Virus record (IMG/VR): IMGVR_UViG_3300033508_000293
Location: 1-56,643 of that record
Length of the DNA stretch: 56,643 nt
From: a virus
Lineage: Duplodnaviria > Caudoviricetes
Strand: one strand, 5' to 3'
Part shown: one piece after another, positions 1 through 56,643 of the stretch
How positions within the stretch are numbered: position 1 is the first letter of the stretch
How the letters are laid out: the number at the start of each line of letters is the position of its first letter
The notes under the pieces: model-generated
The model's database searches: none
What the model saw: only the letters and a program-made list of their open reading frames with translations
What the model was told of the DNA's origin: nothing
Translations under genes and position numbers: made by a program

Positions 1-913
1 ATTTGACAGCACAAGCGTAATGTGGATGATGGTTATTTGATCCTAATACATCCCAATAATCAGAAGAAAAAGAAAGTACAATACCATCCAAAGCATACTT
101 TGAAGTTGCTCTGTAATCTTTGAATTTAGGATATACATTAGAGAAAAAATCTTCAACACTTGTAGTATCCATACTGAATACTTTTTGGAAACCTAAAGCT
201 GAAAGAAATTCCAATTGATTTTTTGGTTTGATAACATCTGAACCATTGTTAATAGTAATGTGATAAGCAACAAAATCAATATCTTTCATAATTTCTGTAT
301 CAAGTTCTTCTCTGGTAATAACACCTGCTAACCAGTTTCTTGGATTATCAACATTATTAGGATCTGAATATTTCTTTTCCCAAAGAGCAGTTTCAATAAT
401 AACTTCACCTCTAATGGTAATTTTATCATGAATAAGATTACCTAACTTATTAGGAACAATGAGTTTCACACGGTCTGTTCTATCTAATCCACCTTGCTCA
501 TTTCCTCTTGTAGTAGCTTGTGTTAATTCACCATTAAGATAAACTAATTCCATTGAATTACCATCAAATTTTGGTGTACAATTTACATCTTCATTAGGAA
601 CTTTATTGAAGAAATTAGTAATATCAATAGGAAATACTTCTACTTCATTATCCATAGATACTTGAAACTTCCTGAGAGAAAGCATTGGATATTGATGAAG
701 AAAACGAATACCTCTATCACCTACAGAAAGTTCATCAACTAAGTCATACTTTTTAAGAATTTCCATATTAGGAGAACCTAAGATGAAAGGAAGTAATGAA
801 CCAAGTGATTTGAGTTCATCTTCTAATTTATCAAAAGTTGCATCAGAAACTTCTGTTTGTCCATTATAGTAGAGGTACTTCCACTTTAAATATGTTCTTT
901 CTTTTTGGTACAT
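1..913 (-). CDS. ligA: NAD-dependent DNA ligase, N-terminal part (runs off window start; not in ORF track)
   Basis: Manual translation from ATG at 913: MYQKERTYLKWKYLYYNGQTEVSDATFDKLEDEL...HQYPMLSL...TPKFDGNS (KxDG adenylation motif)...ATTRG...IRGEV...NPRNWLAG...LDGIV. Confidence 0.93.
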   Translation of the reverse strand, partial: MYQKERTYLKWKYLYYNGQTEVSDATFDKLEDELKSLGSLLPFILGSPNMEILKKYDLVDELSVGDRGIRFLHQYPMLSLRKFQVSMDNEVEVFPIDITNFFNKVPNEDVNCTPKFDGNSMELVYLNGELTQATTRGNEQGGLDRTDRVKLIVPNKLGNLIHDKITIRGEVIIETALWEKKYSDPNNVDNPRNWLAGVITREELDTEIMKDIDFVAYHITINNGSDVIKPKNQLEFLSALGFQKVFSMDTTSVEDFFSNVYPKFKDYRATSKYALDGIVLSFSSDYWDVLGSNNHHPHYACAVK

Positions 914-939
914 AGGATATTTATTAAGATTTTGTCTTA

Positions 940-971
940 CAAAGATAATACAATTATATTAATTAAACAAA
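940..971 (-). promoter_or_regulatory. Bacteroidetes-type sigma-A promoter upstream of ligA
   Basis: Minus strand reads TTTG-N20-TATCTTTG, matching the Bacteroidetes -33/-7 consensus TTTG-N19-21-TAnnTTTG. Confidence 0.75.
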
Positions 972-1157
972 TTATTTAGAATACTTTTTTAATTCTTTAA
1001 TTTTTTCATAGAAAAACCATATACAATAGATAACTGATATACTAAATAATAATACCATCCACCATCTATAATCTTTCATAAAGAGTACTCTAGTACCAGT
1101 AGACCCTAATATTAGTGCAAGAGGAATATAAATTCCTAACATTATTTTTTTAAACAT
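972..1157 (-). CDS. small membrane protein (2 predicted TM)
   Basis: Two hydrophobic stretches; co-directional and tightly spaced with neighbours. Confidence 0.6.
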   Translation of the reverse strand: MFKKIMLGIYIPLALILGSTGTRVLFMKDYRWWMVLLFSISVIYCIWFFYEKIKELKKYSK

Positions 1158-1169
1158 AATTATATCTTA

Positions 1170-1436
1170 TTAATTAAATATAGTATTGATAAATAAAAAT
1201 TTATTAATTTGTTCAGATATTTCATCTTCTAATCTTTCACCAAATTCATTACAATAATGGAAAAATAATGGATCCCCATTTTTACCACATCTTGCAATTA
1301 ATGTAGGATATAACATTTTATGTGCTTCATATCCCCAAAAAGATTTAAAAGTAACATCAACAGGATATAAAGTATGATGTTCATTAGGTGTAATTCCATT
1401 TGATGTTTTATCAATTTCAATTTTTATTATTCTCAT
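1170..1436 (-). CDS. hypothetical protein
   Basis: ORF in tight operon spacing; no recognised motif. Confidence 0.6.
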   Translation of the reverse strand: MRIIKIEIDKTSNGITPNEHHTLYPVDVTFKSFWGYEAHKMLYPTLIARCGKNGDPLFFHYCNEFGERLEDEISEQINKFLFINTIFN

Positions 1437-1440
1437 AGTC

Positions 1441-2055
1441 TTATTTTTTATTTTTGTCTCTTATGTGATAAAATAATTTATTTTCTTTTAATATTTCTAA
1501 GTCAGCTTTAACCAATTTACGGTTTAACCAATCTTCTTTGGTTTTAATACAATCACAATTGAAAAAATTATCAAATTGTAAATTTTCAACCATATATCTA
1601 TTATGGGTAATGATTAGAATTCCTTTGTCTGGAAATTCTTTAAATTTTTCATTGAAATAGTCTACTAAACTCATAACAAGTTCTTCACCCATACCAATTT
1701 CAGGTTCATCAATTATAATAAATTCGTGTTTAGTTGTAAATAAGTTTTCAATAAGATGAAAAGTATTTAAAGATGTTGGTATCCAAGCAGTATCATGCAG
1801 TACACCAGATAATGGACCCCAATCAGCATTGGATTCAGTTCTTTTCTGCATAGAAATAGAACCTACTTTATGTGCAAGTGATTTAGGTTCTACACCTAAT
1901 CTTTCAGCAAATTTAAATATGATTTGTGTACGAATTAATGATTTACCCACACCATTACCACCAGTTAAAACAGAAACACCCTTATAAGGAATGTTTTCCA
2001 TAATATCTACTAATGATTCAACGTGGGCTTCAATATTTTCTGAAAAATGTGTCAT
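1441..2055 (-). CDS. ABC/AAA-type P-loop ATPase
   Basis: Walker A GGNGVGKS, Walker B IIIDEPE, H-loop IITH. Confidence 0.8.
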   Translation of the reverse strand: MTHFSENIEAHVESLVDIMENIPYKGVSVLTGGNGVGKSLIRTQIIFKFAERLGVEPKSLAHKVGSISMQKRTESNADWGPLSGVLHDTAWIPTSLNTFHLIENLFTTKHEFIIIDEPEIGMGEELVMSLVDYFNEKFKEFPDKGILIITHNRYMVENLQFDNFFNCDCIKTKEDWLNRKLVKADLEILKENKLFYHIRDKNKK

Positions 2056-2060
2056 AATTA

Positions 2061-2249
2061 TTATTTTAAAAAAATAAGTACAACTAACAACGTATTGACT
2101 ATTACAGTGAACATAAGATTATAAATTAAAAAATTAAATCTTTTAGTTCTTTCTGCTTTATCAGTTTCAGAAACTGCCCATTTAGCCATAAAGAAACAAG
2201 CATAGGGTAAGTACATCCAAAATTTTGTAGTCTTTAAAAATTTAATCAT
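2061..2249 (-). CDS. small membrane protein (start probably MIKFLK)
   Basis: Hydrophobic C-terminus; the promoter at 2274-2305 overlaps the longer called start, favouring the ATG at 2249. Confidence 0.55.
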   Translation of the reverse strand: MIKFLKTTKFWMYLPYACFFMAKWAVSETDKAERTKRFNFLIYNLMFTVIVNTLLVVLIFLK

Positions 2250-2273
2250 ATGTTTATGTTTTAAATTAAAGTA

Positions 2274-2305
2274 CAAAGATAAATTAAATTTATTTATTAT
2301 CCAAA
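2274..2305 (-). promoter_or_regulatory. Bacteroidetes-type sigma-A promoter
   Basis: TTTG-N20-TATCTTTG on the minus strand. Confidence 0.75.
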
Positions 2306-2448
2306 TTATTTTTAATTTTTAATATTTTCTTCTTCCTAATAATCATAGGTTCATTTTCAATATAGCACCTAATACAATATCCTTCCACTATTTTATATCT
2401 TTGGTATTCTCTTTTACAACAAGGACAAATTATATATTCACTTTTCAT
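2290..2448 (-). CDS. 52-aa zinc-finger-like protein (not in ORF track)
   Basis: MKSEYIICPCCKREYQRYKIVEGYCIRCYIENEPMIIRKKKILKIKNNLDNK; CxxC...CxxC; TATCTTTG box at 2453-2460 immediately upstream. Confidence 0.6.
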   Translation of the reverse strand: MKSEYIICPCCKREYQRYKIVEGYCIRCYIENEPMIIRKKKILKIKNNLDNK

Positions 2449-2476
2449 TTTACAAAGATACAAATATATTTTAAAT

Positions 2477-2499
2477 AAAAAAACCCTTTCGGGTTTCTT
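2477..2499 (-). terminator. intrinsic terminator
   Basis: AAACCC-GAAA-GGGTTT followed by a T-run on the minus strand, right after the stop at 2500. Confidence 0.75.
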
Positions 2500-2934
2500 T
2501 TAAATCATTTTTTTAATTTTTTCTAATTCATCAAGATATGTTTCAGATAATTTAAGAATTTCTGGTGTTCCTTTTTCATTTCTAATAAATTCTTTTAATG
2601 TACTTATACATAAACCAATATCATCATTAAATGATCTATGGAATTTTTCTTCATACATTACATCTATTATAGAAATTAATAAATCTTCTTCATCCCCTAC
2701 ACCTAAATTATCAGCAAATTCTTGTATTTCTTCTTCTGGTAATTCTACAAGTTCTTTAGCATCAACAAAGGCATCATAAACATCAGTAGATATGTTAATA
2801 GTTTCTGTCCCCCATATACCTTTAAGGCTATCTTTGGTTTTAAATATTTTAAACATTTTGTTTAGAATAGATTTTAAATCATTATCTCCTTTACTTTCTG
2901 TAATTAATTGTTTAAAATTCTTTAAATATTTCAT
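2500..2934 (-). CDS. acidic protein with capsid-targeting-like leader (MKYLKNFKQLITE)
   Basis: Start reassigned to 2934, because the longer start crosses a terminator and a TATATA box; the leader matches the recurrent motif. Confidence 0.65.
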   Translation of the reverse strand: MKYLKNFKQLITESKGDNDLKSILNKMFKIFKTKDSLKGIWGTETINISTDVYDAFVDAKELVELPEEEIQEFADNLGVGDEEDLLISIIDVMYEEKFHRSFNDDIGLCISTLKEFIRNEKGTPEILKLSETYLDELEKIKKMI

Positions 2935-2968
2935 TTTATATAAATATATTTTAATGTATATATAAAAT

Positions 2969-2996
2969 AAAAAAAGGAATATTTTCATATTCCTTT
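2969..2996 (-). terminator. intrinsic terminator
   Basis: AAAGGAATAT-GAAA-ATATTCCTTT plus T-run. Confidence 0.75.
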
Positions 2997-3002
2997 AATT
3001 TT

Positions 3003-4184
3003 TTAGTTTATACCAAAATATTCTCTTAATTTTTTGATTCCATCTTCTTCTATCATATTTAGAACTCTTTTATTACCTTCTAATTTTACAATTTCTAAGT
3101 AATATATAATTTTAATAAATTTATCTAATGCTGCTTTATCTATTTTTGATCCACCAACATCAGATAATTCTATCAATGAATTAGTAGTAGGTATTTGTGC
3201 TCCAATTTCTTTAGTTTTTGTATAAATTAAACTTAATAAGAAATTAAATTTAGACCACTTTTTAAATTCAGGTGTCTCAATAACAGTTTTTTCATATTCT
3301 TCAATAATCTTATAGTCATAGTATTTATCATAATAGATACCTAACATAATAATTAACTCAATGAAGAATGATAATATAATGAATGATATGATATTACTTT
3401 TATTATCTGACAAAGCTTTTGTTGAACTATTGGTATATTTATTAGTACTTGTTTCAACTTCTTTATCTCTTCTATCTTCATATTTAGTAATTGAAAGTTT
3501 ATTAGATTCAATTTTAGTATTATTATCACTAATCTTTTTATTATTAGCATCAATTAAATCAGTGTATTTCTTTTTGTAAGTATAAGTTGCACGTTTTGAT
3601 TGTTCTGCTAAATCAGTATTTTGTGCATTAAATTCAGTATTTTGATCTGTTAATATTTTATTATCATCCATTAATGGTTTAATATAATTAACAAAATAAA
3701 ATGTATTTAATGAATCTGATTTAGTAGTAATATTAGTTTCTGCTTGTGCAATAATAATTGGGTTATTATCTACAAATTTCTTAGCACCATTTAAACTTAA
3801 ATAGAATGAACCACCTACTATTAAGAATACACCTAATAGGAAGGAAATCATATTAACTTTAAATATATTAAATTTATTTTTAATGGCTTCAACACTAAAC
3901 ATACCAAATACATATCTTTTTAAAAGTTCAAACATTGTTAAAAAGATTATAATACCACCAGTAATGAATACACTATCTTTAACATCCATAAATGAACTAA
4001 AGAAAAGAGCCTGAATAAAAAAATATGCCAAGAATATGGACACACCATTTCCAAACCAGGAAAACCAATAAAGGAATTTATCGATCCATTTGAATCTTTC
4101 AGTATAGCTTTTTGTCATTGTCTTATTTTTCAATTCAACATATGTTTCAAAAGCAATTTTTGATTTATTAATATTATCAAACAT
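3003..4184 (-). CDS. multi-pass membrane protein with central coiled coil
   Basis: Three N-terminal TM segments, a long polar coiled coil, one more TM, then a soluble C-terminal domain. Confidence 0.7.
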   Translation of the reverse strand: MFDNINKSKIAFETYVELKNKTMTKSYTERFKWIDKFLYWFSWFGNGVSIFLAYFFIQALFFSSFMDVKDSVFITGGIIIFLTMFELLKRYVFGMFSVEAIKNKFNIFKVNMISFLLGVFLIVGGSFYLSLNGAKKFVDNNPIIIAQAETNITTKSDSLNTFYFVNYIKPLMDDNKILTDQNTEFNAQNTDLAEQSKRATYTYKKKYTDLIDANNKKISDNNTKIESNKLSITKYEDRRDKEVETSTNKYTNSSTKALSDNKSNIISFIILSFFIELIIMLGIYYDKYYDYKIIEEYEKTVIETPEFKKWSKFNFLLSLIYTKTKEIGAQIPTTNSLIELSDVGGSKIDKAALDKFIKIIYYLEIVKLEGNKRVLNMIEEDGIKKLREYFGIN

Positions 4185-4199
4185 AATTTTTATTTATTT

Positions 4200-4604
4200 T
4201 TATTTATTTACATAATCACTTATATATTGTAAAAATAATATAAGTTCTTTCTGATTTGTTAAACTTGAATATACAGTCATATCAATTAATGTATAATCAT
4301 TAGATTTTAATAGGTTTGTATTTACTACTTTATATTCTAAATACAATAGACTATTAATTTTAAAATGATATGTTATTACATCATATATTTCTTTTCTATA
4401 TTCAGTTGATGTACCAACTGGTGCATTATTATCTACTAATTTATAGTCAGAATTTTTTTCAAAATTAATTATATCCATCTTATATTTAAGATTAATATGT
4501 GCAACTAATTGATCTTCATTAATATTTAATTTACTTAATTGAAAGTAACTAGAACATGGAAAATTGGTTAATTTTTTCACATATTTATAAAATTTATTCT
4601 TCAT
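4200..4604 (-). CDS. hypothetical protein
   Basis: ORF directly downstream of rpsU. Confidence 0.6.
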   Translation of the reverse strand: MKNKFYKYVKKLTNFPCSSYFQLSKLNINEDQLVAHINLKYKMDIINFEKNSDYKLVDNNAPVGTSTEYRKEIYDVITYHFKINSLLYLEYKVVNTNLLKSNDYTLIDMTVYSSLTNQKELILFLQYISDYVNK

Positions 4605-4607
4605 AAA

Positions 4608-4802
4608 TTAATCTTTTTCATTTAAGTTTAATCCTTGTACATAGATTGCTTTCTTTTTCATATCTCTACTTACAACAGATGGTTTGATAAATAATTGTCT
4701 AGCTCTTAATTCTCTTAATACTTTGGTCTTTTCAAATTTCTTCTTGTACCTTTTTAACATTCTTTCAATGTTTTCACCTTTTTCTTGTTTAATAATCAAC
4801 AT
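4608..4802 (-). CDS. rpsU: ribosomal protein bS21, Bacteroidetes type
   Basis: MLII...GENIERMLKRYKKKFEKT..LRELRARQ.FIKPSV..R, with KAIY(54) in the C-terminal helix. Confidence 0.93.
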   Translation of the reverse strand: MLIIKQEKGENIERMLKRYKKKFEKTKVLRELRARQLFIKPSVVSRDMKKKAIYVQGLNLNEKD

Positions 4803-4811
4803 AATTTTTCT

Positions 4812-4817
4812 CTCCTT
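4812..4817 (-). promoter_or_regulatory. Shine-Dalgarno sequence of rpsU
   Basis: AAGGAG 9 nt upstream of the ATG (TATAAGGAGAGAAAAATTATG). Confidence 0.75.
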
Positions 4818-4900
4818 ATAATTTATTTTTTGTTTACATTATTATATATTAAATAATTAAAATTGTTTAAAATATATAACATTTTTAAATTTCATTTATT

Positions 4901-4910
4901 TATATATAAT
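4901..4910 (+). promoter_or_regulatory. putative phage late-promoter box (TATATATAA)
   Basis: The same W-ATATATA-A box recurs about 20-40 nt upstream of many starts (e.g. 10752, 18212, 24307, 27212, 37052, 42278); resembles the T4 late promoter TATAAATA. Confidence 0.55.
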
Positions 4911-4932
4911 AAAAAGACAAAAAAGTTATACT

Positions 4933-5550
4933 ATGAAGCAAATTAAAAAATTTGATGAATTCATCAATGAAAAGAAGAGTGTTAAGGATGTTAAGATTTC
5001 AATTGAAGAATTATTAGATGTTATTGATGATAATGAATTAAATTTATCAACAACTTTTAATCTTGATGTTGATGATGGAAATGTTACAGAAAAGGATAAT
5101 ATTAGTAAACTTTTTTCAGATTCACAATTTAATAAAAAATTAGATAAGAAAAAATTAAAAAAAGGAAAATTACAAGATACTAAAGACAGTGAAACTTTAT
5201 TAGATGATAATTATGTTTTAAGATTTTTCTTTGTATATGAAAGAGGTGCATTAGAAATAGAAGAACCAAAATATATTTTAATTCAATATTATAATAAAGA
5301 AAAAAATACTGTTAGTGATATTAAAGTTTATGAGAATCATGATTCTATTAATAAATTTTATGAAGTATTAACTGATACTACAATAGATATAAGAAAAGGA
5401 AAGAAAGATTATATTTATCAAACAAGTAACTCAGGTAATAATTGGGAATTAAAAAATCCTAAACAAGTTACAAAAAAATTTAAAGATGAGATGGATTATG
5501 AAGAAGTGGATAAATTATTAAAAAATAAAAAAGTTCAAATACAAAAGTAA
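4933..5550 (+). CDS. hypothetical protein with capsid-targeting-like leader (MKQIKKFDEFINE)
   Basis: Leader motif; follows a TATATA box. Confidence 0.7.
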   Translation: MKQIKKFDEFINEKKSVKDVKISIEELLDVIDDNELNLSTTFNLDVDDGNVTEKDNISKLFSDSQFNKKLDKKKLKKGKLQDTKDSETLLDDNYVLRFFFVYERGALEIEEPKYILIQYYNKEKNTVSDIKVYENHDSINKFYEVLTDTTIDIRKGKKDYIYQTSNSGNNWELKNPKQVTKKFKDEMDYEEVDKLLKNKKVQIQK

Positions 5551-5553
5551 ATT

Positions 5554-7803
5554 ATGGCACTAATAGATGATGAAAGTAATGGAATGAGTAATAAACAGAT
5601 TCAATTAGATACTAAAGAACATAGTATTGAACCACCATGTGAAATATGGATTGGTGATTATGTTTATTTTACTAAAGAATCTAAAAATAATTGTATTTCT
5701 AAATTTAGTATTGGTTATTGGGATTCTAATTTAGATAAATATTTAATAGGACAAGAAAAATCACCTACTTTTAAAGTAATTAAAAAATTTAAACATGATA
5801 AACATGAAATATATCCTTGGTGGTCTTTTTTTATTGTGGATGGTGAAGAAATAGTATTACCAGATGATGCATTAATACTAATTAACAAAAAACCAAATTA
5901 TACACCAAAAAAGAAAAGAATATTAGAATCTTTAACTGATATAGAATCTAATTATCCTGTATTTATAATAAATAATAATGAAGAATTTAAAAAAATTCAA
6001 GAAAAATTATTTAGTATCGATATTGTTTGGAATACAGATGAAAGAATAGTATTCACTGAAAATGTAAATGAATTTCCACTTCATATTTTTATTGATAAAA
6101 ATGATAAAAGATTTTTTTATAGATGTAAAGATAGATTATATCATGATAGTGTAAGAGCCACAATTATAGATAATTATGATCCAGAAAATCATAATGATAT
6201 AACTGATAGAGTATATAAAATGTTTGAATTTGATAGAGTTTTTAAATTAAGACCAAATTATAATCCAAAGAAAAGAGTATTAGAAAATCTTTTATTAGAA
6301 GAAGAAAATAAATTTTCACCCTTTAGAATATGGTGTGATACTTTTGAAAAGGCAATAGAATGTGAATCATTTTTACATAAGAATAAATATTATTATCAAT
6401 ATGATCCTAAGAAAAATTTATTACGTGATGGTGATTGGGATTTTACTTGTTTTACTTTCACTAATTTAAATCTTCATAATAAAACATTTGATGGATATGA
6501 TATGAGAAGAGATGAATTAAAAACAACTGAATTAATATTTCCTGAAGATAAAACCAAAATTAAAAATGTATTAAAATTTGGAAAAATTGCACCATTATAT
6601 AAACCAAAAAAGAAAAAATTAAATGAAGCAAAAAATAGTATTGATGATGCAAAGGAAATAATGATATTAATTAGAAATGAAGATGAATTAACTTTATTAT
6701 ATAATAATATTAAACCATTAGGATATGTAATAAGTGATGGATTTTTTGATATTTTTAAACATATAAATACACCTATTAGTTTATTTATTAATTTACATAA
6801 TGGAAATATATCACAAGCTACTTTAGATAATAATCAAAGAAAAAGAATTCAAGATGTATATTATTTAAATGGTGTATGGGAAAGGGAATTAACTATTGAA
6901 GATTTACCTTATATTCTTAGAATATTAAAAACTGGTAGAATAATAGAAGAAAAACCTAATTATAAACCTAAAAAAATATATAAATTAGATGAAGACGTTA
7001 ATTATGAAATAATAAAAAATATACCGGAATATTCACCAATATTAACACCAAAAGAACAAAGAGAACTATTTAAACTTGATGATAAAGTAATAATTAGACC
7101 TGATGCATTTGATTATTTTAATGATGCAGATGTACAATTTATGAAATTTGATTTAGGACAAGAAGTTATAATAACACAAATTAATACCTTACAGGATCTT
7201 TATACAACACGTCCTAATGGTTCATATAGAACTATATTAAATACAAGTGTGGTAAATTCTGATGATTTATTAATAACAGTGAAAAGTCCAAGACATTCTT
7301 TTACATATTATTGGTATTATAGATGTTTACATATTCCAATAATAAAACCTAATTATGCACCAAGAAAAAGAGTATTAGAAAAATTAAATGAAGAAATAGT
7401 AGGAGAATTAACTGATTCTATTAGACATTCTAATTATTTTTCTAAATATACTTCATTTTTTGTTGTTTTTAATAGTGATATAAGTCATGAAGAATATGCA
7501 AAAATACGTACATTATTAACAAGTGCTTTAAATGTTGATACACCATCTCATTCAGCTCTTTATAGAAATGAAAAACAATTTTATCTTGTATTTAGATTTA
7601 ATAAATATTCAGATTGTATAGAGTGTGGATGGAATAATATATCTGCATTAGAAAATAGTAATAAAATTAATGATGATGTATATCCAAAATTATTTACTAT
7701 TAATGATATTAATTCTGAAACTAAAATAAAGAATATATTAAAAAACGGTGGAGCAATACCAGATTATTCACCAAGAAAAATAAATAGATTTGATGAATTC
7801 TAA
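5554..7803 (+). CDS. modular polyprotein-like protein A (6 modules ending in PxYxP[KR]K)
   Basis: Motif starts at 5893, 6253, 6592, 6955, 7348 and 7759. Confidence 0.8.
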   Translation: MALIDDESNGMSNKQIQLDTKEHSIEPPCEIWIGDYVYFTKESKNNCISKFSIGYWDSNLDKYLIGQEKSPTFKVIKKFKHDKHEIYPWWSFFIVDGEEIVLPDDALILINKKPNYTPKKKRILESLTDIESNYPVFIINNNEEFKKIQEKLFSIDIVWNTDERIVFTENVNEFPLHIFIDKNDKRFFYRCKDRLYHDSVRATIIDNYDPENHNDITDRVYKMFEFDRVFKLRPNYNPKKRVLENLLLEEENKFSPFRIWCDTFEKAIECESFLHKNKYYYQYDPKKNLLRDGDWDFTCFTFTNLNLHNKTFDGYDMRRDELKTTELIFPEDKTKIKNVLKFGKIAPLYKPKKKKLNEAKNSIDDAKEIMILIRNEDELTLLYNNIKPLGYVISDGFFDIFKHINTPISLFINLHNGNISQATLDNNQRKRIQDVYYLNGVWERELTIEDLPYILRILKTGRIIEEKPNYKPKKIYKLDEDVNYEIIKNIPEYSPILTPKEQRELFKLDDKVIIRPDAFDYFNDADVQFMKFDLGQEVIITQINTLQDLYTTRPNGSYRTILNTSVVNSDDLLITVKSPRHSFTYYWYYRCLHIPIIKPNYAPRKRVLEKLNEEIVGELTDSIRHSNYFSKYTSFFVVFNSDISHEEYAKIRTLLTSALNVDTPSHSALYRNEKQFYLVFRFNKYSDCIECGWNNISALENSNKINDDVYPKLFTINDINSETKIKNILKNGGAIPDYSPRKINRFDEF

Positions 7804-17306: not shown

Positions 17307-18191
17307 TCATCTCTTCATTATAAAAAATGAATTTGCAGGACTTTGTGCTTTTACTGCTTCTTCTGTTTTAGTTAATAGTTCTGTTCCTTGTGAAATAATA
17401 TCAGCTGCATTATAGTTAAAATTTCCAGGCATTGTCATTGTTAAACGACCTAATGCTTCACCTAATCTTATCCTACTTAATGCAGTAATATAATCTTTAA
17501 ATAATTGATTATTAAATACTTCTTCTTGTTCAATTCTTATATAAACTTCTAACATAAAATCTGTTCTAACTTCATCAAGAATATGTAATCTATGATTTAG
17601 TGGGTTATAATTATACTTTGTATAATTCCTACTCATTTTATTTATTTCATCTGAAAATGCAGAAAGTATTTGTCTATAAACACCAAGTTCACCTACATTT
17701 GTAACAAAGGATGTTAAGAAAGGTTGATTGGTTACACCAAAATTAATAGATAAGTTAGGTGCTTGAATACCAATTCTAAATAAACTAGGGTCATTAATTT
17801 CAGTAATTCTCACTACATTTTCTACTTCTTCAGGCATAATAATATAACCTAATCTAGTAAATTGTTCATGTTTAAGAAAGTGTTTATCTAAATGGTAATA
17901 AGATTTCATTACAGCAAATTGATAATTTTTATAAAACCATTCAAGTGCTTTTTCTTTAATGATTCTTAAAATTTCACCATCTGGTAATACTTTAGGCATA
18001 AGTCCACTAAATGTTAAATCTGCTTGAACATAATCAACCATCATTTCAATGGTCATACTATTACTATTTACTTGGAAATTTTCTTGATAACCTTTGTATT
18101 GTTGTTGAACTTTATTATTTGCATCAATATAATTTGTATCTGGATTAGGATTAACTAAACCATAATTATAGTTATTTACATTTCTTGCCAT
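17307..18191 (-). CDS. T4 gp13-like neck (head-tail adaptor) protein
   Basis: C-terminus KDYITAL....LG..L.R....MPG...N...I...G......E follows the gp13 pattern VKDYATAL...G.IL.....LPGGVT. Confidence 0.7.
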   Translation of the reverse strand: MARNVNNYNYGLVNPNPDTNYIDANNKVQQQYKGYQENFQVNSNSMTIEMMVDYVQADLTFSGLMPKVLPDGEILRIIKEKALEWFYKNYQFAVMKSYYHLDKHFLKHEQFTRLGYIIMPEEVENVVRITEINDPSLFRIGIQAPNLSINFGVTNQPFLTSFVTNVGELGVYRQILSAFSDEINKMSRNYTKYNYNPLNHRLHILDEVRTDFMLEVYIRIEQEEVFNNQLFKDYITALSRIRLGEALGRLTMTMPGNFNYNAADIISQGTELLTKTEEAVKAQSPANSFFIMKR

Positions 18192-18256
18192 TAGGATAAT
18201 TATTTTTTATTTATATATAAAATTTTAATATATAGAAATAAATTAAATTAATTTTA

Positions 18257-19867
18257 ATGAAGAAAATATTATCTCATAATGAATTTTTATCTAATTTGAT
18301 ATTAGAAAAAGTTGAAAGTGGTGAATTACCATTTAAACTATCTGATAGATTAGTAGAACTATTAAAGAAAGTAAACCATAAAATAAAAGATAGATTATTA
18401 AATGATAATCATAATATAACATCTTCTAAATTTACTTTAGTTGATTATGATGATAATGATATTGATAAATTTACTTATTCAAATTCCCCTAAAATTATAG
18501 AATACATAACACAAAAAACGTTAACTGATAGTCATATTAAAAATGTAACTACATTTTTTGATTATACAGAACAAAATACTGATGAATCAATATGGAAACA
18601 AAATAGAACACCAATTAGAATTGGTAGATTTATAATTAAATTATATGGTGAAAATGCAGGATTTAGTAAAGAAGAAAGTACTGGTAATGAAGTTGAAACA
18701 TTTGCTAATTTAGTAATAGAAGTAAGACAAAAAGAAGTTATTCATAAAGATGAATTTAAAATTGTCGAAGGTGAAGATATTATTAAATATTATAATCAAG
18801 ATTCATATGAATCAGATGGTAAAGGTTCTACATTGTATGGTTCATGTATGAAATATGAATATTGTGCACCATATTTAGGTTTTTACATTCATAATAATAT
18901 TAAAGTTGTGGTATTAATGTCTGAAAAAGAAGAAGATAAAATAATAGGAAGAGCAGTATTATGGAATATTGATGAAATTGATGGTGAAAAAGTAGATAGA
19001 AAATTTTTAGATAGAATCTATGTTGTTAAATCACAAGATATGGGAAAATTTAAAGAATTGGCTAGAAAAAATGGTTGGTTATATAAATCAAAACAAGATA
19101 TGTGGGATACAACAGATATAGTAGATTCAAAAGATGGTAGTGTAGGTAGAAAAATATTAAAAGTAAATAATATAAAAGGTTATAAATCATATCCTTATAT
19201 GGATACATTAAAATATTTTAATCTAACTGATAATTTTCTTACTAATAGTGATACAATAGAACATAATTATGTATTAGAAGATCCAGATGGTGGATATGTT
19301 GATGGTGATGAACAATATGTATTTAATCAATATCATAATAAACTTATGAATATTAATGATTTAGTTTGGTGTGAATTTGAAGGTAGGTCTTTAGCAAAAG
19401 AAGAAGTTGAACATTCTAAATATTTAGAAATATGGGCATCAATAGAATTTGCTGCTGAAAATTGGGTTTATTCTAAAATTCAACAAGATTGGTTTCCTAA
19501 AGATGATAATAAAATTATTTATATTGAAACTAAAGATGATTATGTAACATCATATTATGCAGATAAAAATTATATATTTTGTGAATATGACCATAATTAT
19601 TATGACCATGATGATTGTGTTCCTTCTGAACAATGGAGATGTGTTCCACATGAAGATTGTGTTAGGGTTATTACAGATAGTAGTATAGATTTTGATGAAT
19701 TTGATGATGAAAATATGATGGAAATATGGGATGATGTTGATAATAGATATAAAGATGATGGTACTTATTTCACTATCCATGACCCTATAAGAAACAAGGA
19801 TTGGAACTTTGATAATTCACTTAAAAATAGTCAAATAGTTGATAACATAAAAAAAGGGGTTGTTTAA
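18257..19867 (+). CDS. conserved phage-type protein (SCM / GRAVLW / DRIY / PYMDT motifs) with leader
   Basis: Motif set typical of a large-phage hypothetical family; acidic Cys-containing C-terminal region; leader MKKILSHNEF....ILE. Confidence 0.65.
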   Translation: MKKILSHNEFLSNLILEKVESGELPFKLSDRLVELLKKVNHKIKDRLLNDNHNITSSKFTLVDYDDNDIDKFTYSNSPKIIEYITQKTLTDSHIKNVTTFFDYTEQNTDESIWKQNRTPIRIGRFIIKLYGENAGFSKEESTGNEVETFANLVIEVRQKEVIHKDEFKIVEGEDIIKYYNQDSYESDGKGSTLYGSCMKYEYCAPYLGFYIHNNIKVVVLMSEKEEDKIIGRAVLWNIDEIDGEKVDRKFLDRIYVVKSQDMGKFKELARKNGWLYKSKQDMWDTTDIVDSKDGSVGRKILKVNNIKGYKSYPYMDTLKYFNLTDNFLTNSDTIEHNYVLEDPDGGYVDGDEQYVFNQYHNKLMNINDLVWCEFEGRSLAKEEVEHSKYLEIWASIEFAAENWVYSKIQQDWFPKDDNKIIYIETKDDYVTSYYADKNYIFCEYDHNYYDHDDCVPSEQWRCVPHEDCVRVITDSSIDFDEFDDENMMEIWDDVDNRYKDDGTYFTIHDPIRNKDWNFDNSLKNSQIVDNIKKGVV

Positions 19868-19875
19868 ACCCCTTT
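19853..19875. terminator. bidirectional terminator
   Basis: AAAGGGGTT-N5-AACCCCTTT between convergent genes. Confidence 0.75.
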
Positions 19876-19881
19876 AATTTT

Positions 19882-20523
19882 TTACTTAGATTCTTCATCC
19901 TTTTTATATTCATCCATTAAATTATCTAATTTAACTGATTTAGACATACGATAGCTTGTTGACGCAAAACTTACACCTTTATAAGCATCTTTTAATCCAT
20001 CTGAATCATTAGTAAAAGCATATGAATTACCTTTTGAAATCCCCATAGATTCTGCATTAGTAGATGCATCTTCATTTGCTGCAAGGAAAATAAATTCCCA
20101 TTTGAAATCTTCTTTCATTTCACCAATAAGTTTTTTAATACTATCTTTGGTAAATGATTTACTTGAATTTTCATAACCATCTGTTAATATAACACATAAT
20201 GTTTTTTCAGGTCTTTCATCAACTGGTAAATTACCTAATTTATCAATTTCATAATTTATTGTTTTTCCAATTGCATCATATAAACTAGTTCCCCCATTAG
20301 GTACATAATTATTTTTATCTAAATATTGACAATTTTGAATATCTAAATCTTCATATAATGTTTGATACAAAGTACTGAATAATACTGTTGTAACTAATGC
20401 TTCACCTTCTACCTTTTTTTGATCATGTAGAAATTCATTAAAACCACTTATTGCTGAATCAATAATATCATCCATTGAACCGGATTTATCTATAATATTT
20501 ACTAATTTTGTATAATTTTTCAT
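19882..20523 (-). CDS. von Willebrand factor A (vWA) domain protein
   Basis: MIDAS DKSGS, GGTSLYDAIG, ILTDG.EN.S; start reassigned to MKNYTK. Confidence 0.88.
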   Translation of the reverse strand: MKNYTKLVNIIDKSGSMDDIIDSAISGFNEFLHDQKKVEGEALVTTVLFSTLYQTLYEDLDIQNCQYLDKNNYVPNGGTSLYDAIGKTINYEIDKLGNLPVDERPEKTLCVILTDGYENSSKSFTKDSIKKLIGEMKEDFKWEFIFLAANEDASTNAESMGISKGNSYAFTNDSDGLKDAYKGVSFASTSYRMSKSVKLDNLMDEYKKDEESK

Positions 20524-20557
20524 TTTGTTTTGTATTATTTTTATAATTCTTTTGGAA

Positions 20558-21391
20558 TTAGATTTTTTCACCACATTTTGGACAAAATTGCCAACTATCA
20601 TTTCTCAACCTATAACGACATTGTGTACAATAATCTCTTACTTCTTTAGTATAAGAATTTTTTTCTGACATAGGTTTAAGATTGTACATAATAGTGTGAA
20701 ATGCATATGATTGAAATTGAATATCAACAGATTTAAAACCTTGGTCTGATTGACCACCTTTTTCAACTCTTCCGGTTTCTTTTAAAGATTTCTTAAATCT
20801 TTTTGTTGATTTTACTTCTGGTTGTGAATCAGATACAAAACTTAAATCTGATTCAGATGCATAAATACCAGGTGATTTGTACGTACCACTCATATTAGTG
20901 CTAGTAAGAAATACATTATTAGTGGTTAAAGTTGAACCTTGACCACCAGCAAAAGTATTAGTTCCACCAAAATTAGTACCCATACCTTGTAAATTGTACA
21001 ATGTAGTGTAAGCATGTGTAATTTGTTCTTTGAAAAATCTAAGTTCAATTTTTCCATTGTTAGCAACTGCATTTACTGCAGCTTGATTTCCATCATCATA
21101 CTTATATGTTTCAAATAGCATCTTACGTTGTTCATCAAGAAATCTATCAACAACAACGTCTTCTCCTGGATTTAAAACTAATAAGTTTTGTGAAGTTTTA
21201 CCATTAATTGATACTTGTGCACCAATTTTTTCTGATAAGGGGTTAAATAAACGGATTTGAAATTCATCTCCATTGTTAAGGAAAATATCATTTCCTTGGT
21301 AAGTTTTAAGTTCATCTAATGAACTTGTACGAGGATTCCTCGCAAGGATAATAGCCGAAGGCATACTATCCGCTAAACGGTAGTGCGTCAT
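20558..21391 (-). CDS. hypothetical beta-rich protein with C-terminal zinc ribbon
   Basis: CTQC...FCPKCG at the C-terminus; low-complexity Gly/Thr linker. Confidence 0.75.
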   Translation of the reverse strand: MTHYRLADSMPSAIILARNPRTSSLDELKTYQGNDIFLNNGDEFQIRLFNPLSEKIGAQVSINGKTSQNLLVLNPGEDVVVDRFLDEQRKMLFETYKYDDGNQAAVNAVANNGKIELRFFKEQITHAYTTLYNLQGMGTNFGGTNTFAGGQGSTLTTNNVFLTSTNMSGTYKSPGIYASESDLSFVSDSQPEVKSTKRFKKSLKETGRVEKGGQSDQGFKSVDIQFQSYAFHTIMYNLKPMSEKNSYTKEVRDYCTQCRYRLRNDSWQFCPKCGEKI

Positions 21392-21484
21392 AATTTTTTA
21401 TTTATTTTTTATTTTTGAGTTGCAAATTTCTTTTTTGCCTTTCGACAAATCAAAGCCTTAAAAAAGACTCGAAACCAACAAAAC
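21325..21484 (-). ncRNA. candidate structured leader RNA overlapping the start of 20558..21391
   Basis: Hairpins GAGUCUU-UUUU-AAGGCUU and UUUGUC-GAAA-GGCAAA closed by GUUUC/GAAAU, plus two more stems in the first codons. Confidence 0.45.
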
Positions 21485-21524
21485 CAAAATTATATTACTA
21501 TATATTTAAAATATAAAGCCGATT

Positions 21525-21866
21525 TTATGTTATTTTTTCTTTAATACTAATTAATTTTAATTTTCTTTCAATATGTCTTACTATTTCTTTTGCTTCATCA
21601 TTTTTAGAATTAGCTATTAATTTATATATTTTTAATAATTCATTTTCTAAAACACCAGTATTACCTACAATACTTGGTGGTGGATATACACATTCTACTT
21701 TAGTTTCTGTTTCAGATGGTAGGTAATATATTCTAACATCTTTATTAACATCTTTATACATATCTTGATAATTATTAATAAATTGTGACATAGTTTGATG
21801 AACATGTTGTTGGTTCATATGACTAACATTAATATAGACTGCTAATATTATTAAATCTTTTTCCAT
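21525..21866 (-). CDS. hypothetical protein with C-terminal RxxKLxxI tail
   Basis: Ends IERKLKLISIKEKIT. Confidence 0.65.
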   Translation of the reverse strand: MEKDLIILAVYINVSHMNQQHVHQTMSQFINNYQDMYKDVNKDVRIYYLPSETETKVECVYPPPSIVGNTGVLENELLKIYKLIANSKNDEAKEIVRHIERKLKLISIKEKIT

Positions 21867-22036
21867 ATTATTGATTTTATTTTAAGTTCACAACCTTCTT
21901 TATTTGATTTAGTTACTTCTTCAATTAATTCATCAACTGCATCTGCATATTTATCTGATTTTGATTGAAAAAAACCATCATATCTTGATGATGTTCCATG
22001 CTCAACATGGAATGTAAATCCTATTAATCTATTCAT
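21851..22036 (-). CDS. hypothetical protein
   Basis: Small ORF in operon spacing. Confidence 0.55.
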   Translation of the reverse strand: MNRLIGFTFHVEHGTSSRYDGFFQSKSDKYADAVDELIEEVTKSNKEGCELKIKSIIWKKI

Positions 22037-22040
22037 AATT

Positions 22041-22499
22041 TTAAGCTAATTTTTTATCTTTTATTAAATTTCTAATAAATAAATTCTTTTCACCACCAAT
22101 TTTTTCTACCCATTCAAAATAATTATTAGGAAAAGATGGATCAAAATCTGGATATGTTTCATAATCCCATACTCTTTCATCTGCTAAAAAACATATTGCT
22201 GTTAATGCAGAATTAATATCTGGTTCATAAAATACAGTATGGTGAATTCCAATATTTTTAATATCCCTATAAATTTCATTCATAGTACCAAGTGGATTTC
22301 CTAAATGTCCATCATTAGATGTACCACCATTTAATACTATCCAAGTTTTATCATAAATGAAGAAACTCTTATAATCTTCATCATCATGATACTTATAATC
22401 ATATTCTTCAGAAGCATGTCCTGCTTGTATCATCTTTTGTTTATCTGATAAGTTGTAAGGTACAAAGCAGTACTTTTTAAATTTTAATCTTTTTTCCAT
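22041..22499 (-). CDS. Pth2-like peptidyl-tRNA hydrolase
   Basis: Y.FV...LS..Q..IQAGHA, T.IVL, FYEPDI...LTAI. Confidence 0.7.
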   Translation of the reverse strand: MEKRLKFKKYCFVPYNLSDKQKMIQAGHASEEYDYKYHDDEDYKSFFIYDKTWIVLNGGTSNDGHLGNPLGTMNEIYRDIKNIGIHHTVFYEPDINSALTAICFLADERVWDYETYPDFDPSFPNNYFEWVEKIGGEKNLFIRNLIKDKKLA

Positions 22500-22503
22500 A
22501 TTT

Positions 22504-24021
22504 TTATCCTAATTCTTTTTCTAATTTTTCTAATTCATTTTGTAATTCTTTTAATTCTTCATTGGCTTTCATCATAATATTCTTATATTTCTTACGTTCT
22601 TTATAAATATCAGCCATCACATTTTTAACAACACCATCTTCATTTTTAAATACTGCCCCATTTAAAGTAATGATATCATCTTTTTCTAATTTTATCTTAT
22701 GTCCATTAAAAGAAGAATAAACATCCTCACCATCACGTAATTTTTTGATAATACTATACACATCTTTTCCTTTTTCTTTGATTAAAACCCCTTTAAATGA
22801 ATCAGAACTGATATTAAATTGTCTCATGGTTGTAGGATAAAGAGAAGCAAAATCATAACATGTTGTCCAAGTACTCATACCTTCAATTGGATCTTTAACC
22901 CAACCACCTTTTACATTCATATCAGAAGATGTGTCACTACTTGCATCTCTTTTAGTATCATCTTTTACAAAGACTACATTTTTTTCATCCCTCATTTTAC
23001 TTCTTAAAATACCTTCTGTAACAGGAAGTGTATTAAATCCATCTAAAGTTTTAATTTTTGATAATGTTGATATACCATAAAGAATATCAACATATCTCAT
23101 TTTTTCATGTATTTGTTGAACAAGAGCAGAGTCAATTGCATTGTACATAACAAATTTCTGATAATCATTAGCATATAAATATTTAAGATTACCTTCATAA
23201 TTTACTTTCTTAACCCCTATAACTCTTTCAGATACAAAATCTAAACTTGATGATTCTTTTACTTTTACTGATGTATCCCACTTCTCATAAAGTTCCATAT
23301 AATCAACTATAATTCTATGAGCTGGCATTTCAGATTGGTCATTTTGTAACCAAGATTCCCTTAAAACACCTGTAAAAGATGCAACAGTTGGATCACCACC
23401 AATATTTCTAAATCTATTAACCAAAAATACCCAGTCATATTGGATGAAATTCCATCCGGTCATTACTGCCATTTTTGGAACCATTAATTTAAAAAAGTTT
23501 AATAACATATCATATTCACTTTCATAATATTTATACATGAATTGATAATTGGTATGTAATTTTTCAAAGTGATTATTTATACCATCTTGAATAGATTCTG
23601 ATTGTGATTTAGTTATTTTTTTAGTTCCTAATACTAATACTTTATCTTTATTAACAACTGAAATACTTTGAATAGCAGATTCTGCTGATTTTGGATCCAC
23701 TTTTTTATCAATAATTTCATTTTCTATATCTATGAAAAATATATTAGGTTCTTTATAATCAAAAATATCTTTCTTTTCATCATCTGGTAATCTATCCAAG
23801 AAGTCATAAATAGAATATCTATTCGGTCTATTAGAATATATTTCTTTCACATTCTTTCCGTCCCATGTAACAAATCGTCCGCTGCGATCTTTATCATCAT
23901 CTTCGCAAACAATAAATTTTGTAGGATTATTCCAAGGGTAATATTTTAACTTTATATTTCCATAATCATCTATATAGCTGATTATCAATTTTTTATTTCT
24001 ATATTCTGTATCTACCAACAT
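22504..24021 (-). CDS. family-B DNA polymerase, N-terminal subunit (exonuclease + motif A; split gene)
   Basis: ExoI FIDIE, ExoII GWN...YD, ExoIII YNAID, GGWV, motif A DFASLYP, ERKKYK; stops before motifs B (K..NS.YG) and C (YGDTD). Confidence 0.9.
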   Translation of the reverse strand: MLVDTEYRNKKLIISYIDDYGNIKLKYYPWNNPTKFIVCEDDDKDRSGRFVTWDGKNVKEIYSNRPNRYSIYDFLDRLPDDEKKDIFDYKEPNIFFIDIENEIIDKKVDPKSAESAIQSISVVNKDKVLVLGTKKITKSQSESIQDGINNHFEKLHTNYQFMYKYYESEYDMLLNFFKLMVPKMAVMTGWNFIQYDWVFLVNRFRNIGGDPTVASFTGVLRESWLQNDQSEMPAHRIIVDYMELYEKWDTSVKVKESSSLDFVSERVIGVKKVNYEGNLKYLYANDYQKFVMYNAIDSALVQQIHEKMRYVDILYGISTLSKIKTLDGFNTLPVTEGILRSKMRDEKNVVFVKDDTKRDASSDTSSDMNVKGGWVKDPIEGMSTWTTCYDFASLYPTTMRQFNISSDSFKGVLIKEKGKDVYSIIKKLRDGEDVYSSFNGHKIKLEKDDIITLNGAVFKNEDGVVKNVMADIYKERKKYKNIMMKANEELKELQNELEKLEKELG

Positions 24022-24042
24022 TCAACACTTTACATTATTTTT

Positions 24043-24213
24043 TTAAGTATTTAAACCTTTTTTCTCAATATCTTCTTTAATTAATTTTTCAATATACCTT
24101 GAACGTTTTAAATTATTTTTTTGAAGATATTCAGTTAATAGTATATCCAACTCTTTATCAATAGTTATACCTATTTTTGGTTTTTTTTCATCATCATTTA
24201 ATTTTTTCCTCAT
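24043..24213 (-). CDS. ribbon-helix-helix DNA-binding protein (not in ORF track)
   Basis: MRKKLNDDEKKPKIGITIDKELDILLTEYLQKNNFKRSRYIEKLIKEDIEKKGLNT: alternating beta-strand IGITID, helix, then RSRYIE.LI. Confidence 0.72.
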   Translation of the reverse strand: MRKKLNDDEKKPKIGITIDKELDILLTEYLQKNNLKRSRYIEKLIKEDIEKKGLNT

Positions 24214-24335
24214 ATGATATGTTTTTAATATTTATATACTCAAAAAAATATTTTGTTTATTTTATGAAAAAATATGAAAAATGATACTTTTTGGGTTTTA
24301 ATTATTTATATATAATAGAAAAGAAAGTTTAAATT

Positions 24336-24482
24336 ATGAAAAAAGAAATAACAAAAATTAAGAGAACAATATCTATTGATAAGAAATTAGATATAGTTAT
24401 GGAAAATTTAATGATAAATAAAAGCAAATACATAGAATGGTTAATAATACAAGATATGACAAAAAATGATTTATATAAATAA
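24336..24482 (+). CDS. ribbon-helix-helix DNA-binding protein (not in ORF track)
   Basis: MKKEITKIKRTISIDKKLDIVMENLMINKSKYIEWLIIQDMTKNDLYK; paralogous to 24043..24213; TATATA box upstream. Confidence 0.7.
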   Translation: MKKEITKIKRTISIDKKLDIVMENLMINKSKYIEWLIIQDMTKNDLYK

Positions 24483-24483
24483 T

Positions 24484-25545
24484 ATGGAAAAGAATAAATT
24501 AGAAAATTTAATAGAAAGAGGAAATATTATATTTAATAATAAATATGATTATTCTCTATTTAAATATATAAATAATAAAACAAAAGGAATAATAATATGT
24601 CCTATTCATGGTAAATTTGAAAAAAGACCTGATGTACATTTAATTCAAAAACAAGGATGTCCAAGATGTAGTAAAGTTAATAATTATGAAGATTTTCTTG
24701 TAAAATCAAATAAGATACATAAAAATAGTTATGAATATGAAGAATTTATATGGAAATCATCAAAAACTTATATTAATATATATTGCAAAAATCACAAAGG
24801 ATTTTTTAATATGAGAATAAATGATCATTTAAATGGAACTGGTTGTTCAATTTGTAACAGAAATGTATTAACTAATAATATATTTTATAATAATATACAT
24901 AAAATACATAATTATAAATATGATTATTCTAAATTAAATTTTAGAATTGGTTCTGATATAGGAATAATAATATGCCCAATACATGGTGAATTTAAACAAA
25001 TAGTTACAGAACATTATAATGGTTGTGGTTGTCCTAAGTGTGTAGGAAAAAATAAGACAACTGACGAATTTATTAAAGAATCTAATTTAATTCATAATAA
25101 TAAATATATGTATCCTGTTGATTATATAAGTTCTTCTATAAAAATTAAAATAATATGTCCAATACACAGTGAATTTAGACAAACACCAAATAAACATTTA
25201 AGTGGTCAAGGTTGTCCAAAATGCAAAGAAAGTAAAGGTGAAAAACAAATCACAAAGATATTAAATGAGAAAAATATACAATATGAAACACAAAAAACTT
25301 TTGAAGGATGTAAATATAAAGGATTATTAAAATTTGATTTTTATTTACCGAATATTAATACTTGTATTGAATTTGATGGTGAACAACATTTTAGAAATTT
25401 TAAATTTGAAAAAACTGATGAAAAATTAAAAATAAGACAATTAAGAGACAAAATAAAAACTGACTATTGTGAAGATAATAATATAAGATTAATTAGAATT
25501 AAATATAATGATAATATTATAGAAAAATTAGATTTTATTAAATAA
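24484..25545 (+). CDS. homing-endonuclease-like protein (4 zinc repeats + PD-(D/E)XK domain)
   Basis: Same repeat family as 11904; KFDFYL...CIEFDGEQH; start MEKNK is 1 nt after the RHH stop. Confidence 0.8.
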   Translation: MEKNKLENLIERGNIIFNNKYDYSLFKYINNKTKGIIICPIHGKFEKRPDVHLIQKQGCPRCSKVNNYEDFLVKSNKIHKNSYEYEEFIWKSSKTYINIYCKNHKGFFNMRINDHLNGTGCSICNRNVLTNNIFYNNIHKIHNYKYDYSKLNFRIGSDIGIIICPIHGEFKQIVTEHYNGCGCPKCVGKNKTTDEFIKESNLIHNNKYMYPVDYISSSIKIKIICPIHSEFRQTPNKHLSGQGCPKCKESKGEKQITKILNEKNIQYETQKTFEGCKYKGLLKFDFYLPNINTCIEFDGEQHFRNFKFEKTDEKLKIRQLRDKIKTDYCEDNNIRLIRIKYNDNIIEKLDFIK

Positions 25546-25612
25546 AAAACCACTTAAAGTAGCGAATTTTAAGTGGTTCATAGCCATAGCTATAGACGGT
25601 CCTAATCCGTAT
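25546..25612 (-). ncRNA. three-hairpin 3' element ending in an intrinsic terminator
   Basis: ACGG-AUUAGGA-CCGU, AUAGC-UAUG-GCUAU, AACCACUUAAA-loop-UUUAAGUGGUU plus U-run. Confidence 0.5.
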
Positions 25613-25616
25613 GTTT

Positions 25617-26921
25617 TTAATCTTTTGTTTTTAAGAATTTTGAAATTTCTTTAACTCTTGTCCAATCACTTTCATCCATTGCTTTATTTAATTGGTAATT
25701 AAGTTCTGCTTGTCCTAATTTAGATAAATCTTCACCTTTTTTTTCTGGTTCTTTTTCATTAGTTTGTCTTATTAGTTTATCAATATCAGATTCTCCACCT
25801 TCATGACCAGCATGTAATGTATCTTCATCACTTTCATCTTCATGATAATTTTGTGGTGTATCATCTACCACTTCATCAGTTGCACCTAATATAGCTTTAC
25901 TAACTAATCCATCTTTACCACCTAATACTCTATCGGCAGCATCTGTATTTTTCATTAAAATATCTTTAATTAATTGAACAAATACACCTGCTGATAAATC
26001 CATCATTCCACTAAAAACAAATTCTTTTAAATTAGGAATACCTTGAACATCTTTAGTTTCTTTTCTTTGTAAATATCCATTGATATAATCTCTTAAATCA
26101 GCTGCAATAAATGGACCATATTTAATATCTTCTTCTTCATCTGGTAATGAATCAGTTAATTTAAGTAAAGCTTGAGCCATAACCGGATCATTTGGAATTG
26201 CTTTAGCTGTCATAAGTTCATAAATACCTTTTACTGTTTCATGAATTAACATAGGTAAATCTAATGCTCTAACTTTAATTTTTATTTTACCATCTTCTTC
26301 ATCACCTTCTGGATATTCAGTTTCCATTGCATTAGCCATTTCTGGTTGTTGTTTCATCATTTCAGCTAAATCAGCTGGTTTATTTTCATCCCAATCAAAT
26401 TTTCTATTTAATTCTAAAATTCTTGAATATAAATCCAATAAATTTTCATCAATTTCATCAATTTCATCTTTAGCTGTAAACATTAAAGAATGAATATTTT
26501 GTGCTTCACCTTGCATAATATTGTTTACAATTTTTCTTCTATCTACCTCATCTTTTGGTACATCAATAGGAACTTCATATGTTGGTTGATCTTCATCTTC
26601 TTCTTCATCTTGCATTTTTTTGGTCATTGCTAACTTTTCTTTATCATTTGGTTTAACAATTTTAATATCAAGAGTAATATCTTCTAACATTCTACCATAA
26701 TGTTGTAATAAGATTTCTTCACCAATTTGAGTTAGTTCTTCTTCATGACCATTTTGAATTCTAAACATTCTATTTAATGTTTGCATTAATTGTTGAATAT
26801 CTTGTCTAGATGGTCCACCTCTGTATGGTGTAGCTCTTTGTCTTACATCATTGATATAATCTTCTGGTAATGTATCTTTTATATCTGCTTCAAAAAGCTG
26901 ACTATATTTTTTTAATTTCAT
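25617..26921 (-). CDS. acidic protein with capsid-targeting-like leader
   Basis: MKLKKYSQLFEA; conserved-looking LIHETVKGIYE core; C-terminal helical hairpin. Confidence 0.7.
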   Translation of the reverse strand: MKLKKYSQLFEADIKDTLPEDYINDVRQRATPYRGGPSRQDIQQLMQTLNRMFRIQNGHEEELTQIGEEILLQHYGRMLEDITLDIKIVKPNDKEKLAMTKKMQDEEEDEDQPTYEVPIDVPKDEVDRRKIVNNIMQGEAQNIHSLMFTAKDEIDEIDENLLDLYSRILELNRKFDWDENKPADLAEMMKQQPEMANAMETEYPEGDEEDGKIKIKVRALDLPMLIHETVKGIYELMTAKAIPNDPVMAQALLKLTDSLPDEEEDIKYGPFIAADLRDYINGYLQRKETKDVQGIPNLKEFVFSGMMDLSAGVFVQLIKDILMKNTDAADRVLGGKDGLVSKAILGATDEVVDDTPQNYHEDESDEDTLHAGHEGGESDIDKLIRQTNEKEPEKKGEDLSKLGQAELNYQLNKAMDESDWTRVKEISKFLKTKD

Positions 26922-26924
26922 ATA

Positions 26925-27164
26925 TTATTTATATTTTTTCTTTAATAAAGATTGAATTTCTTTATTATTTTCTGTTAAAGATAGAAATTTTTCAGCAACA
27001 CTTTCAGCAGTAGCTTTAGGTTTAGGTGTAACTGATGGTTTATCTTTTCTATAAGGTGATGCTTTTCCTGGTCTTGTAGCAGGTGTAGTCATTGGTTTAG
27101 TTCTTGGCTGAACCATTGGTTGTGCATTTCCTTCTGTTATAAAATCTTTAAATGACTTAATCAT
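26925..27164 (-). CDS. small Pro/Thr/Lys-rich protein with capsid-targeting-like leader
   Basis: MIKSFKDFITEG, very close to the T4 internal-protein leader MKTYQEFIAE. Confidence 0.7.
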   Translation of the reverse strand: MIKSFKDFITEGNAQPMVQPRTKPMTTPATRPGKASPYRKDKPSVTPKPKATAESVAEKFLSLTENNKEIQSLLKKKYK

Positions 27165-27241
27165 GTTATTTCTTTTTTATTTTATATATTAAATATTAAT
27201 AATTGATTTTTTATATATAATAAAAATTAAATTATATTATT

Positions 27242-28417
27242 ATGAAAAGTAAAGAACAAATATTTGAATCTCTTTTAAGAGATGGTACAAAAAGACAAAT
27301 GGAAGAATTAAATAGAACTATTAAAAGTAGTGGTGGTGATATTCATGATAATGTAAGAAAAAGTCAAAATACAAAAGAAGATAAGATGAGTAATACATAT
27401 TATATGGATAATCCTTTTGATAGTAAAAGAACATCTATTGAAACACAAGAACATTTTGTAAAAAATGGTGCACATTATAGAACAGAACCAATGAAATCAA
27501 AAGACCCTAAAAAAATTAAAAAGACAAAAATGAAAAAAACTAATGAAGAACTAGAATTTAGTGATGGTATGAAATTTGATACATCAGGACCACTTAGAAA
27601 AGAAGAAAGAGAAGATGGTTGGTATGTTATTGGTAATGGAATGCTTATACCAGTTAGGGATGAACAAGAAGCTGATGAATATATTGATGACAAAGATGAA
27701 AATTATGGTTATCATTATAAAAAACAAGATTTTTATAAACGTGATAATAACATAAATATAGAGGATGAAGAAGTGGATGAAGAAGGACAAGAATATATTA
27801 GTAGACAAGGTAGGAAAATACCTATTAGTAGAGATTATCAATATGATGAAGATGAAGATGAAGACTTAAAAGAATATCAAAAATATAATTCTAAAAAGAA
27901 ATCTGATAAAACTAAATTAAATTTAAAAAGAAATGATAAAGCTATCAAAGACAAAGAAAAATTAGACAAAGAAGCAGATGAAGCTGGTAAAAAATCAGAA
28001 GAAAAAATAAATGAATCTAAAAAATCAACTAAAAAAGAACCATTTATTCCAACTAAAAAACTAAAAAATTTAAAAAGTTTTTATGAAATTTGTGATAAAG
28101 ATGGTAACGCTACTGAAAAATCTGATGTTAATGATGATTCATGGATTAAAGGAAGTAAAGAAGATAAGTTAAGACCTATGTTTGTAAACCTCCCAGATTC
28201 AACTATAAGACCATCTTATGATGTATTAAGAACTGGTAAGATGATTGCTATATTTGGAAAAGAAGGTCGTATAGTAGGTATTAAAAATGGTCAATTGTAT
28301 ATTAGTGTAATGAATGATGAAACTAATAAACATGAAACTATTAAATATGACATGGAAGATGTTGTAAAAGAATTAAAAAAATCAAATAAAAAGTCTAAAA
28401 AGGACTCAGATGAATAA
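27242..28417 (+). CDS. highly charged protein with several xNE/IFE sites
   Basis: QIFES, KTNEE, KINES; follows a TATATA box. Confidence 0.7.
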   Translation: MKSKEQIFESLLRDGTKRQMEELNRTIKSSGGDIHDNVRKSQNTKEDKMSNTYYMDNPFDSKRTSIETQEHFVKNGAHYRTEPMKSKDPKKIKKTKMKKTNEELEFSDGMKFDTSGPLRKEEREDGWYVIGNGMLIPVRDEQEADEYIDDKDENYGYHYKKQDFYKRDNNINIEDEEVDEEGQEYISRQGRKIPISRDYQYDEDEDEDLKEYQKYNSKKKSDKTKLNLKRNDKAIKDKEKLDKEADEAGKKSEEKINESKKSTKKEPFIPTKKLKNLKSFYEICDKDGNATEKSDVNDDSWIKGSKEDKLRPMFVNLPDSTIRPSYDVLRTGKMIAIFGKEGRIVGIKNGQLYISVMNDETNKHETIKYDMEDVVKELKKSNKKSKKDSDE

Positions 28418-28446
28418 ATATATAATAAAAAATAATAATATAAAAT

Positions 28447-28713
28447 ATGTTTAAAAAATTATGGGAAAAACTAAAGAATTTATTTACTTCAAAAGAAGAT
28501 TGTTGTAAAGAAGGTAGTGATTGTTGTAAAGAAAAAGTGGTTGTTAAACCAGTTGAAGTTGTTAAACCAGTTGAAGTCGTTAAACCAACTACAACAAAAC
28601 CAAAATCAACAACAGGTGCAACCGGAACATCAGGTGCATCAGGTGCATCAAAACCAAAATCAACAACAGGTGCAACCGGAACATCAGGCGCATCAAAACC
28701 AAAAAAGAAGTAA
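28447..28713 (+). CDS. small low-complexity basic protein with tandem repeats
   Basis: Amphipathic N-terminus, CCKE x2, VVKPVE repeats, KPKSTTGATGTSGAS x2. Confidence 0.6.
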   Translation: MFKKLWEKLKNLFTSKEDCCKEGSDCCKEKVVVKPVEVVKPVEVVKPTTTKPKSTTGATGTSGASGASKPKSTTGATGTSGASKPKKK

Positions 28714-28724
28714 TAACTTAAAAT

Positions 28725-28759
28725 AAAAAAGGAGAACATTAAATGTTCTCCTTTTTTTT
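28725..28759. terminator. bidirectional terminator
   Basis: AAAAAAGGAGAACATT / AATGTTCTCCTTTTTT inverted repeat between convergent genes. Confidence 0.85.
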
Positions 28760-29597
28760 ATTTTCCTAAATCTGCATCTGTAACAGGATATATTTTATTT
28801 TCTGTTATTTTATCTTCAGGTTGTTCAAATCCTTCTTCAATTTCTTTTGGTGCCAATACATGATCTAATGATGTACCCCATATTTTAGCATCATCTTTAA
28901 GTCTTTCAACAATAATATTGTATGCATTGAAGATTCTATTTGTCTGAGCAATCTTATAAAGAACACTACGGAATAATTTAAATTCATCTGTTATACCTTT
29001 TACTTTATAATCTTTAATTAAATGGTGAAGTAATAATATTTTTTTAATACTTATTTTAAAGACATAAGTTTCTTTTGTTTTATCTTTTTCATATTCTGTT
29101 TTAGCTTCTTCCCAAAAATTCTCAATGAATTCAGTATAATTAAATACTTCATCTCCATTATATTCAATTGTTTTAGTAAGAACTTTATCTAAAAATTTAA
29201 ATTCTCTATTATCTACTTCGAAATTAAATGACATATCATTTAAATATTTAATATATGAATTTAGAAGATAATTAAAAATTGAATACACTTTTTCAATATC
29301 AGATACTTTCATAGATGTAATAATTTCACCATTTGGGTCATATTTTCTAATAAAGTCTTTTATTGTATCTCTTTTATTATTTAATTCTTTAACAAATTCT
29401 TCATCAATACAACTAACTGCATATTCACCTACTACATTTTCTGCTTCATCTTGTTTCAATGTATTATTTTTATTTGCAATTTTTGCAATTGCATCATAAT
29501 AAGTATTATGATCAAATGATTCTACATTTTTAAAGTCTATTGTTTCCAATTCTTTTGCTTTATCTACTACTACTTGAAATTCTGTATTTTCTACCAT
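28758..29597 (-). CDS. hypothetical helical protein
   Basis: Long ORF; no recognised motif. Confidence 0.7.
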   Translation of the reverse strand: MVENTEFQVVVDKAKELETIDFKNVESFDHNTYYDAIAKIANKNNTLKQDEAENVVGEYAVSCIDEEFVKELNNKRDTIKDFIRKYDPNGEIITSMKVSDIEKVYSIFNYLLNSYIKYLNDMSFNFEVDNREFKFLDKVLTKTIEYNGDEVFNYTEFIENFWEEAKTEYEKDKTKETYVFKISIKKILLLHHLIKDYKVKGITDEFKLFRSVLYKIAQTNRIFNAYNIIVERLKDDAKIWGTSLDHVLAPKEIEEGFEQPEDKITENKIYPVTDADLGK

Positions 29598-29652
29598 TTT
29601 AATTATTTTGTTATTTTTTATTATATATTGAGTGAAATTGGTTCAAAATAAA

Positions 29653-30078
29653 TTATTCTTCATTTTGTTCACTTTTACTTTCTGAAAGTAATCTTTCAGT
29701 TTCATTTGCTCTTTCAACACTTGCATATGTATGTCTTTTAATTATACCAATGGATGTTTTTAAATTAGGTTGAATTAATTTAAAAGTACCTTTATCAAGA
29801 TTAACTTGAATCTTATCTATTTCTTGTTCAAGAAGAATTGTTCTTATTTCTTCATCAAATTTATCAAAATAACTATCATTGAATGTTACTAATACATCAG
29901 CATTTAATAATACTGAATAATTATCTGCTAATTTTTGTATTTTTACTAATGATTTTTGTTTTGAATTTACTTGGAAGATATACTTGATGGTCATTGCGAA
30001 AGCAAATTCTCTTTCTACTTCATTGAAGAAATCTACTATTTCCTTATCTAATTCATAATACTGATCTGTTTTTTGCAT
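29653..30078 (-). CDS. hypothetical protein, possibly a degenerate phage metallopeptidase-like fold
   Basis: F......R.ILLEQEIDKI sits where such proteins have L.DHEL.H; no zinc-binding His present. Confidence 0.5.
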   Translation of the reverse strand: MQKTDQYYELDKEIVDFFNEVEREFAFAMTIKYIFQVNSKQKSLVKIQKLADNYSVLLNADVLVTFNDSYFDKFDEEIRTILLEQEIDKIQVNLDKGTFKLIQPNLKTSIGIIKRHTYASVERANETERLLSESKSEQNEE

Positions 30079-30103
30079 TTTATTTTAAATTATTTTTTAT
30101 ATT

Positions 30104-30565
30104 TTACACAAATATTCTTGTTATGAGATATAGTACAAAAACTAAAATAAGTCCTATACCAAGTCCTAAAAATGATCCAATTAAAAATCCTAATCCACCA
30201 AATATTAGGGTTATAAAAGACCAAATGAATTTATTAAACATTTTAGATGTATCTAAATGTTTAAATCTAAATGCTAAACCAATTTCTCTTTCACTTAAAG
30301 GTACTGCTTCCATAAGACCAACAAATTCAGTTAAACCTATTTGAATGAATGTTTTATCAATTCTAGACATTTCTTTTTGAACTAATGTATTAACATATTT
30401 AAATCCATATTCATTAACATTATCTACTTCATCAGCTGGAATTACATAAGTTTTATACATTCTCCATACCCAATCAATAGATATGTTATGTTGTTGTTTT
30501 AATAATTCTTCATTTTTTCTGAGAATACGAATATAAATTAAAAGTAATTTTAATTTTTTAAACAT
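30104..30565 (-). CDS. membrane-anchored protein
   Basis: C-terminal Gly-rich double TM. Confidence 0.65.
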   Translation of the reverse strand: MFKKLKLLLIYIRILRKNEELLKQQHNISIDWVWRMYKTYVIPADEVDNVNEYGFKYVNTLVQKEMSRIDKTFIQIGLTEFVGLMEAVPLSEREIGLAFRFKHLDTSKMFNKFIWSFITLIFGGLGFLIGSFLGLGIGLILVFVLYLITRIFV

Positions 30566-30624
30566 AATAAAAAGTGTTTTTGTTTATTTATATATGAAAT
30601 ATGGAAAAATGTTTAAAAATAATT

Positions 30625-33171
30625 TTAATTTACACTATCATTTTTTCCGGTATTTTGTGGACCCTGTTCGGAGATAACATATCCTAATAATTCATCAAAT
30701 TTTTTAATTACAGTATCAAATCTTTCAATCATTATATCTTGTTTATCCTTTAATTTTTCACCTCCACCAAAAGTAGATTTAATTACTTCTGTTGCTTTTT
30801 GTTTAAATGATTCTGCACCAGACATTTCTTTACCTTCAATAACATTTGATAATTTATCTTTATTATTATCTAATACACCTATTACTTTTTGTAATTTTTG
30901 GTCATCAATAACTGACATTATTGTTACACTTGCAGTTAATTTAGCTAATTTATCAATACCTGATTCTTTTAATTTATTTGCAGCTTTACCAAAATCTTTT
31001 AATACTTCAATAAAATCTTGTAATTTTTTTAATTGACTCTTATCAGGTACTTTATTAACAAATACATCCATCATATTAATTAATTGATTCATCCAAGTAT
31101 CATTTGGACCACCTGTAAAATTACCCTTTGATAATACATCAGCCACTTCAACCATAGATTCTGCAATACTTAATATACCTTTTCTATCTTTTCTTGAAGT
31201 TTTTATATCATCATTTTGTGCTATTTTAGCAAAAAATAATAATGAATCACTGGTATTACTTAACCATTCTTTTGTTGGTCCACCATTATATTTTCCCATA
31301 TTAAGGAGATGTGATATTGCTACTATTGATGTTGCAACAATCAATGTAACACCTACACCAATTAATATTGGTATTATACCAACTGCAAGTCCAATCATTA
31401 TAGCAGAAAATTTAATTATAGTTAATCCAACACCATTTGTCCATTCAGTAGGTGGATATGTATCATATTTACCCATATTAAATATATATGCAACTGTAAC
31501 AATAGATGATGCAACTGCTATCATAACTTTGGCACCAATTACAATAAATAATCCAAGTGCACCTAATCCTAACATTAATGTAGAAAATGTTATTATTGAT
31601 AAACCAACACCATTTGCCCATTCAGTAGGGGAATATGTACCATAATTACCATTACTTAATATTTCTGCTATATCTACTATTGTATTTGCTACAACTTTAA
31701 TAATTTTACTTCCATGATTAACAAGTAATCCAACACCAGGAATACCTAATATTAATAATGCAGTGGTAAATCCTAATAATGATAAACCAACACCAAGTGC
31801 CCAACCTAATGATGGATATTTATCATATTTACCATTTGATAATATATGTGATACACCTACAATTGCATCGGCAACAACTAATGATAATCCAGCACCAAAT
31901 ACAATTGCAACAGCACCAGCACCTGTCATTGCAAGTAATCCCAATACTAATACTGCTGGTGTAAACATAATTAATGATAATCCTACACCTAATGCCCATT
32001 TCCAATCAGGATAATTACCATAATTTCCTACACTTAATATGTGACTTGATATCATTATAGCAACAGAAACAATAACAGCACCCAATGCACCCATTAACAT
32101 TTCTTCTGGTTTCATAAATTTACCCAATACAAAAACAGCAGGTAAGAAAAATATAATAGCTAATCCCATTGCCAATGAACCAAATATTATTCCCATTGGG
32201 TCCTCAGGTGTTTCAAATAATTGAAATGCCCAACTAGCAACCACTATTCCAGCTGCAATTCCTGGTATAAGTGCCAAAGCCAATCCAACTCCTTTTATAT
32301 CAATATTACCTTCTTTACCTTTTAATGCTTTTAAAACCATATATACAGCAATAGCACCAACTACAAGAGCAGCACCAACAAATATTGCAGTAAGTGCCTG
32401 CATAAATCCAACAGGTGCAGTTAATTTTAGTACCCAAGATGATGCAACTATACCAAGTGCAATTGCAGGTAATATAATTGGTAATAATAAATATTTCCAC
32501 ATATCTTTTGGGTTCATTTCTAAATCTTTAATAGCTTTAAAAATAAAAAATGCACCAATACCTAATGCAGCACTAACCATAACAAAAGAAAGTAATTGTT
32601 CTTTTTTCATTGGTTGGAATGCCTTTAGAAAAAAACTTGAAATAGTAAGAGCAACAGAAATTGCAATTAAAGCCAATCCAACTTGTATAGTTTTTTTCTC
32701 ATCCAATTCTTCAATTTTTGCAATTTCTGCAAAAGCAAATGCAACAGCCATCATACCAAAACTAAGTGCTATTACAGATAAGAAATCTACCTTTCCTATG
32801 ATTTTAAATGCCATACCAATTGCAAGTACACCAGCAGCAATTAATATAACTGTTTTTATTCCATCTACTATTTTATTCTTATTTTCCTTTCCTTCTATTT
32901 TATCAGCCATCCCATTTTCTTTTTGTTTTCTGGATGCTTTTATTTCTTCTAATATTTTATCTTGTTGTTTTCTAATAGTTTCATTGGAAGAAATCAATAC
33001 TTTCATTCCTTCTGATATTTCTTTAATTTTAGCACTATCTAAGGCAGCAGATACTTCATTAATAGAGTCACCTCCTTTTTTATTCATATCTGTCATTAGT
33101 GTAACTAAATCACCAAGGGAATCCGTAAAATTTTTTAAATTATCAACAAATTCTTTTCTTATATCAGCCAT
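30625..33171 (-). CDS. tape-measure-like / membrane-inserting virion protein
   Basis: Coiled-coil termini, long Ala/Gly/Ile-rich hydrophobic core, six G.Y..[YG]P...W repeats of about 60 aa. Confidence 0.6.
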   Translation of the reverse strand: MADIRKEFVDNLKNFTDSLGDLVTLMTDMNKKGGDSINEVSAALDSAKIKEISEGMKVLISSNETIRKQQDKILEEIKASRKQKENGMADKIEGKENKNKIVDGIKTVILIAAGVLAIGMAFKIIGKVDFLSVIALSFGMMAVAFAFAEIAKIEELDEKKTIQVGLALIAISVALTISSFFLKAFQPMKKEQLLSFVMVSAALGIGAFFIFKAIKDLEMNPKDMWKYLLLPIILPAIALGIVASSWVLKLTAPVGFMQALTAIFVGAALVVGAIAVYMVLKALKGKEGNIDIKGVGLALALIPGIAAGIVVASWAFQLFETPEDPMGIIFGSLAMGLAIIFFLPAVFVLGKFMKPEEMLMGALGAVIVSVAIMISSHILSVGNYGNYPDWKWALGVGLSLIMFTPAVLVLGLLAMTGAGAVAIVFGAGLSLVVADAIVGVSHILSNGKYDKYPSLGWALGVGLSLLGFTTALLILGIPGVGLLVNHGSKIIKVVANTIVDIAEILSNGNYGTYSPTEWANGVGLSIITFSTLMLGLGALGLFIVIGAKVMIAVASSIVTVAYIFNMGKYDTYPPTEWTNGVGLTIIKFSAIMIGLAVGIIPILIGVGVTLIVATSIVAISHLLNMGKYNGGPTKEWLSNTSDSLLFFAKIAQNDDIKTSRKDRKGILSIAESMVEVADVLSKGNFTGGPNDTWMNQLINMMDVFVNKVPDKSQLKKLQDFIEVLKDFGKAANKLKESGIDKLAKLTASVTIMSVIDDQKLQKVIGVLDNNKDKLSNVIEGKEMSGAESFKQKATEVIKSTFGGGEKLKDKQDIMIERFDTVIKKFDELLGYVISEQGPQNTGKNDSVN

Positions 33172-33187
33172 AATTTATAAAAATAGT

Positions 33188-33541
33188 TTATTTCTTTAGG
33201 TTTTCAATATTTTCTTTAAAAGTTTGTAGAGTTAATTCATATTTCTCTATTTCTTTTTGTAAGTCTTCTATTGCTTTACCCATTTGACCTTTTCTTTTTT
33301 CAACAAGTTCTTTATTATCTTCTGTAAAAAATTCAACTTCTAATTTTTCTAAATTTTCCAATTTAGTTTCTAGTTCTTCTTTCTTTAATGCAATTTTTTC
33401 TTTAAGTTCTTCAATACTTTTTTCAATATTTTGAACATTATTTACTTTGATTTCATTATTATCAGCCATATCTTTCATAATATTTTCATATGGTTCTCTT
33501 GCAGCTTCTACAAATAATTTATATGTTTTTATGTTTTTCAT
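33188..33541 (-). CDS. coiled-coil protein with capsid-targeting-like leader
   Basis: MKNIKTYKLFVEA. Confidence 0.7.
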   Translation of the reverse strand: MKNIKTYKLFVEAAREPYENIMKDMADNNEIKVNNVQNIEKSIEELKEKIALKKEELETKLENLEKLEVEFFTEDNKELVEKRKGQMGKAIEDLQKEIEKYELTLQTFKENIENLKK

Positions 33542-34398
33542 TTATTTTGATTATTCATTTGTTTATTAGAATCTACATTTCCTTGTTTTTTTTGATTATT
33601 TGGTTGTTGATTATTATCTTTTCCTTGTTTTTCTTTTTTGGCTTCTTCTTTTTCTTCAGTAGTATTATATATCCCATGTTCAAATCTCCAACCTTTAAGT
33701 TTTTCTTTTAATTTATTAAATGTATCAATATACTTATTAAATATTACACTATAATTTTTTTGAAATTTTTCATATAAATTAAATAATCTATTTAATTTCT
33801 TCACTGTATCAATATTTGGTAGATCGGATAGAGTTGTCATTATATTAGAAATAGCTGTAAAATTATTTTCACCCTTACCATATAATTTCCCAATAGTTAA
33901 TGCACTAAGATATCTATTATCAGCCCATTCATATCCAATTATTGTTTGATTACTACCATCAGTACCACCTGTATTAAAAGCAAATGTAAATACTTTCATT
34001 TCTACTTGATTTGAATTTTTATATTTATAAACATAACCTAATTCAATTTCTTCTTTTTTAGGTTCTTCTTCAATTTTTTTGAAAAAAGATTTACGATCTT
34101 TACTAACTGGGATGTTTTTTCCACCATCTACTGGTGTACAAAGATATTTATCTGTTATAGCAGAAAGTACAATTTGGATATTTTCTCCACCTTCAGTTCT
34201 TGTATATGTATATTTTTGACCAACTACTAATTCAGGTGTACTATCAGATTTTTCTTGTCTTCTCTTATTCTGTAAATCTTTCATCAGTTGTACAAGAGAT
34301 TTAACATCTTTAACAATATCTTCTTGTTTAATTTTAGTTCCAGTAGTAGGTGCGTCTACTTCTTCATTTAAAAATGTTTTATATTTAGTAATTATCAT
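33538..34398 (-). CDS. hypothetical protein with capsid-targeting-like leader
   Basis: MIITKYKTFLNEE; Asn/Gln-rich tail. Confidence 0.7.
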   Translation of the reverse strand: MIITKYKTFLNEEVDAPTTGTKIKQEDIVKDVKSLVQLMKDLQNKRRQEKSDSTPELVVGQKYTYTRTEGGENIQIVLSAITDKYLCTPVDGGKNIPVSKDRKSFFKKIEEEPKKEEIELGYVYKYKNSNQVEMKVFTFAFNTGGTDGSNQTIIGYEWADNRYLSALTIGKLYGKGENNFTAISNIMTTLSDLPNIDTVKKLNRLFNLYEKFQKNYSVIFNKYIDTFNKLKEKLKGWRFEHGIYNTTEEKEEAKKEKQGKDNNQQPNNQKKQGNVDSNKQMNNQNK

Positions 34399-34409
34399 TT
34401 TATTTTATT

Positions 34410-36584
34410 TTATTTTTTTCTTATAATTTCCATAATTTCTTTTAATTTAGGATCTTTAATCAAATCACTAAATTTTGGTGTTTTCATAGTATCATCAATT
34501 CCATATTTTGACATATTAGAAAAATCTTTTAAATACAATATATCAGTTATTTCAATTTTGTTAGTATATAATACCCCATCATCAGTTATATTTTGTGGTG
34601 TAACACTTATCTGTATTATTTTTGATATACCTTGTTGATTTTTTTTAATATAAGATAATGTATAATCTTTATTTAACGCACTACATTTATTATCACTATA
34701 TATATTAAACACATTTAATTGATTACTTTGACTAGTTGATTTACCCGGAACTCTTATAACATCATAATATTGAATAAAATAAGTTGCCATATATGGAAAA
34801 TTTCCAGATTTTGGGTTATTATCATTAAATACTTTATATAAGTCTTCTTTTTTATAAGTAATATGTTCTTTAATTTTAGTTTCATCTGTTTCTGCTTCTA
34901 ATTTTTTCATATTATTTATAATTCCTATAATTTTTAAAACAGAATATTTTTTAGTGTTTATTGTTACTTCATCATTTATGTAGATATAATCTCTATTATC
35001 TGTTTTTAAAATACCAGCAACCCCTGTGGAAGTCTTTGGAAACCCCTTAACTAAACCTAAAATAGAATTTTTCTCTGCTTTATCATTAACTGCATCACCT
35101 GCACTTTTTACTAATTTACCAGCATCTTGTTTTAATTTATCTAAATCCGGTGCATCTTTAGATAATGCTGCTGGATTAACTTGATCAGTGTACATATATC
35201 TACTAAAAAGTGCTAAAATATCATTAGACATTTTTGCCCAAGTATTTTTTATTCTTAAAGTAGCATTAGTATCTGCTGCGGAATCTGCCCACATTCTTTC
35301 TGCTGCTAATTGTATTTTTACAATTGGTGCATAATTTTCTTTTACAAGTGCAGTAACACCTTCTTTTACTTCTTTAGGTTCAAACTTTTTAGCAAAGTCT
35401 TTGTTTTCTAATATAGACATATCTAAATTACCAACCTCGTCTGCTAATTTTTTATCTACACCAAATAATTTAACACCCCTAAAAGAAAACCCTTTAGATA
35501 TTTTAAATTCTTCATTTAAAAATTCACCATCTGTAAAATTAAATGATGCATTTTGATTAACATTTTGCTGTTGTTGTTGTTTTTGTTGTTGCCCACTACC
35601 AGTTGGTGGTGTATTACCATCACTATCTGATGTACTATCATCAGTTTGATTTTGGGGTACAATTGATTTTTCTATTTGTTTAATTAATGCTTCAAATATA
35701 GTTTTTTCTTTTTTAGTTTGTTTTAATTCTGCTTCTTTTATTATTATTTGATCAGAAGATATATCGTTTTTTTCATCATCTTTTTTTGTTTTTAAAGTTT
35801 CTTCTATTTCAGTAATAGTTTTATCTAATTCTTTAATAAATTCCTTAAGTTGGGATATTGTATCATTTTTCAATTGTTCAACATTATCAGTATCAACATT
35901 TTTTAATTCTTGATCAATATTTTTAAACAAATCAAGAATGTCCTTATCAAACCCTTCAAATTCTTCAACAGGAATACCAAATATTGTTTCACCCATATTT
36001 TCAATACCACCATTAATTTTATCTTCTATTTCTTTTGATATTGGTGCATCATACATTTTTATAATAATACCATCTTTTACATCAAAAGAAGTATTATCAT
36101 CTATTTTTAAGTACTTACCATCAACTTCTAATGGTTTATCATCTTTAAGAACTTTTGAACCTACAAGATAAAGACTCATTAATTTCTTTTCATTTGTAAA
36201 TTTAACTTCTATTTCTTCTACATTAATACCTTCTTTACTACCATCTAAATTTTCTAATTGTTTAATTTTATATAATGTATTAGGATCTTCACCTGTAAAA
36301 TCATTTTTAGCAGCATATCTAAGTACACAAGCTAAATATTCACGAAACAATGCTTTTTTATAAAGAAAAAGAATCCCTTCATTTACTTTTCTTCTGAAAA
36401 ATCCAAATATTTTAGCAACACCTGCTCCAATTAAAGTATTTTCCCATCCTGCCATATTACCTTTAACATTAGCAAAATAAGTATCACCACCACCACCATA
36501 AGATCCTGCTCTTGGGTCAGCATAGGTTTCTTCATTTAATTTTCTATATTCTTTAAAATTTTCAAATTTTGTTATGTTTTTCAT
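34410..36584 (-). CDS. large putative internal head protein with leader and internal FLNE site
   Basis: MKNITKFENFKEYRKLNEE; poly-Q linker followed by EFLNEEF. Confidence 0.7.
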   Translation of the reverse strand: MKNITKFENFKEYRKLNEETYADPRAGSYGGGGDTYFANVKGNMAGWENTLIGAGVAKIFGFFRRKVNEGILFLYKKALFREYLACVLRYAAKNDFTGEDPNTLYKIKQLENLDGSKEGINVEEIEVKFTNEKKLMSLYLVGSKVLKDDKPLEVDGKYLKIDDNTSFDVKDGIIIKMYDAPISKEIEDKINGGIENMGETIFGIPVEEFEGFDKDILDLFKNIDQELKNVDTDNVEQLKNDTISQLKEFIKELDKTITEIEETLKTKKDDEKNDISSDQIIIKEAELKQTKKEKTIFEALIKQIEKSIVPQNQTDDSTSDSDGNTPPTGSGQQQKQQQQQNVNQNASFNFTDGEFLNEEFKISKGFSFRGVKLFGVDKKLADEVGNLDMSILENKDFAKKFEPKEVKEGVTALVKENYAPIVKIQLAAERMWADSAADTNATLRIKNTWAKMSNDILALFSRYMYTDQVNPAALSKDAPDLDKLKQDAGKLVKSAGDAVNDKAEKNSILGLVKGFPKTSTGVAGILKTDNRDYIYINDEVTINTKKYSVLKIIGIINNMKKLEAETDETKIKEHITYKKEDLYKVFNDNNPKSGNFPYMATYFIQYYDVIRVPGKSTSQSNQLNVFNIYSDNKCSALNKDYTLSYIKKNQQGISKIIQISVTPQNITDDGVLYTNKIEITDILYLKDFSNMSKYGIDDTMKTPKFSDLIKDPKLKEIMEIIRKK

Positions 36585-36588
36585 ATTA

Positions 36589-36993
36589 TTATTGTTGTTT
36601 TTCAAATCTTATTCCTTTGTATATATATTTATTTTTAAATAGAATAAAGTGATTTTCATAAAAAATTGGTTTATCTTTATGTTTTACACTATCAAAAATT
36701 ATTTGACCTCTTAAATATATCTTATATGGTATATTATCATTCACATACTCTTCATATATTTCTTTAAATGTTTTTGGTTGTTCTACAATTATTTTTTTAA
36801 TAACTATTGGTTCTTCAACCTTTGTAATAATTGGTTCTTCAACCTTTGTAATAACAGATTCTTCAATTTGTTCTTCAACCTTTGTAATAATAGGTTCTTC
36901 AATTGACTGTTTTATAATTTTCTTAGGTGTTGTTTTTTTACTTACTTTCTTTTCAATAACATCATCCCAAAAATTTTCATTATTTTTTGTCAT
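36589..36993 (-). CDS. hypothetical protein with EEPIITKV repeats
   Basis: Short tandem peptide repeats at about 36790-36905. Confidence 0.65.
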   Translation of the reverse strand: MTKNNENFWDDVIEKKVSKKTTPKKIIKQSIEEPIITKVEEQIEESVITKVEEPIITKVEEPIVIKKIIVEQPKTFKEIYEEYVNDNIPYKIYLRGQIIFDSVKHKDKPIFYENHFILFKNKYIYKGIRFEKQQ

Positions 36994-37081
36994 ATATTTA
37001 TTATTATATTTATTTTTATATATATTAAAAATTAAAGCACAATTATTTTTTAATATATAAAGAAAAACATAAAAGTGAAAA

Positions 37082-37792
37082 ATGAAGTTTCAATCACTTA
37101 CTAAAGAACAAGTTTTAAAAGATTTTAATAAAATACATAATTATAAATATGATTATTCGTTAATGGACTATATAAATTCAAGAACTATTATAAAAATAAT
37201 ATGTCCTATTCATGGTATTTTTGAACAATATCCTTGTCATCATAAAAGAGGTTGTGGGTGTAAAAAATGTTATGATGAAAAAATAACACCTTCTAAAAAT
37301 GATTTTATTAATAAAGCTGATTTAATACATAATATGGATTTTGATTATATTTTAGTTGATTATATTAATGCACATACAAAAGTAAAAATAATATGTAAAA
37401 AATGTAATAATACATTTGAACAAACACCCAATAAACATTTAATGGGTCAAGGTTGTCCAAATTGTAAAAAATCTAAAGGAGAAAATAAAATTAGATTATT
37501 TTTTGAAAAAAATAATATTCAATTTAAAGAACAAAAAATATTCAATGGATGTAAATATAAAAGAAATTTAAAATTTGATTTTTATTTAGAAGAAAAAAAT
37601 ATCTGTGTTGAATTTGATGGTGATCAACATTTTGAAATGTATAGATTTGAAAAAAATGATGATAGATTAAGAATAAGAATATTAAGAGATTCCATTAAAA
37701 CTGATTATTGTTTAAAAAATAATATAACACTAATTAGATTAAAAACTAAAGATATTAAAGACATTGATAATATTTTAAAATCAGTTATTTAA
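37082..37792 (+). CDS. homing-endonuclease-like protein (2 zinc repeats + PD-(D/E)XK domain)
   Basis: SKGE...KFDFYL...CVEFDGDQH. Confidence 0.8.
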   Translation: MKFQSLTKEQVLKDFNKIHNYKYDYSLMDYINSRTIIKIICPIHGIFEQYPCHHKRGCGCKKCYDEKITPSKNDFINKADLIHNMDFDYILVDYINAHTKVKIICKKCNNTFEQTPNKHLMGQGCPNCKKSKGENKIRLFFEKNNIQFKEQKIFNGCKYKRNLKFDFYLEEKNICVEFDGDQHFEMYRFEKNDDRLRIRILRDSIKTDYCLKNNITLIRLKTKDIKDIDNILKSVI

Positions 37793-37819
37793 TATATAAA
37801 GAAAATATAATAATTAAAA

Positions 37820-38587
37820 ATGAAAATAATATCATATAATAAATATCAATTTCTATTAGATAATTTTCTAATTGAACCTATAAATGAAAGTTCTGAGTTT
37901 GCTCAACAACAAATGAATCAAGTTAGTAGTCCATTTGGTCCCGGATATGGATTTTCAACAGATAAATCACTAAGTATTTATTCAGATGGTAATAATCCTT
38001 ATATGGATAATTATGCAAGATTATCACAAGTTGTTGCTGATTTAGGTAGAGTAATGAAAAATTTACAAGGTGCTACATCTGCATCATTATCTGCAAAAAT
38101 AGATTATTTTTTAGAAGATTTAGAAGAATATCAAAATCTTAAAATTTTAAGAATATTTATTAATACTAATCTTAAATTAGATGTGTTTATATCATTTGAC
38201 TTTATGGAAGAAGAATTCTTTGGTGTTTTTAGAAATTTTAATGGTCTTAATGAACCAAAATTAGATACTGATTTATTTTCTGACCATAGATTTAATTATA
38301 TGGATAAAGAATATTATATAAAATTAAAAAACTATTTATATAAAATATTATTCAATTGGTTTATCCCAACACCTGGTGATTATAAAGTATTAACAGATGA
38401 ATTAAAAATGAAAAATTCAATGGGTCAAACTGTAATTGTAAAGAAAAATGCGAGTATTTTTGTTAAAGGATTTAATACTGATGCAGACAATAATCCATTT
38501 ATAATGATAAAATATAAAAGTGATATTTATGAAATAACTAAAAATGATTATTTCTATTTTAAATATAGAGCACAAAAAATTGATTAA
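37820..38587 (+). CDS. hypothetical protein with leader ending INE
   Basis: MKIISYNKY...EPINESS; TATATA box upstream. Confidence 0.7.
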   Translation: MKIISYNKYQFLLDNFLIEPINESSEFAQQQMNQVSSPFGPGYGFSTDKSLSIYSDGNNPYMDNYARLSQVVADLGRVMKNLQGATSASLSAKIDYFLEDLEEYQNLKILRIFINTNLKLDVFISFDFMEEEFFGVFRNFNGLNEPKLDTDLFSDHRFNYMDKEYYIKLKNYLYKILFNWFIPTPGDYKVLTDELKMKNSMGQTVIVKKNASIFVKGFNTDADNNPFIMIKYKSDIYEITKNDYFYFKYRAQKID

Positions 38588-38590
38588 ATA

Positions 38591-38616
38591 AAAAAAGACC
38601 TTTAAGGTCTTTTTTT
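38591..38616. terminator. bidirectional terminator
   Basis: AAAAAAGACCTT / AAGGTCTTTTTT inverted repeat. Confidence 0.8.
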
Positions 38617-39511
38617 ATTTCTTTTTAACAAAAGTGTAAAGTTTCCATTCAGCAGTATTATCAATCTTCTTATACTTTTTCATTTGATTTTCAAAGTTTT
38701 GTGTCTTAGCTGTATCTGGTAATGAAAGTATCACCTTATAAGAACCTAATAATTTTCTATTATCATAAAATTTTACTAAACTACCAGTTGGACCCTGTGC
38801 ACCTAATACTGCAATTCTATCATTTCCAACTACTGATTTTAAGAAGGATACTTTAATATATCCCATATTCTTTTTATCAAAGAAACTATTTCCCCATATA
38901 TCATTTAAATCTAATGTAGTATCAGTATTTTTAATTTCAATTGAACTTATTCCACCTTTTGTTACTTGGGTTTCACCTTCATCTTCTATTAATCCTTGTT
39001 GAACTAATTTAAATTGATTCCTTCTAATCACATTAAAATCAGCTGCAGCAAATGTTACTTCTGTCATAACCCTATCATTTCTCTTATATCCTTTAGGGGG
39101 AAGTCTGAAAAAATCTCCAGTAAATGTCATTGATAACATATTTACTGCTTTAAATAATCTCCAAACTTTCTTAGCATTTCTTTTTAAATTAACTGACCAA
39201 CCATCTAAGTGCCAACCTCTAATAAGAACATTACCTGTGTTTTTATTTTGTCCAATAACCATAGGACAAATAACTCTTTCTCTACCACCTTTCCATTCAT
39301 CTTTATCACCTCTATAATTAATAAGAATAACCATACCAAATTGTATTGCTTTAATCATAAGAGCTTTATCAAATTTAATTGGTTTATTAACAGGAAATTC
39401 TTTAATTAATTCCGGATTAATTTTATTTTCATTTAATTTACTCCAATTAATTTTAGGTGACATGTATATGTCCTTATTGTTGTAAAATAGTTTATGTTCA
39501 TTTAGATTCAT
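38615..39511 (-). CDS. WYL-like domain protein
   Basis: ILINY......RERVICPMVIG.....LIRGW......WRLFK follows the WYL pattern I.Y...R.I.P...YL.AW...R.FR; LNE sites in the N-terminus. Confidence 0.55.
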   Translation of the reverse strand: MNLNEHKLFYNNKDIYMSPKINWSKLNENKINPELIKEFPVNKPIKFDKALMIKAIQFGMVILINYRGDKDEWKGGRERVICPMVIGQNKNTGNVLIRGWHLDGWSVNLKRNAKKVWRLFKAVNMLSMTFTGDFFRLPPKGYKRNDRVMTEVTFAAADFNVIRRNQFKLVQQGLIEDEGETQVTKGGISSIEIKNTDTTLDLNDIWGNSFFDKKNMGYIKVSFLKSVVGNDRIAVLGAQGPTGSLVKFYDNRKLLGSYKVILSLPDTAKTQNFENQMKKYKKIDNTAEWKLYTFVKKK

Positions 39512-39555
39512 TTTAAATATTTAATTTTATATTCTTATATATAAAAGAATGTAAA

Positions 39556-40830
39556 TTGAATTACAATTAAAAATTAATTGTTTCTTGGGCTGAATTTGTA
39601 ACCAATTTCATATCTCCACAAGCGTATATTTCTGTTATTCCAACAGTATTTAAAACTAATTCTCTGTCAAGAGATAATTCTCTATTATTTTTTACAAAAC
39701 TAAACCTCTTTATATTATTTGCAGCAAGTAAATCTCTATTGTGTGTTGTATTACAAGATTTACAGGTCCAAACTCTATCAGATAATTTAAGTTCATTATT
39801 TATTTTTCCACAAGAACACATTTTTGAAGAAGGTTCAAACTGACCAATTCTAATAATATTAGAACCATACCAATCACTTTTATAATCCAAATATGAATTA
39901 AAATTACCAATAGAAATATCTGATAAGGATTGTGTAAGTTTATGATTTTTCACCATGTTAGAAGGTTTTAATGTTTCTAAACATAATGTATCATAATTAT
40001 CAACCAAAAATTTACTTGTCTTATGTAAAAAATCATTTCTTTTATTTGAAACTTTTTCATGAATAATTGCAAGTTTTTTAGATTGTTTTTTCCTATTATT
40101 TGAACCTTTTACTTTTTTTGAAACTTTCCTTTGAATCCTTTTTAATTTTTTCAATGATTTTTTAAGATTTTTAGGATTTTCAATTTCAATACCATTTGAT
40201 AATACAACAAATGTTTTAATACCCAAATCAATTCCAATTGCTTTGTCCTCACTAATTGGTTTCTTTTTTGGTAATTCATTTGGTACTTCTACTAAAATAG
40301 AAATGAAATACTTACCAGTTGATGTTCTTGTTATTGTTGATGATTTAATTTTCCCTTCAAATATTCTACTTATTTTAATTTTTATTGGTGTTTTAAACTT
40401 TGGTATATCTAATTTTTGATTTTCAAAATCTACATAAGTAGATTGTTGAATAGAAAATGATTGTTTATTATTTTTCTTTGATTTAAATTTTGGATAATCC
40501 CCAGTTTTCTTAAAAAATTTTGTAAATGCATTATCAAGATGTTCAAGTGATGATTGTAAAGATTGACTATTAACTTCTTTTAACCAAGATGTTTCTTCTT
40601 GTTTTTTTAAAAGAGGTATGTCTTTTTGTAAATCAAATCTTGATAATCCTACACCGGTTTCTTGATAAACTCTATTTTTCTTTTCTAAAGCATAATTGTA
40701 TATCCATCTGGAACAGCCAATATGTTTTGAAATTAGTTCAATTTGTTCTTTATTAGGATAAATTCTATATTTATATGCTTTGTAAATCATATTAGTATAT
40801 ATTTTAAAAATAAAGTCTGTTTTTTCCAAA
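39556..40830 (-). mobile_element. IS200/IS605-family tnpB-only element (ends approximate)
   Basis: tnpB gene, 3' hairpin ACAATTAA/TTAATTGT followed by TTCAA; no tnpA adjacent. Confidence 0.65.
39567..40790 (-). CDS. tnpB: RNA-guided endonuclease TnpB
   Basis: KAYKYRIYP HTH, RuvC-I GIDLG, RuvC-II CLETL, zinc finger CSCG...CKSC, RuvC-III RDLLAA.NI; start probably MIYKAY. Confidence 0.93.
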   Translation of the reverse strand: MIYKAYKYRIYPNKEQIELISKHIGCSRWIYNYALEKKNRVYQETGVGLSRFDLQKDIPLLKKQEETSWLKEVNSQSLQSSLEHLDNAFTKFFKKTGDYPKFKSKKNNKQSFSIQQSTYVDFENQKLDIPKFKTPIKIKISRIFEGKIKSSTITRTSTGKYFISILVEVPNELPKKKPISEDKAIGIDLGIKTFVVLSNGIEIENPKNLKKSLKKLKRIQRKVSKKVKGSNNRKKQSKKLAIIHEKVSNKRNDFLHKTSKFLVDNYDTLCLETLKPSNMVKNHKLTQSLSDISIGNFNSYLDYKSDWYGSNIIRIGQFEPSSKMCSCGKINNELKLSDRVWTCKSCNTTHNRDLLAANNIKRFSFVKNNRELSLDRELVLNTVGITEIYACGDMKLVTNSAQETINF

Positions 40831-40833
40831 ATT

Positions 40834-40862
40834 AAAAATCCACTTTATGAGTGGATTTTTTT
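40834..40862 (-). terminator. intrinsic terminator
   Basis: AAAAATCCACT-loop-AGTGGATTTTT overlapping the stop of the upstream ORF. Confidence 0.75.
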
Positions 40863-41072
40863 ATTTAATAAATTTAATTTTTTACTTCTTACAAATTCTT
40901 GATATTCATCTATTGTTATATCAACACTTTTATTACCAGAATAATTATCTAACTCTTTAGTAACAGTAGATATTATTACATCATCATATACTTTATAATG
41001 TGTTACAAAATCAAAATTATAATCACATAAATAATTTATACATTCCAATAGTATGATTTTATCAATTTCCAT
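40845..41072 (-). CDS. small protein with C-terminal RxxKLxxL tail
   Basis: Start probably MEIDK; ends FVRSKKLNLLNKKIHS. Confidence 0.6.
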   Translation of the reverse strand: MEIDKIILLECINYLCDYNFDFVTHYKVYDDVIISTVTKELDNYSGNKSVDITIDEYQEFVRSKKLNLLNKKIHS

Positions 41073-42171
41073 TGTTTTTAAATAAATTTGTAAATATACC
41101 TTCAAGTACATTAACTACAATTGAATTCCCAGCCTGTTTCACTAATGTACCTTCATCAAATACTTTTAATACATTATCAACATCTTGGTCTGTGAATCCC
41201 ATTAATTTATAACATTCTCTACCATTTAAAAATCTTATCTTACCATCAATATAAACCTTACCAGCAATACCAGTTGTTAATGTTGGACTTACACCATCTT
41301 GACTATAAATCCTACCTAATGTTTCAAATTTATATTTTCCAATTAAATCAAATTTCTTTATATTATTTCTTGATGTACGAAATACAATTGGTTCTGGTAA
41401 GAATCCTGTAAAATCTAACCATCTTTCATCATTTAAATCAAGTATATCTTTAATTGTTTTAGTTGTGAAATTTACTTCTTTAGGCACATCATAATGACCT
41501 AATAAGGTTGAAACCATATAAACCCTATCTCTTGATTGGGGTACATCAAAATAGGTTGATCTTAGTTTAAAATCATAATTGGTATAACCTAAATCAGTTA
41601 ACATTTTTTTCCAATCATCAAACCCAGCTTTATTTTGTTCAGAATAAATACCCGGTACATTTTCCATAAGTAAATAGTTTGGTAATTTATCTAATCCTTT
41701 AAGTTCAGTTAAAATTCTACCTACTTGCCAAAGTAATGAACTTCTTTCTCCTGCATATAACCCTTTCTTTTTCCCTTGTATTGAAAGGTCTTGACAAGGG
41801 AATGAATATGTTAATAAGTCATGTTGTGGCATATTAATACCATTTAAATCAACAACACTACCAAGATTTTTATTATTAATATGTGCATCATATAATAATC
41901 TTAATTTCTTTAATGGTAATTTACTTAATTCACATTTAGTTTTAGTATTATTACTAAAGGTGAAATCTTTTAATTTTTCAATAATTTCTTCTTTTGTTAG
42001 TGTAATTTCAGTTGGTGTGTGATGTATATGATTATAAGATATAAGACAATTAATATCCCATTCAGATATCCCAACTACTTCAACTAGTACATTTATGTTT
42101 TTTAGAGCTTTGTATTGTGAACCAATACCTGCAAATAATTCTACAATTTTTACTTTTTCATTTTGTTTCAA
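41062..42171 (-). CDS. dcm: DNA (cytosine-5)-methyltransferase
   Basis: Motif I ELFAGIG, IV FPCQDLS, VI ENV, VIII QSRDRVY, X QAGNSIVV; TTG start. Confidence 0.95.
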   Translation of the reverse strand: MKQNEKVKIVELFAGIGSQYKALKNINVLVEVVGISEWDINCLISYNHIHHTPTEITLTKEEIIEKLKDFTFSNNTKTKCELSKLPLKKLRLLYDAHINNKNLGSVVDLNGINMPQHDLLTYSFPCQDLSIQGKKKGLYAGERSSLLWQVGRILTELKGLDKLPNYLLMENVPGIYSEQNKAGFDDWKKMLTDLGYTNYDFKLRSTYFDVPQSRDRVYMVSTLLGHYDVPKEVNFTTKTIKDILDLNDERWLDFTGFLPEPIVFRTSRNNIKKFDLIGKYKFETLGRIYSQDGVSPTLTTGIAGKVYIDGKIRFLNGRECYKLMGFTDQDVDNVLKVFDEGTLVKQAGNSIVVNVLEGIFTNLFKNNGN

Positions 42172-42306
42172 TTTTAGTTAATATTCTTTTTTATCTGTTT
42201 TAAGATAAATTATATATGATAAAATTTTAGATTTGTTTAGATTGAAAAAATAACTTTTTATTACATAATTTTTATTTTATATATATTATATAAAATAAAA
42301 ATTATT

Positions 42307-44205
42307 ATGCCTTTTAAAAACATTACAATAAAAAAACAACTTTTAGTTGGATCAATTTTTATATTACTTTTTGTTATATCATTAGGTGTTATATCACATC
42401 TACAAAGTAATACTATTCAAAATCAACTAAAAAATATGTATGAACATCCAGTAACAATTAAAAGAACAATTAGTAATATTAAAAACTATGTTTATTTTAT
42501 TGATGATGATATCAAAGATTTGTATTTAATAGATGATAAAAACAAAGTAGAAGAAATTAATTTATATTACAAAAATATTGAAACTGAAATTAATGTTATA
42601 AGAAATGTATATTTAGGTAAACCAGAAGATGTAGAATTATTAAATGAATCTATAATTAAATGGGAATCTATTTTTAAGGAATCATTAGATAAAAAGAATG
42701 ATATAAAATCAAGAGATATAATAGATACACAATTAAAAATAGTATTGAAAAATTTATCAGTTATTGAAACTTTTGCACAAGGTAAAATTGATGAATTTTA
42801 TAATAAATCTTTAGAAATAAGTTATTCTTTAACTAAACAATTAATTATAATAGTATTAATTATATTAGTATTAATATTATGTATAAATTATATTATATTA
42901 GATAATGTTAATAGTCCTTTAAAAAAATTATTACATACAACAAATAGATATCAAGAAGGGGAATTAGATACAAGAATTATTCATTCATATAAAAATGAAT
43001 TTGGTGAATTAGCAGAATCTTTCAATACAATGGCAGATACTATTCAAAAAAATATAATTATAAAAGAAAATAGATTTCATTCATTATTTCAAAATATGAT
43101 TGAAGGTGTTGCAATACATGAAATTATTTATGATGAAAACAATAAAGCAGTTGATTATAAAATTCTAACTGTTAATAAATCATTTGAAGAATACACCGGA
43201 ATATCTATTGAAAATGCAACAAATGCATTGGCAAGTGAATTATATGGTACAGGTGATGCACCATATTTAGACCAATATTATAGAGTTGCAAGTACTGGTA
43301 AACCTATGATGTTTGATACACATTTTGAAATTATGGGTAAATATTTTAGTATTTCAGTTTTTTCATATGAAAAAGATAATTTTGTTACGGTATTTCAAGA
43401 TGTAACTAATGATTATAAATTAAAGAAAAAATTAGTAGATAGAAATACTGAAATTCAAAACTATCTTTATATGGCATCACATGATTTAAAATCACCACTT
43501 GTTAATATACAAGGTTTTGGACAAAGATTAGAATCAGAAATTAAAGATGTTAAAATAATTTTAACTGATATTCAATTTAATTTAGATAAAAAACAAAATA
43601 TAGACAAAATTATAAATGAAGACATACCAAAAACATTAAATTTTATTTTTTCTAATGTAACAAAAATGGATAATCTTTTAAATGGATTATTACAATTATC
43701 AAGAACAGGCCAAGTTAAAATGAATATTAAAAAAGTAAATACAAATCAATTATTAAATAAAATAATAACTTCACTTGATTTTATAATAAATAAGTATAGT
43801 GTTAATATTAAAATTGATGAAGTAGAAGATTGTTTTGGTGATGAAAATCAATTAAATCAAGTATTTTCTAATATTATAAATAATTCCATTAAATATAGAA
43901 AAAAAGATGTTCCATTAAATATAACAATTTCAATGAAATCCAATATTAATTCAGTTATATATAGTATTACTGATAATGGAATAGGAATTGCACCAAAATA
44001 TTTAGAAAAAATATGGGATGTATTTTATAGAGTAAATCCTAAATATTCTGAATCAGGGGATGGGATTGGATTAAGTCTTGTTAAAACAATAATAAATAAA
44101 CATAATGGAAAAATATGGGTTGAATCTGAATTAGGAATAGGTACAACATTTTATATAGAACTATCAAAAAATGATTTCGTAGAAGAAAATGATTTTTTTG
44201 AATAA
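42307..44205 (+). CDS. membrane sensor histidine kinase (TM-helical sensor-TM, HAMP, PAS, HisKA, HATPase)
   Basis: H-box ASHDLKSPL, N-box NIINNSIKY, G1 DNGIGI, G2 GDGIGL; HAMP NEFGELAESFNTM. Confidence 0.93.
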   Translation: MPFKNITIKKQLLVGSIFILLFVISLGVISHLQSNTIQNQLKNMYEHPVTIKRTISNIKNYVYFIDDDIKDLYLIDDKNKVEEINLYYKNIETEINVIRNVYLGKPEDVELLNESIIKWESIFKESLDKKNDIKSRDIIDTQLKIVLKNLSVIETFAQGKIDEFYNKSLEISYSLTKQLIIIVLIILVLILCINYIILDNVNSPLKKLLHTTNRYQEGELDTRIIHSYKNEFGELAESFNTMADTIQKNIIIKENRFHSLFQNMIEGVAIHEIIYDENNKAVDYKILTVNKSFEEYTGISIENATNALASELYGTGDAPYLDQYYRVASTGKPMMFDTHFEIMGKYFSISVFSYEKDNFVTVFQDVTNDYKLKKKLVDRNTEIQNYLYMASHDLKSPLVNIQGFGQRLESEIKDVKIILTDIQFNLDKKQNIDKIINEDIPKTLNFIFSNVTKMDNLLNGLLQLSRTGQVKMNIKKVNTNQLLNKIITSLDFIINKYSVNIKIDEVEDCFGDENQLNQVFSNIINNSIKYRKKDVPLNITISMKSNINSVIYSITDNGIGIAPKYLEKIWDVFYRVNPKYSESGDGIGLSLVKTIINKHNGKIWVESELGIGTTFYIELSKNDFVEENDFFE

Positions 44206-44221
44206 AAATAAACTAATAGTA

Positions 44222-44650
44222 ATGAACACTGGTAAAGAAGTAGAAATATTAATTGCTGAAGATGATGATGGTCACGCAGAACTTATTATAACAGGATTAA
44301 AAAAATCTGGAATCTATAATAATATAGTCAGATTTTCAGATGGTGAAGAATGTTGGAATTTTTTATTAAATTCACTTAATAATTCTGATCTTGACCAAAA
44401 AACTTATCTTTTATTACTTGATATTAATATGCCATTAATGGATGGTATTGAAGTATTATCTAATATTAAAAATAATAAAGATTTAAAATATATCCCTGTT
44501 ATAATGTTAACAACAACAGATAATCCAAGAGAAATAGAAGCATGTTATGGATTAGGATGTAATGTTTATGTAACCAAACCTGTTGATTTTGGAAATTTCG
44601 CAGAAACATTAAACAGAATGGGAATGTTTATACAAATTATAAGAATATAA
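44222..44650 (+). CDS. single-domain response regulator (Rcp1/CheY-like)
   Basis: ILIAEDD, LLLDINMP (phospho-Asp), PVIMLTT, YVTKP. Confidence 0.93.
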   Translation: MNTGKEVEILIAEDDDGHAELIITGLKKSGIYNNIVRFSDGEECWNFLLNSLNNSDLDQKTYLLLLDINMPLMDGIEVLSNIKNNKDLKYIPVIMLTTTDNPREIEACYGLGCNVYVTKPVDFGNFAETLNRMGMFIQIIRI

Positions 44651-44652
44651 AA

Positions 44653-46572
44653 ATGGAAAAAAAGTTTGTACTTATTATTGAAGATGATGATGATTTAATT
44701 ATTTTACTTAAAGACAAAGTAGAAAAATTAGGATTTGAAACTATTTGTGTTCAATCCGGTGAAGAATCAATTGAGGTATTAAAAACCAATAAACCAACTT
44801 TAATAATATTAGATTACAATTTACCTGATATGAATGGAAATGAATTAGTAACTTATTTAAAAAGTAATAATTTATATCTACCACCTTTTGTTGTATGTAC
44901 AGGTATGGGTGATGAACAAATTGCAGTTGAAATGATGAAATTAGGTGCACAAGATTATATAATAAAAAATAAAAATTTTCTTGACTTAATTCCCATAGTT
45001 ATTGATGGAATTATTAATGATATTGAAAAAGAAATTAAATTTAAAAAAGCATTAAATGATTTATCTATTTCTGAAAATAAACATAAAATACTTTTTGAAG
45101 AATTAAAAGATAGTGAAGAAAAATTTTCTAAAGCATTTCAAACATCACCACATGCTGTTATTATTACTAACCCTGTTAATGGTGAAATTGTGGAAACAAA
45201 TGATGCATTTTTTAGTATGACTGGATATATTCCGGAAGATATTAAAACTGATTTTACTTCATTGAATCTTTGGTTAAATAAAAGTGATAGAGATAATGTA
45301 ATAAAACAACTTAAAAATAAGCAAAAAGTTATAAATCAAGAATATAAATTTAAAATTAAAGATGGTGGAATTATTATCGGTTCTTATTCAGCAAGTATAA
45401 TAACAATTAAAGAAACTATTTATGTATTATCCATTATTAATGATATTACTGAACTAAAAGAAATAGAAAATGATTTAATAGAAAGTGAAAAAATGTTAAA
45501 AGAAATACAAACAATCGCTAAATTAGGAACTTATGTATGGGATTTAACTACTGATAAATGGACAAGTTCTCTTATCCTTGATAAAATTTTTGGAATAGAT
45601 GAGAAATATGATAGGTCATTTAAAGGTTGGTTAAATATTATTCATGATGAATTTAAAGATATTATGTTAAATTATGTTGATAATGATGCAATGAAAAATA
45701 AATATTTCAACAAAGAATATAAAATAATTAAACAAGATACACAAAATGTACTTTGGGTTCATGGTATGGGTGAAATTATATCTGATGAAAATGATAAACC
45801 AATTAAATTAATTGGAACTATTATAGATATTACTGAAAGAAAAACATTTGAAAGTGAATTAATAATTGCTAAAAATAAAGCAGTTGAATCAGATAGATTA
45901 AAATCAGAATTTTTATCTAATATGAGTCATGAAATAAGAACACCAATGAATTCAATTGTTGGATTTACTGATTTACTTAATCTAGATTTACCACAATCAA
46001 GATTTAATAACTATTTAAATATAATCAAAACATCTAGTCAATTATTATTAACAATAATAGAAGATGTTATTGATTTATCTAAAATTCAATCTGGTTTATT
46101 TAATATTGACAAAGATTTTTTTGATATTAAATATATGATGACAATATCTGAAGAAGAATATAACAAAAGTATTGAACTCCAACAAAAAAATATTACTTTG
46201 GTTTTAGATATCAATAAAGAAGATATTGAAATATATAGTGATAAAACAAGAATTAAACAAATATTGAATAATTTAATTAATAATGCAATAAAATTTACTG
46301 ATGAAGGTATAATTACATATGGTTATACATTATCTAATGATAATATTGTATTTTTTGTTACTGATACTGGTATAGGTATATCAAAAGAACATATTAATAA
46401 AATTTATGATAGATTTTATCAAATAAAAGATATAACAAAAAAGAAACAAGTTGGTACTGGTTTAGGTTTAACCATATGTAAATCTATTGTTGAATTATTA
46501 GGTGGTGAAATATGGGTAGAATCTGAATTAGGTGTTGGTTCTAATTTCTACTTCTCAATTCCAATTAACTAA
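44653..46572 (+). CDS. cytoplasmic hybrid kinase REC-PAS-PAS-HisKA-HATPase
   Basis: LIIEDD, ILDYNLPD, two PAS/PAC domains (DITE), MSHEIRTPM, NLINNAIKF, DTGIGI, GTGLGL. Confidence 0.93.
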   Translation: MEKKFVLIIEDDDDLIILLKDKVEKLGFETICVQSGEESIEVLKTNKPTLIILDYNLPDMNGNELVTYLKSNNLYLPPFVVCTGMGDEQIAVEMMKLGAQDYIIKNKNFLDLIPIVIDGIINDIEKEIKFKKALNDLSISENKHKILFEELKDSEEKFSKAFQTSPHAVIITNPVNGEIVETNDAFFSMTGYIPEDIKTDFTSLNLWLNKSDRDNVIKQLKNKQKVINQEYKFKIKDGGIIIGSYSASIITIKETIYVLSIINDITELKEIENDLIESEKMLKEIQTIAKLGTYVWDLTTDKWTSSLILDKIFGIDEKYDRSFKGWLNIIHDEFKDIMLNYVDNDAMKNKYFNKEYKIIKQDTQNVLWVHGMGEIISDENDKPIKLIGTIIDITERKTFESELIIAKNKAVESDRLKSEFLSNMSHEIRTPMNSIVGFTDLLNLDLPQSRFNNYLNIIKTSSQLLLTIIEDVIDLSKIQSGLFNIDKDFFDIKYMMTISEEEYNKSIELQQKNITLVLDINKEDIEIYSDKTRIKQILNNLINNAIKFTDEGIITYGYTLSNDNIVFFVTDTGIGISKEHINKIYDRFYQIKDITKKKQVGTGLGLTICKSIVELLGGEIWVESELGVGSNFYFSIPIN

Positions 46573-46970
46573 CCAAAAAATTTTCCATCTATAAAATTCT
46601 GTAATGGTAAGAATAAATTCTTTGGTAATTCTTTAGGATTGAACCACTTCCATTCTAAACATTTTTCTGGTTCTACTCTTTTTACTTCACCATCATACTT
46701 ATTTGTAGAAAAAAATAATGTAATATAATGTTGGTTAATATCTTCCATTATATCATTACTTACACCAATAAATGTTAATTCTTTAACATCTAAATCAGTT
46801 TCTTCTTTTGCTTCTCTGATAATACAATCTTCAAAAGATTCATTCTTATCAAGTTTACCACCGGGTAATCCCCAAGTATTATTACCAACTGTACCTTGTC
46901 TTAATCCTAATAAAATTTCATTCTGTTCATTAAGAATAAATAATGCTAATCCTACTATTGGTCTTTCCAT
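46569..46970 (-). CDS. Nudix hydrolase (NUDT15/MutT-like)
   Basis: Nudix box GGKLDKNESFEDCIIREAKEETDL; EPEKC.EW.WF. Confidence 0.9.
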   Translation of the reverse strand: MERPIVGLALFILNEQNEILLGLRQGTVGNNTWGLPGGKLDKNESFEDCIIREAKEETDLDVKELTFIGVSNDIMEDINQHYITLFFSTNKYDGEVKRVEPEKCLEWKWFNPKELPKNLFLPLQNFIDGKFFG

Positions 46971-46985
46971 ATTATAATTTATTTT

Positions 46986-47186
46986 TTAAAAGTGTGTTCC
47001 ATTTGATAATGATATTCCATGTTTAATTCCATGTAAAAAATCATCTTCATCAAAACCCATTTCTTTATCTGTTAGATGATTACCAATAACAATCCCAATG
47101 GTATTACCTATATCAGATAAGTCTACCATTGGATCATTATTGATTGCATCAATTAATTCTTGTCTTATTTTGTTTATATCTTTCAT
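46986..47186 (-). CDS. hypothetical protein
   Basis: Small ORF in operon spacing. Confidence 0.55.
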   Translation of the reverse strand: MKDINKIRQELIDAINNDPMVDLSDIGNTIGIVIGNHLTDKEMGFDEDDFLHGIKHGISLSNGTHF

Positions 47187-47187
47187 A

Positions 47188-47655
47188 TCAATCCCACCAC
47201 CAAGTTACTTTTGCATAAAGTTTACCAATTTCTTCTATTTCATCTTTTTCAAGTTGATTAGCTTCTTCTATTGCTCTTCTATTATTAGCTTCTTGTTCAG
47301 GTGTTTCATCACTTTTCATTTCATAAAGTTTAGAATCTTCACTTATTTTTTCAAATGTGATATTATAATTATGATCAAATCCACATCTTTCAGAATAATT
47401 ATCTTTAATAGAATTATTTAAAAGATAAATAAGTCTTTTAATATCTTTAACTTTTTCCAATCTTGATTCATCTTCTTCATGTCCATTTTCAATTACTGGA
47501 AGAAGTTGTTCAAGTTGAAATTTAGTCATCATATAAACATAATGACCATCCCAAGGTCTCATTTCTTTTACAACCTTATGATATTTAATAAGATTAGAAA
47601 AATACCAACCCATATCATAATATATACCTTTTATATTTCTAATTAAATTTTTCAT
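47188..47655 (-). CDS. hypothetical protein
   Basis: RPWD and terminal WWWD, typical of a phage hypothetical family. Confidence 0.65.
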   Translation of the reverse strand: MKNLIRNIKGIYYDMGWYFSNLIKYHKVVKEMRPWDGHYVYMMTKFQLEQLLPVIENGHEEDESRLEKVKDIKRLIYLLNNSIKDNYSERCGFDHNYNITFEKISEDSKLYEMKSDETPEQEANNRRAIEEANQLEKDEIEEIGKLYAKVTWWWD

Positions 47656-47938
47656 TTTTTCTTATTTTTTTTATTTTCAAATGTCTAAAATAGGTAGTGA
47701 TACTATCTACTCTGATAAGTCTAACATCTAAATCATCACTTAGATATTTAATACTATTATTATCCATTGTGTATATAAGTTGATCTATAATTACAATAGG
47801 ATTATGTAATGATAGGTATTTTTCAATTTTTTTACCATCATTTGCCCATCTATATCCTTGTTTAAAAAGTTCTAATTGTATAGTTTCTAATTCTTTATCA
47901 GATGAACCTTCAATATTAATTATTATTATCTGTTTCAT
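47639..47938 (-). CDS. small protein with IQ..LF..GY.W domain and RxxKIxxI tail
   Basis: Start MKQIII follows the promoter at 47957-47987. Confidence 0.65.
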   Translation of the reverse strand: MKQIIIINIEGSSDKELETIQLELFKQGYRWANDGKKIEKYLSLHNPIVIIDQLIYTMDNNSIKYLSDDLDVRLIRVDSITTYFRHLKIKKIRKNEKFN

Positions 47939-47956
47939 ATTTTTATCTTTAATATA

Positions 47957-47987
47957 CAAAGATAATATAAAAAAGTTTAATAACAAA
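47957..47987 (-). promoter_or_regulatory. Bacteroidetes-type sigma-A promoter
   Basis: TTTG-N19-TATCTTTG. Confidence 0.75.
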
Positions 47988-47992
47988 TAATT

Positions 47993-48832
47993 TTAATATA
48001 AATATTCTGCAAAGAAAGAAACTTTTTTAGCAGTTGCATTATTATTTTTGTACACTATTCTTATTACAGTATTTGCTGGTAGTCTTTGACCAGCTGGTAT
48101 ATTTTTACCTATTTCAACTGTTGACATATCAGCAAAATATAAATAAGGTATTATTTTTACAGTTAGTGTAACATAATTACCAGCACTTACATTTACAGTA
48201 GATGGTGTATCCACTATTACATATGTATCACCTATTTCACTTACCCTACCTAATTTTGTACCATTTAGTAATCCAATATAATATCCTCTTTTCATATTTT
48301 GAATAACTGTTGGTGATACAAATAAAGTGGTATCACCTGTACGAATATCATACATTAATGCACCTACTATTGTATTAGGACTTACTTGAATTTCTAATTC
48401 ATCACCTATCATACTTTCTGATACACCTAATGTACCAGATTTTATTGATACAATAAATTTCCATGAAATATCTCTAATTACTGTTGTTTCACCTGATGGT
48501 ACATCTATCACAATAGATTCAGCTGCAAATAATCCTTGTGTAACATCACCACTTTCAACATATTTTAAATGTTCTGTTAATACTTCTGTTCTAACAATTT
48601 TTGGTTCTTCTGGTAATGGATCTCCACTATGATTTGCAACAATAGTGTCTAATATGGTTACATCAGATGTTGTTAATCCAGAAAAAAAGTACATATCTAC
48701 TTTTATATAATCAGTATTTATATAGTTTAATTCTATTGTTATTGAAGATTCATTTATTTCCTTAGTAAGTCTATCTACTGATACTCTATTCTTTTTAAAT
48801 TGACTTAAATTATATTGATACATTTCATTCAT
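47993..48832 (-). CDS. putative tail/fibre-associated structural protein
   Basis: Beta-rich; directly downstream of the giant fibre gene. Confidence 0.55.
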   Translation of the reverse strand: MNEMYQYNLSQFKKNRVSVDRLTKEINESSITIELNYINTDYIKVDMYFFSGLTTSDVTILDTIVANHSGDPLPEEPKIVRTEVLTEHLKYVESGDVTQGLFAAESIVIDVPSGETTVIRDISWKFIVSIKSGTLGVSESMIGDELEIQVSPNTIVGALMYDIRTGDTTLFVSPTVIQNMKRGYYIGLLNGTKLGRVSEIGDTYVIVDTPSTVNVSAGNYVTLTVKIIPYLYFADMSTVEIGKNIPAGQRLPANTVIRIVYKNNNATAKKVSFFAEYLY

Positions 48833-48850
48833 TTTTTTAAAAATTATTTT

Positions 48851-51800
48851 TTATTGTACTCTTATTAATTCTATTGATGCATCTGATGTTACATTAGCAT
48901 TACCACTATTTTCTGTCCAGTAATTGAACACTATTGTATTTACACCAGTAAGTGTTTTATAAAATACCATATATTCTGTTCTAATATCTGTTGTATCACC
49001 TGCTTCCATTTCCAATGTTGGTCTAGTACCTTGTGAAACACCACCAACAGTAAGATTAAATCTTGCAGAGTTTGCTGTGGTATTTTTTGACCATCTCCAA
49101 GAAACCATTATTTTATAAGTACCTGATGGTAAAGAAGTAGTAGTCATAGTTACTTTTGCAATAGGTGTTGTACTTGTTGTACTTGTACTAGTTAAATTTT
49201 GTGCAAGTTGATATTCACTACCATATACATGATATGCTAATTCACTATTTGCTACCTTTTTAGTTACACTATCAATAACCATAAAATATTGATTAGTATT
49301 ACCACTTGTTACATTACCAAGATAAGTAGAACCAGTAATAAATGTATCACCAGTAACACTTAAATTTGCATTGATTCTTAATGAACCAGTCATAGTATCA
49401 CCAGACTTAGTTACTCTACTTGTATCACTTGCATGAATGTGATCTTCTCTTGAATATCTTAATGATGTTCCAATAACAACAGTACCATTCATTAAAGGAT
49501 TTGTTGCACTAGCCTGACCTACAACATATGCAGTTGTTGCTATTTGTGTTGTATTTGTATTTACAGTAGCAGTTGTTGAAGTAGGTGTACCTGAAAAAGC
49601 AGGTGAAGTTAAATTTGCCTTTAAATTTAATGCAGTATCAACATAACCTTTATCTACAAGTGTTCTAGTATCATAACTTCCACTTAAATCAGATGTATAT
49701 TTAGATACACCACTATGATAAGTAATACCAGTAGTTCTTAATGAACCTGTTATAGAAACATCTGAATTAAATATTGAATTTCCTGTTACACGTGATGTTC
49801 CAGATACATCAATAGTATAAGCTGGACTTAAAGTATTTATACCAACATTACCATTCATTAAAGCAGAACCATTATCAGCAATATATAAAGTTGCATCATC
49901 TGGTGATAATCCACCTATTTTAAATAATGGTAATGTTAATGTACCATATGGTGATTCAGTTCTATTTTCAAATCTAATATTTCTTTGATTAGTTAATCCA
50001 CTAAATACAAAATCTACTAAATCTACTGTACCCGCTTGTTGAAATAATGCACCATTTACACCAGTTCTATTTTGTAAAAAAAGTCTTGTTGTTCCATATT
50101 CATCACCAGTTTGTTCAAATACCAATCCTGAATTTGCAGTAATTTTACTATTAGCTGTTGGTAATGAGATATCACCATTAACAAAAAGATCAGCATTTAT
50201 AGTCAAATCACCAGTCATTGTATCACCAGACTTAGTTACTTTACCATTATCACTAGTTATTCTAGTTGATGTTTCTGTTGAAATTCCAATAGATAAAGAT
50301 GAATCAACTGAACTTCTTACTGATTGTTCTGTAGATATTGCAGTTGATAATGATGTAATACCTGTTACTGAACCAATAGTTGTTATTACAGTTGATAATG
50401 ATGCATCAGCACTTGTTCTAATTGATTCTTCTGTTGATATTCTTGTTGTTAATGAAGTGTCTGCACTTGCTCTAACTGATGTTTCAGTTGATACCACAGT
50501 TGATAATGATGTAATACCAGATGCCCTTACAGATTCTTCTGTTGAAATTCTTGTTGTTAAAGATGTTACATTTGAAGTTCTAACTGATTCCTCAGTTGAA
50601 ACCCTTGTTGTTAAAGAAGTAACATTAGAACTTCTTACAGATTCCTCAGTTGATACTCTTGTTGTTAATGAAGTTACATTTGAACCTCTTACAGATTCTT
50701 CTGTTGATACTCTTGAAGTTAATGATGTATCACCTGAAATTCTTAAAGATATTTCAGTGGAAATATTAGTTGATAATGAAGTTACATTTGATGTTCTTAC
50801 AGATTCCTCTGTAGAAATTCTTGTTGTTAATGATGTATCAACACTTCCTCTTACAGATTGTTCTGTTGAAATAGAAGTACTTAATGAATTATCATATGAA
50901 GTTCTTAGAGATTCTTCTGTTGATACTCTTGAAGTTAATGATGTATCAACACTTCCTCTTACAGATTGTTCTGTTGAAATAGAAGTACTTAATGAATTAT
51001 CATATGAAGTTCTAGTAGAAATTTCAGATGATATAGTAAAAACCGTTCCATTTAAATTAATTCCAATCCCATCTGCACTATATGAACCAGCTGAGCTCAT
51101 TTTATACCATTCTTGAGTATTACCTGTTGTAATAAATGGTTGATAAGATGGTGCATCAGTTTTACCCAAAACCCATCCACTACTTGCATTTGTTAAACCA
51201 CTTTCCACAAATACAAAATCACCTAATTTTATTTCATTTGTTTGATCACCATCTGCATCTGACCTTCTATTCCAAGTACTACCAGTTGCAACATAAATTC
51301 CATTTGTAGTTTTATCTGTTTGACCTACTACAAGTACTGAATCACCATTTACAGTAGTTATACCATCAACTACTAATAAACCACTTAATGTAGTATTACC
51401 TGTTAATATAACTCTAACTGGTGCATGTGGTACAAGACCTTGTGCAACTGAATCTGCATAAACTTTAGCAGAACTTAATGTTGTACTATCACCAACTGAA
51501 ATTACTGTTGATAATGATAAATCATTTGAATCTCTAACTGATTCTTCGGTTGATATTCTTGTAGTTAATGATGTATTATTACTTGTTCTTACTGATTCTT
51601 CTGTTGAAATTGTAGTTGATAATGATGTAACACCAGATGTTCTTACTGATTCTTCGGTTGATATTCTTGTTGTTAATAATATATCATCAGAAATCCTTGT
51701 TGAAATTTCTGTTGAAATTGTAGTTGACAATGATGTATCAGCACTTCCTCTTACAGATTGTTCTGTTGAAATTCTTGTTGTTAATGAAATATCTGATGAA

Positions 51801-54800
51801 CTTCTTGTAGATTCTTCTGTTGAAACCCTTGTAGTCATTGAAGTATCTGATGAAGTTCTTATAGATTCTTCAATTGATATTCTTGTTGTTAATGATGTAT
51901 CTGCACTTGTTCTAAGTGAAGTTTCTGTTGATACAATAGTTGAAACATTACCACCAACTGCAGTTGATAATGATGCATCTGCACTTGTTCTAATTGATTC
52001 TTCTGTTGAAATTCTTGAAGTTAATGAAGTATCTGAACTACTTCTTGTAGATTCATCTGTTGAAACTCTTGTTGTCAATGAAGTTACATTTGAAGTTCTA
52101 ACTGATTCTTCGGTTGAAACTCTTGTATTCATTGAAGTATCTGATGAACTTCTTGTAGATTCTTCGGTTGAAACTCTTGTTGTCAATGAAGTTACATTTG
52201 AAGTTCTAACTGATTCTTCGGTTGAAACTCTTGTTATTAATGAATTATCAGATGAACTTCTTGTTGATATTTCACTTGATAATGCAGTTGATAATGATAA
52301 ATCAGTACTAATAGTACTACCAGTAAATGCAACAAAATCAGATTTCAATGTTAATAATGGATTATCAATACCACCTGATATTTCAATGTAATTAACTAAA
52401 TTTTTATTATTTAATGTTGTACCACTTGGTAAACTTGGTGTACCATTAAATACTGGACTTTCAAGGAAAGCAAATGTTTTTCTTGTACTACCAGTTGTTG
52501 TACCATACCAATTATCACCTACAAATTCTACTGCACCTACTTGTGGTGAAGATAATAATGAGCCTGATGTAAATTTCAATGGTGCAACACTTGTATCACC
52601 AGATACTATATGTATTCTTGCAGTTGGTACAGTTACACCAAACCCAGTTCCTTTATCTGATATTCTAACTTTTTCAGTTGGATTTAAACCAACTGTATTT
52701 GAATTAGTTTTAAATACAATATCACCATATACAGTTTGACCATCACCAACATACTGCACACCAATATCAGCTAATAATGAAGCATTTGCAGGTGAACCAA
52801 TAAGTGCACCCCAGATAATATTACCAAGATAATCACCAGTTAAAAGAGAAGTACCTTCATCAAGTGTTCCCCTATATTTACCAAATCCAATCCTAAAACC
52901 TTTATCATCATCACTTGCTAATTTTAATCTAAATAATGAAGAATCACTGTCATCTGTGTCAACTTCCATAATACTATTTAATCCAGTTGAATATTGAGTA
53001 ACATTAGTTTCACTAATTTGTAATTTATTTGTACCTGTAATAGTACCACCACCAATAGATATTCTACCAAGACTATCAATATAAAATGCTGGTCTATAAG
53101 ATAATGGTGCACTATTTACTACAAATCTCTTATTACCACCCCTAACTACATTATTAACATTTGGTATAGTTGTTGGATTACTTACACTTCTAACTCTAAT
53201 CCAATATAATAAATAACCATCTTCAATTTTATCTGGAAGATATACAGCAGACCAATTTGTTAATGCAGTTGCATCCCAAACAATAGTACCAGATTGAGTT
53301 AAATTATTAGTATAATCTATATAATAATCAGTTCCAATTGATATATCAGTCCAAGTTGTACCATTCCAAAATTCTGTTACTAATAACATATCAGCACCAA
53401 CAGAAACTAAATTAAAGAACATTTCATCAAATTTTATTAATGCACCAATATAAACTGCACCTGTTGTATCACCAGTATTAAATATTGAAGTACTATGTGT
53501 TGGATCAGAATCTTGTGTATATGCAGTTATATCTTCATATATTATTGTACCAGCAGTATAATCATCAGTCTTTAATATTTCATTAAATCCAACTGATGAT
53601 ATTGAAAATGTACCATCTGGAAGTTGTGGAAATCCACCAAATTCCCAAGTATCACCTATTACATTACCTGTTTCTTGATCAAAATAAAGTTCAACACCAT
53701 TACTAAATAAAATAGGTGATAATGTTATACCACTTTCTGGTGACCAATCATTATATGTAAAACCTTGGTCAATAGAACGTCTCCAAACAAATGTATCAGT
53801 AGCACCAGTTGTACTATTTATTTTAACTTGATATATTGATAAGAAATTTTTATCATAAATACCACTTACTGATAATCCTTCACCACTACCTACAATTTTG
53901 GTAATATGATAACCCATAATATTTGAAGGGTTATTAATACCAATTCTACCACCTTCTGATACAACAATTGGGGTTAATTCACTAGATTGATTATATAAAT
54001 ACCAAAATTTACCTTCTTCACCTCTATATGTTTCTGCTAACCATTTTACTGAACCATTATCTGCCCATTGTATATCTTTATCAGTATCTACATTACCATC
54101 AAGTCTTAAACCATTTGTTTGTAAACCTAATGCATCAGTAGTATTATTATCAGTACCAAACATATGAATTAATGTTTGTGGATTATTAGTTCCATGTCCA
54201 GTAAATCCACTAATTGTATTATATGTAACTATTGGTGTTATTCCATCTGCTTTATTTATTTGAATTGCAGTTAAAGAATCTACAAATGGATTAATTTTAT
54301 CTAAGGTAACACCACTATTAAAAGTAGTATTAACATTTGAATATGCATTTATTTGTGTGATTTGATTTAATCCAGTTGAACCCGTATAATTATTAAATGT
54401 AGTTTTAGTCACATAAGTAGTTATACTTATACCAGATACAGCATCATCAACATATTTTTTAACACTATATTGAGTTGGTAATGCACTTGGATCATTAGAT
54501 ATTAAATCTTCTTCATTTAATATCTTATTTACAATAACACCTGTAAGATATTCTGTATCAGTACCAATAAAAAAGTTTTCAACTCTTAATTCACCAGAAT
54601 TTGCTTGTGTACCAAAATTATTTGTAATAGTGTGATTTAAAATACCTAAATTACCATCTATAATATAAGGTTCTGGTATAATATCATTACCTGTTTCAAA
54701 GAAACAATTTATAAGATTAATTTTATCATCATTATTAATAGCAGCACCTAAATATACACTAGTATCATCAATTTGTGTTTCATTCCAACTATATGAATTG

Positions 54801-55846
54801 AAAAGATTAGAAATATCTGAACCAGATAATGTACTAACACTATATGAAGTCATTAAAATAACATTACCCACATTATTAGGTGCATCAATAACAAATTGAG
54901 AATTACTTACATGAATATGATTTGTTCCACCACTATTTATAATAGGTATTACAAAGTTATATGGATTAGTATTATTAATATAATAAGTATTAAGTGTATT
55001 TTTAATTTGAATATCAGTTGATGTATTAGTATTTTCATTATATACACAAGATACATAAGTATATCTTTCATAAGTATAAGTTTGGTAAGATACATCAGTA
55101 CTTACTAAATTAAGTTGATTACTACCATTTGTATAAAAAATAGTATCAATATTATTTGTTAATCCAGTAATAGTATTATATAAAGTTGATATTGAAGAAC
55201 CAGCTAAAGTAAATATACCTTGTTTTAAATTATAAACACATTTAACTCTTGCAAGTGAATTAGTATAATATGTTTTAATATTTACATCATTAAGAACTGC
55301 AATACCTTCAGTATCAACACTAATAGTTTCAGCATTATAATTTTTTACTTCAATATTATTTAATCTACTTGAATTTGTAAAACCAGTAAAATTAAAAGTT
55401 ACTTTACCTTGGATTCTTGCATAACTAGACCTACCTTGTATTGTAACAAAAGGTTTCATAGTAATATTTTCTACATATAAATCAGGTGATACTTCAATAA
55501 GATATCTATTATCTGCATTATTATCTGTAATTGAATTTAAAGCATCATTAATTGTAGTGAATGTAGAACCAGTTTTAGCAACAGTTATAATATTACCATA
55601 AGGTTCATCACTTAGATAATAATTATTAGTAGTACCATAAATATTATTTATATTTGTTACTTCTACACCATCAATATATCTTGATAAAGTACCATTATTG
55701 ATATAATTATATATTTCATCTGATATAACAGCTCTGTCATATTCATTTAAATCAACGAATTCACCAGGTGCTAATACAAGACCAAAATCTTTTAATTCTA
55801 AACTTGTTACACTATTATTTTTAACTACAAATATTTCTCTTAACAT
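48851..55846 (-). CDS. giant tail fibre / adhesin-like virion protein (2331 aa)
   Basis: Beta-helix-type cap ITVAKTG..FTTI.DAL...VSP..Y.E, 18-aa coiled-coil repeats, KSGDTMTG.L and KANL.SP.F.GTP...T...TN.TQIATTAYV fibre motifs. Confidence 0.8.
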   Translation of the reverse strand: MLREIFVVKNNSVTSLELKDFGLVLAPGEFVDLNEYDRAVISDEIYNYINNGTLSRYIDGVEVTNINNIYGTTNNYYLSDEPYGNIITVAKTGSTFTTINDALNSITDNNADNRYLIEVSPDLYVENITMKPFVTIQGRSSYARIQGKVTFNFTGFTNSSRLNNIEVKNYNAETISVDTEGIAVLNDVNIKTYYTNSLARVKCVYNLKQGIFTLAGSSISTLYNTITGLTNNIDTIFYTNGSNQLNLVSTDVSYQTYTYERYTYVSCVYNENTNTSTDIQIKNTLNTYYINNTNPYNFVIPIINSGGTNHIHVSNSQFVIDAPNNVGNVILMTSYSVSTLSGSDISNLFNSYSWNETQIDDTSVYLGAAINNDDKINLINCFFETGNDIIPEPYIIDGNLGILNHTITNNFGTQANSGELRVENFFIGTDTEYLTGVIVNKILNEEDLISNDPSALPTQYSVKKYVDDAVSGISITTYVTKTTFNNYTGSTGLNQITQINAYSNVNTTFNSGVTLDKINPFVDSLTAIQINKADGITPIVTYNTISGFTGHGTNNPQTLIHMFGTDNNTTDALGLQTNGLRLDGNVDTDKDIQWADNGSVKWLAETYRGEEGKFWYLYNQSSELTPIVVSEGGRIGINNPSNIMGYHITKIVGSGEGLSVSGIYDKNFLSIYQVKINSTTGATDTFVWRRSIDQGFTYNDWSPESGITLSPILFSNGVELYFDQETGNVIGDTWEFGGFPQLPDGTFSISSVGFNEILKTDDYTAGTIIYEDITAYTQDSDPTHSTSIFNTGDTTGAVYIGALIKFDEMFFNLVSVGADMLLVTEFWNGTTWTDISIGTDYYIDYTNNLTQSGTIVWDATALTNWSAVYLPDKIEDGYLLYWIRVRSVSNPTTIPNVNNVVRGGNKRFVVNSAPLSYRPAFYIDSLGRISIGGGTITGTNKLQISETNVTQYSTGLNSIMEVDTDDSDSSLFRLKLASDDDKGFRIGFGKYRGTLDEGTSLLTGDYLGNIIWGALIGSPANASLLADIGVQYVGDGQTVYGDIVFKTNSNTVGLNPTEKVRISDKGTGFGVTVPTARIHIVSGDTSVAPLKFTSGSLLSSPQVGAVEFVGDNWYGTTTGSTRKTFAFLESPVFNGTPSLPSGTTLNNKNLVNYIEISGGIDNPLLTLKSDFVAFTGSTISTDLSLSTALSSEISTRSSSDNSLITRVSTEESVRTSNVTSLTTRVSTEESTRSSSDTSMNTRVSTEESVRTSNVTSLTTRVSTDESTRSSSDTSLTSRISTEESIRTSADASLSTAVGGNVSTIVSTETSLRTSADTSLTTRISIEESIRTSSDTSMTTRVSTEESTRSSSDISLTTRISTEQSVRGSADTSLSTTISTEISTRISDDILLTTRISTEESVRTSGVTSLSTTISTEESVRTSNNTSLTTRISTEESVRDSNDLSLSTVISVGDSTTLSSAKVYADSVAQGLVPHAPVRVILTGNTTLSGLLVVDGITTVNGDSVLVVGQTDKTTNGIYVATGSTWNRRSDADGDQTNEIKLGDFVFVESGLTNASSGWVLGKTDAPSYQPFITTGNTQEWYKMSSAGSYSADGIGINLNGTVFTISSEISTRTSYDNSLSTSISTEQSVRGSVDTSLTSRVSTEESLRTSYDNSLSTSISTEQSVRGSVDTSLTTRISTEESVRTSNVTSLSTNISTEISLRISGDTSLTSRVSTEESVRGSNVTSLTTRVSTEESVRSSNVTSLTTRVSTEESVRTSNVTSLTTRISTEESVRASGITSLSTVVSTETSVRASADTSLTTRISTEESIRTSADASLSTVITTIGSVTGITSLSTAISTEQSVRSSVDSSLSIGISTETSTRITSDNGKVTKSGDTMTGDLTINADLFVNGDISLPTANSKITANSGLVFEQTGDEYGTTRLFLQNRTGVNGALFQQAGTVDLVDFVFSGLTNQRNIRFENRTESPYGTLTLPLFKIGGLSPDDATLYIADNGSALMNGNVGINTLSPAYTIDVSGTSRVTGNSIFNSDVSITGSLRTTGITYHSGVSKYTSDLSGSYDTRTLVDKGYVDTALNLKANLTSPAFSGTPTSTTATVNTNTTQIATTAYVVGQASATNPLMNGTVVIGTSLRYSREDHIHASDTSRVTKSGDTMTGSLRINANLSVTGDTFITGSTYLGNVTSGNTNQYFMVIDSVTKKVANSELAYHVYGSEYQLAQNLTSTSTTSTTPIAKVTMTTTSLPSGTYKIMVSWRWSKNTTANSARFNLTVGGVSQGTRPTLEMEAGDTTDIRTEYMVFYKTLTGVNTIVFNYWTENSGNANVTSDASIELIRVQ
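50270..52310 (-). repeat. two arrays of 54-nt (18-aa) tandem repeats
   Basis: SLTTR[VI]STEES.R.S..T units at about 51490-52310 and 50270-51030, separated by a globular domain. Confidence 0.9.
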
Positions 55847-55865
55847 CTTATTTAATTAATTTTTT

Positions 55866-56643
55866 TTAAATTCTAAATGCTACATTCACAACAACAATTA
55901 CATTTGATAATGCAGAACCAACTGAACCAGCAACTGCAACAACTTGTATAAGATCACCAATATTGAAATCTAAATTAGCATTTGTTAAAGTAGTTCCTTT
56001 ATTACTTATTGATATTGTTGATGTTACCTTATTTACTAAACTATTATTAACTCTTATTTCTATATTTTTTACAGCAGTTAATGTATTATCATTTTCAACT
56101 GCTACACCTATTATTGTTCCATTTCTAACCATTTTAAATCCCGATGTACTTGATTGTGTTGCATCACCAATTCTCATATAAGTAGTTGTACCAGCTGTAA
56201 CATTTGCTCTACCACAAGTTAAAGAATCTTTAAATATTGTTACCCATTTAGTTCTACCACTATCCCAATTAAATAATAAATCAACATCAGTTCTGTAATA
56301 TAAATCACCACTCATAGGAATAGGTGGAAATGATGTTCCTTTTTGAACATTACTGGTTGTTGTTTCCCCACTAATAGCAGTTACATCACCATATGCAACA
56401 TTAACTAAAACAACAGCATTATTTAAAGCAGAGCCAGTTAATCCAGATGTTGCAGCAACTTGAATAAGGTCACCTGCATTAAAATCTAAATTAGAATTAT
56501 CCACTGAAATACTTTTACTACTACTTGGTATATTTAAAGTAACTTTATTAACTAAACTATTATTAACCCTTACTTCTATATTTTTAGGAGAAGTTAAAGT
56601 ATTATCATTTTCAATAGATGCACCTACAATAGTACCTTTTCTA
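55866..56643 (-). CDS. virion structural protein with tandem duplicated beta domain (5' end outside window)
   Basis: Frame is open to the window end; R.GTI.G...ENDNTLT..KNIE.RVNNSLVNKVT...NLDFN.GDLIQV occurs twice. Confidence 0.75.
   Translation of the reverse strand, partial: RKGTIVGASIENDNTLTSPKNIEVRVNNSLVNKVTLNIPSSSKSISVDNSNLDFNAGDLIQVAATSGLTGSALNNAVVLVNVAYGDVTAISGETTTSNVQKGTSFPPIPMSGDLYYRTDVDLLFNWDSGRTKWVTIFKDSLTCGRANVTAGTTTYMRIGDATQSSTSGFKMVRNGTIIGVAVENDNTLTAVKNIEIRVNNSLVNKVTSTISISNKGTTLTNANLDFNIGDLIQVVAVAGSVGSALSNVIVVVNVAFRI

What the first reader, a model, noticed from the sequence alone, without database searches (positions are those of the whole stretch)
42278..46572. Complete three-gene phosphorelay inside a phage genome
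Seen: membrane sensor kinase, single-domain receiver and REC-PAS-PAS hybrid kinase, with all His, Asp and ATP-lid motifs intact. The operon is similarly AT-rich to its surroundings, is flanked by phage-type genes and follows a TATATATA box; there is no DNA-binding output domain. Known: this HK/Rcp1-like/hybrid triplet is a bacterial arrangement, and full two-component operons are uncommon in phages. Inference: the phage senses periplasmic or cytoplasmic cues and feeds phosphate into host or phage regulators (lysis timing, host physiology).
Basis: partly seen in the sequence, partly recalled or inferred. Interest (0 to 1): 0.75.

Follow-up and report, generated by a model that had tools for sequence, protein, structure and literature searches.

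The report
Megaphage carries a captured bacterial signalling cassette
A fragment of a giant uncultured phage carries an intact three-gene sensor-kinase cassette taken from Bacteroidota-like bacteria, so the virus probably does some of its own sensing in the infected cell, although its target is unknown.

Summary
Three tightly packed, intact genes sit at 42307-46572. They encode a membrane kinase (NarQ-like four-helix sensor, HAMP, PAS, kinase core), a lone receiver, and a REC-PAS-PAS kinase.

The contig is viral. It is a roughly 6%-complete fragment of a Mahaphage-like megaphage: 25 of 54 ORFs match the 735-kb phage LR756501, and one block is collinear right up to that phage's own hybrid kinase.

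The operon looks resident, not chimeric:
- Its GC3 is 7-12%, like the phage genes; bacterial homologue loci have 33-41% overall GC.
- It follows the contig's recurrent TATATATA motif.
- Contigs from other runs bridge both junctions.
- A 96%-identical natural variant gives dN/dS of 0.12-0.24.

The triplet is a widespread bacterial cassette. Of 79 bacterial loci, 54 have kinase, lone REC and a REC-led gene in this order. The nearest relatives are Bacteroidota/Paludibacter. The lone REC is Rcp1/LhfD-like.

It is not a complete phosphorelay: the window has no Hpt and no output regulator.

The best reading is an Lhf-like two-tier kinase cascade feeding an unseen phage or host regulator. Related megaphages commonly carry hybrid kinases and lone receivers, but I did not find this cassette type in other IMG/VR contigs. 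Earlier notes of this scan report other phage two-component modules on other DNA.

The parts
42278..42294 (+). TATATATA-centred promoter-like motif 22 nt before the HK1 start. It is one of 13 such sites in the window.
   Evidence: Eight of the 13 sites lie 15-58 nt upstream of an ORF start on one or both strands (ORF starts at 4933, 10785, 18257, 27242, 37082 and 42307 on +; 39511, 36993, 36605, 27164, 18191 and 10697 on -). Function is inferred, not shown. The sigma-70 scan was uninformative.
42307..44205 (+). HK1: inner-membrane sensor histidine kinase. Layout: TM1 12-30, periplasmic four-helix bundle, TM2 179-197, HAMP, PAS, DHp (H392) with a long insertion, catalytic domain.
   Evidence: Pfam; motifs and TM segments. 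AlphaFold model of residues 1-250: pLDDT 83.8. Best PDB matches are NarQ sensor-TM-HAMP fragments, E 1.3e-4 to 6.6e-4. PAS plus core is 43-49% identical to the first gene of six Bacteroidota and unclassified bacterial cassettes. The sensor is 25-33% identical to the N-termini of kinases encoded beside the cassette in five Paludibacter/Bacteroidetes loci.
44189..44650 (+). Lone receiver protein, Rcp1/LhfD-like. The probable true start is M12, at 44222. Phospho-acceptor is D78.
   Evidence: Pfam. It is 62-68% identical to a large family of ~143-aa lone receivers and keeps that family's conserved residues, including D78, T108 and K130. PDB: 3heb E 2.4e-34, RcpB 1k66, Rcp1 1i3c/1jlk, RcpA 1k68.
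44653..46572 (+). HK3: soluble REC-PAS-PAS-HisKA-HATPase kinase (D54, H426). It has no TM segment and no C-terminal receiver.
   Evidence: Pfam; motifs. The core is TorS/LuxQ/ArcB-like, with no NCBIfam model above cut-off. The core is 72% identical over 242 aligned columns to P0003 and lies in a 12-row clade of unnamed AT-rich metagenome proteins; its sister is an IMG/VR viral kinase. The N-terminal REC is 49-55% identical to the third gene of Bacteroidota cassettes. The Bacteroidales locus L080 has the same 632-aa architecture.
39567..42171 (-). Left flank: TnpB/IS605-OrfB-like gene (39567-40829), an 88-aa ORF and a C5 cytosine DNA methylase (41062-42171). This stretch has no match in LR756501 and lies between the collinear block and the operon.
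   Evidence: Pfam; PADLOC MTase_II and Cas12f-like hits; no W01 match.
46569..46970 (-). Right flank: NUDIX hydrolase gene, convergent with HK3 and overlapping it by 4 nt.
   Evidence: Pfam NUDIX 1.6e-23; phrog_1198; coordinates.
28758..39511 (-). Block collinear with LR756501 14352-35256, ending just before that phage's own hybrid kinase (36067-38280).
   Evidence: tblastn of window ORFs against the whole record; ORFs of the LR756501 locus.

Best explanation
This is a resident, functional signalling operon of a Mahaphage-like megaphage that probably infects Bacteroidota. It descends from a three-gene cassette widespread in bacteria: a kinase with a phytochrome-type SHDLxxPL H-box, an Rcp1/LhfD-like lone receiver, and a receiver-led second protein.

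In the phage copy the first kinase has a NarQ-like membrane input (four-helix bundle plus HAMP) in place of the long cytoplasmic PAS/GAF arrays of its bacterial relatives.

Likely mechanism (inferred, not shown):
1. HK1 inserts into the inner membrane of the infected cell and reads an extracytoplasmic signal.
2. HK1 autophosphorylates on H392 and passes phosphate to the lone receiver (D78) and/or to the N-terminal receiver of HK3 (D54).
3. The lone receiver acts as cognate acceptor and phosphate sink, or as a small diffusible output.
4. Phosphorylation of D54, together with whatever the two PAS domains bind, sets the kinase/phosphatase balance of HK3.
5. HK3 (H426) then acts on a regulator not encoded in this window. 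That regulator lies either elsewhere in the unseen ~94% of the phage genome or, since the cassette came from host-like bacteria, is the host partner of the homologous host kinase.

This is a two-tier kinase cascade of the Lhf type, not a His-Asp-His-Asp relay.
For: Phage identity:
- The family-B DNA polymerase is 55.6% identical to the 735-kb phage LR756501.
- 25 of 54 ORFs match that record, with a collinear block from 28758-39511 to 14352-35256 that ends next to its hybrid kinase.
- The source collection files the record as a virus, with a CheckV completeness of 6%.
- IMG/VR relatives with 62-75% identical polymerase are 2-14% complete.

Residence in the phage:
- GC3 is 6.6-11.7% in the operon and 5-16% in nine other window genes. 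Nine bacterial cassette loci have 33-41% overall GC.
- The operon follows the contig's recurrent TATATATA motif.
- Run contigs bridge the left junction (X2 41690-42537, X3 42112-42405), the right junction (X1 46514-46928) and the gene junctions (X1 43800-45682, X2 43565-45117).
- An independent 3.2-kb contig is 96-97% identical over 42274-45469.

Selection:
- dN/dS against that variant is 0.24 (HK1, 579 codons), 0.12 (REC, 82) and 0.20 (HK3, 272), with no stops.
- All catalytic motifs are present.

Bacterial cassette:
- Of 79 bacterial loci found with the lone REC, 69 have an HK1-type kinase directly upstream and 60 a REC-led gene directly downstream. 54 have both, and 27 of the downstream genes carry a kinase core.
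- L080 has the same REC-PAS-PAS-kinase third gene.
- HK1 PAS plus core lies in a 26-row clade (SH-aLRT 99) with 16 Bacteroidota rows.

Input module: NarQ-like model.

Mechanistic analogue: in R. palustris, BphP2/3 phosphorylate the lone receiver LhfD (called a phosphate sink). The REC-kinase LhfE acts downstream through its His185, and the REC-HTH protein LhfA is the output (PMC6879726, passages read).

The wider clade keeps such genes. LR756501 has a PAS-kinase-REC hybrid and a lone 125-aa REC. Two 98-100% complete 640-676-kb IMG/VR megaphages each have 6 REC matches, in hybrid kinases and in lone frames of 124-191 aa.
Against: - No phosphotransfer, expression or phenotype data exist; no RNA run was available.
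- Which receiver HK1 serves, and whom HK3 serves, is inferred only from gene order and from the Lhf analogy. In the Lhf system itself the link between the first kinases and LhfE is stated to be unknown.
- No output regulator and no Hpt are in the window. No Hpt is in LR756501 or three IMG/VR megaphages, so the end of the pathway is unidentified.
- HK3's core belongs to the hybrid-kinase type, and most of its closest relatives carry a C-terminal receiver that HK3 lacks. Its acceptor may therefore be unusual.
- The kinase-core tree does not place HK3 with the LR756501 kinase (unresolved polytomy). The shared position may reflect a hotspot rather than orthology.
- The receiver tree is poorly resolved: no starred clade holds HK3's REC.
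- The right junction is bridged only by run X1, which may be the sample of origin.
- The host is inferred, not shown.
Confidence: 0.6

Rival explanations
1. Two separate modules share one operon. HK1 and the lone receiver form a self-contained pair whose output is the phosphorylated receiver itself, acting through protein-protein contacts as CheY, DivK or Rcp1 do. HK3 is an independent cytoplasmic PAS sensor whose N-terminal receiver is fed by host kinases.
For: Kinase-lone REC adjacency is the most conserved feature of the cassette: 69 of 79 loci, against 60 of 79 for the REC-led gene. In the bacterial loci the third gene varies widely, and only 27 of 60 carry a kinase core. HK3's core belongs to a different lineage from the cores of the bacterial third genes. 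LhfD is dispensable for the Lhf output.
Against: 54 of 79 loci keep all three genes in the same order with short gaps. REC and HK3 are 2 nt apart. HK3's REC is of the cassette third-gene type, 49-55% identical.
Confidence: 0.2
2. Interference rather than sensing. The phage proteins mimic the host's own cassette and act as a phosphate sink or competing kinase/phosphatase. This would silence or override a host pathway, possibly a two-component defence such as Detocs (kinase, buffer receiver, receiver-effector).
For: The genes derive from host-like bacteria, which carry homologous cassettes at 47-66% identity. The layout of kinase, lone buffer receiver and receiver-led third protein is the same as that recalled for Detocs; this lead came from an earlier scan note.
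Against: HK1 and the lone REC match no PADLOC model. HK3 has only a marginal hit (E 4.6e-4) to a candidate family. I do not know whether that 2023 library holds Detocs models. The third gene is a kinase, not an effector enzyme. An intact membrane sensor, HAMP and three PAS domains under purifying selection fit signal reading better than a simple sink.
Confidence: 0.08
3. Passenger DNA: a recently captured bacterial fragment with no role for the phage.
For: A TnpB-like gene and a methylase that LR756501 lacks lie directly beside the operon. This type of kinase core and lone REC was not found in other IMG/VR contigs.
Against: GC3 is fully phage-like, while the bacterial loci have 33-41% overall GC. 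dN/dS is 0.12-0.24 between two natural variants. The operon follows a phage-type upstream motif. Its chimeric, compacted architecture differs from any bacterial locus seen.
Confidence: 0.05
4. The contig is cellular or a chimeric assembly.
For: A near-identical 3.2-kb fragment was binned into a bacterial MAG. 29 of 54 ORFs have no match in LR756501.
Against: Synteny with a curated 735-kb phage. DNA polymerase, SbcC-like and head-tail adaptor PHROG hits. Uniform composition. Bridging contigs from three runs of different studies. No tRNA genes (rRNA was not searched).
Confidence: 0.02

Closest known systems
Lhf system of Rhodopseudomonas palustris (BphP2/BphP3, LhfD=Rpa3017, LhfE=Rpa3018, LhfA), PMC6879726
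   Same: The module order is the same: sensor kinase, lone receiver that is its cognate acceptor and is described as a phosphate sink, then a receiver-plus-kinase protein acting downstream. The chain 4zyl_A ('RphyB protein') is among the PDB matches of the phage receiver, E 3.7e-15. That 4zyl is the Rpa3017 structure is my recollection; no call shows it.
   Different: The phage's first kinase has a NarQ-like membrane sensor, not a phytochrome. HK3 has two PAS domains. No LhfA-like REC-HTH output is in the window. It is encoded by a virus.
Cyanobacterial phytochrome pairs Cph1-Rcp1, CphA-RcpA and CphB-RcpB (PDB 1i3c, 1jlk, 1k68, 1k66)
   Same: The lone receiver is of the same subfamily by sequence, E 3.6e-22 to 3.6e-15. 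One bacteriophytochrome-domain protein (P0234) appears among HK1's homologues at 35% identity over 40% of the query. That this H-box type is typical of phytochrome kinases is recalled.
   Different: HK1 has no PAS_2, GAF or PHY photosensory domains, and a third gene is present.
Three-gene cassettes of Bacteroidota MAGs, e.g. locus L080 (Bacteroidales) and Paludibacter loci L073-L084
   Same: Same order and spacing. HK1 core 47-58%, lone REC 60-66% and third-gene REC 48-55% identical. The L080 third gene is REC-PAS-PAS-HisKA-HATPase, 632 aa.
   Different: The bacterial first kinases are 550-1760 aa cytoplasmic PAS/GAF arrays without the 4HB-HAMP input. HK3's kinase core is only 41-44% identical to theirs and clusters elsewhere. 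Overall GC is 33-41% in the bacterial loci against 21-25% in the operon.
NarQ/NarX-type sensor-TM-HAMP input (PDB 5iji, 5jef, 5jgp)
   Same: Predicted TM1, four-helix periplasmic bundle, TM2 and HAMP. These are the best Foldseek matches.
   Different: Only 13-16% identity and TM-scores of 0.36-0.46, so no ligand can be named. NarQ has a HisKA_3 core and a NarL partner (recalled), unlike HK1.
Hybrid PAS kinases and lone receivers of Mahaphage-type genomes (LR756501; IMG/VR records of 640-676 kb)
   Same: AT-rich phage-borne PAS-kinase genes 44-58% identical to HK3's core. The first PAS of the LR756501 kinase is 43% identical to HK1's PAS, and that kinase sits after the same collinear block. Lone receivers are present, and there is no Hpt and no DNA-binding regulator.
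   Different: Those are single hybrid genes with a C-terminal receiver. None has the HK1-type core (best 29%) or an Rcp-like lone REC (best 33%).

Membership tests
Class I (HisKA) sensor histidine kinases | DHp with a phospho-accepting His in an H-box, plus a catalytic domain with N, G1 and G2 boxes | tested here: met
   HK1: H392, N 522-526, G1 556-560, G2 584-589. HK3: H426, N 539-544, G1 571-575, G2 601-606. HK1's HisKA score (24.5 bits) is under the Pfam cut-off because of a ~23-residue DHp insertion. Its six aligned bacterial relatives share that insertion.
Receiver (REC) domains competent for phosphorylation | Acidic pocket, phospho-acceptor Asp, conserved Thr/Ser and Lys | tested here: met
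   Lone REC: D25-27, D78, T108, K130. HK3 REC: D11-14, D54, T83, K105.
Rcp1/LhfD-like lone response regulators | Single REC domain of ~140-150 aa whose closest solved relatives are phytochrome response regulators, encoded directly after its kinase | tested here: met
   PDB matches 1k66, 5brj, 5ic5, 1i3c, 1k68 and 4zyl follow the top hit 3heb. An HK1-type kinase lies directly upstream in 69 of 79 bacterial loci and in the window.
Rcp1/LhfD-like lone response regulators | The partner kinase is a (bacterio)phytochrome photoreceptor | tested here: not met
   HK1 has no PAS_2, GAF or PHY domain.
Multi-step phosphorelay (His-Asp-His-Asp) | An Hpt domain or an equivalent second histidine carrier | tested here: not met
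   PF01627 gives no match in the window at E<=0.1, and none in LR756501 or three IMG/VR megaphages. The window is only ~6% of a genome.
Multi-step phosphorelay (His-Asp-His-Asp) | A terminal response regulator with an output domain | tested here: not met
   The window holds only two REC domains: the lone REC and HK3's.
Lhf-type two-tier cascade | Sensor kinase, lone REC, REC-kinase and a REC-HTH output encoded together | tested here: inconclusive
   The first three are present. The REC-HTH is absent from the window, but most of the genome is unseen.
Detocs-type defensive two-component system | Match to known defence-system protein models, and a third gene carrying an effector enzyme | tested here: not met
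   No PADLOC hit for HK1 or the REC, and only a marginal one for HK3. The third gene is a kinase. I do not know whether this PADLOC version holds Detocs models.
Mahaphage clade of huge phages (Al-Shayeb et al. 2020) | Placement in the clade by terminase or capsid phylogeny | not testable with these tools
   I found no terminase or capsid gene in the window. Support is indirect: the polymerase's five best matches are the uncultured phages of 462-735 kb, there is synteny with LR756501, and the paper says genomes over 634 kb fall in Mahaphage.

The most novel reading that the evidence does not exclude
A giant phage builds its own sensory pathway in the infected cell. A virus-made inner-membrane receptor reads a signal outside the cytoplasm. 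A second, cytoplasmic PAS kinase integrates that with the cell's internal state. The result is written onto a host regulator (the partner of the host's homologous cassette) or onto phage late or lysis functions. The virus, not the host, would then decide how the infected cell responds to its surroundings.

The chimeric HK1 would be a phage-specific invention. It joins the sensor of one host kinase to the core of the neighbouring one.
Probability: 0.3. Interest if true: 0.8.

Novelty: new member of a known kind. Interest (0 to 1): 0.5.

Why it matters
Phages are usually thought to read the state of the host through a few small regulators. An intact, selected cascade of membrane sensor, receiver and second kinase in a megaphage suggests more. 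Together with the hybrid kinases and lone receivers in complete 640-735-kb relatives, it suggests that the largest phages routinely carry signal-transduction hardware.

I found no description of this in the searchable literature. Exact phrases such as 'phage-encoded histidine kinase' matched 0 papers, and the main text of the huge-phage paper does not mention two-component systems.

The work also defines a very widespread bacterial three-gene cassette whose only studied relative I could find is the Lhf system. The proteins are ordinary enough to be tested by standard phosphotransfer assays.

Tried and rejected
I therefore could not see the neighbours of the closest HK3 relatives (P0003-P0007, two of them on 148-kb and 174-kb contigs). 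Whether those are phage genes with the same triplet stays open.

Scans that gave nothing useful:
- Single-protein scans of viral contigs with HK3, HK1 (one 28% hit) and P0005.
It returned 80 loci with at most 46% identity to HK3's core and no triplet among the 14 lowest-GC loci I inspected.

IMG/VR relatives with the closest polymerase: 0 of 5 have a REC domain. They are 2-14% complete, and the longest covers only window 25617-33541, so this says nothing about the operon.

Expression: no RNA holder listed.

Promoter and terminator scan: 44 promoter-like sites against 60.4 expected, and 0 terminators. This is uninformative in 23% GC DNA.

tRNA scan: none found.

NCBIfam: no model above its cut-off for any of the three proteins.

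Orthology of HK3 with the LR756501 kinase: not supported by the core tree.

The receiver tree is poorly resolved. Five rows (P0016, P0021, P0022, P0024, P0040) had non-REC N-termini and long branches and should be ignored.

The other GHKL hits in the four other huge phages are 600-1100-aa frames that I did not examine.

I did not run complex prediction: a kinase-receiver pair would pass by likeness to solved pairs and would not tell the two receivers apart.

Literature: supplementary tables of PMC7162821 could list such genes, but supplements were closed. The papers were seen as search listings only. PMC7824862, PMC7162821, PMC13172472 and PMC6879726 were read as passages.

Full report
**What is there**

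The + strand carries three ORFs: 42307-44205 (632 aa, HK1), 44189-44650 (153 aa, REC) and 44653-46572 (639 aa, HK3).

Pfam results:
- HK1 has 4HB_MCP_1, HAMP, PAS_8, a weak HisKA and HATPase_c.
- The middle protein has Response_reg only.
- HK3 has Response_reg, two PAS regions, HisKA and HATPase_c.

A script located all the catalytic residues:
- HK1: two hydrophobic segments (12-30, 179-197), H392 in SHDLKSPL, and the N, G1 and G2 boxes.
- REC: D78, T108, K130.
- HK3: D54, T83, K105, H426 and the N, G1 and G2 boxes. It has no hydrophobic segment.

Alignment with 15 homologues suggests that the receiver really starts at M12, at 44222. REC and HK3 are 2 nt apart.

**The contig is a megaphage fragment**

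- The window is the whole record, filed as a virus in its source collection, with a CheckV completeness of 6%.
- Its family-B DNA polymerase (22504-24021) is 55.6% identical to the 735-kb uncultured phage LR756501. It is 35-43% identical to four other uncultured phages of 462-642 kb.
- I fetched all of LR756501. 25 of 54 window ORFs of at least 70 aa match it at E<=1e-5.
- Window 28758-39511 is collinear with LR756501 14352-35256. In that phage the next genes are a 228-aa ORF and a 737-aa PAS-PAS-PAS-kinase-REC hybrid.
- In the window a TnpB-like gene, an 88-aa ORF and a C5 methylase lie between the block and the operon. None of the three matches LR756501.
- Al-Shayeb et al. state that their genomes over 634 kb fall in the Mahaphage clade and are predicted to replicate in Bacteroidetes (PMC7162821, passages).
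- PHROG hits to DNA polymerase, an SbcC-like nuclease, a head-tail adaptor and NUDIX fit a phage.

**The operon belongs to the phage**

- GC3 is 6.6% (HK1), 11.7% (REC) and 8.6% (HK3). Nine other window genes have 5-16%. Nine bacterial loci with the homologous cassette have 33-41% overall GC.
- A TATATATA-centred motif sits 22 nt before the HK1 start. The window has 13 such sites, and 8 of them lie 15-58 nt before an ORF start.
- Contigs from public microbial-mat runs bridge the junctions:
  - methylase-HK1 junction: X2 41690-42537, X3 42112-42405;
  - HK3-NUDIX junction: X1 46514-46928;
  - both internal junctions: X1 43800-45682, X2 43565-45117.
  - X1 may be the sample of origin.
- A 3.2-kb contig binned into a bacterial MAG is 96-97% identical over 42274-45469.
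- Against that variant, dN/dS is 0.24, 0.12 and 0.20 for the three genes, with no stop codons.

Chimeric assembly, decay and a cellular origin are therefore all disfavoured. Expression could not be examined.

**Where it came from**

*The lone receiver.* It is 62-68% identical to a very large family of ~143-aa lone receivers. The named members are from Bacteroidota. By sequence its best solved relatives are 3heb and the phytochrome response regulators RcpB, Rcp1 and RcpA.

*The cassette.* A scan of one genome per species with this family returned 80 loci. One is the near-identical phage fragment. Of the other 79:
- 69 have a kinase with an HK1-like core directly upstream;
- 60 have a gene that begins with an HK3-like receiver directly downstream;
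- 54 have both;
- 27 of the downstream genes carry a kinase core.

The loci come from many phyla. The best matches are Paludibacter and other Bacteroidales: HK1 core up to 58%, REC up to 66%, third-gene REC up to 55%.

*Same architecture in bacteria.* The Bacteroidales locus L080 has a 632-aa REC-PAS-PAS-HisKA-HATPase third gene, the same architecture as HK3.

*Trees.* In a 70-row tree of PAS plus core, HK1 lies in a 26-row clade (SH-aLRT 99) with 16 Bacteroidota rows. The 10 of 79 loci without an upstream kinase were left out of that tree.

**How the phage copy differs**

*The input of HK1.* Bacterial first kinases are 550-1760-aa PAS/GAF arrays. HK1 instead has TM1, a periplasmic four-helix bundle, TM2 and HAMP.
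- The AlphaFold model of residues 1-250 has pLDDT 83.8, from a 7-row alignment.
- Its best PDB matches are NarQ sensor-TM-HAMP fragments (E 1.3e-4 to 6.6e-4, TM-score 0.36-0.46). Next come four-helix ligand-binding domains of chemoreceptors.
- At 13-16% identity no ligand can be named.

This input aligns end to end, at 25-33% identity, with the N-termini of kinases encoded about 1 kb beyond the cassette in five Paludibacter/Bacteroidetes loci. HK1 thus looks like a fusion of the sensor of one host kinase with the PAS and core of its neighbour.

*The core of HK3.* It is only 41-44% identical to the bacterial third genes. It groups with P0003 (SH-aLRT 99) inside a 12-row clade of unnamed, N/K/I-rich metagenome proteins (SH-aLRT 98). 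The sister of that clade is the kinase of a 21.5% GC IMG/VR contig. Most members of the clade are REC-PAS-kinase-REC. HK3 and P0003 lack the C-terminal receiver.

**Other megaphages**

- LR756501 has one hybrid kinase and one lone 125-aa receiver. Two of the other four huge phages have a lone receiver.
- A profile scan of IMG/VR gave 50 loci. The low-GC ones include records of 640 kb (direct terminal repeats, 100% complete) and 676 kb (98% complete). They carry PAS-kinase-REC genes 44-58% identical to HK3's core.
- Those two near-complete genomes each have 6 REC matches, in hybrid kinases and in frames of 124-191 aa. They have no Hpt.
- In several of them the kinase lies within a few kb of homologues of window genes 28758-30625 and of the polymerase.
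- By contrast, the Rcp-like receiver (best viral hit 33%) and the HK1-type core (best 29%) were not found in other IMG/VR contigs. These were pattern-seeded searches, so distant copies could be missed.

**How it probably works**

This part is inference. The window has no Hpt and no output regulator, and HK3's receiver is N-terminal. 'Complete phosphorelay' is therefore not the right description.

The closest studied system is Lhf of R. palustris. There, two bacteriophytochrome kinases phosphorylate the lone receiver LhfD, which is dispensable and is called a phosphate sink. The REC-kinase LhfE acts downstream through its conserved His and senses a second signal. The REC-HTH protein LhfA is the output. 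The link from the first kinases to LhfE is still unknown there (PMC6879726).

By analogy:
1. HK1 reads an extracytoplasmic signal and phosphorylates D78 and/or D54.
2. HK3 integrates this with its PAS inputs.
3. HK3 acts on a regulator that is either elsewhere in the phage genome or in the host.

**Rivals**

- Two independent modules share one operon.
- The phage proteins interfere with the host's homologous cassette or with a defence system. PADLOC gave no support.
- The operon is passenger DNA.
- The contig is an assembly artefact or cellular.

**Novelty**

The proteins are ordinary members of known families, and the cassette is a bacterial one. What is notable is that it is virus-encoded, fully ameliorated, under selection and rebuilt.

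In the searchable library, six exact phrases for phage-encoded kinases or two-component systems matched 0 papers. The main text of the huge-phage paper has none of the relevant terms. The jumbo-phage survey mentions receiver domains only for a divergent NAD-linked type. Supplements could not be read.

Earlier notes of this scan report other phage two-component modules on other DNA. They are unchecked leads and are not counted as evidence here.

Noticed in passing
window 39567-40829 (-): A TnpB/IS605-OrfB-like protein (420 aa, Cas12f-like by PADLOC) lies next to a C5 methylase. LR756501 lacks this insertion. A 49% identical copy lies about 2 kb from the hybrid kinase of another low-GC viral contig (L243).
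   Followed up: partly
window 11904-12797, 24466-25545, 37082-37792 (+): Three paralogous genes; the one tested by Pfam (24466-25545) has treble-clef zinc-finger (DUF4379) and DUF723 hits. All three match the same place beside the DNA polymerase in LR756501 and in IMG/VR relatives. They look like a spreading homing-endonuclease-like family.
   Followed up: partly
window 4901, 10752, 18212, 24307, 27212, 37017, 42278 and others: A TATATATA-centred motif, roughly TTTATATATAATAAAAA, recurs 13 times. Eight sites lie 15-58 nt before ORF starts, often in divergent intergenic regions. It is a candidate phage promoter.
   Followed up: partly
window 46569-46572: HK3 and the convergent NUDIX gene overlap by 4 nt. 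That leaves no room for a terminator, and no terminator-like site was found in 41800-47200.
   Followed up: no
L105 (3.2-kb contig of a bacterial MAG): This fragment, 96-97% identical to the phage operon, is filed in a bacterial metagenome-assembled genome. It is probably a binning error.
   Followed up: partly
L076, L077, L083, L084, L093 (Paludibacter/Bacteroidetes MAGs): In these loci the cassette is followed, about 1 kb on, by a fourth gene. The four I scanned or aligned in full length start 4HB_MCP-HAMP-GAF and continue to a kinase core, one with two C-terminal receivers. Its sensor is the closest relative of HK1's sensor. This four-gene cluster appears undescribed.
   Followed up: partly
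window 48851-55846 (-): A 2331-aa protein with long runs of ST-rich 'RVSTEESVRTS'-type repeats. Parts of it match LR756501 and other megaphage contigs. It is probably a fibre or surface protein.
   Followed up: no
IMG/VR records behind L234/L236 and L235/L238 (676 kb and 640 kb): These near-complete megaphage genomes each hold 6 REC matches: two hybrid kinases plus lone receiver frames of 124-191 aa. They have no Hpt.
   Followed up: partly
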